DNA from: an uncultured Planctomycetota bacterium
GTDB lineage: Bacteria; Planctomycetota; Planctomycetia; Isosphaerales; Isosphaeraceae
Direction of reading: 5' to 3'
Assembly: GCA_963823665.1 (NCBI GenBank)
Contig: CAWGMQ010000006.1
Location: forward strand, 576,001 to 640,000
DNA length: 64,000 nucleotides
Shown: in pieces, positions 1-64,000 of the stretch
How positions within the stretch are numbered: position 1 is the first letter of the stretch
Layout of the letters: the number at the start of each line of letters is the position of its first letter
Translations under genes and position numbers: made by a program
Notes under the pieces: model-generated
What the model was told of the DNA's origin: nothing
Databases searched by the model: none
The model's input: the letters and a program-made list of their open reading frames with translations, nothing else

Positions 1-513
1 GACTCGCTCGGCTTCGAGCGACTTGTTGAGCGCCCGGCCGGCGTAGGTCGGATTGTCGAGATCTTTGAAGGCACGCCCCGCTTCCTCCCAGAACGGGGGC
101 AGGAAATGGCGCACCGAGCGGCCGAGCTCCTTGGCCATTGCGGTGTAGGCGTCCCACGCGTGGCCGGGCTTCGAGCGGGCCTGGCGCGCGGCGGCCTTCA
201 TTTGCTTGACGAGGTCGAGCGCGAAGCGGGCGTTCGCAGGATCATTGATGAGAGCCCAGGCAGCGAAACCGAGGCTGCGGCGTTGTTGCACCGCCAGGGG
301 CGCGGAGACATCGGGCGCCAGGAAACCCAGGAACTCCATCGCCAGGTCTTCGGCCTGGCCGAGACGATCCGACGCCAGGCGAATCACCGTGCGATCACCA
401 AGCGCGGGATGGCGATAGGCCCGAGCGACGATTTGTTCGGTTGACGCCGCGTCGACCTTGGTCTTCGCAATGAGGAGTCCACCTGCTTCGAGCTGCGCTG
501 CGGCATTTTTCAT
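1..513 (-). CDS. N-terminus of large DUF4132-operon partner protein, copy B (runs off the left edge)
   Basis: ATG at 513 overlaps the upstream stop (ATGA). Translation MKNAAAQLEAGGLLIAKTKVDAASTEQIVARAYRHPALGDR... is colinear with the gene starting at 6782 (offset 6269). Confidence 0.85.
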   Translation of the reverse strand, partial: MKNAAAQLEAGGLLIAKTKVDAASTEQIVARAYRHPALGDRTVIRLASDRLGQAEDLAMEFLGFLAPDVSAPLAVQQRRSLGFAAWALINDPANARFALDLVKQMKAAARQARSKPGHAWDAYTAMAKELGRSVRHFLPPFWEEAGRAFKDLDNPTYAGRALNKSLEAERV

Positions 514-1060
514 TCCGCACCTTCCTCCTGCTTCTCGACCTTGCGTTTCGCATAAATCTGCGAAGCCATTCGCACGCCTTCGCTGAACGTGACGCGGCCC
601 ACGCCGGCGATCTTGACCGGCTTCTGTTCGCCGTCCACGAAAATCAACTCTCCGGTGTAAGTCTCTAACTCGGGAGAATCGCTGCCGATCCAGTAGCGGG
701 CTTCGATGGGACTGGCGTTCTCCCAGACCTTGCTGCACGCGTAACCACCGCGCACCGGATAGCCGAGCCGCCGGCAAAGCGAGCTTACGAAGTTCAGTTG
801 TTCGAATCGACCATTGCTGAAATCCATGATCTTGGACTGTTCTTGCTGCGGCTTCGTCGGCGCGAAGGTTGGGCGGAAGATTTGCTCGATCGCTTGAGAG
901 AACGCCATGTCGGCGGCAATCTCGCGCGGCTCTTCGAGTCCGTCGATCAGGATCGGATAGGGGATCAATATTTGCGCGGCGGCGATCCATTGCGTTTCGC
1001 CGTCTCGATCGATCACGCCGATGCCTCTTTTCGGGTCTCTGCTGTGCGAGGCTTGTCCAT
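510..1060 (-). pseudogene. DUF4132-domain protein, copy B, with ~380-bp internal deletion
   Basis: ATG at 1060 gives MDKPRTA (copy A: MAKSRTA), then at 1037/1038 jumps to DPKRGIGVIDRDGE. The segment equivalent to 7307-7685 is absent. Confidence 0.85.
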
Positions 1061-1140
1061 GAGTGACTCACTTCTCGAAAGTCATGGGCATCTGTCACGT
1101 CCTCTCGGGTTATCGAGGCCGCGATCCGTAACGATTTTCA

Positions 1141-1281
1141 GAGCGGTACCCGGGTGTCAACGGTCTTTATTCTGCCAGTCGGCCCCGACCGGGACAAGGT
1201 GCGGCGACTCGTCGGCCGCTGGCTCCTGGCTGGTCTCGCGCATCCGGCCCAGGCGGCGGTAGAGCGACCGCAGCGCCAGCC
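1141..1281 (-). pseudogene. Orphan 3' end of ABC permease gene (diverged direct repeat of ~11866-12005)
   Basis: Encodes LALRSLYRRLGRMRETSQEPAADESPHLVPVGADWQNKDR*, versus LALRSFDRRLGRMR.TSQEAADEESSRLVPVGAGWQNEG in the full gene. Confidence 0.8.
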
Positions 1282-1482
1282 TCGAGCGCGTGAAGAGGGA
1301 ATGCGGGAGGGGAGAGATTGCACGGGGGTGAAACTGATTGGAAAAGGCGGCGAGTGGGACCGCGTTCGACAGGTTGGTCTAGTCGCGGAGGCCTGTAGGG
1401 CGGCACAGGCCCCTGCGCGCGAACTCTCCCTCCACCGCCTGCGGCGGCACATCTCCGCAACGAAGGACCGTGACAAAAGGAT

Positions 1483-1595
1483 GGGTGTCTGGAATGCGTG
1501 TTTTAGTGTCACCTGACAGGTGTCTCGGTTCCCCCCTCTGGGTTCCCCTCTGAGTTCCCCTGTCGGCTGCAGAGGGTGGGTGTCTGGGTTCCCCC
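1483..1595. repeat. Cluster of short GGTGTCT(C/G)G and GTTCCCC repeats (REP-like)
   Basis: GGTGTCTGG near 1484, GGTGTCTCGGTTCCCCC near 1519 and GGTGTCTGGGTTCCCCC near 1579, plus tandem GTTCCCC(CC)TCTG units at 1528-1563. Confidence 0.5.
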
Positions 1596-1721
1596 GCGAA
1601 GGAATGCAAGCTGGTCGGCGTAACGTTCCCCCGCGGGCGGTTGTTGTACCGACCGTGCCGGCGCCCTTCGCGCGAGGAGCGGATCGGAAGCGGCGGGGTC
1701 GGGTGACTTTTTCCTGGCCAT
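1595..1721 (-). pseudogene. Truncated N-terminus of MoxR/YehL-like AAA ATPase
   Basis: ATG lies 2 bp after the stop of the large gene. QQPPAGERYADQLAFL resembles the N-terminus of the AAA ATPase that follows this gene pair in actinobacterial DUF4132 operons (recalled). Similarity stops at the repeat cluster. Confidence 0.6.
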
Positions 1722-1723
1722 GC

Positions 1724-4700
1724 TTATTTCGTCTTTTTCCGTCGTTTGACTTCTTCATAGCGAGGCCCGTCGCCGTCCGTCACGCGCTGCCACGCCGCGG
1801 CGAAAAGATCTTTCGAAGGGCCTCAGTACCATTGGACCGCCCGCCGGGCAAAGTTCGGCCGGCTTCAGCTCAAGCTCGATAAGGTGAATGAGCTTCCAGC
1901 TTTCGATGGGCAACCAGGGCGCCTTGAGCACGGTCCATTCACCGGGAAGAAAGATCGAGCGACCGGCTCGTTCGCGCACGGCTTCCAGCACGAGCTTGCG
2001 GCCGACCAGCTCAGCCGACGCTGTCTTCAATTCTGCGGCTGTCCAGCCATTCCAGTTCCGGAGGTTCGCCGCTGTGGGCTCGGGCAGGGCGAGCACCTGA
2101 GCGTAGAGCACCGCTGCATCCTCGCCCAGCTTGTATTTGGTGCGAATCGCTTTCACGACAGCCGGGGCCGTATGATTGGGGTTCTCGGGCCACTGTCCCT
2201 CCGGTACGTTTTTCGCCAGGATCGCCTTCGACAGCTTCTGGAAGCCGGGGCTCTTGATCGCGGCAACCAACGATGTGAAGCCGTCGGGATTGATGTGGTC
2301 GTACATGGCATCAGTGCCGAGAATACCTAGAAGGCGAGCCATGTCTCCCTGGTCCTTGAGCTTTGCCGGTCGATATGCAATCAGACCTTGAGACTGGCTG
2401 TCGAGTCGCTGCTGCCGTGATAAAGCCGTCGTCAAAACGGGCTGTACCGTCCTTCGCGTTGGGCTTGGTCTTGCCTACATGCTTGCTGAGCCACTCCGAC
2501 GGCTTGAGCGGCACTTTTCGCACATCGCCGCAAAGATGAACGGAGTGCAGCGCGAGCAATGTGATCGGCGAGTTGAGCGCCATCGTAGTCTGCTTGATCA
2601 ATGCCGGCATCTCGGCTCGGCACGGATGCCCTGCAGCGGTTTCCGCATGCACGAGCGCGACCAGTTGCACGATGGACCGAAGGGAAGCCCCGAGATCCGC
2701 CTCGTCGCTCTTTTTCTTGCCGGCGAGCTCCAGACCTCCGTAGGTCTTGTTTGGGTCGACCCTGATTTCCAGCTCCCGCGGCTGGAGCAGCGGATGATTG
2801 GCCGGATCTGCGGCCGCAGCCAGGACGGCCTCGTGATTCAGCCGCTGCCAGTTCGACCTCTTGCCCAGCACCGAGAGACGTGTTTGCAGTGCTGCCTCAA
2901 TCTGCAAACGCTTGGGCATCTTTGCTTGCCAGGCCTTTTCGATCAGGTGCAATACCGGACTGCGATCGCCGGCGAAGGGGGCGGCGCATCCTTGCGAGAT
3001 GACAGCTTCATAAAGCTGCGTCCGAACCGACGGATCCAGATTGCGCAGAGCCTGCCTGCCAGCGCTCGCATCGGTGGTCTTCAGCCCAATGGCCGGCGCA
3101 GGTCGGCCGGCAGGAAGTTGTTCTCGAGGCTGTCGACGTTCAGGCCTCCCAGCCAGATCAAGGCAATCTCCGCCGGCGAGGCGGAGAGTGTCCTGGCGGT
3201 TTCCGCGAGCTCTGCGGGGGACGGTAATGGCGGCTCGGCGCACGATCCGGCCGCAGCAATGAATGCCTCTATCTGCGCGATCATAATGTGTCTTGATCTT
3301 ACAAACGTTCTTGACCTTGAAGCCAGGCGGAGCGCCGGGGGTCTTGGCTGTCGAATAGCGCAGGAAATGGTGGGGAAGCCGGTCGGCATCGTAGAATGCA
3401 TTCTCGACTGCGATGAACAAGTCTTCGCCATTTATAATCGTAAAAGCTTTTCCAGCGGTGACCTCCACGTCATATCCACCCCAGGTGTTCTTCTTTGCCC
3501 CCTCGGGATACCCGTCCATGGTGTCGAAGGCTCCCGGCAGATCGGCGATACCGAGATCAAGCCAGAGCTTCAGGAACTCAAGCCACGGCACGTCACTTTT
3601 GTCCGTCTTCTTCATTTTTGCTGCCAGCGCGCCCCAGTACGCTTGCCAGCATGCAGGGGCAGATCTTCCAGCATCGAGAACCAGAGGTGGTTTGTATGCG
3701 GAAGATCGCCCCCCCTGGAAGCTCCTTTGAGAAACTCGGTGACCGCGGCGAGATGCTTGCTCAGAGAGATCTGGCGATCGTGTCCATATGTCGGAATCGC
3801 CGGCAACCCCCAGTGGACCGCGGCAAGGTCGCTTTGTCGATCGACAACGGACGTCGCGCTCGTGGTTTCCCTGGTCGAGTCAGCACTTGCCTTGTCGCGC
3901 AGTCCGATGAAGTCGGTAGTTGCTCGTCCGGCGCTCTCGATCACGTGCGCGACTCCTTGTGCCATGCGCTCCGGCGCCAGAGGCAGTAGCTTCTTCACGG
4001 CCGAGAGGAGGCTCTTTCTCTCAACCGCTTTATTGCCGCCACCGCGCGGCACGACGTGCTCTGGCGCGCGATCCTCCTCCGCCGCCTTGAGTAACGCTAC
4101 GCACTCAGCTTGGCTAACCCCCCGCAGCTTCTTTGACGATGCGTGATGGCGCGCTTTCAGAAAATGCCAGTACAGTAGCGGCAAGACAGTCCGCCGCTCA
4201 TCCTCGTCGTCGTTATCGACATCGTGAGTTGTGGCAACCATCGTCGAACCGGTTGGATCCCAGATCGAGTAAGCCCCCACAGCAGTACCGATCGTGGTCA
4301 CCGGCAGAAACTCGTTCGTACCCGGCTGGCGGAGCAGCGCCACCGGCAACGCAAATGTACCGTCGGATAGAATCAGCGGCTTGTCCCAGCGGCGGCCGTC
4401 GATCCCCTGGCCGAAATAGCTGCCATCAGGGCGCTTGACCGTCTTCCATCCGATCATGCCGTCTTTCGTGCCAAGCGGCGAATCCGTGGCATACTGTGGT
4501 GCCGGCCTGAAATCCGAAGCACCCCACTCAATCGTGCCGCCATCCGTTTCTTCAAACCAGGGCGGTACGCTTTCGCGAAGCGGTTTTCCGGTGTGCGGGT
4601 CGACCTCTCTGATCTTCCAGCGGTGCTCACCCGATTGCGGGTCGTACTCAGGGTTTACGCGCCAGAATCGCTTCCCGTCGTGAATGTAACCTTGTGACTG

Positions 4701-6782
4701 CGGCATCTGCTTGTCGCCCGGACGAACGGCTGTTTCGCCCAGGAATACGCTTCCATCGTCCAGTACAGTCGCCGTTCGTTGCGCGGCGCTCCGGAAGTAC
4801 CAGTAGCTGGAGGCGTCGTACTGTTGCGCGGGATCGCTGACCCAATAGAAGCGTCCCTGGTACTTTTCGTCGCGATAATTGATCGCCAGATCGTCGCCGA
4901 CGGCGACGATCGTGACAATCTCGCTCTTTTTCGGCAAACGCAATTCATGTTTCCGCTCCTTGCCGTCGCCCCCGATGACGATCGCATGAATCTTGTCGGC
5001 AACAACGATGCTGGGAAACGTGAGATGGACATTCGTGTCCCGGAGAGAAGAGCGTTGAGTCTTGATGTTGCTGCGATCGATCGCCTCCTCAAGAACAGGC
5101 AGGCCGTATTCTTCGAAGACGCCGGCCGCTAGCGTTCGCCGCAGCATGGCGGCAGGATCGACGCGCAACAGGCGCTCCGCAAGATCCGGAAACAGTCGCA
5201 GTGCATCCGGCCAGAGAGTCGAGTCGAGTCGACTCAAAGCCAGCTCAAAGCTGGCCAGCCCGCTCTCTTCCAGAATGTCGATGAGGCCCGATGTGTGCAG
5301 CCGCCACAACTGACTGATTCCGGGCCGATCGCGGGCAGCCAGGGGGAACGCCCGCTGTTCGAGCGCGGCCTGCTGATAGCCTCGCTGCACCGCGCCACCG
5401 CGACAGGCCAGCGCCTGCTCGAGGCCGCTGAGAATCGCTCTTTTGAAGCGCTCATCCTTGGCCGATAGGACGACATCCTGATTGCGGAGCGGATGGTCAA
5501 CCTTCGCAGACAACCAACCCGAGAAAATCACCTCGAACTCCGGCGGCGGATCGCCGACTTTGATCCCCGACACGAGGCACGCTTCGAGCACATCGATGTC
5601 GATGTCCGTGCTGCGGTATCGGTCGGCAATCGAAAGCAAGAAGGGTTCGTTCTCCTTCCTGAGCCGCGGTACCAGTTTCTCGAGCATTTGAAACGTACGC
5701 TCCGGGGCCGGGACCCCATCGCGCACGATGCGGCTGAACCAGATGGCAATCGGCTCTCCCAGGGGCGGCGCTCCCTTGTGCTCATCTTTCCACAGGTATT
5801 CGAGAACTCCCCACTCATCGAGCAACTCGAACCAGGGCCCCAGCTTGCTATCGCCGTAGTGCCGCGGGTCAGGCTTCGTGTGCTTGAGGAGCGCGATTGC
5901 GAACGCCGGATTGCGAGCCACGATCCGCTTGCAGTGGCTGCTGCACGTCTTCCAGAACTGGAGTGGCGGCCGACCCATCGCGGGCGATTCGATGACCTCT
6001 TCGAGCCACTTCTCCAGTTCCTTGTCAGCATCGAGACGGGCGGCCTTGGCGAGCTTCATGAAATCCTTGGGCAGCGTGGCCCAGGGTGGCATGCCGCCGT
6101 TCGTGCGGCGCACGCACAGGTCGCGAAAGATGTCAAACGCCTCATTCGGCGGATAATGACCCTGCAAGTCGGCGCCGTAATCAGAAAGCGCGTTACTCGT
6201 CAAGCAGCCCGACAGGACGAATTCCAGTATGACGTCGCGCCGGCGTGCACGATCAGACTCGAGCGCATGGACCCGCTCGGCCTCGAGCGACTTGTTGAGC
6301 GCCCTGCCGGCGTAGGTCGGGTTGTCGATATCCTTGAAAGCTCGCCCCGCTTCCTCCCAGAACGGGGGCAAGAAATGGCGCACCGAGCGGCCGAGCTCCT
6401 GGGCCATTGCGGTGTAGGCATCCCACGCGTGGCCGGGCTTCGACCTGGCCTGGCGCGCTGCCGCCTTCATTTGCTTGACGAGGTCGAGCGCGATGCGGGC
6501 GTTCGCCGGATCATTGATGAGCGCCCAGGCCGCGAACCCCAGGCTGCGGCGTTGTTGCACCGCCAAGGGCGCAGAGACCTCAGGCGCGACGAACCCCAGG
6601 AACTCCATCGCCAGGTCTTCGGCCTGGCCCAGACGATCGGGCGCGAGGCGAATCACCGTGCGGTCGCCAAGCGCGGGGTGGCTATAGGCCCGAGCGACGA
6701 CCTGTTCGGTCGACGCCGCGTCGACCTTGGCCTTCGGAAGGAGGAGTCCGCCTGCTTCGAGCCCGGCTGCTGCATTGCTCAT
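1724..6782 (-). CDS. Large (~1,680 aa) DUF4132-operon partner protein, copy A, read through ~5 frameshifts
   Basis: ORFs 3612..7007 (from ATG 6782), 2311..3615, 3081..3431 and 1755..2435 join into one frame with shifts near 3652, 3280, 3090, 2410 and 1808. Restored C-terminus DLFAAAWQRVTDGDGPRYEEVKRRKKTK* ends at TAA 1724. Confidence 0.75.
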
Positions 6783-7708
6783 TCCGCACCTCCTTCCTGC
6801 TTCTCCACCTTGCGTTTCGCATAAATCTGCGAAGCCATCCGCACGCCTTCGCTGAAGGTGACGCGGCCCACCTCGGCGATCTTCACCGGCTTCTGGTCGC
6901 CGTCCACAAAAATCAACTCTCCGGTGTACGCCTCTGACTCGGGAGAATCGCTGCCGATCCAGTAGCGGGCCTCGATCGGACTGGCGTTCTCCCAGACCTT
7001 GCTGCACGCGTAACCGCCGCGCACCGGATAGCCGAGCCGCCGGCAGAGTGAGCTGGCAAAATTCAGTTGCTCAAACCGACCATTGCTGAAATCCATGATC
7101 TTTGATAGTTCTTGCTGCGGCTTCGTCGCGGCGAAGGTTGGGCGGAACATCTGCTCAATCGCTTGAGAGAACCCCATGTCGACGGCAATCTCGCGCAGCT
7201 CGTCGAGCCCGTCGATCAGTATCGGATGGGGGATCAATATCTGCACGGCAGCGATCCATTGCGTTTCGCCGTCGCGATCGATCACGCCAATGCCTTTCTT
7301 CGGGTCAACGTCGCGAAGCAGCCCGGTCTGTGTCGCATTGATCTTGCCGCTCGCATCGGCGGGGCTCACCACCAGGTTGCGCAGCATCTCGACCCAATCC
7401 CGATCAGACCAGACCGCCCGCACGACATCGCAAGGCACGGGAAGGGAGCGCAGCATCCACATCTCGACGCGGTGCAGACACTCGGTCCGATGGTCGGCGA
7501 GCCACTCGCAGAGCGCGGTGAGCTGCTCCGCGAGGGCCGACTCTTTCAGCTCTTTCGGAACCGATGCCAGCTTCTTACCCGCGGGGTTGCGGCAGATCAG
7601 CTTGCCGTTATCAATTGCGAGGGCGTAGTTGTTCTCAGCATCCAGCCAGGCGATCTCGTCGGCCGAGGGTTTCCCGGGCTGTTTGTCTGCTGTGCGCGAC
7701 TTGGCCAT
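6779..7708 (-). CDS. DUF4132-domain protein, copy A (YehI-like domain)
   Basis: AWLDAENNYALAI...GKKLASVPKELK...EWLADHRTEC...WMLRSLP...IPHPIL...IEQMFR...FSEGVR. ATGA coupling to the next gene. Confidence 0.75.
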   Translation of the reverse strand: MAKSRTADKQPGKPSADEIAWLDAENNYALAIDNGKLICRNPAGKKLASVPKELKESALAEQLTALCEWLADHRTECLHRVEMWMLRSLPVPCDVVRAVWSDRDWVEMLRNLVVSPADASGKINATQTGLLRDVDPKKGIGVIDRDGETQWIAAVQILIPHPILIDGLDELREIAVDMGFSQAIEQMFRPTFAATKPQQELSKIMDFSNGRFEQLNFASSLCRRLGYPVRGGYACSKVWENASPIEARYWIGSDSPESEAYTGELIFVDGDQKPVKIAEVGRVTFSEGVRMASQIYAKRKVEKQEGGAE

Positions 7709-7974
7709 GAGTAACTCCACGAAGTCGTTCACGGTGATCAAACAGGCTTTCGATCCCGAATGAAGCGATCGGTGTTGCGAATGGGTTTCGGGAACTGTAA
7801 AAAATGGCTGCTGTGTGGCCTCGGGTCTTGTCTCCGATCAGTAATTCCAGCCGCTCGGGCAATTCCCCAGGAGTATAATGGCGATGCTCGCGCGATTCCA
7901 CTTTGGGCCGAGAAGATCAGCACAGCGCGTTTCTCTTTCAATCCAGATTGCTCCTCTCCACGGCGAGGTGAACC

Positions 7975-9372
7975 ATGACACGAACAAACCGCGTCACTTT
8001 TGCGTCCATCGCCGCTTGCGTGTTTGGCCTCGCTGGAACAACTCGAGGTGCCGGAGGATACCTGACGGTGGATCGTCCCGTATCCACCGCTCAGAAACCG
8101 GCTGAACCGGTGGCCACGGCAGAGACGGCGCCAGCCCAGCCAGCGGAATCCTCCAATCGCACCTTCGACAAGAACAGCCCCTTCTATTTCGATGGCACTA
8201 TTTCGCGCCAGACGCTGGAAAACTATCTGGATCGAGCAATCACCATGGGCTATTTCCTGGTTCCCGGCCAGCCGGAGGGTTACCAGTTTCCGTATCGGGA
8301 TGATGATGTCCGCATGATCCACAACCTCGGCGCCAAATTCATCGGCCGGGCCATCTACCGCTGGGGCCAGGAGTCCAAACTAGGAGATCCCGCTTTTTTG
8401 GAGTATGCCAAAAAAATGGTGGATAGGGTGCATGCCGCCGATCCCGAAGTCGTTTTCCAGGGCTGCCTTTTTGAACAGGTCACCACCGATGTTGATAAAC
8501 TGAAGATTCCTGCTTGGGTTTTCGCAGACTTTGGCCTGCCCGTTGAGGACCGGACCTTTTCCTGCGCTGCGATCATCAAGCGGGAAGGCCGGCCTGGCAG
8601 GCGTGGCGGCCGCGGCGGAGTGCCGATTATCAACAATCTTGAAACCCGGCTTTGGTTCTATTACCTCGCCGTCTCCTATATCAACATCGGTTGTGAAGCC
8701 TTCCACCTGGGCCAGGTCGGACTCATTGGCGCGGATGACAAGGATCTGAAAGTCTATTCGGAGTTTCTGGCCAAAGTGCGGACTTATGCAAAACTGCACG
8801 CCCGCCGCCATCTGGTGCTACTGGACGGTCATGTGCCGTCCGGTGGCATGGTCAAGGACGGGGTCAGTCTTTTGGATTTCAATTCGTTTCCGATGCGCAT
8901 CAAGGCGGTTCCGGGTAAGCCGCATGAGGCCATCTTGGAAGTCGGTCACCTTGATGCGATATTCAAAAGAAGCAAGGGCTGCATTTCGCCCAGCGGCTGG
9001 CGTTGTGATAGTTTGCCTTACCTTGTTGAATTTGACAATTTTGGCCGGGGGCCGAACCCGAATGTGGCTGACCCCAAATCAATGTTCTGCTGGGGATGGG
9101 ATGAGATTTCATGGTTTGCGCAGCAACCGGAGGAATACCGAAACCAATGGCTCCGCTATGCCCACACTTGGATCAAGCAAACCGACCCTAGTGGCCACCT
9201 CGAAATGCCGGGAACCCGGATGATCTCCTGTCCCAATGAAACCCTGCGCACCTACTTTGCCAACACCAAGAGCCCAGCCTGCCCGGTCGGCTATTCCCAG
9301 GAAGAAACCATAAAAAAAATCTGGAACCGGGGTCAATCTCCCCCGCCAGCATCAGTGGGACGACGGCTGTAA
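7975..9372 (+). CDS. Secreted conserved hypothetical protein, possibly glycoside-hydrolase-like TIM barrel
   Basis: 465-aa ORF with signal peptide and GAGGTG RBS. Motifs FIGRAIYRWG, EAFHLGQ, LLDFNSFP, YLVEFDN, WGWDEI. Confidence 0.6.
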   Translation: MTRTNRVTFASIAACVFGLAGTTRGAGGYLTVDRPVSTAQKPAEPVATAETAPAQPAESSNRTFDKNSPFYFDGTISRQTLENYLDRAITMGYFLVPGQPEGYQFPYRDDDVRMIHNLGAKFIGRAIYRWGQESKLGDPAFLEYAKKMVDRVHAADPEVVFQGCLFEQVTTDVDKLKIPAWVFADFGLPVEDRTFSCAAIIKREGRPGRRGGRGGVPIINNLETRLWFYYLAVSYINIGCEAFHLGQVGLIGADDKDLKVYSEFLAKVRTYAKLHARRHLVLLDGHVPSGGMVKDGVSLLDFNSFPMRIKAVPGKPHEAILEVGHLDAIFKRSKGCISPSGWRCDSLPYLVEFDNFGRGPNPNVADPKSMFCWGWDEISWFAQQPEEYRNQWLRYAHTWIKQTDPSGHLEMPGTRMISCPNETLRTYFANTKSPACPVGYSQEETIKKIWNRGQSPPPASVGRRL

Positions 9373-9578
9373 ACTCCTCGTGGCTGGGGAATGGCGTATC
9401 GTGCTGGATCAATGCTCCTTCAGGAGCAATTAGAGGACGCGAGGCGCCTGGGTTGGCAAAGCCGTCTCACCCGAACCACCCGCGGCTGAGTTTTTGCTGG
9501 ATTGTGTCCAAGCGTTGACGCGGCAAACATGATCTTGCGCGGGTCGGTCCGACACACCGATGCGCGCTCGTGTCGACT

Positions 9579-10385
9579 TTAAGTGGGTCTTGATAATGAG
9601 ATTGAGAATCGATGCCGCACGGTTATGGGAACGTAGTAGTCCAGCGCGTCGTATGACAGGGCCGTGAAGGGGCGATTCGAAACAACCCAAGGCAACGCCT
9701 CATTTGCCCAGATAGAATCGATTTGACGCTGGTTATTGAGAGCAATTTCGACATTCAGACGCATGATGATCGGCTCTAAGTAGTCCCTGACGCGGCGGTC
9801 ATAAAGGTCGAGGAGGCTGGGTCGATCAAGTCCGAGAACCCAATTTGTGCGGTCGCCCCTCGCACTTCCATTTTTCGGCAGTGGCCTCCATTTGTGCTTC
9901 GGCAGGGCCGGATGATACTGGAACTTGATGTGGCCTATCGGGTTCTCGACGCACGGATCGATGAGTAAGGCTAATTCGGAACCGGGCGGCCTCTGCTCAT
10001 GTACCAACGCAACGCTGCCTGCCGCCAAGGGAAAGACATCGTTCTTCTCAGTTCTATTGCAATTCGGACACGCAAACATCAGGTTTTGCCAAGTCCATGC
10101 AAGCCACCAATATCCGTGGTTCGGGAAGCCCGCTCCTCGATCGGCGCTCAGTTTTGGTCGATAGTGCTCGACGTCATTATGAGAAGGCTCAATATTATTC
10201 CGTTCGCAGTAACAACATTTGAAGTGCTGTACAGCACATAGATCATCTTTAACTATTTGATAGGCGATTCCCAAGGTGACCTTGTCAAGCGTCCCGGCTG
10301 CGTGGTGAGCCCGCGCATTTGCTAGTGCCGCTCGACGGATCGGCCGGAGTTTTGCAGGCTCTCGACCTCGGCGTATTCGTATCAT
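9579..10385 (-). CDS. HNH endonuclease, PtuB / TIGR02646-like
   Basis: KCCYCE...DVEHYRPK...YWWLAWTWQNLMFACPNCN...KNDVFP...LLIDPC. ATGA overlap with the ATPase. Confidence 0.85.
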   Translation of the reverse strand: MIRIRRGREPAKLRPIRRAALANARAHHAAGTLDKVTLGIAYQIVKDDLCAVQHFKCCYCERNNIEPSHNDVEHYRPKLSADRGAGFPNHGYWWLAWTWQNLMFACPNCNRTEKNDVFPLAAGSVALVHEQRPPGSELALLIDPCVENPIGHIKFQYHPALPKHKWRPLPKNGSARGDRTNWVLGLDRPSLLDLYDRRVRDYLEPIIMRLNVEIALNNQRQIDSIWANEALPWVVSNRPFTALSYDALDYYVPITVRHRFSISLSRPT

Positions 10386-11722
10386 GGGCGATCAACGGGT
10401 TGTAGGCCAGGTTCCAGCCCGATTCGCCGGAGTTGCTGCTGAAGCCTCATCATTTCAGCTTCCTCTTCGTCCGTGCGGTTAGGGTTGGTCGCGATATAGC
10501 CATATCGATAGAGTGCTTCGCCGGTATCGCTCGGAAAGAGCCTGTCTATTCCGAAAAACGTTTGATAAATCTGACTCCCGCTCAGAAGAGCCGGGCTTTC
10601 GCCCGCCAGCTCGTAGGTGACATTTCCCGCCCCGTTGAGTTTCAAATGAATAATCTCGTCTTTCTCAAGGCCCGGGAGCAGCATCGGGGAATGAGTCGTG
10701 ACGACAAACTGAATTCTAGGGAATGTTGCTTTCAGCGCTCGAACTAGACCGACTTGCCAAAGTGGGTGAAGATGTAGGTCCAACTCGTCGATAAGAACTA
10801 GCCCTTCCATTTCGCTGAGATCTACGTCGGCCTGCGCGTCCCAGAACATCTGGCCTACGACATCGGCAAGCCATGAGATGGTTGCCTGGTAGCCCTGGGA
10901 TAGCCAAGTCGCTGGCACACGAACGATTTCCCCGCCCGACCTGAACTCAAAGCGATGCGACTCGACTAGGTGCTTGGCGGATTTGACTCCTCCCTTTCCG
11001 CGCAACTCTAATCGGTCGATGCGCGGTAATATCCCGGCATGGTCCAGAAGTGAATGCTGTAAAACACGGGCATAGGATTTGACCAGTTTTTCCTGCAATA
11101 GATCTGCGAAGCCGGTTCCGACAATGCGTCCGCGGTCAAATAGTGATGCAAGTCGCTCTAGTGCCGGCGAGCTGATGCTTTCGGCGCTGAAGGGCAATGG
11201 AAGCGAGCGCGCTGTGCCATAGCCTGCTACGAACCAATAAGGTAGCCCCTTCCCCCTCGCTTCCTTTAACGGATCTGGCGCCAGCGCATTTCTCCGACGG
11301 CGATTTGTTTCAAGGGAATTCTCATCACTGGAAGTGAGATATTGAGAGTCTCCTTGAAATAGCGACCAACCGGATTGGATTGTCACCGACGACCTCAGGC
11401 CGATTGGCTTACTCTGACTACCATTTAGGCCAGGATACGTCCTCTTATCTTTGCATCTCGTGCCGAACTCGAATGCTGCGTCGATTTGGACTACTGCTTG
11501 CTTTTTCCGTCTGTCGGGTAACGCAGGGATGATCTCCTGGAAAAAATTAGCGCTATCTGCACCAATTGCTGCTAGCGCGATTGCTTGAAGGATAGATGTC
11601 TTGCATAGTCCGTTCTCTCCGACAAGGACAGTCCACATCCGAGGACCACTGGGCCCAGAGAAGGGTAGTCGCATATCACTTATCAGCTTCATGTTCTCAA
11701 TATTAATAGATTTAATGTACAT
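10382..11722 (-). CDS. ABC-type (AAA_21-like) ATPase, PtuA-like
   Basis: MYIKSINIEN start, Walker A GENGLCKT, signature LSQGY, Walker B/D-loop VLIDELDLHLHP, H-loop TTHSP. Confidence 0.85.
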   Translation of the reverse strand: MYIKSINIENMKLISDMRLPFSGPSGPRMWTVLVGENGLCKTSILQAIALAAIGADSANFFQEIIPALPDRRKKQAVVQIDAAFEFGTRCKDKRTYPGLNGSQSKPIGLRSSVTIQSGWSLFQGDSQYLTSSDENSLETNRRRRNALAPDPLKEARGKGLPYWFVAGYGTARSLPLPFSAESISSPALERLASLFDRGRIVGTGFADLLQEKLVKSYARVLQHSLLDHAGILPRIDRLELRGKGGVKSAKHLVESHRFEFRSGGEIVRVPATWLSQGYQATISWLADVVGQMFWDAQADVDLSEMEGLVLIDELDLHLHPLWQVGLVRALKATFPRIQFVVTTHSPMLLPGLEKDEIIHLKLNGAGNVTYELAGESPALLSGSQIYQTFFGIDRLFPSDTGEALYRYGYIATNPNRTDEEEAEMMRLQQQLRRIGLEPGLQPVDRP

Positions 11723-11839
11723 CTAGCGAGACCGAAAGCCCCCCCCCCTCGATTCGACAGAGTGCAGTATGTCGAAGGTAGTGTAACAGGTTTCCGATGT
11801 CCGGCTCGTGTCTGTTCCGTAGGACGAGCCAAGAAGCTA

Positions 11840-13791
11840 TCACCCCAGATGTTGCGTCGGGATCTCCGCGGTACTACGGTGTCGCAGGCCTTCATTCTGC
11901 CACCCGGCCCCGACCGGCACCAGGCGTGACGACTCCTCGTCCGCGGCTTCCTGGCTGGTCTGCGCATCCGGCCCAGGCGGCGGTCGAACGACCGAAGCGC
12001 CAGCCAGTACATCGCGCCGGCGGCGGCCCAGGCCAGCAGGCACCAGGCGGACATGATGACCCAGAACTGCCAGCGGCGAGCGTCGGCGCTATCCAGCGCC
12101 TGGATGGTCGTGATCGGCGCGGCCACGGGGCTGAAGGCCAGGATGCCCATCTCGATCCAGATCAGGTCGCTGGCGTCGATGTTGTACTGCGCCGTGAGCC
12201 AGATGGTCAGTGCCGGCAGGATCACAATTCCCGCCAGGAAGAGCCAGCCGAAGGAGAGCAGCAGGAAGACGGCCAGGCTGGTTCCGATGGCGCGGCCGAC
12301 CCGGGGCGTCCAGGTCGCCAGCAGCAGCCCCAGGCTGGTGAACGCTGCGCCCCAGGAGAGTATCTCCGCGACGATCAGCACGGGGGCGAGCACGCGATCG
12401 GCCAGGCCGATTGGCCCGATCGGGGTGCCGGCCAAGCCCGCGCGTAGGCGCAATGGGACGTCGGGGGATGTGGCGGCGATCACCGCCGCGGCGATGCCGG
12501 GCAGGACCACGAGCCAGAGCACCACCCGGTATGTGCCCATCCACTTGCCCCAGACGATCGCCCGCGTCGAGATCGGTGCGGCCATCAGCACGTCGAGACT
12601 GCCACGGGTGCGCTCTTCGCCCAAGGCCGTCGGCGCCTGGACGCTCACCAGCATCAGACCGAACACCGATTGCAGGATGACCGCGGTGTGGATCATGAAG
12701 CCGCCGGTCATGGTCCCGATTCCGTGGACGAACACGTCGTGGATTCCGATTCCCGTCACGAGAACGCCGCTGATCCACAAGAGGCTCCAGAGGATCCGCG
12801 CCATCCGGGACGGCTTGGATCGGTGCCATTCGCGCCAGAGCACGGGGTTGCCGTCGAGCGACGGGCCGGGGAGCCGCTCCATCCATCGCCGGATCGCCGC
12901 CATCCTCGCGCCGAGCCACGGCAGCCCCAGCCGCGGGATCCGGAGGTTCCACCCGCGACGGCTGACCTCACCCGGCAGCACGAACCGCCGCAGGCGGGCG
13001 ATCGTCCCCGCCAGCATCGCGGCCGAGATCGCCAGCGACGCGGCGACGAAGAGCCCGACTGCAAGCAGGCCGAAATGGCCCGGCCAGGAATAGGGTGCAA
13101 AGACCAGCACATACGGATTGGTCGCGAAGAACCAGTCCGGCGGCGGGGGCAGCCTATACGCACGCGCGAGCCCGCCCCAGAGCGGGAGGCTCAAGAGCCA
13201 GAACGCCACCAGCGCCAGCACCGCCATGACAACCTCATGCGTCTTGGCGACCTCGACCGAGATCGACATCGCCAGCGAGCATCCCAGCACCGCGACTGCC
13301 GCCGAGACGGCGAATAGCCCCACGACCGCCTCGCCGTCGATGCCGCCCAGAAGCGCCGCCAGCGAGACCACCGGCAGGGCGCAAGCGAGAAGAGCCAGGA
13401 TCGGCGCCAGCCGCGAAAACAGCTTACCCAGCACGATTTCGGAGTCGGAGAGATCCGTGGTCGCCATCTGCGCCAGGACTCCCCGGGCGCGGTCCTGGCA
13501 GATCGCCCCGGCGGTCGCCGCCGGGGCCACCAGGAGCACGATCGAGAGCTGGATGCCCGTGATCGCGTAGAAGAACGACACCCCGGCTCTCGCCATCGTC
13601 TCGATCGCGCCCGGCTGGGTCCCGAACGGCTGCCCGAACCCAGGACCGTTGACATTGTTCCACCACGCGATCCAAAGGCCCACCAGGATGGCCAGAACGA
13701 AGAGCATCCGGCCTGCGTAGAACCCCCGCCGTCGCGCGAGAATCAGCGACTCGTACACGAACACCGGCCCCGGCCCGATCCGGCTCGACAT
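11840..13791 (-). CDS. ABC-2 type transporter permease (planctomycete duplicated-domain type), 1-bp frameshift near 11961
   Basis: Many TM segments and twin motifs DRARGVLAQMATTDLS / ERTRGSLDVLMAAPIS..IVWGK. The copy at 1141-1281 shows one C missing at ~11961; restoring it moves the stop to 11840 and removes the overlap with the ATPase. Confidence 0.8.
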
Positions 13792-13830
13792 CGCGCGGCC
13801 CCCCCGTGCAGTGTACCGATCCGAGAAGCA

Positions 13831-14147
13831 TCATCCGGCAATCAGTCGAGCACGCGTCTGCTCGGCCTCTTCGACGGGCGTCACGCCGAAGAGCCGCTTG
13901 AACTCGCGGCTGAACTGCGACGGGCTCTCGTAGCCGACCGCCCTCGCCGCGGTGCTCGCGTTGTGGCCGTCGTGCGCCATCAGCCGCCTCGCCTGGTCGA
14001 GCCGGATTGGGCCGGGGCCCGCGGCACTGACTTCGAGACGCGGCTCACCTCCACGCCTTCGACGAGCGTCCGATGCGTTCCCTCGTGAATCGCCACCTCG
14101 CCAAGTAGGCTGGCGAGCCGCTTGCGATTGTCGCTCTGGCCCTTCAT
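13831..14147 (-). pseudogene. AraC-family (YqhC-like) regulator with most of the middle deleted
   Basis: RBS GGAGGT and [15 protein letters not shown]...SVPRAP are joined out of frame at ~14008 to the HTH end [10 protein letters not shown]...[21 protein letters not shown]. Confidence 0.85.
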
Positions 14148-14175
14148 TTGTACCTCCGGTCTTGCTCGGGCTACT

Positions 14176-14240
14176 AGAGGATCAGGATACGATATTCCCG
14201 GGTTCAGTGGGTAGTTTTCCTGGCTCGCAAGAGGATCAGG
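14176..14240. promoter_or_regulatory. AGAGGATCAGG direct repeats, candidate AraC binding sites
   Basis: Identical 11-mers at 14176-14186 and 14230-14240 between the divergent AraC and AKR genes. Confidence 0.45.
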
Positions 14241-14337
14241 CAAACCTTTTGGAGGAACGGTTCTTTCCGAATCCTGGCCGCGCGCCTCTAATTAACCTCG
14301 GAGAGCGGGACGCGAGAGCATCCCGAGCGAAGGGTGA

Positions 14338-14748
<411 letters not shown>

Positions 14749-14767
14749 AACTGCGAAGGAGGACACG

Positions 14768-15163
14768 ATGGAAATCACGCGAATAGGGTCGCAGGCGTCT
14801 GCCAAAGGACCGGCCGATTGGTTCACCGGTGCGGTCCGCATCGACCGGCTGTTTCAGCCACACGCGCCGGCACGGGCGGCCGGTGCCAGCGTCACGTTCG
14901 AGCCCGGGGCCCGGACGGCATGGCACACCCATCCGCTCGGGCAGACGCTGATCATCACGGCCGGCTGCGGCTGGGTGCAACGGGAGGGCGGGCCGGTCGA
15001 GGAGGTCCATCCCGGCAACGTGGTCTGGTTCTCGCCGGGGGAGAAGCACTGGCACGGCGCGACGGCGACCATGGGTATGACGCACATCGCGATCCAGGAG
15101 CAGCTTGACGGCAAAGTGGTCGATTGGCTGGAGCACGTGAGCGACGAGCAGTATCGTAAGTAG
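14768..15163 (+). CDS. Cupin-domain protein
   Basis: [16 protein letters not shown]...GEKHWHGA...[16 protein letters not shown]. Confidence 0.9.
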
Positions 15164-15258
15164 CCAAACGATGCGCGAACCGATCCGTGGTCGGGCCGGA
15201 TTTTTTGCGCGCCCGCGCTCATTTCCGGCGGGATCGATGCACTAATCTCATGCCGTGA

Positions 15259-15825
15259 GTGAACTCCTCGGTTCTCCGGAGAGGTCCCATCGTGCAACGT
15301 TCCGATGCGGAGCTCGTCGCGGCCGCCCTCCGGGGAGACCAGGCGAGTTTCGGCTTGCTGTACGAGCGCCACTATCGCCTGGCGGTCGGGGTCGCGCGCG
15401 GCCGGCTCTCAGACATCCACCTGGCGGAAGACGCTGCGCAGGAGGCGTTCGTGATCGCTCACCGCACACTGGCGACTCTCCGTGATCCCCGCCGGTTTCC
15501 CGAGTGGCTGGGGACGATCTGCCGGCGGACAGCCTCTCGTCTGGACACCTGCCGGATCCTCCACGAGCCGTTGCCCGACGCGCCGGAGTTTGCCGGTGAT
15601 CCCGACCTGGCGGCGCTGCGACTTCAAGTGCAGGAAGCGCTCCAGCTTCTGGACGAGGCCTCGCGCGAGATCGTCGTACTCCATTACTTCAGCGGGCTCT
15701 CGTACAAGGAGATCGGCCGGGCGCTGGGCCTCTCGGTCCAGAGCGTCCACGGGCGGCTGCAACGGGCGCGAAGCAGACTTTCCGGGCTCCTCGGTTCACG
15801 CGATTCAACAGGGACCAGGTCATGA
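15259..15825 (+). CDS. ECF RNA polymerase sigma factor
   Basis: SDAELV, AEDAAQEAF and region 4 LHYFSGLSYKEIG...VHGRLQRAR. Confidence 0.9.
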   Translation: MNSSVLRRGPIVQRSDAELVAAALRGDQASFGLLYERHYRLAVGVARGRLSDIHLAEDAAQEAFVIAHRTLATLRDPRRFPEWLGTICRRTASRLDTCRILHEPLPDAPEFAGDPDLAALRLQVQEALQLLDEASREIVVLHYFSGLSYKEIGRALGLSVQSVHGRLQRARSRLSGLLGSRDSTGTRS

Positions 15826-17162
15826 ACCCTCCGCTTCCGGACGAGAGCTGGGAGGATCGTCTCCGGGCGGGCCTGGGCGAATGTCCCTCGCCCGACTTCA
15901 AAGGCTGGTGCGCCCGCAATGGCGACGCCCTCTCGGCCCCCGAGCCGTCACCCTCCCGTCGATCGATCCCTCACTGGAGAATACTCATGAATCGTTCAAG
16001 CTGGATTGCCGCATCGCTTCTGCTGGTGTTGGGGCTCTTCTGGGTCTACCCCTGGGGGAGCCTCGGCCGCGGCGCCTTCGCCGAGACCATCCCCGGGGTC
16101 GACAGCCCCGGAACCATCACGTGGACCACCACCTACTACTCGCGCGTGACGAGCGCCGACAAAAAGAGGACCTGGCTCCACGAGGAACGTCGATTCCACG
16201 CCTATCGACACCCTGGCCAGTACCGCGAGACCTTTCTGGACAAGACGGGCAAGCCAAAGCGCATCGAGATCACCGACGCGCGGGTGGCACGGATGCTCGT
16301 GCTGGATCCGAAGGAGAAGAAGGCCGTCCTGAAAACGCCTCAAGGCTATCCCGACGTTCGGGGGCCGTTCGCCTGGGTCGGCGAGGCGCTCCGCGATCGC
16401 GTGGTTGCCAAGGTGCTGCGCGTGAAGTCCCTCTCGCTTGAGGGGACCAGGGAGATTGACGGGATCCAGGCCAATGTCGTCCGGGCCATGATCGTTGAGA
16501 ACGAGGATCGAGGTCCGGTACGTCGCGACTTCCTGTTCGACACCAAGTCGAAGCGGCTGGTCGCGATCTATATCACGAATGAGAGCGACTTCGATCCCGA
16601 GACCGCGCCGGAGCGGAAGCAGGCCGCCGAGGAAAAGACTTCGATTTTGCGGCCCGTCGCAGGCTTGGAGCACGAGATCGTCCTGGACCCAAAGCTCGAC
16701 GCGGCAGATTTTCGCCTCGATCCCCCGGCCGGATACGCCTACGAGGCGCAGGCCAAGCCCACAATCACCGAGGAAGAGATGGTCTCTTACCTGGGGGCGG
16801 CCGCGCGGTTCAACGGCGGCGTCTTCCCCGACTCACCGTACGCGGCGTTCGACCAGCCAAAGTTCAATGCAGCCTCCATGAAGCCCGACAATGACCGGAC
16901 GCCCGCCGAACGAGAGCTGGTCGGGCTCCACGACAAGTTCCTCATCCGCGAGGTCTTCACTCCGCCGCTCCGGCGGTTCGTGGAGGACCACACCGAGCCC
17001 GCCTCGTTCCATTACGTCGGCGCGGGGGCCACGGTCGGCCAGGCCAATCGGTTAATCTGCTGGTTCACGACGAAGGGAACGACAAAACACCGGGCCGTGT
17101 TCGCGGACCTCTCGGTTCGCGACGTCGAACGCTCGGAACTCCCGCTCGACCTCGCTCCATGA
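15822..17162 (+). CDS. Putative anti-sigma factor (single TM, LolA-like extracytoplasmic domain)
   Basis: ATGA-coupled to the ECF. TM segment WIAASLLLVLGLFWV; DPKLDAADFRLDPPAGY motif. Confidence 0.65.
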   Translation: MNPPLPDESWEDRLRAGLGECPSPDFKGWCARNGDALSAPEPSPSRRSIPHWRILMNRSSWIAASLLLVLGLFWVYPWGSLGRGAFAETIPGVDSPGTITWTTTYYSRVTSADKKRTWLHEERRFHAYRHPGQYRETFLDKTGKPKRIEITDARVARMLVLDPKEKKAVLKTPQGYPDVRGPFAWVGEALRDRVVAKVLRVKSLSLEGTREIDGIQANVVRAMIVENEDRGPVRRDFLFDTKSKRLVAIYITNESDFDPETAPERKQAAEEKTSILRPVAGLEHEIVLDPKLDAADFRLDPPAGYAYEAQAKPTITEEEMVSYLGAAARFNGGVFPDSPYAAFDQPKFNAASMKPDNDRTPAERELVGLHDKFLIREVFTPPLRRFVEDHTEPASFHYVGAGATVGQANRLICWFTTKGTTKHRAVFADLSVRDVERSELPLDLAP

Positions 17163-17250
17163 TCTCTTCGCGCAGCGGGTTTTCCGTTGAGGGAGCGCGG
17201 GAATCGGACGGAAGGAGTAGTCTTGGCCTCCCAACTTCGTTGAGCGGCTT

Positions 17251-17481
17251 CTATATGGGGCCGCCAGGATCGATCGCCCACAAAGCCCGCATTGCGGCTT
17301 CCTGGCGTTCTTCCTCCCTGAGCTTACGAGCCAATGCCCGTTGCCGCTCAGCCGCCTCGATCGCTTCCACCTCGGCTGGTGTGAAGAGCAACTCAGCGGG
17401 CAATTGTGCCCCGCAGAAGCTGCACAGCTTGTTCCTCCGGCTGAGGATCGAACGGCTGCAAGCGGGGCATTGATAAGCCAT
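17251..17481 (-). CDS. Small zinc-ribbon protein
   Basis: MAYQCPAC...KLCSFCG followed by a charged helical tail. Confidence 0.55.
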   Translation of the reverse strand: MAYQCPACSRSILSRRNKLCSFCGAQLPAELLFTPAEVEAIEAAERQRALARKLREEERQEAAMRALWAIDPGGPI

Positions 17482-17821
17482 CTGGGCCTCGAGGGTGAGG
17501 GTCGAACCAAGATCAATCGCCCCTCTCCCTCCCAATCTAACCTATTTCGGAAGACAATTCCGCTTTGGTTCCCTCGTGCTCCCAGAAGATCGGCTCCGTC
17601 CGGGTGAGCGGCCTTCCAAGGACGGCAACCGGGGCTTCGGAAGATATGACCGACGCGCGCATCGCTCCTGCCCTACGCCTCCGGCGCACGATCCCAGAGC
17701 GGAACACAGTGCCGGTGTTGAAATCGATCCGTGAGGCCCAGGATCAATCATTCGGAATCCGTGATACACTGTACCCCCTGCACAGGGCATTGACAGTGCA
17801 GCCCAATCCAGGAGGTCCGCA

Positions 17822-20800
17822 GTGGCCATCGACGCCGCGCGAGCACACTCCCTGTTCCTGGCCGCGTCGGACCTGTCCGATCCGGCGGAGCGCGCCACCT
17901 TCCTCGACCGTGAGTGTGGCGATGACGCCGAGCTCCGAGAGCGGATCGAGGCGTTGCTCCGGGCCAACGACGCCTCGCCACGACCACCCCCTGGAACAGA
18001 CGATGCGACGGTCGACTCCCACGCGGGGCGACCACGGTCGGAAGCAACCGGCGTGCCGATGCCGATCCCTGGGGCGTACGTCTCGCCGCCCTCCATCACG
18101 GCCGATTATCGATCCGACGCCGAGCCGAACGTCCTCATCGCGGGTCGCTTTACGCTCCAAGAAAAAATCGGTGAAGGAGGCATGGGCGAGGTTTGGGTCG
18201 CCAAGCAGTCTGAGCCGGTCAAACGCAAAGTCGCGCTCAAACTCATCAAGACCGGCATGGATTCTCGGGCCGTGCTTCAGCGCTTCGAGCAAGAACGCCA
18301 GGCCCTGGCGATCCTGGATCACCCCAACATCGCCAAGGTCCTCGACGCGGGCCTGACGCCGAGCGGCCAGCCGTTCTTCGCGATGGAGCTGGTCAACGGG
18401 TTGCCGCTTACCAAGTTTTGCGACGCAGCCCGGCTTCCCACAAAAGAGCGCCTCGAGCTTTTCGTCACCATCTGCCAGGCGGTGCAGCATGCGCATCACA
18501 AAGGCATCGTTCACCGCGACCTCAAACCGGCCAACATCCTGATCACGACGATCGATGCCAAACCGGTGCCCAAAATCATCGATTTTGGCGTGGCCAAGGC
18601 GATGGCGGGCAAGCTGACCGACGAATCGCTGTCGACACAATTCGGAGCCATCGTCGGCACGCTGGAATACATGGCGCCGGAGCAAGCCGCGTTCTCCGCT
18701 GAAGACATCGACACGCGAGCTGACATCTATTCCCTCGGCGTCATCCTCTACGAGCTGCTGACCGGCCTCCGTCCCTTCGACGCCAAGCGCCTGCGAGAGG
18801 CGGCTCTCACGGAGATGATCCGGATCATCCGGGAGGAGGACCCTTCGAAACCGAGCACCCGGCTCTCGACGAACGAAGCGCTTTCCTCCATGGCGGCGTT
18901 GCGTCAAGTCGAGCCGCGCAAGCTGATGGCGATCTTGCGCGGCGAGCTCGACTGGGTGGTGATGAAGTGCCTGGAAAAGCATCGCGAGCGTCGCTACGAA
19001 ACGGCCAACGGCCTGGCTCGCGACATTCAGCGTTATCTGGCTGATGAGCCGGTGGAAGCACGGCCGCCGAGCCCGGGATATCGCTTGCACAAATTCGTGA
19101 CCCGCAACAAGGGACAGGTCATCGCGGTGAGTTTGCTTTTCCTCGCATTGCTCGCTGGGATCACGGGGACCACGTTTGGCCTGTTTCGCGCCGAGGCTGC
19201 CAAGCGGGCCGAAGCCGGGCAGCGGGCTCAGGCGGTGCTGGAACGAGACAAGGCGATCGAGGCGGAGCGGCAAACCGGCATCGAGCGCGACAAAGCGATT
19301 GAAGCCGAGCGGCAAACCGGCATCGAGCGCGACAAAGCGATTGCAGCCGAGCGGCAAACCGGCATCGAGCGTGACAAGGCGATCGCGGCCGATGCGAAGT
19401 CCAAGGCGATCAATGAGTTCCTGACCGAGGACCTACTGACCCAGGCCGAGCCGGCGAACAACGCCGTGGAGGACCACGTCACGCTCCTGGAAGTCCTCGA
19501 CCGCGCGGCGGAGAAGGTGGGAACGCGGTTCGAGAGCCAGCCGGAGCTCGAAAGAGCCGTCCGCTTGACGATCGCGAGCGCTTATCACAGTCTGGCCTCG
19601 TGGGAAAAGGCCGAAACGCAAGCTCGGGTTTTGTTCGATTCGGCGCGGAAACACGACCCACACTCGGCTCAGACCTATAAATTTCAGGGGAACCTTGCCT
19701 ACGTCTTTCTCCAGCGCGGCCGACGAGACGCGGAGCTGCTGAAGATGGCGGAAGCAGCCGCCAAGGGGCTCGAGCGCACTCAGGGCCCCGACCACCCCGA
19801 CACGCTCTATAGCCTGAGCCACCTCGCCATGGCGTATGAGGATGCCGGCCAGCTCAACCTGGCCCTGCCGCTCTTCGAGCAGACGCTGAAGCTCCAGAGA
19901 GCCAAGGTCGGCCCCGAGCATCCCCAAACGCTCTCCACCATGAACAACCTCGCCTCGGCATATGCGGCTGCCGGCAAGCCGGACCTGGCACTGCCTCTGT
20001 TCAAGCAGACGCTCGAGCTCACGAAAGCCAAGTTCGGCCCCGACCATCCGCACACGCTCACGAGCGTGAACAACCTCGCCCATGCCTACACGCCTGCCGG
20101 GAAGCTCGACCTGGCGCTGCCGATGTTGAAGGAAACGGTCAAGCGCGCGAAAGCTAAACTTGGGCCCGAACATGATGCCACTCTCGCCACCATGAGCAAC
20201 CTCGCGTCGGCTAACCAGGCTGCCGGGAATCTGGACCTGGCCCTGCCGCTCTTCGAGGAGACGCTGAAGCTCATGACGGCCAAACTCGGCCCAGAACATC
20301 CCGCCACGCTCACCAGCATGAACAGTCTCGCAGGCGCCTACCGGGCTGCCGGCGAGGTGAACCAGGCCCAGCAGCTCTTGGAGGAGGCGCTGAAGCTCGT
20401 CAAAGCCAAGCTCGGCCCGGATCATCCCGACACGCTCACGACCATGAACAACCTCGCAGTAACCTACGACGACGCGGGCAAGCTCGACCTGGCTGTGTGG
20501 CTCCAGGAGGAGGCGCTGAAGCTCCAGAAAGCCAAGCTCGGCCCCGAACATCCGGCAACGCTCACCAGCATGAGCAACCTCGCCCTGTCCTACACGGCTT
20601 TCGGCGAGGTCGACCTGGCACTGCCGCTCTTGGAGGAGGCGCTGAAGCTCCAGAAAGCCAAACTCGGCCCCGAACATCCCTCCACGCTCAGCACCATGAA
20701 CAACCTCGCTTTGGCCTATGACTCGGCGGGCAAGCGCGACGCGGCCCTGCAGCTCAAGACGGAGACGCTGGAGCTCCGGAAAGCCAAGCTTGGCCCCGAA

Positions 20801-21946
20801 CATCCCGCCACGCTCATCAGCATGAACAACCTCGCCATGGCTTACCAGGCCGCCGGCAAACGCGACCTGGCCCTGCCGCTCTTCAAGGAGACGCTCGAGC
20901 TGGTCAAAGCCAAGCTGGGCCCCGAACATCCCGACACGCTTACCAGCATGGAGAACCTCGCCGTGGCCTACGCGACGGACGGCGACTTCGGCCTGGCGCT
21001 GCCGCTCCATGAGAAGACGCTGAAGCTCCAGAAAGCCAAGCTCGGCCCCGATCATCCCAACACGCTCAGGAGCATGAACAACCTCGCCTTGGCTTACAAC
21101 AAGACTGCCGGCAAGCTTGACCTGGCCCTGCCACTGTTCGAGGACACGCTGAAGCTCATGACGGCCAAGCTCGGCCCGGCGCATCCCAGCACGATCATTA
21201 CCATGCGCAACCTCGCAGAGGCTTACCAGAAAGCCGGCAAGCTGGACCTGGCCCTGCCGCTACTCGAGGAGGCGCTGAAGCTCCAGAAAGCCAAGCTCGG
21301 CTCCGATCACCCCGACACGATCAGCAGCATGAACAACCTCGCCGTGGACTACTTTAATTCCGGCAACTCCGACCTGGCCCTGCCGCTCTGGGAGGAGGCG
21401 TTCATGCACGCAAAAGCCCCGCTCGGCCGCGAACACCCCGATCTGCTCAAGATCAAGCTCAACCTCGCGGCGGCCTACGACGCAGCCGGCAAGTTCGACC
21501 TGGCCCTGCCTTTCGTGAAAGAGCTGCTGGCCAAGCCTCGAAAGGCGCTTCCCAATGACGCTCAGCAGTTGGCCACGTTCGGCCGATTGCTGATCCGTGC
21601 CAAAGCCTTCGCCGACGCTGAACTGGTCCTCCGCGAGTCTCTCGCGATCCGCGAGAAGTCGCAGCCCGAAGTGTGGAGCACGTTTCACACCAGGTCGCTG
21701 CTCGGCGGAGCGCTGTTGGGCCAGAACAAATACGCCGACGCCGAGCCGTTGCTGCTTGCCGGCTACCAAGGCCTGAAGCAGCGCGAGAAGACGATCCCGG
21801 CAAAGTCGCAGAATCGTCTGACGGAAGCCCTCGAACGCCTTGTCCAGCTCTACGAGGCGACGGGCAAGGCCGACGACACCGCCAAATGGCGCAAGGAACT
21901 GGAGGAGCGCAAGGCGGCCGAGAAGCAACCGGCGAAAAAGCCGTGA
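17822..21946 (+). CDS. Ser/Thr protein kinase with TM segment and 14 kinesin-light-chain-type TPR repeats
   Basis: GEGGMG, VALK, HRDLKPAN, IDFG and YMAPE motifs; 42-aa GPxHPxTL..MNNLA repeats. Confidence 0.95.
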   Translation: MAIDAARAHSLFLAASDLSDPAERATFLDRECGDDAELRERIEALLRANDASPRPPPGTDDATVDSHAGRPRSEATGVPMPIPGAYVSPPSITADYRSDAEPNVLIAGRFTLQEKIGEGGMGEVWVAKQSEPVKRKVALKLIKTGMDSRAVLQRFEQERQALAILDHPNIAKVLDAGLTPSGQPFFAMELVNGLPLTKFCDAARLPTKERLELFVTICQAVQHAHHKGIVHRDLKPANILITTIDAKPVPKIIDFGVAKAMAGKLTDESLSTQFGAIVGTLEYMAPEQAAFSAEDIDTRADIYSLGVILYELLTGLRPFDAKRLREAALTEMIRIIREEDPSKPSTRLSTNEALSSMAALRQVEPRKLMAILRGELDWVVMKCLEKHRERRYETANGLARDIQRYLADEPVEARPPSPGYRLHKFVTRNKGQVIAVSLLFLALLAGITGTTFGLFRAEAAKRAEAGQRAQAVLERDKAIEAERQTGIERDKAIEAERQTGIERDKAIAAERQTGIERDKAIAADAKSKAINEFLTEDLLTQAEPANNAVEDHVTLLEVLDRAAEKVGTRFESQPELERAVRLTIASAYHSLASWEKAETQARVLFDSARKHDPHSAQTYKFQGNLAYVFLQRGRRDAELLKMAEAAAKGLERTQGPDHPDTLYSLSHLAMAYEDAGQLNLALPLFEQTLKLQRAKVGPEHPQTLSTMNNLASAYAAAGKPDLALPLFKQTLELTKAKFGPDHPHTLTSVNNLAHAYTPAGKLDLALPMLKETVKRAKAKLGPEHDATLATMSNLASANQAAGNLDLALPLFEETLKLMTAKLGPEHPATLTSMNSLAGAYRAAGEVNQAQQLLEEALKLVKAKLGPDHPDTLTTMNNLAVTYDDAGKLDLAVWLQEEALKLQKAKLGPEHPATLTSMSNLALSYTAFGEVDLALPLLEEALKLQKAKLGPEHPSTLSTMNNLALAYDSAGKRDAALQLKTETLELRKAKLGPEHPATLISMNNLAMAYQAAGKRDLALPLFKETLELVKAKLGPEHPDTLTSMENLAVAYATDGDFGLALPLHEKTLKLQKAKLGPDHPNTLRSMNNLALAYNKTAGKLDLALPLFEDTLKLMTAKLGPAHPSTIITMRNLAEAYQKAGKLDLALPLLEEALKLQKAKLGSDHPDTISSMNNLAVDYFNSGNSDLALPLWEEAFMHAKAPLGREHPDLLKIKLNLAAAYDAAGKFDLALPFVKELLAKPRKALPNDAQQLATFGRLLIRAKAFADAELVLRESLAIREKSQPEVWSTFHTRSLLGGALLGQNKYADAEPLLLAGYQGLKQREKTIPAKSQNRLTEALERLVQLYEATGKADDTAKWRKELEERKAAEKQPAKKP
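19241..19390 (+). repeat. 42-bp tandem repeat (ERDKAIEAERQTGI x3.5)
   Basis: Units start at 19241, 19283, 19325 and 19367. Confidence 0.9.
19783..21540 (+). repeat. 126-bp tandem TPR units (14 copies)
   Basis: Recurrent aagctcggccccgaacatccc...atgaacaacctcgcc...gacctggccctgccgctc. Confidence 0.9.
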
Positions 21947-22139
21947 TCGTAGAAACGGCCCCACTCCCGGCCTTGCCGCGAGCAACGCCGCAATCGATGC
22001 GTCGACGCCCCCCTTGTTGGTCGTTGGCGACCTGGTTCGCCCGCCAGGCAACCAGCGATCGGCCTCCGGCTGCGCACATCCCGCTCACCTGCGCTCGCAT
22101 TTGTCATCCAATCCAGCGAACAGCTCCCGCACACCCCCC

Positions 22140-22258
22140 AAAACGTCGTCATCGTCGTCATCTCCTTACAGGAACTGGACTTACGGATGACGACGTTTTT
22201 GGCAGCGCCGAGATGGTCGACACAAGGCTTTATGAAATATCGACTTGCGGATGACGAC
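22140..22258. repeat. GATGACGAC direct and inverted repeats at the 3' end of the helicase gene (origin-like)
   Basis: GTCGTCATC at 22145 and 22154. GACTT(A/G)CGGATGACGAC at 22178 and 22242. Inverted pair AAAACGTCGTCATC / GATGACGACGTTTT. Confidence 0.7.
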
Positions 22259-23741
22259 CCGGTTCCTGCTTATGCGTGGTCCTGACGCAGACGATCCGCT
22301 TTCCAGCGGTTCGCTCAAACGTGACAGACACGCCATTGCTCCGGAGTTGCGGTGCGATCCGGCGCAGCTCATTGGTCATCACGGAAGGCGATTTGGGCCA
22401 CCGGGCCGAGGAAGCCACCTTCTGTCCCACCTGGTCGCCGAGTTCCTTGAGCAGCTCCGTAGGGGTGCCCCACCAGTTCACGCTTTCAGGGGCGCGCTCC
22501 AGCATGGCGCTCGCGATCATCGAGTCTTCAATTTGCGCCGCGGTCGCGTCCTTACGATTGTTGTTGTAGTCCGCAATGACCGTATCGGCGTTCCATCCCA
22601 GCGCCCGGCCAACAGCCTCCGCGAACGCGGCGAAGTCGGCCATGCGTGGCAATTCCGCCAGACTGACCAAGGGCAGCTCGCGCATCCCTCCCGCGACCGC
22701 ATCCAGCAAACTCCCGAGAATCAGCGGCCGCTCACGATAAAAAGCCGCCCACAACTCATCCTCGCGCCGCCGTTGTCCCGGCGGGATCGGCGCCAGATTG
22801 AGAAAAACCGTGCGGTCGCTCAGATCGCCGCGCTGGACGAATTCTTCGATCCCGTTCAGGATCACTGGTCGTTGCGCGTGCAGAATCGTTTGCTCGTCAT
22901 TGGAAAACAAGGAACGCGCCGCGAAGCCGCCGCCGGTGGCCAGCCGGCAGAGGCCGTCAGACAGCCACGGGCGAATCGTGCTGATATTGTCGTATGCCAG
23001 CAGCCACCCGTTGGTGGCGGTGATCATCAGGTCACGCGTACTTCCGGGCTCGGAAAGCAGCGGGGAATCCTGGGGATCGATCAGCGACCGGATGATCCTC
23101 GCCAGTGTGCTCTTGGCCGACCCCTGTTCACCGTAAAGTGCCAGGATGGGATACGGCCCAGCCGGCCGCAGCGCTGCGGCCATCCAGGCGACCAGCAGGC
23201 GAAAATCACTCGGGTTCAGATTCACATAAGGCCGCAACAGTTCGATCGAGCCTTCTCGGCGCGGTCGCGGCATCGGCAGGAGCCCATCCGGCCTGCGAAA
23301 CTCGACTCCCGGACTTTCAACCACGCTCCACCCTTCCGCGGTGATATGAATGGCGTGCCCGGTCACATCGCCCAGATCGATGTAATACCCCGCTCCCTGC
23401 ATTTCACTGTTGCCGCCCACCCGGATGAACACTTGCGGCGCACCGCTTCCGAACCGGGCAAATGCCTCGAGCGCCCCGATCACGCGGCGGATGGCTCCCT
23501 CCGGCGGCAGCACCCCGAATTCCTGGAAATGCCCGCCGATCAACCAGTCCCGGAATGCCCCCGACCGGAGACCATGCACCTCAACTCGGTGCCCAACCGG
23601 CACCCGGGCAAAAAGCCGCCCGTCGTCAGCCCGAAACAGCCGCACCCCCTCGGCTAATCGCAGCAGCCGCTGCACCGCCGTCCGCTCGCTCCCATTGTCA
23701 TTCTGCTCGTCGCCTTCGGTATGTGCTACTTGATTGGTCAT
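22230..23741 (-). CDS. MGE-type P-loop ATPase/helicase (primase-associated family), no primase domain
   Basis: Walker A GEQGSAKST, Walker B LAYDN, LCRLATGGG..RSLF, PVILNGI, PRMADF and a C-terminal winged-helix-like region. RBS GGAGG before ATG 23741. Confidence 0.75.
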   Translation of the reverse strand: MTNQVAHTEGDEQNDNGSERTAVQRLLRLAEGVRLFRADDGRLFARVPVGHRVEVHGLRSGAFRDWLIGGHFQEFGVLPPEGAIRRVIGALEAFARFGSGAPQVFIRVGGNSEMQGAGYYIDLGDVTGHAIHITAEGWSVVESPGVEFRRPDGLLPMPRPRREGSIELLRPYVNLNPSDFRLLVAWMAAALRPAGPYPILALYGEQGSAKSTLARIIRSLIDPQDSPLLSEPGSTRDLMITATNGWLLAYDNISTIRPWLSDGLCRLATGGGFAARSLFSNDEQTILHAQRPVILNGIEEFVQRGDLSDRTVFLNLAPIPPGQRRREDELWAAFYRERPLILGSLLDAVAGGMRELPLVSLAELPRMADFAAFAEAVGRALGWNADTVIADYNNNRKDATAAQIEDSMIASAMLERAPESVNWWGTPTELLKELGDQVGQKVASSARWPKSPSVMTNELRRIAPQLRSNGVSVTFERTAGKRIVCVRTTHKQEPGRHPQVDIS

Positions 23742-24144
23742 CCGATTCCCGCCTCCGTTCGACCCATTAGCCAACCGAGCCCTACTTGAGATCCACGCCG
23801 CGCGCCCATCACACGCGCCTGCGTCACCACCCGCAAACCAGCCCGGCGACAGCCGACACCCCGCCTCGCAATCCGATTCATCGGCACTTCGACGCCTCTA
23901 CAATTCTTTTTTTAGCATCCTGCTTACTTTTTAAAGCGTACATGCAGCGCATTCCTCCCCCCAACGTGCAGCGATTTTTTGCGGTTGGTTTATTTGACTA
24001 CCGGCAGCGAAAATCCAGTTCAAACCCGTAACTGATCAGCGGGGAGATCACATCGAGTAAGATACGGAAGCTTCAAAAAAACGTAGGTGATCGGCCGTCT
24101 GCGCTCTCTTACTTGTAGAACGACCTCCGTCGAGGGCCAGATTC

Positions 24145-24501
24145 ATGACTAACAGGCGGACCGGAACTGTCCTGCGTGAGATTGTGCGTGGCGTCCAGAC
24201 GCCTCGAGCGGGGGTGCAGAGTTCGCCGACGAAAGGCGTACCGGAGCCCATGGTCCTCGGGGAATTCGCCGGCTTCCTGACCTTCGACGTTCGGGACGGG
24301 AAGTTGGTGCTCCGGCGGCCCGGGAGCCCCGAACGAGTTGAGATGGACCGGGACAAGGTTGTCGTTGTCTCCGGCAACACCAATCTGCTGGCGGCCTCCC
24401 GGATCTGCACCGCGCAGTTGGACATTGACGCCCGTGACAACCGCGTGATCGTGTCCGGCCTCCGGCCGCGGCGTGGAGGCGTCGTTCAGCCGAGTCGGTG
24501 A
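24145..24501 (+). CDS. Hypothetical protein
   Basis: Open frame divergent from the helicase; no recognisable motif. Confidence 0.3.
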   Translation: MTNRRTGTVLREIVRGVQTPRAGVQSSPTKGVPEPMVLGEFAGFLTFDVRDGKLVLRRPGSPERVEMDRDKVVVVSGNTNLLAASRICTAQLDIDARDNRVIVSGLRPRRGGVVQPSR

Positions 24502-24751
24502 CAAGGTCCGAGTCGAGATTGGCGGGCGGTTCGCAGAAGAGGAGATGATGACGCCGTCCCTCCCCGAGCTTCGATTCTTCTCGAAGATCGAATGGAAGGA
24601 TCGGTAGTCGCTGGGGCCGCTCGTCTGGAGGCGGAACACCGTAAGGCCACAGAGAAAGAGTGAAAGGGACGGAAGAGCACTGCGACGGCTTCCGTTCAGG
24701 GGGCCGATACCTTGATCTCCCGCTTGCGCTGATGCCATGGACGTCCGCTGT

Positions 24752-27418
24752 TCAGGGGTCGCCGTCGATATCCTCGGTGTCGGCCAGCCACAGGTTCGCG
24801 TAACGGTGCTGCAGATACTGCCAGCGGGCCTCGCCATGTCGTGCAAGTACGGCCGCTGCCGCCAGGCGGGCGGCGTTCTTCGTGTTGTTCGCCTTGAGGT
24901 CGGGGTCATCCGGCAGGCGCTCGACGATCTGCACGGCCCACGCTGGGTCGATCACAGCGGTCGCCGCGAAGGCGGGCCCGAGGTCACCCGCCAGCTCCGC
25001 CACCGACGCCTCCGGGCCGAGGTCGCGCGCCACCAGCGCGCGGGCGACATCGCGGTCGTACCGCGCGAGCAAGAGCCCGATCCCCAGGTCGTGGAAAACG
25101 CTCGGGTCGCGGACCGCATCAGGTCGCCGTGGGTCTCGCAGCGAGAGGGACCGCCAGATCGTCTCGGTGACCAGGTTGGGGTCGATCCGCTCGGCTACTG
25201 CCACGAGCGCGGCGCACGTGACGCCGCAGTGACATGGGCTCCGTGTGGGTGAGGCACCGGACCCCACGGCGGTCCCGAGGATGTCGAGCGCCTCGCGCAA
25301 CAGCGCGGTCGCGTCGGCTGTCTTTTTCGCTTTCGCTAGTCCGAGCGCGCCCATCCCGAACGCGTATCCGCGCATCACCGGGTCGACCGCCGTCGCGGCC
25401 AGCCGGCGCGCTCGGACAAGGTCGACCGGGGCCATCCGGTGCACGACACGAACAACGTACTGGTCGTGCTGGTAAGGTTTCTTGACCATGCCGAGCACCC
25501 GCTCGGCCGCGGCGGGGTCCTTGCCGGCGAGCTCGTGCGCGATGTTGCCGTGGTGCCGCTCGAACTCGAAGCCGTCGGAGAGGCCCTTGGTGAGCTTCAG
25601 GGCCGCCTCGAGGTCGATCTGGCTGAGCTCCTCAGCGAACGACCCCTTGGCGTAGGAGGGCCACGCGACGTCGGGCAACTGCTCCGCATCGGGCTGGATC
25701 TCGCGGAGCAAGGCCTTACCCTTCTCGGTGAGGCCCATGTCGAGCCAGTGCTCGGCGACCTGGCCGGTGAGGAGCATCCGGATGCCGGCCGGCTCGCGCA
25801 CGGCCTTCGCGCTGACCAGAGCCCGGTCCAGCAGTTCCAACTTCTTCGCCTTCTCGGTCGGCGGAACGGCGTCGACCGCCTTGAGCAGGGCCATGGCCCG
25901 AGCCGCCGGGTCGTCGATCGACTCCGCCACGGCCAGCGCCTCGTCGGGGGCGGATTCGAGCAGTGCGTTGGCGACCCGCAAGCGGAACATCGCCTTGAGA
26001 AACGGATCCGTCAGCGTCTTCCCCTCGGTCAACTCCAGCGTCCGTTCCGGGTCGACCCGCGCTAGTACCTCCAGCACTCGGACTTTGTCGTTCGTCTCTC
26101 CCTTTTCCAGCGCCTTGGTGGCGTAGGCGTCGATCAGCCGGTGCGCGGCGGCGCTTTCCTGCTCAGGCGTGGCGGCGGGGACGAGCGTACGCATCGTCTC
26201 GGCCGGCCGCTCGTTCTCGCGAGTGAGCGTGAGCGTCATATCGGTTACGCCAGCCTTCACGCCTCGCCCGGCAAAGCGGAACCCCTTCGCGCGGCCGAAC
26301 ACGAAGGTCGACGCATCCGCCACGCCCGACAACGAGAACCGACCCCCAGCGTCGGAGGTCGTTTCCGTCCGCGCGGGGGCGTCACCAGACTGGAAGACGG
26401 TGGCGCCGGCGACCGGGTTTCCCTGCGTGTCGACAACCCGGCCCGCGAGCGTTCGCGTCTTCGCTGCCTTCTGCTCCGTGATCGTGACCTCGGTGAGCCG
26501 ACCTGCTTCGATCGACTTGTCCCGGACTGTGATGAATTTCAGCGTGGAGTTCTCGGGCACCTGGACATTGACGCGCAGGTTGCCCACCGGCAGCACGGGG
26601 ACCTCGAACCGCCCAGACGAGTCAGGCACCGCCTCGGCCGTCGCACCCAACACGTTCGGCCCTTCCGCACGGCTCAGGATCAATACCTGGAGCTTGAGCC
26701 CCTGGAGCGCCTTGGGATCATCGACGACGATCCGGCCCACCAAGCGTCCGACTGGTGCAAGCCGAAATAGGAAGCCCCCGTCGGAGTCCGGGGTTGCCGA
26801 CGCGAGCTGACGACCAAACCCGGGGGCCTCGAGCACCACCCCCGCCAGCTCGGCGGGCGCGACTGCGGCGATCGTGCCTCGGCCGTCGGGTCCGGTCGTG
26901 GCCGCGAGGCGCTCGGCCAGTTCATCGGGGAGGGGATAGGCGGGGATCTCCATGTTGGGGGTTTTCGAGCTGGAGATCGGGTCGACGCGGATCATCATCG
27001 GGAAGACCTTCGCCCCCGTGACCGCTCCGCCATTGGGCCCGAGCACGCGCACGGTCGCTCCCCCGGGGGCGGCGAGCTTCACGGCCAGCGGTTTGTCCTT
27101 TGCCTTCGCCAGGCTCTGGCGCGTGAACGTCTGGCCCCCGAGCCCATGCGCGGCATGCGTTGCCCAGACCGCCCATGGCAAGTCTGCCGTCTGCGCATTC
27201 TTGGGGGCCGGCACGGTTAAACGAAACCGGCCCTGCGCGTCAGACGTCGCGCGTGCCTCGGCGGCCCGCCGAGCGCCTCCCGGTGCAAGACCGGAGACCC
27301 AAACCTCGGCCCCCGCGACGGGTTGCCGCTTCGCGTCTTCCACCCGACCCGCCACTTCCACCGGCCCGGCGACGGGCGCCTGAGCCACTACCGCGAGCAG
27401 CCATGGCACAACGAACAT
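24752..27418 (-). CDS. Secreted protein with carboxypeptidase-regulatory-like beta-sandwich repeats and a helical C-terminal region
   Basis: RBS GAAGGAG and signal peptide. GRVEDAKRQPVAGAEV and GRVVDTQGNPVAGATV..TTSDAGGRF repeats. Confidence 0.8.
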   Translation of the reverse strand: MFVVPWLLAVVAQAPVAGPVEVAGRVEDAKRQPVAGAEVWVSGLAPGGARRAAEARATSDAQGRFRLTVPAPKNAQTADLPWAVWATHAAHGLGGQTFTRQSLAKAKDKPLAVKLAAPGGATVRVLGPNGGAVTGAKVFPMMIRVDPISSSKTPNMEIPAYPLPDELAERLAATTGPDGRGTIAAVAPAELAGVVLEAPGFGRQLASATPDSDGGFLFRLAPVGRLVGRIVVDDPKALQGLKLQVLILSRAEGPNVLGATAEAVPDSSGRFEVPVLPVGNLRVNVQVPENSTLKFITVRDKSIEAGRLTEVTITEQKAAKTRTLAGRVVDTQGNPVAGATVFQSGDAPARTETTSDAGGRFSLSGVADASTFVFGRAKGFRFAGRGVKAGVTDMTLTLTRENERPAETMRTLVPAATPEQESAAAHRLIDAYATKALEKGETNDKVRVLEVLARVDPERTLELTEGKTLTDPFLKAMFRLRVANALLESAPDEALAVAESIDDPAARAMALLKAVDAVPPTEKAKKLELLDRALVSAKAVREPAGIRMLLTGQVAEHWLDMGLTEKGKALLREIQPDAEQLPDVAWPSYAKGSFAEELSQIDLEAALKLTKGLSDGFEFERHHGNIAHELAGKDPAAAERVLGMVKKPYQHDQYVVRVVHRMAPVDLVRARRLAATAVDPVMRGYAFGMGALGLAKAKKTADATALLREALDILGTAVGSGASPTRSPCHCGVTCAALVAVAERIDPNLVTETIWRSLSLRDPRRPDAVRDPSVFHDLGIGLLLARYDRDVARALVARDLGPEASVAELAGDLGPAFAATAVIDPAWAVQIVERLPDDPDLKANNTKNAARLAAAAVLARHGEARWQYLQHRYANLWLADTEDIDGDP

Positions 27419-27547
27419 CAGCCGGTCTCCTTCGCTGAAAGTACAAGAGGTACTCGAAGTCTGACATTTGTCTGAATGGTGGCCGGGCGGGGGGCGCCGA
27501 GTCAAGGGGTCCTCCGATTTCGGGGAAGCGGGGATTATTCGACCTCA

Positions 27548-27576
27548 GTAACACTGGGTAACATTGGGTAACACTG
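27548..27576. promoter_or_regulatory. Three phased 10-bp repeats GTAACAYTGG
   Basis: gtaacactgg gtaacattgg gtaacactg between divergent genes. Confidence 0.5.
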
Positions 27577-27610
27577 ACGCGAAGCCACAATCGAGGAGCT
27601 CACACCTACG

Positions 27611-28009
27611 ATGCAAGACAAAGAGGCCGGATCACCGCCCCCCTCGGCTTATCCGTACGTCACTCACTTGAACGTCCTCCATGCTCCGCTCGAGGTGGTG
27701 GATGTGGCCGCGCTCGTTGCCGCGTGCACCGACCGCTGGTACAACCAGACGCTTTGCCGCGTCAACGACTCGGTCGTGCGGCTGGGAGTCATGCAGGGCG
27801 AATACCACTGGCACAGCCACCATGACCTCGACGAGTTCTTCTACGTCGTGGACGGGAAGTTCATCATCGACCTCGAGGGTCGTAGCGTGGAACTCTCACC
27901 GCGCCAGGGGTTTGTTGTGCCCAAGGGCGTGGTGCACCGCACGCGCGCGCCGGAGCGGACCGTTGTCCTCATGGTCGAAGGTGCCGGAATCGTGCCCACA
28001 GGGGACTGA
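27611..28009 (+). CDS. Cupin-domain protein
   Basis: GEYHWHSH..DEFFYV...VPKGVVHRTRA. Confidence 0.9.
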   Translation: MQDKEAGSPPPSAYPYVTHLNVLHAPLEVVDVAALVAACTDRWYNQTLCRVNDSVVRLGVMQGEYHWHSHHDLDEFFYVVDGKFIIDLEGRSVELSPRQGFVVPKGVVHRTRAPERTVVLMVEGAGIVPTGD

Positions 28010-28051
28010 CGGGAACTTGAACCTCGGGCGACAGGAGGCGAATCACGAGCG

Positions 28052-28510
28052 ATGGTGAGAATACGTCCGATTGTGGTAGGCGATGAGGCTCGCTGGCGCG
28101 AGCTATGGGAAGGATATTGCCAATTCTATGAAAGAGAGCAGTCCGAGGCCATCACGCACCACACGTGGAAACGCATCATGGACGCGGCCTCGCCGGTTCA
28201 CGCCGTCGTCGCCGAGCGTGAAGGTGCGGGGGTGATCGGAATGGCTAACTACGTGATTCACGAGACCACTTCGGCACTCACGCCCGCTTGCTATCTCCAG
28301 GACCTCTTCGTCGATCCCAGTCATCGGGCCGGCGGCGTGGGCAAGCAACTCATCGATTGGTTACGAGCCGAGATGGCGGCGCGGAAATGGTCGCGGCTGT
28401 ACTGGCATACCAGGGAAACCAATTATCGCGCGCGCGGCCTCTACGACCAGTTCACGCCGCACAGCGGCTTTCTGCGGTACGTCATCATCAATCCGGGCGC
28501 GATCGAGTAG
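28052..28510 (+). CDS. GNAT N-acetyltransferase
   Basis: YLQDLFVDPSHRAGGVGKQLI...N..ARGLYD. Confidence 0.9.
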   Translation: MVRIRPIVVGDEARWRELWEGYCQFYEREQSEAITHHTWKRIMDAASPVHAVVAEREGAGVIGMANYVIHETTSALTPACYLQDLFVDPSHRAGGVGKQLIDWLRAEMAARKWSRLYWHTRETNYRARGLYDQFTPHSGFLRYVIINPGAIE

Positions 28511-28595
28511 CAGAGGCGCGATCGCACAATGGCTTTCACTGCTTCCCACCTCTGGTACGATACGGAATCCGAGCTGTACGTCCAGGGATCGCGAT

Positions 28596-31500
28596 TTGGG
28601 GGCCGCCGTGATCGAGCCGGAGAAAAGCGACGCGAATTTGCTGTTCGGCATCCTGGCAATGAAGATGAACTTCATCCGCCCCGACGATCTGCTCGAGGCG
28701 ATGGGGATCTGGTTCCTGGACCGGAAGCGGACCCTCGGTGAGATTCTGACCGAGCGGCTGGCGATTTCCGAGAAGGATTGTGATCTCCTCGAATCGATGG
28801 TCCGCGAGAGCCAGGCCAGGCAGGGCCCGCCCGGCAAGCTGAGCGGCCAGGACCGGCTTAATGGCCCGGGCAAACCGCGCGAATTGATCGGTGCGATTTC
28901 GCCTGATGACGGCGACCTCGGTCAGCTCACGACCGAAGCCGGTGAGGCGAGGGACAGCGAACTGACGACTGACTGGTCGGATCGCCGGCAAGGCAACGGG
29001 AACGAGCGGTATCTGCTTGTGCGCCCGCACGCCAAGGGGGGAATCGGCAAGGTTTCCGTGGCCCTTGATGTGCAGTTGAATCGCGAGGTCGCCCTCAAGG
29101 AGTTACTGGAGGAGCACCTTGCGAAGCAGGACAGCCGGGCGCGGTTCTTGCTGGAAGCCGAGGTGACGGCGCGGCTCGAGCATCCCGGAATTGTTCCGGT
29201 CTACGGGATCGGTCTCAATGCGTCGGGTGAGCCGTTCTACGTGATGCGGTTCATCAAGGGAGAGAGCTTCAAAGACGCGGTCCGGCAATTTCACCAGGGG
29301 CGGGACGGCACCGGGCTTCGCTCGGGCCAGTCGTCGTTGCAGTTCCAGCAGTTGCTCAGGCGTTTCGTCGACGTCTGTTATACGATCGAATATGCTCACA
29401 GCCGTGGGGTGATCCACCGAGATCTCAAGCCGTCGAACGTGATCGTGGGCAAGTACGGCGAAACGCTGGTCGTCGACTGGGGGCTGGCCAAATGCGTCGG
29501 CAAGGACGAGAAACGGGTGCTGGCAGACGAGGCGACGATTCGGCCGTCATCGCACAGCGGATCGACGGATACGGTCGCCGGTTTTGCCGTGGGGACCCCG
29601 GCGTACATGAGCCCGGAGCAGGCGGAAGGAGATGCGTATCACGTTGGGTTTGCGAGCGATGTGTATGGCCTCGGGGGGACACTTTATTACCTGTTGACCG
29701 GAGAGAACCCGATCACGGACCGCGAGGTGACGACGGCCCTGCGTCACGCCAGGCGCGGTGAGTTCCGGCGGCCGCGCGAGGTCAACCCGGAGGTCCCGCC
29801 CGCACTGGAAGCGATCTGCTTGAAGGCAATGGCGCATCGCGCCCTTGACCGCTTCGACTCACCCCGAATGCTGGCGCACGACCTGGAGCTGTGGCTTGCC
29901 GGCGAGCCGGTTTCGTCGTGGCCGGAGCCTTTGTCGCTCAAGCTGCGGCGGTGGGTGATCCGGAACCGGACGCTGGTCAGCTCGGCGACGGCCGCGCTTC
30001 TGGTCGCACTCTTGACCCTGGGCTATCTGGCCTTCGAGCTGAACATGAGGAGGGCCCGCCGCCAGATTGAAGCCAATGCGCGAGTGGACTCGCTGCTCAC
30101 GGCCGAGGTTCGCTCGGTGCCGCAGATCGTCGAACGGCTCGGTGCAGACCGGTCGCTTGTGCGGACACGGCTGCATGCTCTGCTAAGAGATCGGGGGACA
30201 TCCCCCGGCCGGATCGGGGCGGCGCTGGCACTCCTTCCCGACGATCGGTCGCAAGCAGAAAGCCTGGTCGAGCACCTGAGCAAGCCCGAGGCGACTGCCG
30301 ATGAGCTACTTGTCATTCGCGACGGGCTGCTGCGGAACCAGGCGCTCGAGCCGTTCATCGAACGGCTGGTTTCAACCCTCCCGGCAACCGGGGAGCGGCT
30401 CAGCGACGCGGCATTGCGGGCAATCGGTGTGCTGGCGGCGGCGGAGCCCCTCTGGAGCCGGTGGCCGGACTTTGCCGATCGCATCGCGGGCAAGCTGGTG
30501 CAGGTGAATCCGTTCGAGATCGCGGCATGGCGCGAGGTCTTTCAGCCGGTGAGCAGCGTGCTCAATCCACCGCTACGCGCGATTTATTCGGACCGCTCTC
30601 AGAACGAACCGAGAGCCCTGGCCTTCGCGCTGCTGCTCGAGTTCGTCTCCCAGGAGGAGAATCTCGACCGCCCCGAGGCCCTGGCGGGATTGTTGCCGGA
30701 CGCTGACCCGGACCAGTTTCGGGCGATCCTTCGGCGCCTGTCCTCCGCGGCCGACCGCGAGCGGGCCCTGGCGGTGATCTTGCCGGCGATCAACGTACAA
30801 GCGCAGGGAGACCTTGCACTGGCCCAGCGCCAGGCCCGGCTCGCGCCGGGCTTGCTTGCGTTCTCGCGGGCTGAGCTGGTCTGGCCTATGCTGATCCACC
30901 GCGATGATCCCAGCTTGAGGACCGAGCTGATCCACATCATGGCCGAGTATGACGTCGACCCGAGAGCCCTCTTCGAGCGGCTGAAGGCAGAAACCAATCG
31001 CAGCGTGCGCCGGGCACTCGTCCTGGCGCTGGGCGGTTTTGCGCCGGAGCGCATCCCAGCGCGCTGCGCGCCGATCTCAAGCTGTTGCTGTTATCGTGGT
31101 TTAGCTCGGACCCCGATTCCGGCACCCACAGCGCGATCGACTGGGTTCTGCGGCAGGGTTGGAGCACCGATGGCGAGTTGAACGCCATCGATCGCGGACT
31201 GTGCGGGCCGGAGGTCCCATCGGATCGGAACTGGTTCGTCAATTCCTCCGGTCAAACGTTCGCGATCGTTCGTGGACCAGTTTCGTTCCGGATGGGGACG
31301 GTGGCGGGAACAGACCCGTACGCCGGCGGTGATGAGCCGCCTCATGAGCGGATGATCCCCCGATCGTTCGCGATCGCCACCCGTGAGGTGTCGCTGGCCG
31401 ACTTCCGGCCCTTTCTCACGGACAACCCCGACCTCAGTCCCATTTTCGACAGGCCGAGTGTTCGCATGAGAATTCCTTCAGACGACTGCGCCGTTGGTGC

Positions 31501-32059
31501 ACTGACCTGGTACGACGCCGCTCGCTACTGCAACTGGCTGAGCGCTCGAGAGGGAATTCCCGAGGCAGAGTGGTGCTATCCCAGGTTCTACGGGCCCGGG
31601 TTGACCCTGCCCGCGAACGCGCTGGAACGCAAGGGCTACCGCCTGCCGACGGAGGCCGAATGGGAGTATGCCTGCCGAGCAGGGACGACGACGCTCTGGC
31701 CTCATGGGCTGTCGGAGCCGAGGCTGGCGAGCTATGCGTGGATCGTCCGTGATTCAAAGCGGGTCATGCACCGGCCGGGAAAGAAGCGTCCCAATGAGAT
31801 CGGATTGTTCGACGCGCTGGGGAACGCGTCGGAATGGTGTACCGGCACGCTGGACGGTGCGTGGGACCCCGGCCAGCCGCGGTCCAGGCAAGACACACTA
31901 GAGCTCCTGACAATCCGGGACGACCAGACCGTCGATTCTCGGGGCGGGTCTTTCCTCGATCCATCGGCCGATGTGCGCTCTGCCAATCGAAACCTCCGGC
32001 GACCGTATGAGCGGCTGCCCTATTTCGGGATGCGGCTGGCCCGAACCTGTCCCAAGTAA
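28596..32059 (+). CDS. Ser/Thr kinase fused to an FGE-sulfatase (SUMF1-like) domain; frameshift near 31060
   Basis: HAKGGIG, HRDLKPSN, VDWG and YMSPE motifs. The second ORF has FRMG, RLPTEAEWEYACRAG, GLFDALGNASEW and RGGSF. Confidence 0.85.
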
Positions 32060-32119
32060 TCCGTCAAAATTCGCTCGGTTTCACTCGACTGACGTCTACT
32101 TTCACGTTTATGGACCACG

Positions 32120-33376
32120 ATGAAAACACCAGAGGTTGCTTCGGGCTTGATCAATCGCCGCCGTGTCGTCGCCGCTTCGCTGGGGGGTCTGGGCCTGGCT
32201 GCGCTCGAGCGAGCCGAGGCGACGGCCCAGGACCGAGTGCGAGGCGAGGCACCGATTGCGGCCAAAGACCCGCTCAAGATCACGAAGCTGGAAACCTTGT
32301 TCGTCAAGCCGCGGTGGCTGTTCTTGAAGGTTCACACGAATGCCGGGATTGTGGGGCTGGGCGAGCCGGTCGTGGAGGGGCGGGCGGCGACCGTGGCTAC
32401 GGCAGTCAAGGAACTCGAGCCGTACTTGGTCGGGAAAGACCCGCGCCACGTCGTTCATCACTGGCAGGCGATTTACCGGCACGCGTTTTATCGAGGCGGC
32501 CCGGTGCTGACCAGTGCCTTGAGCGGTGTCGACATGGCCTTGTGGGACATCAAGGGCAAGGCGCTCGGCGTGCCGGTGTACGAGCTGCTCGGCGGCCCGA
32601 CGCGGCAGCGGGTGCGAGTGTATGCTCATGCGCGCGGCGTTGATGGACTCAAGAAGGGACTGGCGCAGGGCTTCACCGCCTTCAAGACCCAGCCGGCCAG
32701 CCGCCGGCGGCCGCGGTATGTTGAAACGCCGGCCGAGGTCAAATATGCGGCCGAGAAGTTCGCCGAGCTGCGAAAGGTGGCCGGTGACGACGTCGACATC
32801 GCGGCCGACTTCCACGGCGCGATCAGCCCGGCCACCGCCAAGATTCTGATCAAAGCCCTCGAGCCGTTCCAGCCGATGTTCATCGAGGAGCCGTGCCTGC
32901 CGCAAAACCATGACATCATGGCCGAGCTCGCGCGCGGCACGCACCTACCGATTGCGACCGGAGAGCGGGTCTTCACCAAGTGGGGGTTCCGCGAGGTGCT
33001 GGAGAAACGGGCCGCGACGATCTTGCAGCCAGACCTCTGCCACGCGGGGGGAATCACCGAGGTACGGCTGATCGCGGGCATGGCTGAGGCCTACTACGCC
33101 GCGATCGCTCCGCACAACCCGCTCGGGCCTATCTCGCTGGCCGCCGGCGTGCAGATCGCTGCTTCGATTCCCAACTTCCTGGCTCAGGAGCAGGAGAATC
33201 TGGGCGACGGCTACTTGAAGCAGCCGTTCGTCGTACGAAACGGTTATCTCGAGCTGCCCACTGGTCCAGGACTGGGAATCGAGCTCGATGAAGACGCAAT
33301 GGCGGGCAAGATTGGACATGACTTCAAGAACCCGGAAGCCTATGACGCCGACGATGGGTCGGTGATGGACTGGTGA
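32120..33376 (+). CDS. dgoD: Galactonate dehydratase (enolase superfamily) with Tat-like leader
   Basis: PRWLFLKVHT..G.GE, FYRGGP, DFHG, FIEEP, ATGER, QPDLCHAGGITE and APHNPLG. Confidence 0.8.
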   Translation: MKTPEVASGLINRRRVVAASLGGLGLAALERAEATAQDRVRGEAPIAAKDPLKITKLETLFVKPRWLFLKVHTNAGIVGLGEPVVEGRAATVATAVKELEPYLVGKDPRHVVHHWQAIYRHAFYRGGPVLTSALSGVDMALWDIKGKALGVPVYELLGGPTRQRVRVYAHARGVDGLKKGLAQGFTAFKTQPASRRRPRYVETPAEVKYAAEKFAELRKVAGDDVDIAADFHGAISPATAKILIKALEPFQPMFIEEPCLPQNHDIMAELARGTHLPIATGERVFTKWGFREVLEKRAATILQPDLCHAGGITEVRLIAGMAEAYYAAIAPHNPLGPISLAAGVQIAASIPNFLAQEQENLGDGYLKQPFVVRNGYLELPTGPGLGIELDEDAMAGKIGHDFKNPEAYDADDGSVMDW

Positions 33377-33448
33377 GAGACGACGCGATGGTGCTCGATC
33401 TCGGTGAGACCCATGGCCCGATCGTGAGCGAACTCGCTCGTTGATGAA

Positions 33449-36400
33449 TCAGGGCGTGTTCGGCCTGGGACTGCCGCCGAGGCAAGCCCGCAACGCGCTG
33501 GCCAGATGCGCGACGTTCGGCGGCTCGAGCAAAGTGCGGTGCTCCCCGCGCACTCGGATCACGTCGACCCCGCCCAGAGCGATGGCTTCCCATCCATTCG
33601 TCGAGTCGTGGGCGGATCGCGTGCAAGTGCGTTGAATGGCGGCCCGGAACAGGGTGATTCGCCCGGGGTAGCGGTCAAGGCTTTGGAGGTATCCCTCGGA
33701 AGAATGCGTTTCGGCAGCGCGAGGCTCCAGAAGCTGGGACCGGCGATCGATTCTTTGCCGCAGCTTCGCGCGAAGCGCGACCGCCGCGTATCGAAGCGTC
33801 TCGCCGGCGGACCGGTGGCACAGATTGACGATGTGCGCGAACAGCCACTCCGCACCGCCGGGGCGTCTCGGGTAGTTCGGCCCGTGCACGTCGAAGAGGG
33901 CGAGCAGGGCAACCGATTCGCCTTCGAGGACGAGGCGCCGTGCGACCTCCAGGGCGAGCAGACCGCCGCGCGAGTAGCCACCAAGATGATATGGCCCGCT
34001 TGGGAAGACGGCGCGTAGGTCGGAGAGGAATTGATCGGCTACCGCAGGGATGAGCTCGGCCATATCCTGGCTTGGTGGCAGATCGCCGAGCGACACTCCG
34101 TAGAACGGAAACGCGGGACCCATCATCCGGGCCAGAGCGGCTAGCCCCAGACCGTGCGCGAGGAACGCGCCCGCCGCGCCGGGAAAGCACACGAACGGCG
34201 GCGCCAGGACCTCCACGTCGTCTGCCCGGTTCATGCAGACGATCTGAGACGTCGGCGCGGCCTGTCGTCGTCGGATCACTGCGGCTAGCTGCTTGATCGT
34301 CGGCGCCTGGATGATGGCCGAAAGCGGTGGTGCGAATCCGAACCGCTGCTTGACTCGTGCGAACAAGCGCACGGCCAGTAGCGAGTGGCCGCCAATGGCG
34401 AAGAAGTCGTCCTCCACACCGAAGATCCGGCCGCGAAAGAACTCGCGCCAGAGCTCGAGGAGCCCCGCTTCGGTCAGGTCAACTGGGCGGGGCGTTGAGA
34501 CCGCCGCCGCGACCGGCGCAGTAACGATGGCGCGAACGGCGCGCCGGTCCACTTTTCCGCTCGTAGAAACTGGAATTGCGTCGAGCGTGACGAACGTCGA
34601 CGGGACCGAAGTTTCCGCCAGCTCGCTCGCGGCAAACGATCTGAGGGCGGCTTCTGTGAGCGGTGGAAACCCGTTCCGCGGGACGACGTACGCTGCCAGA
34701 GATGCGCCGCCTGCGGGATCTTCGATCGCGACGACCGCTGCGTCAGCCACACCAGGGTGCCGCCTGAGCGCCGCTTCGACTTCACCAGGTTCGACCCGCA
34801 CGCCCCGAACCTTGACCTGGTCGTCCAGCCGCCCGAGGAATTCGAGCGTTCCGTCGCCGCGCCAGCGCCCGCGGTCACCCGTACGATAAAGTCGCGCGCT
34901 TGGAGTGCCTGAGGCCGTTCCGGCTGCATCATCGAATGGGTCCGGCACGAACCGCTCCGCGGTCAGTTCGGGCCGGTTCAAGTAACCGCGCGCCACGCAC
35001 ACGCCTCCCAGGTACAGCTCGCCAGGCACACCGATCGGCTGAGGACGGCGCCGCTCGTCCAGCACATACACATGGGAATTTGCAATCGGACGTCCGATCG
35101 GGATCCGCTCCAGTCCAGGATCGGGCAGGCACTGGTAGTGCGTGACCTCCACAGCCGCCTCGGTGGGGCCGTACAGGTTGTGCAACTCGACCTGCGGAGA
35201 GAGCCGCTGGAAGAACTGGTCGCGCAAGCCGGCGGCCAACGGCTCGCCAATCGTGAAGACTCGCCGGAGTGCTGCACATGAGGGCGCAATCGGGTCGTCC
35301 AGGAACGGACCGAGCGCCGACGGGACGAAACCGCACACGGTCACGCCCGCATCTTTGAAAAGCCGAGCGAGATAGGATGGGTCACGGTGCCCTCCCGGCC
35401 GCGCGAGCACCAGTCTCGCGCCGACGATCAAAGGCCAGAACAACTCCCAGACGGACAGGTCAAAGGTGTAGGGAGTCTTCTGGGCGACTCGGTCTGATGG
35501 TACGAGCGGCAGAGCATGTTGCATCCAGAGGAGCATGTTGCAGACCGACCTGTGCTCGTTCATGACTCCTTTGGGCACGCCGGTCGAGCCGGACGTGTAG
35601 ATCACATAGGCAAGATCTCGCGGGGTGTTGACGGGAACTGGGTTTGTTTCAGGCCCGGGGCAGTCTTCGTCCCGGCCCGCAAGCGCGATGACGGGCACGG
35701 CGGGGTCCAGTTCCGCGGCCGGCCAAGCCAGATGCGCTTGTGTGACCACGGCGGCGGGCCGCGCGTCGTCTAGCAGAACCTTGAGCCGCGCCGCGGGCGT
35801 TACCGGGTCGATCGGCAGATAGGCCGCACCCGACTTCATGATGCCGAGTAGCGCGACGACCATATCCATCGATCGCTCGGCGATGACGGCCACTCGCAAG
35901 TTGGGACCGGCACCGACGGCCCGCACGTGATGAGCCAGCCGATTCGCGCGTCGATTCAGCTCGGCATAGGTAAGCTCGCGGGCTGCCACGGTGCCGTCGC
36001 CCTCCACGTCGGGAAGCACCACGGCGAGCGCGTCTGGCGACCGCGCGGCCTGCTCCTCGAATAGTCGGTGCGCACAGTCTCGAACGGCAAGTCGAGCGTC
36101 GTTGCGTTCCAGTCGCAAAGAACCTGGTTCCGCTCGACCCGCGTCAGAAGCTCCAGGTCGTCAATTGGCCGGTGGGGGTCAGCCGCGACCGCCTCGAGCA
36201 AAATTCGATACCACTGGACCAGGCGGCGCGCCGTTTCGCAGTCGAAGAGGTCGAGGCTGTAATCGAGTGAGCAGCAGAGTCCCTCAGTTGTTTCCCGGAG
36301 CTCGATCGACAGGTCGACGGACGTGACACCCGGATCGACCGCGAACGGACTGGCTGTGATCCCGGGAAACTCTGCCGCGCTTTCCGGCAAATTACGGAGC

Positions 36401-37597
36401 TGGAACAATATCTGGAAAAGCGGGGCGTGCGCGAGCGAACGCTCGGGCCTGAGCTCCTCGACCAGCTTCTCGAACGGAACGCTCGAGTGCGCCAGGGCCT
36501 CAAGCGCGCGCGTTCGGGTCTGGGCCAGCAGTGTCCGGAACGACATGCTCGGCTCAAGGACTGCGCGGATCGGCAGGGTGTTGATGAAGGGGCCGATCAA
36601 GTTCTCGAGAACCGGGTCGTCGCGGCAGGCGACCGGGCACCCGACGACGATGTCGAACGTGCCTGTGGAGCGGGCGAGCAGCGTCTGGAAAGCCGCCAGC
36701 AGGGTCATGAAGAGCGTGGCGCCCTCGCGCCGACCCAGTTCTTTCAAACTCCGGACCAGCGGCGTTTCGAACGTGGTGGTGATGCGGCCGGCCCGCTCGG
36801 TTCGCGTCGCGGGTCTGGGCCAGTCGGTGGTTAGCTCGAGCACTGGCGGTGCGCCCGCCATATACTCGCGCCAGAACGAAAACGCTTGCTCCAGCGTGTT
36901 GCCGGCAAACCGGTCTCGCTGGCGCGCCGCGAACTGCGCGAATTGCAACGGCGGATCAGGTAGTGGCGAATGCTCGCCGCGCAGGAACGCTCCGTAAATC
37001 GCCGCAAGCTCCCGCCGCAGAACAGTCGCCGACCAACCATCGAAGACAATATGATGTGCGGTCCAGAGCAAGACGTGGTCGGCATCGCCGAGCCGCAGCA
37101 GCATCCACCGGACCGGGAGTCCGTTCTCGAGATCGAACGGGCGCGCCAGTTCCTCCGCCGCCAGACGTCGGGCCTCGGTCTGCCGCGCGTCTTCTGGCAG
37201 ACTGCGCAGATCGACGACGGCGGAGGAAGCCTCCGGTGGTGCCAGAACGCGGCAGACTGGCCGGCCGTCGCTCGACGGGAAGCGGGTGCGAAGCACTTCG
37301 TGCCGCCTGAGCACCTCTGCCAGCGCGCGACCCATCGCGACAACGTCGAGCCGCCCGAAGAGCCGTAAGTTGTGCGCCCGGATATTCACCCTGCTGCCTG
37401 GATCGAACTGCTCGAGGAGCCAGAACTGCTCCTGCGCGAATGATAGTGCAGACGCACCGGGGCGCTCGACGCAGTTGGTCGCAGCGACCGTCGGCCCCGA
37501 GGCGCGTGCGCGTGCGCAGACGCTCTGCCAGCATCGCTTGCTTCGCAGGCGAGAGCCGGCGCTGCCGGCCATCCATATTATCGCGTGAAGTTGTCAA
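33449..37597 (-). CDS. NRPS C-A-PCP-TE (frameshifts near 37450 and 36085)
   Basis: N-terminal LSPAKQAML. C domain HHIVFDG. A domain YTSGSTGVPKG, YGPTE, YRTGD. PCP GGHSL. TE GYSRG. Confidence 0.88.
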
Positions 37598-37630
37598 AGT
37601 ATGAAATCTAAAACGGTTCCGGGCTGCGAT

Positions 37631-39445
37631 TCATTCCGGCTCGGGGAGAGCCTCGATCGCGCTCAACACGAGGTCTTCGACCACAAGCGCCTGATCGGCG
37701 AGTACGGGCGTGCGAAAGATCGTCTCCAGCGGTAGCGTCACATTGAAGGCTACGTTGAGCCTCGCGATGACCCGCGCGGCCAGGAGTGAGTCGCCTCCGA
37801 CGGCGAAGAAGTTGTCGAGTGCGCCCGCGCGGTGATTCGCCAGGACTTCGGTCCAGGCTCTTGCTACGGTTTCCTCGAACACGCCCCGAGGCGTTACGAA
37901 TTCGGCCCGGAGTAGGTGGCCCAGCTCACGATGAAGTCCGATCCGGCGTGGTTTGCCCGTCGGCCCTTTGGGGATTTCGAGTACGATCAGGATCTGGGTC
38001 GGCACCTTGTGCACGGCCAGGCGCTCGAAGGCTTTTCGCCTGAGGTCAGCTTCTGGAACTGAGCTTCCTTCGCGCAGGACCACGGCCGTGATCACGTCCT
38101 CCCCGAGGCTCGGGTGCGGCACCGCGAACGTAACCGCCTGGTCAACAGCGGGATGCTCCAGGATCGCATCATCGATTTCACGCGGCGTGATCTTCTCTCC
38201 GCCGCGGTTGATCAGCTCTTTGATGCGGCCGGCGAGATGAAAGTAGCCGTCGGCATCGAACGATCCCAGGTCCCCCGTGCGGAACCAGCCGTTCTTGAAC
38301 GCGGAGTGATTTGCCTCAGGATTGTCCTCGTAGCCCGAAGTCACGTTCGGCCCGCGGATAACGATCTCGCCGATCTGGCCGGGGCCGACCAGACGATCCG
38401 ATTCGTCCATGACGGCAACCTCGGGCCCGGCCGCGGGCCCGACTGAGCCAGCTTTGCGCTTGGAGGGCGGTAGCGGATTGCTGCACACTTGATGCGACGC
38501 CTCCGTCATGCCGTACGACTCGAGCACAGGAACACCCAGGACTCGCTCCAGCTCATGCAGGACCACCGGGGGCAGAGGCGCGGACGACGACCGGACCAGC
38601 CGCAAGCTGTGTTTCTGCGCGGCAGCCGGCGACCGTGCGGCCTCTGCAAGGACGGCCTGATGGACGGTCGGTACGGCCGTGTACCACGTTGCGTCGAACT
38701 CCTGCAACCAGCCGAAGAACTGCGACCCGTCGATTCCCGGCATGCAGACCACTCCGGCGGCGGCGGCCACAGAGGCCAGAACCGCGCCGATCAGGCCGTG
38801 GATATGGAAGAGCGGCATCACATTCAGGCAGCGGTCGCCGGGGGTCAGTGCCAGCGTCGACTGGATGTGAGAGGCGGAGGCCGTCACGTTCCGTTGAGTC
38901 AACAGGACGCGCTTGGGCTTTGCCGTGGTTCCGGACGTATGCAGAACGAGCGCCACGTCGTCTGCGCCTGCGAGTCCCGGCGACGCGGCCGCGGGGCCCT
39001 CGGGGCCCTCGAGGTTGAAGGCGCCGGCTTGGCCCCCCATCTCCGGTACGAGCTCGATGACCGTGATCCCGATCCGTCTCGCAGCCTCCCGCGCGGGCGT
39101 CTGGGCACCCTGGCGCACCACCAAGGCGCGGGCATTCAGGTCGGCCAGGTAGAATTCAAATTCGGATTGCGTGTATTCAGGATTGAGGGGGCAGAATGTG
39201 GCCCCGGAGCTGATCAGAAGGAACGAAGCTGCCAGTTCCGCTCCGTTGTCCAGGACCACGGCGACCCGATCGTTGCGGCAGACACCCAGCCGATTCAATT
39301 GTCGAACCACCGCGTCGCGGCGGCCGGGGATTTCACAGTATCGCAGAGGCGAAGCGGCGGGCGCGAGTAGGGCGCATCCCTGCGGATTTCGCCGGGCTGC
39401 GTCGGCCAGGAGCGCTGGTATCGAGCCAGGAATCGCGTCGCTCAT
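37631..39445 (-). CDS. Acyl-CoA ligase (oxalate-CoA-ligase-like) fused to a carrier protein
   Basis: LHTSGTTAKPK, MPLFHIHG, RSSSA, YGMTEASHQ, FRTGD, GRIKELINRGGEK; PCP GGDSL. Confidence 0.85.
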   Translation of the reverse strand: MSDAIPGSIPALLADAARRNPQGCALLAPAASPLRYCEIPGRRDAVVRQLNRLGVCRNDRVAVVLDNGAELAASFLLISSGATFCPLNPEYTQSEFEFYLADLNARALVVRQGAQTPAREAARRIGITVIELVPEMGGQAGAFNLEGPEGPAAASPGLAGADDVALVLHTSGTTAKPKRVLLTQRNVTASASHIQSTLALTPGDRCLNVMPLFHIHGLIGAVLASVAAAAGVVCMPGIDGSQFFGWLQEFDATWYTAVPTVHQAVLAEAARSPAAAQKHSLRLVRSSSAPLPPVVLHELERVLGVPVLESYGMTEASHQVCSNPLPPSKRKAGSVGPAAGPEVAVMDESDRLVGPGQIGEIVIRGPNVTSGYEDNPEANHSAFKNGWFRTGDLGSFDADGYFHLAGRIKELINRGGEKITPREIDDAILEHPAVDQAVTFAVPHPSLGEDVITAVVLREGSSVPEADLRRKAFERLAVHKVPTQILIVLEIPKGPTGKPRRIGLHRELGHLLRAEFVTPRGVFEETVARAWTEVLANHRAGALDNFFAVGGDSLLAARVIARLNVAFNVTLPLETIFRTPVLADQALVVEDLVLSAIEALPEPE

Positions 39446-39709
39446 CTTATCCTGCCACTCCGGATCGGGCTGCGCATCGTGGCACGCTCGGTTCAGGGCT
39501 CATCCAAAATCGGCGATTCGGCTCGTTGGCTTCCCCGTACGCGGCGATCGGTTGACGAGGCGCTTCTGAGTAGAGCCTAGCCTGAGCGACGAAACGTGTC
39601 CAGAATGTAACGAGGTGCAGCATCGCCGCATCGGATCGAAGAACCAGCGTGCGACATGTCTCGTTCGCTGGAAACCACACGCACCTGCAATGCGTTCGAG
39701 AGGTGGCCG

Positions 39710-40105
39710 ATAAGCTTTTTCGCCGTTCGGAACCGGCGCTTGCGGCGTGGTTTTGGGCTCTTGTGTCCGGAGCCACTGGTGCTGCGCGCTCTGCTTGCGA
39801 CGGTGGCTGTCGACGTCGGACAGGTGATCCGCGCGGTCGATCCTCAGTTGATCGGTGTGAATGCCACATGGTGGGACACGAACCTCAACACGAGCCAGAC
39901 GCGCCAGTCGGAGCGACCACGCCGATCGGCGACGGCCAGGAATGGAACAGCTCGACCAGTGAGTGGGAGACGGTCAACTGGCAGAACGCGGGCTACTGGG
40001 CGAGCCTGCGCGCGGCCAGTCCGCTCGCGGTTGACGACGGACTCAACTCCCTGCGCCTGGGACGTGCCCAACCGTTCGGCTTCCACTATTTCGAGGTTGG
40101 CAACG
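39710..40105 (+). pseudogene. Relic of a secreted clan-A-like glycoside hydrolase gene
   Basis: RBS GAGG followed by ATA (probable mutated start). Degenerate planctomycete motif RNRRLRR..PEPLVLRALLA, then LIGVNATWWD, an out-of-frame jump at ~39900, then GYWASLRAA..DDGLN..FHYFEVGN where it ends. Confidence 0.65.
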
Positions 40106-41479
40106 ATGAAAACAATTATCGAGCCATTCAAAATCAAAATGGTCGAGCCGATCCGGCTCACGACGCCGGAAGAGCGTGAAGCGATCATCCGATCGGCCCA
40201 CTTCAATCCGTTTCGGATTCGGGCCGAGGACGTGCTCATCGACCTCTTGACCGACAGCGGCACCTCGGCGATGAGCGACGAGCAGTGGGCGGGGATGCTG
40301 CGTGCGGATGAGTCGTACGCCGGAGCGCGAAGCTGGTATCGGTTCGAATCGGTGCTCCTCGAACTGACCGGGATGCCTCATATTCTGCCGACGCATCAGG
40401 GGCGTGCCAGCGAGCGCATTCTTTTCGAGCTGATCGGCGGGCCGGGAAAAGTCATCCCAAGCAACAATCACTTCGATACAACACGGGCAAACATCGAACA
40501 TTCCGGCGCAGAGGCAGTCGACCTGGTGATCGACGAGGGACTCGAACCGCGAGCGCGGCATCCATTCAAGGGGAACCTGGACCCAAACAAGCTCGAGCGG
40601 CTGATCGCCAGCGTTGGGCCCGAGAGAATCCCGGTTTGCATGCTGACCGTCACCGACAACAGCGGCGGCGGGCAGCCCGTGAGTCTGGAGAACATCAGGG
40701 CAGTGCGCGCCGTATGTCATCGCCACGGTATCCCACTCTTCCTCGATGCGTGCCGATTCGCCGAGAACGCCTACCTCATCAAGATTCGAGAAGCTGGCCA
40801 GTCACACCGAACGGCTCGAGAGATTGCCCAGGAAATGTTCTCACTGGCTGACGGTGCGACGATCAGCGCCAAGAAAGACGGGCTGGTGAACACCGGTGGC
40901 GTGCTCTTGATTCGAGACAATGCACTGGCCCGCCGCGCCAATGATCTCTTGATTCTGACCGAGGGTTTCCTCACGTACGGCGGGCTGTCGGGCCGCGACC
41001 TGGAGGCCATGGCTCAAGGATTCAAAGAGGTCCTCGACGAGGACTACCTTCAGTATCGGATCCGTAGCATCGCCTATCTGGGTGAGCACCTCCTGGCCGC
41101 CGGAGTTCCGATCATCGAGCCTCCCGGCGGGCATGCGATCTACATTGATGCGGCCGCGGTGAGCCCTCATATTCCTCGGGAACAATTCCCCGGCCAGGCA
41201 CTACTGGTCGCGCTTTACCGGCATGCGGGGATTCGCGCCGTCGAGATCGGCAGCGTCATGTTCGGCGGCCGCGGCGACGGATCTGGCGAGCGATCGCATG
41301 CACGTTTGGAGCTCGTGCGCCTGGCCGTTCCTCGTCGGGTCTATACTCAAAGCCACATCGATTATGTTGTCGAGGCGGTTGTCGAAGTTTATCGCAAACG
41401 TGAAACGCTTCGAGGCCTCCGGATTGCCGAGGCGCCCTCGACGCTCCGGCATTTCACGGCGAAATTTGAAGAGGTTTAG
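40106..41479 (+). CDS. tnaA: Tryptophanase
   Basis: IEPFKIKMVEPI, IDLLTDSGT, THQGR and PLP-Lys SAKKD. C-terminal LRHFTAKF has His as in TnaA (tyrosine phenol-lyase has Phe). Confidence 0.85.
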   Translation: MKTIIEPFKIKMVEPIRLTTPEEREAIIRSAHFNPFRIRAEDVLIDLLTDSGTSAMSDEQWAGMLRADESYAGARSWYRFESVLLELTGMPHILPTHQGRASERILFELIGGPGKVIPSNNHFDTTRANIEHSGAEAVDLVIDEGLEPRARHPFKGNLDPNKLERLIASVGPERIPVCMLTVTDNSGGGQPVSLENIRAVRAVCHRHGIPLFLDACRFAENAYLIKIREAGQSHRTAREIAQEMFSLADGATISAKKDGLVNTGGVLLIRDNALARRANDLLILTEGFLTYGGLSGRDLEAMAQGFKEVLDEDYLQYRIRSIAYLGEHLLAAGVPIIEPPGGHAIYIDAAAVSPHIPREQFPGQALLVALYRHAGIRAVEIGSVMFGGRGDGSGERSHARLELVRLAVPRRVYTQSHIDYVVEAVVEVYRKRETLRGLRIAEAPSTLRHFTAKFEEV

Positions 41480-41501
41480 GTGACGAACACCGCTGGGCGA
41501 G

Positions 41502-43388
41502 TCAACTGCTCCGTCCAGCCACGTCCCAGACTTTCTGTTCGCCGAGTTCTTCAAGGCCCTTGAGGGTGACCAATCTCGGGCAGCCGTCGCGATAGCGGAA
41601 GCGGCCGCGAACCTCGTCATACGTGCGGCGGCTGATGCACGGGAAGCCGGGTAGGGCGGAGCTTTCGAGTCGGGCGCCTAAGTTCACGGTAGTGCCGATC
41701 GCAGTGTAGTCCATCAAGTCATAAGTTCCCATATTGCCGAGGACGGCATCGCCGGTACTGACGCCGATACGGATTGCAAATGGCTGTAAACCGAGAATGA
41801 CGCGCGGCTCGTTGTGCTCTTCGATATCACGGCAGAGATCAAGCGACGCGGAAACCGCGCGGAGGGCGTGCTGCTGCCCGCGTAGGATGGCCATGAAGCC
41901 GTCGCCGCGAAAGGCGGTGACGAGCGCGTCGTGTTTCCGCAGCGTGGCGACGGCGTTGGCCATCATCTGATTGAGAGTGATCATCACGACCTCGGGCGCG
42001 GTGTCGAGTGCGTAGGATGTCGACCCTTTGAGATCGAGGAACAGAACGCTCAAGGGCTCGGTCTGGCCCGAGATGAGCGATTCGGTGTCTTCCGGCATGC
42101 CCCGGCCGCGCACGCGGCGGAAGACTCGTGCCCAGTAGGCCTCGGCATTGACGCTCTTGAGCTCGTCGCTGACACCGCGCACGAGATGGGCGCGGCGACA
42201 GGATTCGGCGAGGTCAAGAGCGGCGAGGTACTCGCGCGTCACCAGCGGACGCGGCTCGCCCGCGGCTCGAAATACGCGGGCGAGCTCCCACTGAGTGCGG
42301 GCCTCTTCCGCTTGCTCCCGGCTCGCGGCAAAGTGGTTCAGGGCGGCGCGGAGCTTCTGCTTGGACTCGTCAATCTGCCCTTGACGGCGCCGGATCATTC
42401 CCCAGGTGCGATTGATATGAGCAAGGCCCTCCGCAAAGTCGGCCGACCGGAAGATCTCCTCGGCTATCTGCGCCTCGGCTTCGGCCGCTTCGACCTGGTT
42501 TTCCGCAAGGTGCAGCAAGGCACGGTCCTTCCTGGAATAACCCTCGCTGATGGGCCAGCGGCACGCGTTTGTGCGGATGCTTGCGTCGAGCCAGCCGGCC
42601 GAGTCGATCCATCGCTCGCGTGCCTCGCTCGTGCGCCCGGCCAGGGTGTCGCGGTTGCCGCGCTCGAGGGCGATCTGCCCCAGGAAATTCTGCATGAGCG
42701 CCTCACCGCGCTCGTCGCGAGTGTTCTGCGCGATTCTCAAATCATCGAGGAAGCATTTCTCTGCCTCGTCGAGATAGCCCCAGTCGAGATGGAGCCGGCC
42801 GAGGTTGCCGAAGCTCACAGCAAGCCCCGTCTGGTCGTTCCAGATCTTCTTGCAGGCGATTGCCTGGCGAAAGAACTCCTCGGCGGCGTGGAAATTATCC
42901 CGTGCGGCGTAGATCATGCCGAACGTATCGAGGATGCGCCCGCTGCCGTAGTGGTCCTTCCCGAGCAAGCGAAGGGCCTGGCGCAGCTCCGACAATGAAC
43001 GATCCAGGTCGCTCGCGTGCAAGAAGTTGGCGCCGCGGATATGGGCCACGCCCGCTTGAAGGAGGGTATCTTCGGGGGCCGGGTCGATCGACGCGAGAAG
43101 CTGCTCCGCATCCTTGAAGCGGCGCTCGCGCATGGCGACAAACGCGAGGATGAACCGCGACCACTTCTGTGCCCTCGGGCCCTCGCCTGCATGCTCCACA
43201 AGGCGACGGGCTTCATCATGGGCACCGCGCTCCGCGGCCATCCAGCCCGCGAAGAAAAGCAACTCGTTCTTGCGCTGCGCATCCGGTGTGGCGGCGATCT
43301 CCTCGTCCAACTTCTGGAGGGCCATCTCCCAGCCGTACTGGTCGAGCAGCGCACGAATTCTGTCGCCGGCCTCGGGTTGGTTGAGCAT
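41502..43388 (-). CDS. TPR-repeat protein with C-terminal class III nucleotidyl cyclase
   Basis: TPR helices, then VLFLDLKGST, FRGDG, IRIGVSTG and DYTAIGTTVNLGARLE. Confidence 0.9.
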   Translation of the reverse strand: MLNQPEAGDRIRALLDQYGWEMALQKLDEEIAATPDAQRKNELLFFAGWMAAERGAHDEARRLVEHAGEGPRAQKWSRFILAFVAMRERRFKDAEQLLASIDPAPEDTLLQAGVAHIRGANFLHASDLDRSLSELRQALRLLGKDHYGSGRILDTFGMIYAARDNFHAAEEFFRQAIACKKIWNDQTGLAVSFGNLGRLHLDWGYLDEAEKCFLDDLRIAQNTRDERGEALMQNFLGQIALERGNRDTLAGRTSEARERWIDSAGWLDASIRTNACRWPISEGYSRKDRALLHLAENQVEAAEAEAQIAEEIFRSADFAEGLAHINRTWGMIRRRQGQIDESKQKLRAALNHFAASREQAEEARTQWELARVFRAAGEPRPLVTREYLAALDLAESCRRAHLVRGVSDELKSVNAEAYWARVFRRVRGRGMPEDTESLISGQTEPLSVLFLDLKGSTSYALDTAPEVVMITLNQMMANAVATLRKHDALVTAFRGDGFMAILRGQQHALRAVSASLDLCRDIEEHNEPRVILGLQPFAIRIGVSTGDAVLGNMGTYDLMDYTAIGTTVNLGARLESSALPGFPCISRRTYDEVRGRFRYRDGCPRLVTLKGLEELGEQKVWDVAGRSS

Positions 43389-43391
43389 GGT

Positions 43392-45612
43392 TCAGCTTGT
43401 TCCAAATCTCAGGAAGATCGACTCGATCGCATCGGCGGCGAGCAGCGTGCCCGATCGCGGCGCGTTGACGATGGTGAATCCATGTGCTCGTCCGTCGTAC
43501 CAAGGGTCGGCGTTATCGTACCCGGGCCGGGAGGGCTTTCTGGAACCAGTTACAGGATCAACCTGGCGATCGTCCGCTCCGAAGAGTTCGCTGCGGTGCT
43601 CCGACTCAGCGCGGTCGAGCAGTTCGCCGAGGCCTCGGAGCGAGGCGCCGCTCGCGCCCGTCACGGAGAGAATGCAATGGCGAACCTCATGCCGGGATTC
43701 GGAGACGAAGACTGAAAGAGCGATGAACCCTTCGCCGTCGGGCGATCGGTCGCGATCGCTGCGAGCCCAGTCCTTGAAGAAGATGCAGCGATCGGGATCG
43801 TCGGCGTTCTGAACATCGCGCACGAGAAGCGTGTCAACCGCGATTCGTCCGCCGAACTGGCCCGGGAGGCTCAGGCGGTTGATGCGGGCTCCTGTGCCAG
43901 GGTCTGCCAGCTTGCGGTGGTAACGCTCGATGTCGCCGAGCACCTCCTGGCGATCGGACTCGGTGATCAAGTCGCTGCACGCGAAGGCGTCGACGGAAGG
44001 GAGCGCGACCGCCTGGCTAAGGCTACGCTCGAGCGAGAATGCGATGAGCGCCAGGCCCTGCCGCACGCATGCCTGCCACAGCTCGTGGCCGGTTGGCCGG
44101 CCCTGCGCGCTTCGCGATGGACCAACTGCATATAGGCCGCATAAGGAGAGAATGGATTGAAGAGCGAATGGCCGATTGATCCCTCGTCGATCTTGTCCGC
44201 GTAGCGGACCAGGGCTTCGGCGCCGAGCGGCAGCTCGCCAGTGGTGAGTAACGCGTTTGCGAGCCAGGCTGCGACGATACAGTCAAAATCCGGCGCCTCG
44301 GGCAGCACGATCGTGAACGGTGCATATCGATCGCGACTGGCCGCGGCCGCCGCGGTGACGAGATGGCGGTTCGACAACACGAGCCGGGCCGTCGAGCCGC
44401 CATACGAGTGAACCTGGTGCTGGTCGATCACGCCGGGACGGAGGTCGTTGCCGATGCCCAGGAACAGCCGGTCCGGCGCGGCGCCGAGGGTGGTGCGGGG
44501 GAGCCGGCGGCGGCGAAGGCGAAGCGGATGGTGTTTTCGTGGACGAGAGGCGATGGTTCGCGCTTGACCGCGGCTGGGGGATACTTGCCGGCCGGGACGG
44601 TCGGCCGTTCGAGGCGTTCCTCGATGTAGTCGTCAAGGAAAGCTGCGAACTGCTCCATGCTCTGGTGACGATCTGCTCGATCTCGAGCGATCGCCTTCAG
44701 GCAGATGGAATCGAGCGCGAGATCGATTTCCGGGCAGTGGGTTGAAGGTGGCTGCGGTGGGATCGCGTGCCGCGCCGCTATGTATTGCGCTTCCGAGCTC
44801 TCGAACGGCCGCTGGCCGGAGAGCAGCTTGTAGAGGACACATCCCAATGCGTAGATATCGGTTCTCGGACCGATTTCCTCGGACTTGCCGAGGAGTTGCT
44901 CGGGAGACATGTAGGGACGAGTGCCGAGCCGCTCGTTCGTTGTGGAAATGCGGCTCTGCTCATCGTCCAGCAGCAGGGCGAGGCCGAAGTCGACAACGAC
45001 TGGGTTTCCCTCGGGTGTGACGATGATGTTGGAGGGTTTCAAATCGCGGTGGATGACGCCTTCCTTGTGGGCCGCGGCCATTGCGCGGGCGATGTCGCGC
45101 ACCATTGCCGCGGCCTCTATCGGCGTGAACGCCTTGAATTCGGACAGTGGTGCTCCCCGAACGTAGCGCAACACGAGGTAATGGGTGGCGTCGAATTCAC
45201 CGACGTCGAGTACCCAGCAAAGGCCTGAGTGCACGAGCCTGGCTGCTGCGCGGGCCTCGCGATAGAATCGCGCTTGCATCTTAGGTTCAGCGAAAATGTC
45301 GGGGCGGGGAATCTTGAGCGCGACGTTGATGTCGAGCTTGGAATCGACGGCAAGGTAGACCTGCCCCATGCCGCCGCCGCCCAGGAGTTTGAGGAGGCGG
45401 TATCGGCCGAAGTCGCGGGGGAATGGGGGGGTGGACTTCGATGGAAGATCAGGCGGCAGCGGTTTGGCGCCGGGGTGCCGTCGGTCGTTGGGATCCTGAT
45501 ATGAGGAAATCTCGGGGAGGGAGTGCTCTGGAGGGCGTGCGCTGCCTGGCCCGGCGGAGCTGCTTCGAGGGTCCTTGCCTGGCGGGTTTTCGTCAGATGC
45601 GGGAAGGTTCAT
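43392..45612 (-). CDS. Ser/Thr kinase fused to a DHH-like putative phosphoesterase domain (frameshifts near 44490 and 44100)
   Basis: GGGGMG, VALK, HRDLKPSN, VDFG and YMSPE. Joined frames give LFLGIGNDLRPGVIDQHQ...PDFDC...DKIDEG...PWYDGR..FTIVNAPRSGT. Confidence 0.7.
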
Positions 45613-45910
45613 GGGTCGCTTTCCCGATCAGCCTTGCCTGTCGACGGATCTTGTCGTGGATTCGCAACCGCATGCTTATGTTATGGGGTTCGGCGACCAT
45701 GCTCAATGATGCGGTGGCGACTCTGTTGCAGTTGGATCATTGCGGTCTCGCCGACGGTCATGGACACGGTACCGCCGCGTCCGGATGACATGCCAGTCAT
45801 CACTGTAGCGGGCGTTTGTTTTCGTTTCCACAAGCGGAGCCGGTTGCTTCTGGCCGAATCCGGGATATTCTGTCGGATGTTTCTTCCCGCGAGGCGCCGG
45901 AGAATCCGTC

Positions 45911-47950
45911 ATGCGTCGTTTTCTTTTGTCGGTCACGTGTCTCTTCGGAGCGAGTTCCGCCATCGCGGGCAACGCGGACGATGCGCCAGCCGTGAAATCG
46001 CCGGTTGTCGCGACCTCGCCGGACGGTCGCATCCGGGCGGAGGTCTCCGTCGACGTGCCCGGTGGGCAAGCTTCGATTCCTCACATCAGCGTCTCGTTCC
46101 GGGGCCGCGCGGTCGTGCTACCATCCCAACTCGGCGTCAATCTCGGCGACGGGACCCGTCTTGGCGGAGGCTCGATCGTCGAGGGCGTGACCACGCGATC
46201 GTTCGACGAGACGTACACCCAATTCCCCGGCAAGCGCAGCCGCGTTGTCGACCACGGCTCCGAAGTCATCGTCAAGCTCCAGGAGGTTGCGGCACCGGCG
46301 CGGCGATGGGAAGTGATTGTGCGCGCCTATGACGATGGGGCGGCGTTTCGTTATCGGTTTCCGGCCCAGGAGGGTTGGACGCGGCTGGAGATCTCCGGCG
46401 AACGGACGCGATTTCGAGTTCCCAAGGACGCGGTGGGCTATGCCCTACCGCTCAATTCATTCACAACGTCGCACGAAGCTCGTTATGAGAAAAAGCCAGT
46501 TGCGGAGATTCCGAAGGAGTGGCTCATCGGGCTGCCGCTGCTCCTCGAGCTGCCTGGTACCGGATGGTTGGCGCTGGCGGAAGCTGACCTCACCGATTAC
46601 GCGGGCCTTTACCTGGGGCGCGATGTCGGCGAGGGCACGACCCTGATTGGCAAGCTCTCTCCTTTGCCGAGAGAGCCGAAAATCGCGGTGCGGGCCGCGC
46701 TGCCGCACCAATCGCCCTGGCGCGTGTTGATGATCGCCGACAAGTTGGAGCGGCTGGTCGAGTCGGACATCATCCTGAATCTCAGCACCCCCTGCGCTAT
46801 CGCCGACACCTCGTGGATCAAGCCGGGCAAGACGACGTTCCCGTGGTGGAACGGATTCTACGAGAAAAACGTGCCGTTCAAGATGGGGTTGAACACGGCC
46901 ACCGCCAAGTATTACATCGACTTCTGCGCCGAAGCCGGCATTCCGTATCACTCGCTCGACGGCCTGGACAACATCGCGTGGTACGGTGGGCCGATCGTGC
47001 CGTACGAGGGGGCCAACATCACCAGGGGAATTGACGGGCTCGACCTCCAGGAGGTGATTCGCCACGCGAAGGAAAAGGGCGTCAAGCTTAGGCTGTGGAT
47101 GCACTGGAGAGCAGCGGAGACGCACATGGAACGCGCGTTCCCGCTCTATCGCGCGTGGGGTATCGAGGGCGTGATGCTCGACTTCATGGACCGGGACGAC
47201 CAGGAGATGGTTCGGTTCCTGCGCCGGGCCCTCAGGTTAGCCGCGGACAACCGATTGACGGTCACATTGCACGGCGTGGGGGCGCCGACTGGCCTCGAGC
47301 GCACCTACCCGAACTTGTTGACCAGCGAGGCAGTGATGAACCTGGAGTACGACAAATGGGACAAGCTCGGGATTCCGCCGGAGCACGAAGTGACCGTGCC
47401 GTTTACGCGGATGCTGGCTGGCCCGCTCGACTTTCATCAGGGTTCGCTTCGGGGTGTGCCGATCAGCGAATTCCGGCCACGAAACGACGCCCCGCTGGTG
47501 ATGGGAACGCCGAGCCGGATGCTGGCTTCGTACGTCGTGTTTCAAAACCACTTGCCGATGGTGGCGGACTATCCGTCGGTTTATCGCGGGCACCCTGCCC
47601 TGCCCGTCCTCGCGGCGATCCCCACGACGTGGGACGACACTCGCTGCTTGGCGGGCTCGGTGGGAGAATACGTTGTCATCGCCCGGCGGCATGGGAGCCA
47701 GTGGTGGATCGGAGCGATGAATGATCGAAAGCGGCGAGAACTGTCGATCCCGTTCAGCTTCCTTGGACGTGGAAAGTTTCGCGCCGAAATTTATTCCGAC
47801 GATCCTGACGGAAAGACGGCGCATCGGCTGAGCCGGCGATCAGAGGAAATCACGCCTCAGGAGGCGATCAAGGTTTCGCTGGGATCGGCGGACGGATGTT
47901 TGATTCACTTGACGACACTGCCGGGGACGGCTCCAGGGATCGACCGGTGA
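45911..47950 (+). CDS. Glycoside hydrolase family 97
   Basis: Signal peptide; RAYDDG.AFRY, SPWRV, WIKPGK, KYYIDF, LDFMDRDDQ, RTYPN, PFTRMLAGPLDF and PTTWDDT. Confidence 0.92.
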   Translation: MRRFLLSVTCLFGASSAIAGNADDAPAVKSPVVATSPDGRIRAEVSVDVPGGQASIPHISVSFRGRAVVLPSQLGVNLGDGTRLGGGSIVEGVTTRSFDETYTQFPGKRSRVVDHGSEVIVKLQEVAAPARRWEVIVRAYDDGAAFRYRFPAQEGWTRLEISGERTRFRVPKDAVGYALPLNSFTTSHEARYEKKPVAEIPKEWLIGLPLLLELPGTGWLALAEADLTDYAGLYLGRDVGEGTTLIGKLSPLPREPKIAVRAALPHQSPWRVLMIADKLERLVESDIILNLSTPCAIADTSWIKPGKTTFPWWNGFYEKNVPFKMGLNTATAKYYIDFCAEAGIPYHSLDGLDNIAWYGGPIVPYEGANITRGIDGLDLQEVIRHAKEKGVKLRLWMHWRAAETHMERAFPLYRAWGIEGVMLDFMDRDDQEMVRFLRRALRLAADNRLTVTLHGVGAPTGLERTYPNLLTSEAVMNLEYDKWDKLGIPPEHEVTVPFTRMLAGPLDFHQGSLRGVPISEFRPRNDAPLVMGTPSRMLASYVVFQNHLPMVADYPSVYRGHPALPVLAAIPTTWDDTRCLAGSVGEYVVIARRHGSQWWIGAMNDRKRRELSIPFSFLGRGKFRAEIYSDDPDGKTAHRLSRRSEEITPQEAIKVSLGSADGCLIHLTTLPGTAPGIDR

Positions 47951-47966
47951 AGCATGGCGGCCGGCC

Positions 47967-48323
47967 TCAATGGGCGTGACCTTCCACGTACTCCTTCAGA
48001 AGAACTGCCGAGTTGTGCTCCTCGTCGCTGGCGGCATAGATGAACGTCACGGTTTCCGCCCGGCACCTTTTGCGCAACTCGCCGACCGCGGTCTTGTTCT
48101 GGTCGAGCTCGGCCGCATAGCGCTTCTTGAACTCGTTCCACTTGGCGATGTCATGGCTATACCAGCGGCGCAATTCCTGGCTGGGGGCCACGTCCTTCAG
48201 CCAGCGGTCAATGGCGGCACGCTCTTTGGTCACGCCGCGCGGCCAGAGGCGCTCGACCAGGATGCGAAGGCCGTCATCGGGTGCGGCTTCGTCATAGGCA
48301 CGCTTCAAGCGGATCTTTGGCAT
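47967..48323 (-). CDS. DUF488 (YeaO-like) protein
   Basis: IRLKRAY..DDGLRILVERLWPRGV.KE..WLKDVAPS.ELRRWY.H. Confidence 0.9.
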   Translation of the reverse strand: MPKIRLKRAYDEAAPDDGLRILVERLWPRGVTKERAAIDRWLKDVAPSQELRRWYSHDIAKWNEFKKRYAAELDQNKTAVGELRKRCRAETVTFIYAASDEEHNSAVLLKEYVEGHAH

Positions 48324-48904
48324 TCGTGCTCCCCGTTCGGTCCTTGCTTCCCGTCGATCGACGGGCAGGCGGCCGCTAGAGCCTCGGACCATGTGCGCTC
48401 GCCTTCGTTGTGCTTCCGCACACTTTACCCTCGCCGACGCCCAGGGACGCGCGTCTGGGCAATGAGCTGCGTGCAAAGAAACGTCTACGATCCCTTGCAA
48501 CGGCATAATGAACGCATGTGGCGTATTAGTGGACAAATGGAACCAGGAAGCCAAGGGCCGGAATAAATGTTACACTCTCTCGTCACGTTTGCGGCCGCGG
48601 CTGTTTGCAACAGGCGACAGACTGGCGGCGGCAATGCGTACGGGTCTTTGCCTCGTCTTTTCTTCTCGGTCCGGTTTGGCCGGGCCGGGTGCCCGCCTCA
48701 GCCGCATTGAAATCCGAACAATACGGGATCAAGCTCTGCGGCGCAACACGTTAATCCAACATAGCTTTCTGACAATCGCGCAAGCTGCCCCGGATATTCC
48801 CTGTCCTGGGTAACCACGGAGGCTTCCCTGCGTCGCCACTCTTGCACGCGGGGGATCGTGCAGGATGCGCCCCTTGAGAGTACACCCGCACGAGGAGACT
48901 GCCA

Positions 48905-49915
48905 GTGCTTTGGTTTGCTTGCTGGATGTTCGCACTCTCCACCTATGAACGTGGAGCCGCCGAACCGACTGATTGGATGATACCGCCAGGCTGGACCGCC
49001 AATCCGTGGGGCCCCGCTGCAACCGAGGCACGCCAGAACGGAACACTCCCGCCGATTCCGATGACGGACGTGATGGCGAAATGGGACCATTGGGGACGAA
49101 GCGTCCTCCATGACGGAGATATCGTGTTCCGGCTGGGCGACGCGCGGACGATGCTCGGGTTTCTGCCGCTCTCCCGGTTTATTGCACATGCCACCGGCAG
49201 CAAGTACTCCCACACCGGAATCATCGCCTTGGAGGATGGCGTTCCCATCGTCTATGACTGTTCGTCGTGGGGGATCCAGCGTCAGCCGTTTGCTGTCTGG
49301 ATGCTGGATTCGATCGGGTCGTTCGGGGTCAAGCGGATCAAGCCGCACTTGAAAAACCATGTTGCCGGCGTGCTCGGCTATTGCCGGAAGGTCTACGCGG
49401 ACCAGGTGCCGTTTGACGACGAGTTCCGGATCGACGATTCCAGGCTGTATTGCGTCGAGATGACGGAGAAGGCATTCCGCTCACAGGGCCTGGCGCTCTC
49501 GGAACCGGTGTGCATCGGCGACTGGGAAAACCTGGTTCAGTATCCGCTCACGGCGATGGGAATCGTGCGCTGTTCGCGGTGGTTTGTGAAAAACGCAATC
49601 TCGCTGGACCAACCCACGTATGTGCCGGGGAACGACCACCAGGGAATCTGGGCTTCGCCGCTGCTCGACACGGTCTACCCGTACCCAAAGGCGGGCAAGA
49701 ACACGGTCAACTCGGCGCCCGCCGGGCCACCGCCGGCGCTGTGCGTCAAGGGCGACATCGCAGTGACGGCCTTCGTCGTCCGCGAGATGGGCCGATCGTA
49801 CTCGCAGCTCCCCTTGCGGCTGATTGGCGAGTTGCTCACGAAGGTGCCGGCGCAAGATACGTCGACGCGAGTCGCTGCCGGCACGGATCGCTCGAGCGCG
49901 ACCGAGGTGGAATGA
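48905..49915 (+). CDS. Permuted papain-like N1pC/P60 enzyme (YiiX/YebB-like)
   Basis: GDIVFR, YSHTGI, FD..F..DDSRLYCVE. Confidence 0.8.
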   Translation: MLWFACWMFALSTYERGAAEPTDWMIPPGWTANPWGPAATEARQNGTLPPIPMTDVMAKWDHWGRSVLHDGDIVFRLGDARTMLGFLPLSRFIAHATGSKYSHTGIIALEDGVPIVYDCSSWGIQRQPFAVWMLDSIGSFGVKRIKPHLKNHVAGVLGYCRKVYADQVPFDDEFRIDDSRLYCVEMTEKAFRSQGLALSEPVCIGDWENLVQYPLTAMGIVRCSRWFVKNAISLDQPTYVPGNDHQGIWASPLLDTVYPYPKAGKNTVNSAPAGPPPALCVKGDIAVTAFVVREMGRSYSQLPLRLIGELLTKVPAQDTSTRVAAGTDRSSATEVE

Positions 49916-49946
49916 CCTGGCGTTTGCCCGGTTGCACGTACGCTGC

Positions 49947-51032
49947 TCAATAGCGGAGGACGGCCGCGATACCTTGATGCAGGTCAAGGACGCCGGTGTC
50001 GTAGAAATAGACTTCACCGCCGTCGGCGAGAACTTTCTCGATGACCTCGTCGACGGCGTCGTCAAGTGCTGCCGCACCGCTGCCGGTGTAACGCAGCAGG
50101 CGATCGCCGTCGGGGGAGACGTCGGCAGGATGCTCGAAGCTGGTCTCGACCAGAAGAGTCTGGCAGCGCTTGTCGAAAGCCGCGCGCCACACCTGGTCGA
50201 TGCCGGACGCGTGCCGGTTAGCGCTGACCGCCTGGCCGAGCCGGACGAGCGCGCGAGTTCTGACCAGAGTCATTCCTGCCTTGAAGACCGGCCAGACGAG
50301 CTTGCCGAGCTTGCTCGGGCTCGGGTCGTCGTGGCTGCCCGCCACGAGACCGACGATGGCATCGGGATCCTTGGTGATTTCCTGGTAGAACGCCAGGTAG
50401 CGATCGACCCCGACGACGACCACGGGAAGATGGTCTTCCTTCTGGAAAGTCGCGAGGGCGTCATCCACCTGCCTGAAGAACTGGCGATGTGACTCATCGC
50501 GCACGCCCGACCGATTGATCCCCTGCCCGCCCGGCAGGCGCGATGCTCCGCCGGGACCGGTGTGAACCATGGGAAATGGTTTATCCGTAGTTTCGGTCAG
50601 CACGTTGGTCGTGGCCTCGAAGAGCCGGGTTGGCTTTTCGGTCAGGACGAGCACCCGGTAGCGCGGCGCACGATTGAGGGTGAAGACCAGGTCGCGCGTG
50701 GCGAATGAGCCATCGACTGAAACACGCGGTTTCACCTTGAAAGGCAGATAAATCGCCGTGGCGTCGTCTTTGCTCGCGAAAAGGGCCAGGCCGTCGAGCG
50801 TGTGTTTCCAGTCGACGCGATCAACGAGCTTGCTCAGGTGTTGCACGACGGACGCGACTTCCCGCTTCTTGAACTCGCGATGCAGGCGATCGATTGCCTT
50901 CGTCAAGAGATTCTTGACGACGATTCGATCGCGCTTGTTGGCTGGGCTCGAGCGGTAAGTGGGAGCCAGCAACGAGACCGACGGATATTCATTGTGGCTC
51001 TGAAGACGCTTCAATTCACTGCGACAGATCAT
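49947..51032 (-). CDS. Bacterial archaeo-eukaryotic release factor-like protein (baeRF3-like)
   Basis: YPSVSLLAPT, GLALFAS, FATRDL, YRVLVL, FFRQVD, LDDAVDEVIEKVL..GG and IAAVLRY. Confidence 0.75.
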   Translation of the reverse strand: MICRSELKRLQSHNEYPSVSLLAPTYRSSPANKRDRIVVKNLLTKAIDRLHREFKKREVASVVQHLSKLVDRVDWKHTLDGLALFASKDDATAIYLPFKVKPRVSVDGSFATRDLVFTLNRAPRYRVLVLTEKPTRLFEATTNVLTETTDKPFPMVHTGPGGASRLPGGQGINRSGVRDESHRQFFRQVDDALATFQKEDHLPVVVVGVDRYLAFYQEITKDPDAIVGLVAGSHDDPSPSKLGKLVWPVFKAGMTLVRTRALVRLGQAVSANRHASGIDQVWRAAFDKRCQTLLVETSFEHPADVSPDGDRLLRYTGSGAAALDDAVDEVIEKVLADGGEVYFYDTGVLDLHQGIAAVLRY

Positions 51033-51231
51033 GGCAAACCCTGTTCATCGATTGGAATGTGGGAGCTGATGGCCCCAAACAGAATAGCCGCCGGGCGGTT
51101 GGCTCACAACGAGCACATCAGTCAATTCGGTCGTCCGCGGCCTTGTCAAACTCGCCAGTCGCGGTTAGAACGCCGTAGGTTTGCCTCGTTGAAACCACGG
51201 ACAGCGCGGCCTCGCGTGCCAGGATAGGCAA

Positions 51232-52278
51232 GTGCTTCGATTAAATCTGAACTACCTGCTGGTTTTGATTCCGGTTGCGCTGGGATTGTACTGGACTGGG
51301 GCCGACTCCCTCCTTGTGTTCGCTGTGGCGGCGCTCACAATCCTGCCGCTTTCCAAGGTTGTCGGCAGCTCGACGGAGACATTAGGGCATTATCTCGGGC
51401 CGACGCTGGGCGGACTGCTGAACGCCTCGATGGGCAATGCCCCCGAATTGATCATCGGGATCTTCGCGCTCAAGAACGGACTGATCCGGGTGGTGAAGGC
51501 CTCACTGACCGGCTCGATCATCGGAAATCTGCTGCTGACGCTGGGGATTGCGACGTTTGCAGGTGGGTTGCGCTATCCGAGCCAGAAGTTCAACGTCCAC
51601 TCGGCCCGGCTTTCGATGTCGATGATGTTTCTGGCAGTGGCGGGGCTCATGGTTCCGGCGCTATTTCATTTCACGTCTCGTTCAGCCGAGCACGAGATCA
51701 GTCTCCAGATCGCGGCCGTTCTGCTCGTTGTGTACGTCTTGAGCTTGGTATTCACGCTGGTCACGCATCGAAAGTTGTTCGAGATCAAGCAGCCGGCCGA
51801 GCTGGACATCGCCAAGACACACTCCTGGAAGATCGCGCTGGGTTTCCTCACGGCGGCGGCGGTCGCCCTTGCAGTCATGAGCGAAGTGCTCACCGACTCG
51901 CTCGAGCCCGCGACCAAGCAGCTTGGCATCAACGAGGTGTTCGCGGGCATCATCCTGCTGGCTTCGGTCAGCAACATTTCCAGCATCATGAATGCGGTGG
52001 TTTTCGCACGGAAGAACCAGATGGACCTGGTTGCCAGCAGTGTGATCGGGGCCGCCACACAGATCGCGCTTCTGGTGGCCCCCGCGCTGGTTTTTGCCAG
52101 CTTGCTCATGCCTGAGCCGATGGACTTGCTGTTCAACCGGCTGGAGCTGGTTGCGCTCATCGTTGCTATCTTCATCACGCGGAACATGACGATCGACGGT
52201 GAGTCCGACTGGCTCGAAGGGGCGATGCTGATTGCCGTGTATCTGATGCTCGGGATCGGGTTCTATTACATCAACTAG
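51232..52278 (+). CDS. Ca2+/H+ antiporter (CAX family)
   Basis: GGLLNASMGNAPELII, GSIIGNLLL, KNQMDL and DGESDWLEG. The second alpha-repeat is degenerate (SNISS). Confidence 0.88.
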   Translation: MLRLNLNYLLVLIPVALGLYWTGADSLLVFAVAALTILPLSKVVGSSTETLGHYLGPTLGGLLNASMGNAPELIIGIFALKNGLIRVVKASLTGSIIGNLLLTLGIATFAGGLRYPSQKFNVHSARLSMSMMFLAVAGLMVPALFHFTSRSAEHEISLQIAAVLLVVYVLSLVFTLVTHRKLFEIKQPAELDIAKTHSWKIALGFLTAAAVALAVMSEVLTDSLEPATKQLGINEVFAGIILLASVSNISSIMNAVVFARKNQMDLVASSVIGAATQIALLVAPALVFASLLMPEPMDLLFNRLELVALIVAIFITRNMTIDGESDWLEGAMLIAVYLMLGIGFYYIN

Positions 52279-52282
52279 CGAG

Positions 52283-52326
52283 ACAACCCATGGCTCCCGG
52301 GTTTTGGCCGCGGGGCCATGGGTTGT
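52283..52326. terminator. Stem-loop between convergent genes
   Basis: ACAACCCATGGC...GCCATGGGTTGT, 12-bp perfect arms. Confidence 0.6.
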
Positions 52327-52407
52327 TGTCAGATCGTCTGAATGCCCGGCGGAACAAGGGCGCCCGATGGCACTTTCAGGATGACTCGTTCCGCGCAACA
52401 GGCGCGA

Positions 52408-54462
52408 TCAATCCTTGTCGTCGTCCTGAGATTTGAGAGCCTTGATCTCCTCGATGAGCTTGGAGACCTGGCTCTCTAGCTCCTTGATCCGGCGCTCCCT
52501 GGCGCCACCCTTGGCCTTCACGTCCTCCTTGGCCTTCGAACCTGCGGCCACCTTCTCTTCGAGCTTCTTGGCGAAGTCTGACCCCGGGCCGTACTTTTCC
52601 TTCATTTCTTCGCCGAGCTTCTTCATCTTCTGTTCGAATTCCGAGCCAGGCCCGAACTTGCTTTCCATTTCTTTGCCGAAGGCTTCCATCTTCTTGGCGA
52701 AGTCTGAGCCGTCACCGAGTTTTGCCTCGAGCTCCTTGCCCAGTTTTTTCATTTGCTGCTCGAAATCCGAGCCGGGGCCGAATTTCTTTTCCATCTCCTT
52801 GCCGATCGTTTCGCCGAATTTCTCCATCTGCTTCTCGAACTCGGGGCCGAACGCGGATTCGATCTCCTTCTCGAGCTTGGAAAGATCGAGGTCGAGATCG
52901 CCTTTGGAATCCGGCTTCTCGCCCTTGTTTGCTTTCTCCTTGCCTTTGGCCTCTTTTGCATGAGCCTTGGCCTGGGCCTTCTCGAGCTTCTCCTGAATGG
53001 CCTTGACCTTAGCCTGCGCAGCTTCGGCCCTGGCCTTGGCTCGCACAAGCGCCTTGGCGGGTTGCTCATCGTCATCATCGTCATCCGCATCGTCGTCATC
53101 ATCTTCGTCGTCGTCGTCGTCATCCGCATCGTCATCGTCATCTTCGTCGTCGTCGTCCGACTTCACAGCTTTCTTGTCTTTGTCGTCGTCATCATCAGCG
53201 GTGGGGAGAATGGACGAGTCCGCGGTTGCGGGGAAGGCGGCGAGCAGGGCCGGAGCGCCGTTCTGGTCGACGGCAACCAGCTTGGCTGCCGACCAGGTCG
53301 GCAGGGCACACAACACTAGCAGGCATGCGCCGATGAAGCTGAGGGGCGACAATCGGCAAGGGACGTCATTGTGCAAGATCATGGTCAATCTCCGTTCGAA
53401 GAATCGGCCTGAGCCGGCGACGCTCAACGCGGGCGCCAAGGGCTTGGCCAGAGACAGGGTCGAGCAAATATCGAAGAGAACCTCGGCATAAGTGAGTCGA
53501 TCCTTGGGCAGCGCCCAGACAACCCAGGCGTCGCATGCCAGCTCGGCTTCGGCATCGAGCCGGGCGCGGGTGAGCCAGTAAAGTGGGTTCCACCACCAGA
53601 TCAGACCGGCGGCCAGCTCGAGCCGGGAGACCCATTGATCGCACCGGCGAAGGTGAGCCAGCTCGTGGGTGAGGATGCCGCGCCATCGTTCGAGAGGCAG
53701 CGTTTTCACCAGCCGGGTCGGCAGCAGGAGCTGTGGCCGGCCCAGGCACCAGAGCATGGGAGTGCCCAGCTCGTCGACGACCAGAAGATCAGGGACACGG
53801 ACGCCCAGCCAGCGCCCGATTCGATCCGCCTCGTCGATCAGGAAGTCGGGCGCGGGCAATGCACCCCGCAATCGGCGGCGAAACCGGACGATCCGGACGA
53901 GCTGCCCTGCGGCGATCATCGCGGATACGGTGAGCCAGCCGATCAAGAGTGCACGCGAGAATGGAATAGAGCTCAGCCAGGCGGGCCACGAAGGTGCGGC
54001 AGGGCCGGCGCCGGCAATGCGAGCGAACCCCGCATTTTCGCGTTCGAGGGTTATGTCCGTGTCCGTGTCTGGCTCGCCGCCGGCGTCGAGAGAATCGGTC
54101 GAGGCGAGCTCGGTCGGCTCCACGGGGGCAACCCCTTCGACCGGTGCGGCATCGTTGTCATCGCTGTCTTTCAGCGACGAGACTTCATCTCGGGTGGTGG
54201 CGGCCGTGACGATCGGGGATGGAGCTTCGCCAGGAGCGGCGTCCGGAAGAGCGGGCTGGCGCCAGGCGGTGGCCCAATCAAGCGGGTGCCACTGGGTGGC
54301 CCACGGCCACGCCACGATCGGAGGCGTTACAAACTTGATCAGCACCACAAGCCAGAGGCAGTGTCTCAAGGATGGAGCAATTCGCCGCGGCTTGCCCAGT
54401 GCAACAGCGAGCAGGGCCAGAACGCCTGCCACGATCGTTGTTTCCGCGAACCATATAAGCAT
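52408..54462 (-). CDS. BlaR1/MecR1-like M56 metallopeptidase with Asp-rich tract and 21-aa repeats
   Basis: HCLWLVVLIK, HELAH, WWWNPL..ELACD, ERRLTMI. Confidence 0.9.
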   Translation of the reverse strand: MLIWFAETTIVAGVLALLAVALGKPRRIAPSLRHCLWLVVLIKFVTPPIVAWPWATQWHPLDWATAWRQPALPDAAPGEAPSPIVTAATTRDEVSSLKDSDDNDAAPVEGVAPVEPTELASTDSLDAGGEPDTDTDITLERENAGFARIAGAGPAAPSWPAWLSSIPFSRALLIGWLTVSAMIAAGQLVRIVRFRRRLRGALPAPDFLIDEADRIGRWLGVRVPDLLVVDELGTPMLWCLGRPQLLLPTRLVKTLPLERWRGILTHELAHLRRCDQWVSRLELAAGLIWWWNPLYWLTRARLDAEAELACDAWVVWALPKDRLTYAEVLFDICSTLSLAKPLAPALSVAGSGRFFERRLTMILHNDVPCRLSPLSFIGACLLVLCALPTWSAAKLVAVDQNGAPALLAAFPATADSSILPTADDDDDKDKKAVKSDDDDEDDDDDADDDDDDEDDDDDADDDDDDEQPAKALVRAKARAEAAQAKVKAIQEKLEKAQAKAHAKEAKGKEKANKGEKPDSKGDLDLDLSKLEKEIESAFGPEFEKQMEKFGETIGKEMEKKFGPGSDFEQQMKKLGKELEAKLGDGSDFAKKMEAFGKEMESKFGPGSEFEQKMKKLGEEMKEKYGPGSDFAKKLEEKVAAGSKAKEDVKAKGGARERRIKELESQVSKLIEEIKALKSQDDDKD

Positions 54463-54509
54463 GGGTGTTGCCTCGAGACTCAGGATCGCAACCTCGAATT
54501 GTGCTTTCC

Positions 54510-54932
54510 TCAACTGCTGTTCCGCGAGGGCCTCGGCCGGGCCGAGCGGGTGCGGTCAGCGGCCTCGTCGAGCAGGCGGCGGAGCCGCGCCACTTCGTCG
54601 GCCGAGAACTGATTGCCTTGCACCAGAGCGAGAACGAGCGGTGCCGCCCGGCCGTCGCAGAACTCCTCGGCAGCGTCTTTCAGCCGGCGGTCAAGCAACT
54701 CGTCCCGGCTGACCGATGCGCGATAGACGTGTGGAACCGCGCTGGGATCGCTGGCAGCGAATTTCTTGACCACCAGCCGCTGAAGCAGAGTCGCCACCGT
54801 CGTGTAGGCCCAGTGCCGCCCCTGTCGCTCGAGCACCTCATTGATCTCGCGGACCGTTCGGGGACCGTGGTCCCAGAGAACCTTGAGGACCTCTCGCTCG
54901 GAAACGCTGAGTGCCGGCCGATTCGCCATCAA
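54510..54932 (-). CDS. BlaI/MecI/CopY family repressor
   Basis: SEREVLKVLW..GP.TVREI...AYTTVATLLQRL. Confidence 0.92.
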   Translation of the reverse strand: MMANRPALSVSEREVLKVLWDHGPRTVREINEVLERQGRHWAYTTVATLLQRLVVKKFAASDPSAVPHVYRASVSRDELLDRRLKDAAEEFCDGRAAPLVLALVQGNQFSADEVARLRRLLDEAADRTRSARPRPSRNSS

Positions 54933-54978
54933 TCACCTCACCATCTTGCTCCCTCGACCCCCGGCCGAGCCAGGTGTC

Positions 54979-55016
54979 TCTACATGTTGTAGTAAGAGCC
55001 TACTACAGATCGTAGA
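54979..55016. promoter_or_regulatory. Paired BlaI-type operators
   Basis: CTACATGTTGTAG (54980-54992) and CTACAGATCGTAG (55003-55015), TACA/TGTA-type palindromes upstream of the repressor. Confidence 0.7.
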
Positions 55017-55196
55017 TGGTTGCAACAGCAGATTCGCGGGGCATGGGGAAATATTAAGAAGGATGTTGGTCAGCGCCTAAAGTAGCTGGCGATTGCTTAA
55101 TCGATCACCCCACCTTCCGGCCGTTCTTTCGGAAGCTAAGTTCGTCAACGGAATCGTGGTCACAGACACAATCCGAACCAACGTTGCCAAAAGTAG

Positions 55197-55225
55197 TTGA
55201 CAATAGCACTAAGAAAACCTAACGT
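55197..55225 (+). promoter_or_regulatory. Sigma70-like promoter
   Basis: TTGACA-17 bp-TAACGT facing the 2260-aa gene. Confidence 0.5.
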
Positions 55226-55664
55226 AACGAACCCTGAACGAAGTGAGGGCGAGAAAGTTCCGAGGATTCGGGCATGTGTCCTGCCACAGGACGACATTTG
55301 GTCCGGATGAGCCTTCCGAAAGATATGTCCGATCGCGCTTTTCAATGTTCGCGTTTCTCGGAAGGCGAGAGGAGATATTAGACCGGCAGCTACCTGCGAG
55401 TCCCTTCGTGCGAAATCCATCCGATCGGCGTGAGTTCAGCTCTCCATGATGGTCCGCCGCACGATCCTGGCCCGTTTGGTGCAGGATCGCCTTGCGTCGG
55501 ATCATACCCAAACAAACAGTCGTTGATCCGCTCGGCGCGGGGTGCGGTGCGCCCAACGCCAACACAGAGCGTCCGCGCGTCTTCCGGCTCCCGGGTGGGA
55601 GAACGCGCGCCAGTTCCGCACCGTCGGCGCAGATACATAGATATAAACATCTAGGAGATATATC

Positions 55665-58600
55665 ATGAGCCGCTACGCGAGCAGTGGTACGCTTTGGGGA
55701 CGGAATCGCGGTCGACGAAGATGTCGAACGTCGGCCTGGCGGCACGCCCGCCCCGCCCTGGAACAGCTCGAGTGCCGGCTAGCGCTCTCGGTAGGCGGGG
55801 GCTGGACCAACAGCGCCCAGTCCGGCATTGTCGTCCAGCCCGCCGGCGCGGCGTCACTGGTCGTCACCGGATTCCCCACCCCAGACGAGGCAGGCGTCGC
55901 CAGTAGCTTCACGGTCACCGCATACGATGCTTACGGCAACATCGCGACCGGCTACACGGGCACCGTCGCGTTCGCCAGTGGAGACTCCCAGGCTGGCCTG
56001 CCGGCCAGCTACACGTTCACGACCGGTACAGGCAAGGATAACGGCGTGCACACGTTCTCGGCGACGCTCAAGACTGCGGGCACGCAGTACTTGACGGCCA
56101 CCGACACCGCGACGTCGAGCATCACGGGCAGCGAGACCGGGATCGTCGTCCAGCCCGGGGTGGCATCGCTGACGGTCACCGGGCTTCCCAGCTCGATGAC
56201 GTCCGGTGTCGCCAGTAACTTCACCGTCACCGCATATGATCGTTACGGCAATATCGCAACCGGCTACACCGGAAAGGTGCATTTCACCAGCACCGACCCA
56301 AGCGCAGTCCTGCCTCCGGACTACACCTTCAATTCGGGAAATGCGGGCACGCAGTCGTTCAGCACAACCCTGAACGCCACCGGGACGCAGACGATCTTCG
56401 CCACCGACAAGGTGACGTCAAGCTTCATGGGAAGCGAAACCACAACCGTGAACCCCAGCGGCGGGTCCTCGGCGACGTTCGTGAAACTGGACGCCACGAC
56501 GCAAGGCAACTGGGAGAACGCCTACGGCACCCAGGGCTACGACATCATCAGCGACGCGGTCAAGATCCCCTCCTACGCCACCGTCACGATCGCCGGACAG
56601 GCAGACTACACCTGGACCACCACCTCCTCCGACGTTCGCGCCCTCCAGATTCCGGGCAGCACGAACCGCGTCGGCGCTTGCTGGGATTCCGGCACGAGCT
56701 TCACGATTGCGGTCAATCTCAACGACGGTCAAGCGCACGACATCGCCCTCTACGCGTGTGATTTCGACAAGGGCGGTCGCGCCGAGCAGATCCAGATCAT
56801 AAGCGCCTCCAGCGGCGCGATCCTGGATACCAAGTCCATCTCCAATTTCCAAGGAGGGGAATATCTTCAGTGGCAGGTCACCGGCAACGTGATCATCAAG
56901 GTCACAAAGCAACTCGGCAACAACGGAATCTTGAACGGACTGTTCTTCGACCCGGCGGCCACAGTCGGGCCCGCGAGCCAGTTGGCCGTCAGCGGCCCGA
57001 CGGCCGTTACGGTCGGCAGCCCGTTCAACGTCACCGTTACTGCGGAGGACGCGAGCGGCAATGTCGCCACCGGCTATTCACGCACCGTCCAGTTCGCCAG
57101 CGGTGCCTCCCTGGCCGGCCTGCCGACAAGCTACACCTTCGTCGCCGCCGATGACGGCACGCACACCTTCGCCGCCACGCTCTGGACCGCCGGCACCCAG
57201 TATATCACGGCCACCGACACCACGACTCCCAGCATCACGGGCACGCTGACCGGCATTGTCGTCCAGCCGGCCGGCGCGGCGTCGCTGCTCATCGCCGGGT
57301 TCCCCACCCCAGACGAGGCAGGCGTCGCCAGTAGCTTCACGGTCACCGCATACGATGCTTACGGCAACATCGCGACCGGCTACACGGGCACAGTCGTGTT
57401 CGCCAGTGGAGACTCCCAGGCTGGCCTGCCGGCCAGCTACACGTTCACGACCGGTACAGGCAAGGATAACGGCGTGCACACGTTCTCGGCGACGCTCAAG
57501 ACCGCGGGCACGCAGTACTTGACGGCCACCGACACCGCGAACTGGAGCATCACGGGCAGCAAGACCGGGATCGTCGTCCAGCCCGTCGGGGCGTCGTCGC
57601 TGGCGGTCACAAGGCTTCCCAGCTCGGTCACGCCCGGTGCCGCCAGTAACTTCACGGTCACCGCATACGATCCTTACGGCAATATCGCAACCGGCTACAC
57701 CGGAAAGGTGCATTTCACCAGCACCGACCCAAGCGCAGTCCTGCCTCCGGACTACACCTTCAATTCGGGAAATGCGGGCACGCAGTCGTTCAGCGCAACC
57801 CTGAACGCCACCGGGACGCAGACGATCTTCGCCACCGATACGGTGACGTCAAGCATCACGGGAAGCGAAACCGCAACCGTGAACTCCAGCGGCGCGTCCT
57901 CCGCCACGTTCGTGAAACTGGACAGCACGACGCAAGGCAACTGGGAGAACGCCTACGGCACCCAGGGCTACGACATCATCAGCGACGCGGTCAGCGTCCC
58001 CTCCTACGCAACCGTCACGATCGCCGGACAAAAAAACTACACCTGGACCACCACCTCGTCCGAAGCTCAAGCCCTCCAGATTCCCGGCAGCACGAACCGC
58101 GTCGGCGCTTGCTGGGATTCCGGCACGAGCTTCACGATTGCGGTCAATCTCAACGACGGTCAAGCGCACGACATCGCCCTCTACGCGTGTGATTTCGACA
58201 AGGGCGGTCGCGCCGAGCAGATCCAGATCACAAGCGCCTCGAGCGGCGCGATCCTGGATACCAGGTCCATCTCCAATTTCCAGGGAGGGGAATATCTTCA
58301 GTGGCAGGTCACCGGCAACGTGATCATCACCATCACACGGCAAGCCGGCCCCAACGGAATCTTGAGCGGACTGTTTTTCGACCCGGCGGTCATGGCCGGG
58401 CCCGCGAGCCAGTTGACCGTCACCGGCCCGACGGCCGTCAACGGCCCGATGTATGTTGCGGCCGGTAGCCCGTTCAACATCACCGTTACTGCGAAGGACG
58501 CGAGCGGCAATGTCGCCACCGGCTATAGAGGCACCATCCAGTTCACGAGCGGTGACTCCCTGGCCGGCCTGCCGGCAAGCTACACCTTCGTCGCCGCGGA

Positions 58601-61600
58601 TGACGGCACGCACACCTTCGCCACCACGCTCAGGACCGCCGGCGCCCAATATATCACGGCCACCGACACCACGACTCCGGGCATCACGGGCACGCTGAGC
58701 AGCCAGTCCGGCGTTGGCCTCCTCGGCCAGTACTACAGCAATTCGACCTTGTCGGGCACTCCTACGTTCACTCGCTGGGACGACCGCGCCGACTTTTTAT
58801 GGACGGACGGGAACGCGATTCCTGGCGGCTCGACCGACCCGGCGTTCGCATCGGTAGGGCCGAACAACTGGTCGGCAAAATGGACGGGTATACTGACCCC
58901 CAACTTCAGCGAGACGTACACTTTTGTGATCAACTCCGCCGGCAACGGCGTTCGGCTATGGGTCACTCACGTCGGACAGCAGCAAGGCAATCCGCTCATC
59001 AATGACTGGACCTACCACGGCCAGACAACCGACACGGCCACGATGGCGCTTCAAGTCGGCCAGGACTATTCCGTCGAGCTAGACTACTCGCAGACTTCCG
59101 GGAGCGTGGCGCAGGTCCAGCTTCAGTGGTCCAGCCCAAGTACACCCCTGGAGGATATCGAGCCCGTCACACAGGTCGGTCTCGATGTCGATGGGTCAGA
59201 CAACCTGTTCGCCAATCTGGTCAACGGCGCCGTCTATGCGAGCTGGTCGTTAGCGGCGGATCGGTACGTCGCAGCCCCGACCGACAGCAATCTCTGGCCG
59301 GAAGTAGATGCCGGGATTAACCTCGGGTACGGGGATCCTAACATCCAGGACGGTGGATCCTACCTGGTGCAGTTCAACGGCATGGCGACTGTAACTAACT
59401 CGCCGGAAACTGTTGATTGGTGGGTAAACGGAACCGACTTACACACGAGCGTGCTTCAAGCCGGAGAGGGCTATGATCCCAGCACAAATACGACCACTGC
59501 CACGATGGTCGTCTCGCCAATTCCAGACCCCGGCAGTACGGCAGGATTTCAGATGACCTTCACAAACACCAGCCGCAATCCGACTGCCGCTCCCCTGGCC
59601 ATTACCGCAATCAGCGACTCGCACGGAACCGTGACGGTGTCCGTCTCATCGGTGAGTGGCATCGCCCAGAACCAAGAAGTGACGATCGCCGGTTTCACGG
59701 GTAGCGCAGCCAACTATAACGGCACCTATGTGATCACGAGCGTGAGCGCCTCGAGCAACACCTTCACTTACGCCACAACCGCGTCGACCCTGCCCACCAA
59801 TCCAGGCGGTGGAACCGCGCTGGTTAATCCTGAGAACGGCATCACGAACTTATACGTTATGCAACCCTCGGCGCTGGGGGGTAACACGCCACTTCCTGTG
59901 GGAACGTTGTTCGTCCCCGCGGCGCTCAACATGTATGCTCAGTACACGGTCCTGCGCATCAACTCCCTCTCCTACACCACTGCGGACAACCTTACCTCTA
60001 ACTGGTCAGACCGTACCCTCGTCTCCGATAATTTCTGGTCGACGTACACGTTCAATAGCGGCACCGGCGTTGATACCGGTGTCTCTGGCGGAGCTGCCTT
60101 TGCCGGTGTCCCCTGGGAGGTTCAGATAGCGCTGGCCAATGAGACCGGCAAGGACGTGTACATCGACATCCCGATCAATGCGTCGCCCAGCTACCTCACC
60201 AACCTGGCGGACCTGTTCGCCTATGGCAGTAACGGTGTCACTCCTTACACGAGCCCCCAGTCGGATCCCATCTGGAAGCCGCTCAACCCCAATCTCAAGG
60301 TTTACATCGAGTTATCGAATGAGATCTGGAACTCTGGCTATGCTCAAGCCGAGTCTCGCTGGGATGGCTGGGCCAACCAGTTGAGCCAACGTGCGCTCTA
60401 CGACTATTTGACGAACAACCAGAACGACCCGCTCTATCCCGGCGGCGGTAGCAATGCGTACAACGACGGGGCACTGCTCGCCACTTACTACAACGTGAAC
60501 AGTAGCAACGACAGCGCCTTCCTCGGCACGTACAACGCTGATCCTGCACCGTCCACGGACGGCGCCTCGCCAATGTACTTCAGCAACGCCGCCTCTGTGA
60601 ATGGTTATACGGTCGGTCAGGGCTGGGTCGGGCTGCGCGACGTGCAGATCAGCAATGCCTTCAAGACGGCCTTCGGGGAGAGCAATGTCGCCGCCGCCGC
60701 GAACAATAGCCGAGTTCGGCCCGTGTACGAGTGGCAGACCGGTGGTTACTGGACTGGTGCCCTTGGCTTCATCGCTGGTACCTTCGGCGCGGTTCATCCG
60801 GTTAGTTATTACCTGTACGGCGGCGGCGGTGCCTTTTACGTCTCCAACTTGGTCGGTGGCTTCAGTGACGTCGGTTTCGCCAACCCCGGCTTTGCGAACG
60901 GTCTCACTGGGTGGTCGTCTAGTGGCTCGGCGGGGGTGGTCGCCAATGGTTCCAGCATGGGCAATCCGAACGCCCCACCGCTGTTCTCCGCCATTGCGGT
61001 AACCAACGGGGCCACGGAGTCGGGCAATACAGTGACGATCACGACCACGGCGACGCAATACTTCCAGGTTGGCCAATCTGTAACGGTCTCCGGCGTCGTC
61101 GCCAGCGGCTATAATGGGACCTTTACGGTTACGTCCGTCACGCCCACCTCCCTCACTTTCCAGGACTCGAACGTTGGCCTTGCCAGTTCGGGAGACGGGT
61201 TCGTCACGGGGACAGGGTATAGCACGCAGACTGCTTACCTGGGGGCCGGCGCCAGTATCAGCCAAAACGTTACCTTCAGCGGCGGCTACGCGGACATCAC
61301 GTTGTACGCGACCCAAAACGTGCCGACCAACTATAGCTACGGTCTTACCATCACCCTCACCCCCACGAATGGTGGTCCAACCATCAACAGCGGCCAGGGC
61401 ATTCCGATAAGCGAGGGTGTCCCGAACTATTCAATCTCTGAAAACAACTTCATCTGGGACAGGTCGCAGGCCTTCTATACCGGCGCCACGGCATATACGT
61501 ACACTGTTACCTTCACGAGCACATTGCCGTCGGGCACGATCTTCCTTGACAATCTGGCTATCCAGACCGTCAATGGGATGTTCAATGAAACAACGCCTGC

Positions 61601-62447
61601 CTTGCTGAGCACAAGCTTGAACCTCAGCAGCCGGATCGAGACTGACGTCGCGATTGAACAGCAGTACGGCCTGCATGACGTTGGCTATGAAGGTGGCTAC
61701 ACTTTCGCCCAGAACATCGAAAACAGCACACCCGTGAATGGCATCTTCAATGGCTATCTGAACATGGGTAACGACGGGTACAGCAGCAGCACTCCCAATG
61801 TTGGCATGTATGCCAACCTCGACCCGCGAACCAAGCAGTTAGCGATTGACATCCTCGATGAGTTTTACAACGCGGGAGGCACACTGCCACTCGTGGCCAG
61901 TGCAGTCGCTAACATCAATACCTGGGCCGTAGCCGCGCCCACCTATTACAATTGGGACACGCCCAAGCTGCAGGCGGCAGTTGCTGTCGAGCAGTCCGCG
62001 CAGCATCCGACCTCTGGCGCGGTGGCGGGTCAGCTCGCGACATCTATTGCGACGACGCTCGATAGCGGCCCCCTCAGCTCAGGTAACCGTATTGAGTCCA
62101 TTGGCGTAGATAAGGGTGGACCGGTGGATACACTCAACGACGCGGGGCCAGCGAATCTCATCGCCCCTGCGGCCGCGCCTGCGATGAATCGGGGCGTGCC
62201 GGATTCGGTTCGATACGGTACGGCGTTTGATTCGAGCCAGCTCGATGCGATTGCTCGTGTGCCCGACACCTTTTCGTATAGCCTCGCTATCGGCACCATC
62301 CCGGTGGCCGGGCTCGACGCACTGTCGGTGATCTTCCCGCCCGCTGACACAAGCGATTACACGACAGCAGCCCCGGCGAGCATGATCGCGATCAAGAAGC
62401 GACCCCACGCCGGTCGCCTGTCATTTGTTGGTATTAACGGTTCCTGA
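55665..62447 (+). CDS. Large secreted/surface protein: Ig-like repeats, PA14 domain and putative glycoside hydrolase domain
   Basis: RBS AGGAG; LEQLECRLALS motif; FTVTAYD..GN.ATGYTG repeats; PA14 GLLGQYY..WSAKWTG..ETYTF; GVPWE..ALANETGKD..YIELSNEIWN..YEGG. Confidence 0.8.
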   Translation: MSRYASSGTLWGRNRGRRRCRTSAWRHARPALEQLECRLALSVGGGWTNSAQSGIVVQPAGAASLVVTGFPTPDEAGVASSFTVTAYDAYGNIATGYTGTVAFASGDSQAGLPASYTFTTGTGKDNGVHTFSATLKTAGTQYLTATDTATSSITGSETGIVVQPGVASLTVTGLPSSMTSGVASNFTVTAYDRYGNIATGYTGKVHFTSTDPSAVLPPDYTFNSGNAGTQSFSTTLNATGTQTIFATDKVTSSFMGSETTTVNPSGGSSATFVKLDATTQGNWENAYGTQGYDIISDAVKIPSYATVTIAGQADYTWTTTSSDVRALQIPGSTNRVGACWDSGTSFTIAVNLNDGQAHDIALYACDFDKGGRAEQIQIISASSGAILDTKSISNFQGGEYLQWQVTGNVIIKVTKQLGNNGILNGLFFDPAATVGPASQLAVSGPTAVTVGSPFNVTVTAEDASGNVATGYSRTVQFASGASLAGLPTSYTFVAADDGTHTFAATLWTAGTQYITATDTTTPSITGTLTGIVVQPAGAASLLIAGFPTPDEAGVASSFTVTAYDAYGNIATGYTGTVVFASGDSQAGLPASYTFTTGTGKDNGVHTFSATLKTAGTQYLTATDTANWSITGSKTGIVVQPVGASSLAVTRLPSSVTPGAASNFTVTAYDPYGNIATGYTGKVHFTSTDPSAVLPPDYTFNSGNAGTQSFSATLNATGTQTIFATDTVTSSITGSETATVNSSGASSATFVKLDSTTQGNWENAYGTQGYDIISDAVSVPSYATVTIAGQKNYTWTTTSSEAQALQIPGSTNRVGACWDSGTSFTIAVNLNDGQAHDIALYACDFDKGGRAEQIQITSASSGAILDTRSISNFQGGEYLQWQVTGNVIITITRQAGPNGILSGLFFDPAVMAGPASQLTVTGPTAVNGPMYVAAGSPFNITVTAKDASGNVATGYRGTIQFTSGDSLAGLPASYTFVAADDGTHTFATTLRTAGAQYITATDTTTPGITGTLSSQSGVGLLGQYYSNSTLSGTPTFTRWDDRADFLWTDGNAIPGGSTDPAFASVGPNNWSAKWTGILTPNFSETYTFVINSAGNGVRLWVTHVGQQQGNPLINDWTYHGQTTDTATMALQVGQDYSVELDYSQTSGSVAQVQLQWSSPSTPLEDIEPVTQVGLDVDGSDNLFANLVNGAVYASWSLAADRYVAAPTDSNLWPEVDAGINLGYGDPNIQDGGSYLVQFNGMATVTNSPETVDWWVNGTDLHTSVLQAGEGYDPSTNTTTATMVVSPIPDPGSTAGFQMTFTNTSRNPTAAPLAITAISDSHGTVTVSVSSVSGIAQNQEVTIAGFTGSAANYNGTYVITSVSASSNTFTYATTASTLPTNPGGGTALVNPENGITNLYVMQPSALGGNTPLPVGTLFVPAALNMYAQYTVLRINSLSYTTADNLTSNWSDRTLVSDNFWSTYTFNSGTGVDTGVSGGAAFAGVPWEVQIALANETGKDVYIDIPINASPSYLTNLADLFAYGSNGVTPYTSPQSDPIWKPLNPNLKVYIELSNEIWNSGYAQAESRWDGWANQLSQRALYDYLTNNQNDPLYPGGGSNAYNDGALLATYYNVNSSNDSAFLGTYNADPAPSTDGASPMYFSNAASVNGYTVGQGWVGLRDVQISNAFKTAFGESNVAAAANNSRVRPVYEWQTGGYWTGALGFIAGTFGAVHPVSYYLYGGGGAFYVSNLVGGFSDVGFANPGFANGLTGWSSSGSAGVVANGSSMGNPNAPPLFSAIAVTNGATESGNTVTITTTATQYFQVGQSVTVSGVVASGYNGTFTVTSVTPTSLTFQDSNVGLASSGDGFVTGTGYSTQTAYLGAGASISQNVTFSGGYADITLYATQNVPTNYSYGLTITLTPTNGGPTINSGQGIPISEGVPNYSISENNFIWDRSQAFYTGATAYTYTVTFTSTLPSGTIFLDNLAIQTVNGMFNETTPALLSTSLNLSSRIETDVAIEQQYGLHDVGYEGGYTFAQNIENSTPVNGIFNGYLNMGNDGYSSSTPNVGMYANLDPRTKQLAIDILDEFYNAGGTLPLVASAVANINTWAVAAPTYYNWDTPKLQAAVAVEQSAQHPTSGAVAGQLATSIATTLDSGPLSSGNRIESIGVDKGGPVDTLNDAGPANLIAPAAAPAMNRGVPDSVRYGTAFDSSQLDAIARVPDTFSYSLAIGTIPVAGLDALSVIFPPADTSDYTTAAPASMIAIKKRPHAGRLSFVGINGS
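55823..58700 (+). repeat. Intragenic tandem duplication, period 1428 bp
   Basis: 55823-57250 repeats near-identically at 57251 to ~58700. Confidence 0.9.
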
Positions 62448-62464
62448 CACCTTTATCTTGCTCA

Positions 62465-63460
62465 TCATCTGGATGAGCCGTACAGCAGCTTCCAGAGCTT
62501 CAGTAAGAGCGAGTCACGCCGCGAGCGCCGGGCGGTGAGACGCTCGGGCGGATAGTTGTAGAAGCCCTGGCCGGTCTTGATGCCAAGGCGTCCGCCGGCC
62601 ACGAGCTGTTCGATCGCGGCTGGCACAGCGGTGACACTACGAATCTCGGGAATGAGATTGCGGTAGGTGGTGAGCTGGATATCCAGGCCGGCGAAGTCGT
62701 GAATCTCGAGCGGTCCCATGGCGGCGAACCGAAAGCCGATCGTGCCTCGAATTGCCGCGTCGATTTCCTCGGGAGTCGCAACGCCCTGGTCGACCAGGTC
62801 CCACACCTCACGCTGTATGGCGACCTGTATGCGGTTGACGAGAAAGCCGGGCAATTCACGTCGCAAGTGGATCGGCAGCTTGCCGATGGCTCGGAGCAAC
62901 CGCATCGTCTTTTCGACCACATCCTTGCCCGTGCGCGGACTGGGGACCACCTCAACGACTGGGGTCAGATGGGGCGGATTGAACCAGTGCGTCACGAGGG
63001 CGCGTTCCGGATGCTCGAGCAGACTGCCCGATTGCGAAATGGGAAAGCTCGACGAGTTGCTCGCCAGGATCGTCTCGGGAGTCACAGTCCGCTCGAGTCG
63101 CGCCAGCAGAGCCTGTTTGGCGGCCAGGTCTTCAGGAATCGCTTCCGTCACGAATTGTGCATCGGACACAGCCTCGGCTTCCGTTCCGGCCGTGAGCAGG
63201 CGGGCAACGATTGGTTCGACGTCGCGCGACTCGACCAGGCCGGCGTCGACGAATGCCGCCAGGTTGACGCGGACACGCTCGATAAACGAGTCACGAGTGG
63301 TTGCCGACTCGTCAAAGCAAGCGACCTCATATCCAGCCAGCGCGAACGTCTGGGCTATGCCATGCCCCATCGTCCCCAGCCCGAGGATCGCGACCCGGTG
63401 AATGCCGCCCTGCTCTTTCATGATCTTCTTCACCCTGTCAGTGCCACATTCGCGGTTCAA
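62465..63460 (-). CDS. 3-hydroxyacyl-CoA dehydrogenase family protein
   Basis: GLGTMG, EAIPE..K, ASNSS, HWFNPP, PGFLVNR. Confidence 0.9.
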   Translation of the reverse strand: MNRECGTDRVKKIMKEQGGIHRVAILGLGTMGHGIAQTFALAGYEVACFDESATTRDSFIERVRVNLAAFVDAGLVESRDVEPIVARLLTAGTEAEAVSDAQFVTEAIPEDLAAKQALLARLERTVTPETILASNSSSFPISQSGSLLEHPERALVTHWFNPPHLTPVVEVVPSPRTGKDVVEKTMRLLRAIGKLPIHLRRELPGFLVNRIQVAIQREVWDLVDQGVATPEEIDAAIRGTIGFRFAAMGPLEIHDFAGLDIQLTTYRNLIPEIRSVTAVPAAIEQLVAGGRLGIKTGQGFYNYPPERLTARRSRRDSLLLKLWKLLYGSSR

Positions 63461-64000
63461 GCACCCACATAGCCCCAGGGAGCAATTGCATCAATATCGC
63501 TCAATACCTCAACCACACAAGGCCGCCGGGCCGCGAAAGCCTGGTCGAGGGCGCCTGCGATTTCACCAGGCTTCTCGACGCGAATGCCCCTGGCGCCCAT
63601 CGTCTCGGCCACGGCGGCGAAGCTGACATCACTGAATTTCCACAACTCGGCGTGGTTCCGCTCCAGTTGCCCGCCATAGGCATCTTTGTAGATATCAATC
63701 TCCATATTCAGCGACCGGTTGTTGTTGACCAGCAGGACGGCGCAGATGTTCCAGCGCACGGCCGTTTCCAGCTCGCTCAGGTGGTACCAGAAGCCGCCGT
63801 CGCCGGAGAACAGGAGGATCGGCCGCTCGGGAGCGGCCAGCTTGGCCCCGAGTGCCGCTGGCAAGCCCCACCCGAGCGAACCCGCCGCCCGGATGTAGCT
63901 CTGGCCGGGCCGGTTCAGGTCGAGCATCGCGCCGGTCCACATGCCGGCATGTCCGGTTTCGGAGACGACCAGGGTGTCCTCCGGCAGAATTCGGCTGAGC
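63457..64000 (-). CDS. Thiamine-pyrophosphate-dependent enzyme, C-terminal part (runs off the right edge)
   Basis: GSLGWGLPAALGAK and the GDGG...NN TPP motif. Confidence 0.88.
   Translation of the reverse strand, partial: LSRILPEDTLVVSETGHAGMWTGAMLDLNRPGQSYIRAAGSLGWGLPAALGAKLAAPERPILLFSGDGGFWYHLSELETAVRWNICAVLLVNNNRSLNMEIDIYKDAYGGQLERNHAELWKFSDVSFAAVAETMGARGIRVEKPGEIAGALDQAFAARRPCVVEVLSDIDAIAPWGYVGA

Follow-up and report, generated by a model that had tools for sequence, protein, structure and literature searches.

The two adjacent minus-strand genes described here lie in a stretch of 64,000 nucleotides from an uncultured planctomycete of the Isosphaeraceae (the window), and they encode a Ser/Thr kinase fused to a rearranged DHH/DHHA1 domain and a TPR-class III nucleotide cyclase. 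Our tentative reading, to which we give nearly an even chance, is that they are the two-gene form of a cyclase-DHH module, in which the signal made by the TPR-cyclase is probably bound by a degenerate DHH domain that would switch the kinase. Directly observed are the presence and arrangement of both genes, the fold of the DHH part and its missing residues, single-chain TPR-cyclase-DHH relatives with intact active sites, and a patchy occurrence.

Table 1. Features of the gene pair and its flanks, in window coordinates
Feature	Position	Strand	Basis or remark
Beta-eliminating lyase (tryptophanase/tyrosine phenol-lyase type)	39656..41479	+	convergent flank, outside the module; present in L001 too
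TPR-class III nucleotide cyclase, 628 aa	41502..43388	-	Pfam TPR_12 E 1.2e-13, Guanylate_cyc E 4e-15
Cyclase domain	41505..42065	-	presumed metal residues D452, D496 and transition-state residues N569, R573 retained
Ser/Thr kinase + rearranged DHH/DHHA1, single 740-aa gene with two one-base gaps in the assembly	43392..45612	-	
Rearranged DHH + DHHA1, ~380 aa, order motif II, DHH, motif I, motif IV	43395..44532	-	signatures FKDWAR, NxDPWYDG
Break 2, one base missing	44104..44108	-	L001 comparison and related strain's contig
Degenerate metal site	44282..44458	-	residue roles from NrnA, PMC5593865
Break 1, one base missing	44484..44489	-	L001 comparison and short-read contig
Hanks-type Ser/Thr kinase domain	44620..45402	-	Pfam Pkinase E 1.8e-41
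GH97 glycosidase	45911..47950	+	divergent flank, outside the module; missing from this place in L001

The kinase-DHH gene is spread over three minus-strand ORFs (45612-44428, 44536-43970 as an open frame, and 44150-43392), which an earlier note on this DNA had joined through two small shifts into one gene of about 740 residues. This reconstruction stands, given that the 740-residue homologue P0006 tiles the three frames with 79, 69, and 89% identity and that locus L001, of the same genus, has an unbroken 735-residue ORF followed after 3 bp by a 628-residue cyclase. The arithmetic agrees (2221 + 2 bases make 740 codons plus the stop), as do the coordinates of the close spacing claimed before, with the kinase-DHH stop ending at 43392, the cyclase ATG at 43388, and 3 bases between them. 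Compared with L001, the window has one base fewer at ~44489 and another at ~44107. At the first break, the additional base is seen in a short-read contig with 147/147 identical positions, which ends only 9 bases beyond the break and may derive from the source sample, and at the second break the contig of a related strain (4 differences in 57) crosses in frame. Most likely, both breaks are assembly errors. Further genes are broken likewise, namely an NRPS gene of the window (33449-37572) and, in similar assemblies, the L004 cyclase and L007. The read sets X1-X4 are contigs holding less than one fifth of the sampled words and are uninformative on habitat or expression; the host is a soil planctomycete.

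The flanking genes do lie on the opposite strand, as had been stated, but they are metabolic rather than strictly housekeeping genes, one being a beta-eliminating lyase and the other a GH97 glycosidase. A scan for promoters and terminators near the gene starts gave no signal above chance, and the GC content is flat over the gene pair, so there is no sign of recent transfer.

The kinase fusion proposed at the outset is confirmed by the Pfam match and the homologue tiling, and the Gly loop, VAxK, HRD, DFG, and xPE elements of Hanks Ser/Thr kinases are all present as the intact motifs GGGGMG, ALK, HRDLKPSN, DFG, and SPE. The remainder of the chain was harder to name: the two DHH pieces of the window matched no profile in Pfam, PADLOC, or NCBIfam, and the solved structures searched with the DHH alignment gave a single irrelevant match (E 0.09). 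Its suspected DHH-like identity was upheld by a weak Pfam DHH match in 19 of the 21 aligned family members and by fold searches made with a model of the L001 orthologue (pLDDT 86), in which Foldseek matched DHH at an E of just 2e-3 and the top rows of the VIA search were DHH/DHHA1 proteins, with PggH at Z 9.8 (rmsd 4.5, 248 aligned) and NrN (9lqc) at Z 8.6. The identity was also refined, since motifs I-IV are all present at the family level in the order II, III, I, IV, unlike the canonical I, II, III, IV; positions 2-38 of the Pfam DHH model fall on residues 75-112 of P0343, and the PggH alignment begins only at residue 30. This rearranged order is the likely reason why standard profiles miss the ~800 clusters in which we found the domain, fused to partners that include kinases, TIR, CorA, and cyclases, and also TCAD9, NACHT-TIR, and HD-CE, with CRISPR-type CorA fusions making up 34 of the best 150 family representatives. 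Among the viral contigs, plasmids, and phages searched there were no relatives of the domain, and the fold search of viral models returned distant DHH proteins only. The ESM Atlas gave, as no more than a lead, unnamed clusters, one of them bacterial and one viral, together with DUF6687, at a recognition of 2153 that falls short of the bar set by the tool.

The roles of the active-site residues are known from NrnA, with a two-metal site of D,D,D,D and H,H,H (PMC5593865). The equivalents of all seven are found in 83 of 122 aligned rows of the family. In the window, however, the D of motif II is G (44458-44456), DHH is DQH (44425-44417), and the HxxPDxD of motif I is PxxPDFD (44302-44282), which places G, Q, and P at the equivalents of D80, H103, and H20 and removes three of the seven metal-site residues, leaving the window's copy without the full two-metal site of an active DHH phosphoesterase. 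The degenerate clade to which it belongs (17 proteins) retains 79 of the 90 columns conserved at 95% or more elsewhere, and this clade was chosen by its D-to-G change, which makes the loss of that one column circular. Because three metal-site residues are lost, a reader fits better here than an eraser, the two roles that had been offered for the DHH domain; judging from its sequence, this copy probably detects the signal and does not break it down. In a FastTree phylogeny with SH-like support only, from which 22 of 179 rows were excluded for short or split coverage, the window's DHH falls in a kinase/TIR clade (SH 100), separate from the cyclase fusions, which suggests more than one origin of the cyclase-DHH link.

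The TPR-cyclase has 174 homologues and shows the class III fold match, the two metal Asp, and the Asn/Arg pair; we take D452 and D496 to be its metal sites and N569 and R573 its transition-state pair. A492 (41915-41913) aligns with a Lys of CyaB, at what is presumably the position of the adenine-selecting Lys of adenylate cyclases, and T562, at the Asp/Thr position that we assume to share in base selection, is retained. Lys is outside the five commonest residues at the A492 position in 119 homologues. With A492 in place of this Lys, the cyclase departs from a canonical adenylate cyclase, and the missing lysine suggests that the product may be something other than cAMP.

Cyclase and DHH are joined in single chains in the fifteen fusions that we found. 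In three of them (P0399-P0401), the N-terminal two thirds match the window's TPR-cyclase family profile over positions 1-623 (E ~1e-110), with the DHH domain behind, 26-30% identity to the window's cyclase, and the family motif GNxGxYxKMDYTA present; the catalytic residues of both cyclase and DHH are invariant in the 9 fusions aligned, and in 401 genomes of the phylum both non-self matches were again cyclase-DHH fusions. The full-length TPR-cyclase-DHH proteins support a putative writer/eraser link. In the 121 genomes of a first family, the DHH gene occurs in 7, the TPR-cyclase in 6, and both in 5 against 0.35 expected, these five coming from three genera and not being independent; together with the fusions, this co-occurrence sustains the DHH-cyclase connection first drawn from the window. 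The genes are adjacent in three of the five, in both gene orders, since between L001 and L004 the order is swapped while the genes stay together, L001 keeping the 3-bp spacing.

Elsewhere, the pairing is loose. Two genomes of the five (G425 and G426) carry both genes on different contigs, and in G430, a genome of 96% completeness, a DHH gene is present but nothing matches the cyclase query. In a second family of 211 genomes, the DHH gene was found in 6, the cyclase in 12, and both in 3, never adjacent, and none of the 14 stretches fetched around its TPR-cyclase loci held a DHH gene. Among 37 well-flanked DHH clusters, the cyclase is a separate neighbour in 2 and fused in 4, and a HEPN-like gene is a neighbour in 11. 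Of the HEPN hallmarks, an Rx4-6H motif and a helical fold, the former was looked for: RNxxxxHG is invariant in 11 sequences, and HEPN profiles match one member only (E 0.006; E 0.0047). The patchy adjacency counts against a fixed two-gene system, the HEPN-like gene being the commoner neighbour, and the fixed, self-contained pair claimed earlier is not supported as stated.

The same counts admit a somewhat unlikely alternative, in which the pair comes from a shuffling pool of planctomycete signalling and conflict genes, was inherited from one ancestral cluster, and no longer interacts, and in which the DHH domain has its true partner in another source of signal, for instance the HEPN-like/STAND or kinase-WD40 proteins. 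The greater share of HEPN-like over cyclase neighbours (11 against 6 of the 37), the separation of the genes in G425 and G426, their lack of adjacency in the second family, and the many cyclase relatives fused to a kinase of their own all fit such a history, but it must then contend with the full-length fusions, with an adjacency that survives the swap of order and with the 3-bp spacing of L001, and with the window itself, in which no HEPN-like gene was found.

It is quite unlikely that the cyclase and DHH genes instead control the amount of a cyclic nucleotide that is sensed by the cNMP-binding Fe-S protein of a NuoF-like/cytochrome c operon, an operon that lies on another contig of this genome and would be served in trans, with the DHH domain retaining some hydrolase activity. 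The window's genome does have this operon, 6 of the 37 clusters (two cyclase-DHH fusions and L004 among them) have a cNMP-binding ferredoxin gene no more than 5 kb from the DHH gene, and in G469 such a gene is directly upstream of the TPR-cyclase; however, the operon is widespread (46 of 121 genomes), of its 19 loci fetched none has a DHH gene in 20 kb while 6 have a cyclase, the operon of the window's genome has its own GAF-cyclase ~12 kb off, and the window's DHH lacks the three metal-site residues. Lastly, a kinase-DHH gene that is a true pseudogene beside a cyclase working alone is very improbable: the assembly has two frameshifts, and neither is spanned by at least 31 bases on both sides in any read set, but both are single bases within short runs, restored in the identical-strain contig or in a relative, with the same kind of breakage in other genes of the window and of similar assemblies, and synonymous changes outnumber amino-acid changes relative to L001 (66 to 38 in the DHHA1 piece, 162 to 90 in the cyclase).

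Under the cyclase-DHH module that we prefer, the TPR arm would gate the cyclase, which would likely make a cyclic nucleotide; intact family members would hydrolyse the cyclase product, as a writer and an eraser in one chain, and the window's clade would have converted this eraser to a reader. The degenerate DHH would then probably bind the cyclic nucleotide and switch the attached kinase, with protein phosphorylation in stress or conflict signalling as the presumed output. DHH enzymes act on many substrates, and we counted this against our best explanation.

Bifunctional synthase/hydrolase signalling proteins are familiar from GGDEF-EAL and RelA/SpoT, and degenerate eraser domains are reused as receptors. 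The fused relatives resemble them in having writer and eraser in one chain, and differ in having other folds and another messenger. With the DHH/DHHA1 phosphoesterases PggH, NrnA, GdpP, and Rv2837c, the window's family has the two-domain fold in common, but its motif I lies behind the DHH motif, its DHHA1 part has NxDPWYDG and no GGGH, and the window's clade is without the three metal-site residues. As in Pycsar, a class III cyclase whose base-selecting position is non-canonical adjoins a possible receptor-effector; PycC profiles match the window's cyclase at E 1e-15 through the generic cyclase domain only, and its closest solved relatives are ordinary class III cyclases, with the Pycsar-type 7r65, presumably PycC, last (E 6e-4). 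Pycsar membership was rejected, as the window has a TPR arm and a kinase and no adjacent cNMP-binding TM or TIR effector.

NrN and NrN-CorA of SAM-AMP type III CRISPR are DHH enzymes beside or fused to CorA that turn over a second messenger (PMC10600005). The window's family is likewise fused to CRISPR-type CorA, and one type III-B operon (L052/L053) holds a member, with cas10 and corA accompanying the DHH gene in L052. The B. fragilis NrN, with its DHH at 85-87 and aligned only from residue 33, fits the usual motif order, unlike the window's family, and NrN membership of the window's gene was rejected with no cas10, other cas gene, or corA among the 31 window ORFs scanned. The NTP-dependent ternary conflict systems (PMC7159879) have comparably variable effector fusions (kinase, TIR, cNMP cyclase), but DHH and CorA do not occur in the main text of that paper, and the window showed no vWA, MoxR, or VMAP genes. 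Comparison with named anti-phage systems gave generic kinase and cyclase matches only, all NCBIfam full kinase-system scores being below the cut-off, and nothing for the DHH pieces. There is no defence island around the pair in the window, and a defence role is suggested solely by the family's other contexts. We found no report of a class III cyclase-DHH pairing in the main texts of the literature searched, and supplements or the 2015 nucleotide-conflict survey by Burroughs and colleagues may mention the family.

For many bacteria it is unclear by what means class III cyclase signals are turned off, and the list of messengers that drive CorA-type effectors is not yet closed (PMC11229360). It is possible, though doubtful, that the rearranged DHH family serves bacterial immunity and conflict as a general, hitherto unrecognised off-switch and receptor for nucleotide second messengers, acting as a new class of cyclic-nucleotide phosphodiesterase when fused to class III cyclases, as a further eraser for CorA-type type III CRISPR and for CorA systems that lack CRISPR and lie beside HEPN/STAND genes, and, here, as a dead receptor linking a non-cAMP cyclic nucleotide directly to a Ser/Thr kinase. 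One unannotated domain occurs on cyclases, CorA, TIR, NACHT, and kinases, and fusions such as P0334 and P0399-P0401 put the test of product and substrate in one chain; the window's clade contributes what is likely a pseudo-enzyme receptor on a kinase, together with a cyclase that has an unusual base pocket.

The earlier note had placed three overlapping minus-strand frames and a downstream TPR-cyclase gene in the window, and all of these lie where it put them; the cyclase ORF has 628 aa, and its ATG at 43388 is separated by 3 bases from the kinase stop at 43392. We also found that the three frames constitute one kinase-fusion gene, as it had proposed, given that the 740-aa homologue P0006 tiles all of them and that the same-genus locus L001 carries a single 735-aa ORF, followed by the cyclase at a spacing identical to that of the window. 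The base missing at the first break is present in a short-read contig (147/147 bases identical) that runs only 9 bases past the break and may come from the source sample, and the second break is read in frame by a relative's contig; these contigs, together with the intact frame in L001 and P0006, make assembly error the likely cause of both breaks. The kinase domain is of the common Hanks type, its motifs are all intact (Pfam and motif check), and its PADLOC and NCBIfam matches are generic. A search of longer proteins (8000 candidates) gave 259 relatives of the last piece; a kinase domain is present in 104 of the 120 listed, a TIR domain in 9, and no Pfam domain in 7. Relatives that carry a taxon name are Planctomycetota (Isosphaeraceae, Gemmataceae).

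The DHH pieces of the window match nothing in Pfam, PADLOC or NCBIfam, and Pfam DHH is matched weakly by 19 of 21 aligned relatives (best E 1.2e-4). With an AlphaFold model of the L001 orthologue's domain (pLDDT 86), Foldseek matched DHH/DHHA1 proteins weakly (best E 2e-3), and the VIA list was filled by the DHH/DHHA1 superfamily, including PggH (Z 9.8, rmsd 4.5, 248 aligned), RecJ-Cdc45 (Z 8.7) and NrN (Z 8.6). The motif order of the family, II (LDVGN), DHH, I (HxxPDxD) and IV, is unusual; the structural alignment starts at residue 30 of PggH and 33 of NrN, and residues 75-112 of the homologue P0343 align to Pfam DHH positions 2-38, which means that the strand and helix of motif I have changed place. 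According to the available text of PMC5593865, the active-site residues of NrnA are D24, D26, D80, D156, H20, H103 and H104, with D80, H103 and H20 binding metal. All seven equivalents are kept in 83 of 122 aligned family rows; in the window's domain the equivalents of D80, H103 and H20 are G, Q and P, a combination that 11 of these rows show, its own included. The degenerate group of 17 proteins, chosen by the D-to-G change, keeps 79 of 90 otherwise conserved columns, and the window's domain is, judging from such residues, a folded but probably inactive one.

The downstream cyclase combines a TPR arm with a class III domain (Pfam), has 174 relatives, many fused to a kinase, and retains its metal-site aspartates as well as the Asn/Arg pair. 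In P. aeruginosa-type CyaB, the Lys equivalent to position 492 selects adenine; the window's cyclase has Ala there, A, G, T, S and V predominate among 119 homologues, and the cyclase-DHH fusions P0399-P0401 have the canonical Lys.

The best reading, which we hold tentatively and somewhat short of even confidence, is that of a TPR-gated cyclase whose product is bound by the degenerate DHH domain, controlling the kinase. The TPR arm would gate the cyclase, which would likely make a cyclic nucleotide of unspecified base; intact DHH family members would likely destroy this product, and the window's degenerate domain would bind it and control the attached kinase. That cyclase and DHH belong together is supported by fifteen fusion sequences (6 representatives, 4 loci and 5 from a further search; three are close kin). 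P0399-P0401 match the profile of the window's cyclase family over its whole length (E about 1e-110), share 26-30% identity with the cyclase itself and continue into a DHH domain; the catalytic residues of both parts are invariant in 9 aligned fusions, and both non-self phylum DHH matches (401 genomes) are such fusions. In the window's family, 5 of 6 cyclase genomes, in three genera, are among the 7 DHH genomes.

The earlier note's coupling of the two genes thus stands as an association, but not as a fixed operon. They adjoin in three genomes (G000, G429, G446), in both orders, and lie on separate contigs in G425 and G426; the cluster of the closest cyclase includes members on contigs equal in length to those of P0005, P0006 and P0034, which suggests shared contigs among close kin. 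The 85 DHH loci form 67 clusters (85% identity), of which 37 have 5 kb or more of flank. Among these 37, 2 have the cyclase next to the DHH gene, 4 have it fused and 6 have a CorA fusion, while a cNMP-binding ferredoxin lies within 5 kb in 6 and a helical HEPN-like domain in 11. In the second family surveyed, that of G800 (211 genomes), DHH occurs in 6, cyclase in 12, both in 3 and adjacent in 0, and the DHH gene is absent from all 14 cyclase loci fetched, several of them short. The pair is therefore one arrangement of a mobile module. In the DHH tree (FastTree, 157/179 rows), the window's clade falls among fusions to kinases and TIR domains, at a distance from those to cyclases, which suggests that the pairing arose repeatedly. 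That the two genes are relict neighbours, as rare adjacency would allow, is doubtful beside the fusions.

Unlikely, and somewhat more so, is that cyclase and DHH serve in trans as writer and eraser for a redox operon (NuoF-like protein, cNMP-binding Fe-S protein, cytochrome c, membrane protein). This operon flanks one or both genes in L004 (gene order swapped), L006/L031, L030, L035, L085, L087 and L115, and could plausibly act as receptor in lineages other than the window's. It is common (46/121 family genomes, as is the Fe-S gene of its L093 type); in 19 of its loci, fetched with 20 kb, a cyclase occurs in 6 and a DHH gene in 0, and the copy in the window's genome is on a different contig, where it has a GAF-cyclase of its own. 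That the kinase-DHH gene is a pseudogene, broken twice here and intact in L001, is very improbable.

Table. Coordinates of the pair, of other window genes and of related loci
Feature	Location	Strand	Content
Kinase-DHH gene	window 43392..45612	-	
TPR-class III cyclase	window 41502..43388	-	
Break 1	window, about 44489		one base missing vs L001
Break 2	window, about 44107		one base missing vs L001
Low-GC stretch	window 513-7837	-	DUF4132 in two distinct ORFs and a 1152-aa ORF without annotation; possibly one broken large gene
Small NRPS-like cluster	window 33449-39445	-	AMP-binding-PCP; condensation; AMP-binding-PCP-thioesterase; the ORFs for condensation and adenylation overlap in different frames, another single-base assembly gap likely
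Genes syntenic with L001	window 47967-51032		DUF488, permuted papain-like (C92), baeRF family 3; GH97 gene between DUF488 and kinase inserted in window only, vs L001
2266-aa secreted-type protein	window 55647-62444	+	PA14 and Ig-like repeats; short, weak match to Ntox44 (24 residues, E 2e-6) that is probably spurious
RNxxxxHG domain	L003:9735-12557		also L034, L039, L095, L097, L124 and others
HD-CE-DHH-TIR gene	L041:2435-10348		flanked by HD-domain gene and Cas_APE2256 (CARF-like)-HD-CE gene
Type III-B CRISPR operon	L052:425-9695 (= L053)		Cas10, RAMPs, Cas6; 911-aa rearranged-DHH-CorA fusion, a cluster member labelled Syntrophomonadaceae
Redox operon, window's genome (L093)	G000:C5:680000-697500		NuoF-like, 2Fe-2S/4Fe-4S protein with cNMP-binding domains, cytochrome c, membrane protein; GAF-cyclase with Asp at base-selecting position
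RelA/SpoT-type nucleotidyltransferase-TPR-RyR protein	L115:3867-6479		converging on cNMP-ferredoxin and cyclase-DHH genes

The family profile, which contains some kinase tail so that its weakest matches may be kinase-only, gave 1166 matches at E 0.001 among 1.84 billion representatives, 803 at 1e-10 and 409 at 1e-30. By local profiles, the best 150 representatives comprise 34 CorA, 36 kinase and 17 TIR fusions (2 both); a cyclase is attached in 6 and the HEPN-like domain in 1, and 58 receive no label. Pfam adds TIR-NACHT, HD-CE, TCAD9 and HTH among 31 of them. The domain is patchy, in 3/401 phylum, 6/401 class and 7/121 family genomes; the genome of the window is among those counted each time, and the counts are floors, since few candidates were scored per genome. 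The RNxxxxHG-invariant helical domain, the commonest DHH-gene neighbour, has no annotation, is HEPN-like with weak support, and is located N-terminally in kinase-WD40, kinase-TPR and STAND proteins.

DHH-CorA fusions are already known in general terms; for the rearranged motif order, the fusions to cyclases and the degenerate clade linked to kinases, the literature searched gave no match, though an earlier mention is possible. We found no published account of the kinase/cyclase-DHH combination, which a review or supplements may mention, and neither PMC7159879 nor PMC6546367 uses the term DHH in its main text, as far as these were available. PADLOC CRISPR-type CorA profiles match all 4 CorA-type fusions tried, and in L052/L053 the fusion sits between Cas10, RAMP genes and Cas6, a slot held in SAM-AMP systems by NrN, DEDD or SAM lyase (PMC10600005; PMC11229360, both in part); it is a candidate further eraser for SAM-AMP-type signalling. 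Fusions at L063, L065, L066/L068, L069, L070, L073, L076 and L078 have no cas genes in the fetched stretches, often adjoin HEPN-like or STAND-TPR genes, and are candidate CRISPR-free CorA systems.

The defence context that the earlier note envisaged is missing locally, with no defence island in the 64-kb window; one DHH-family locus, L086, has a restriction-modification cluster. Because of the company that the family keeps, namely CRISPR, CorA, TIR, NACHT/STAND and HEPN-like partners, a role of the pair in defence is nevertheless suggested, by analogy.
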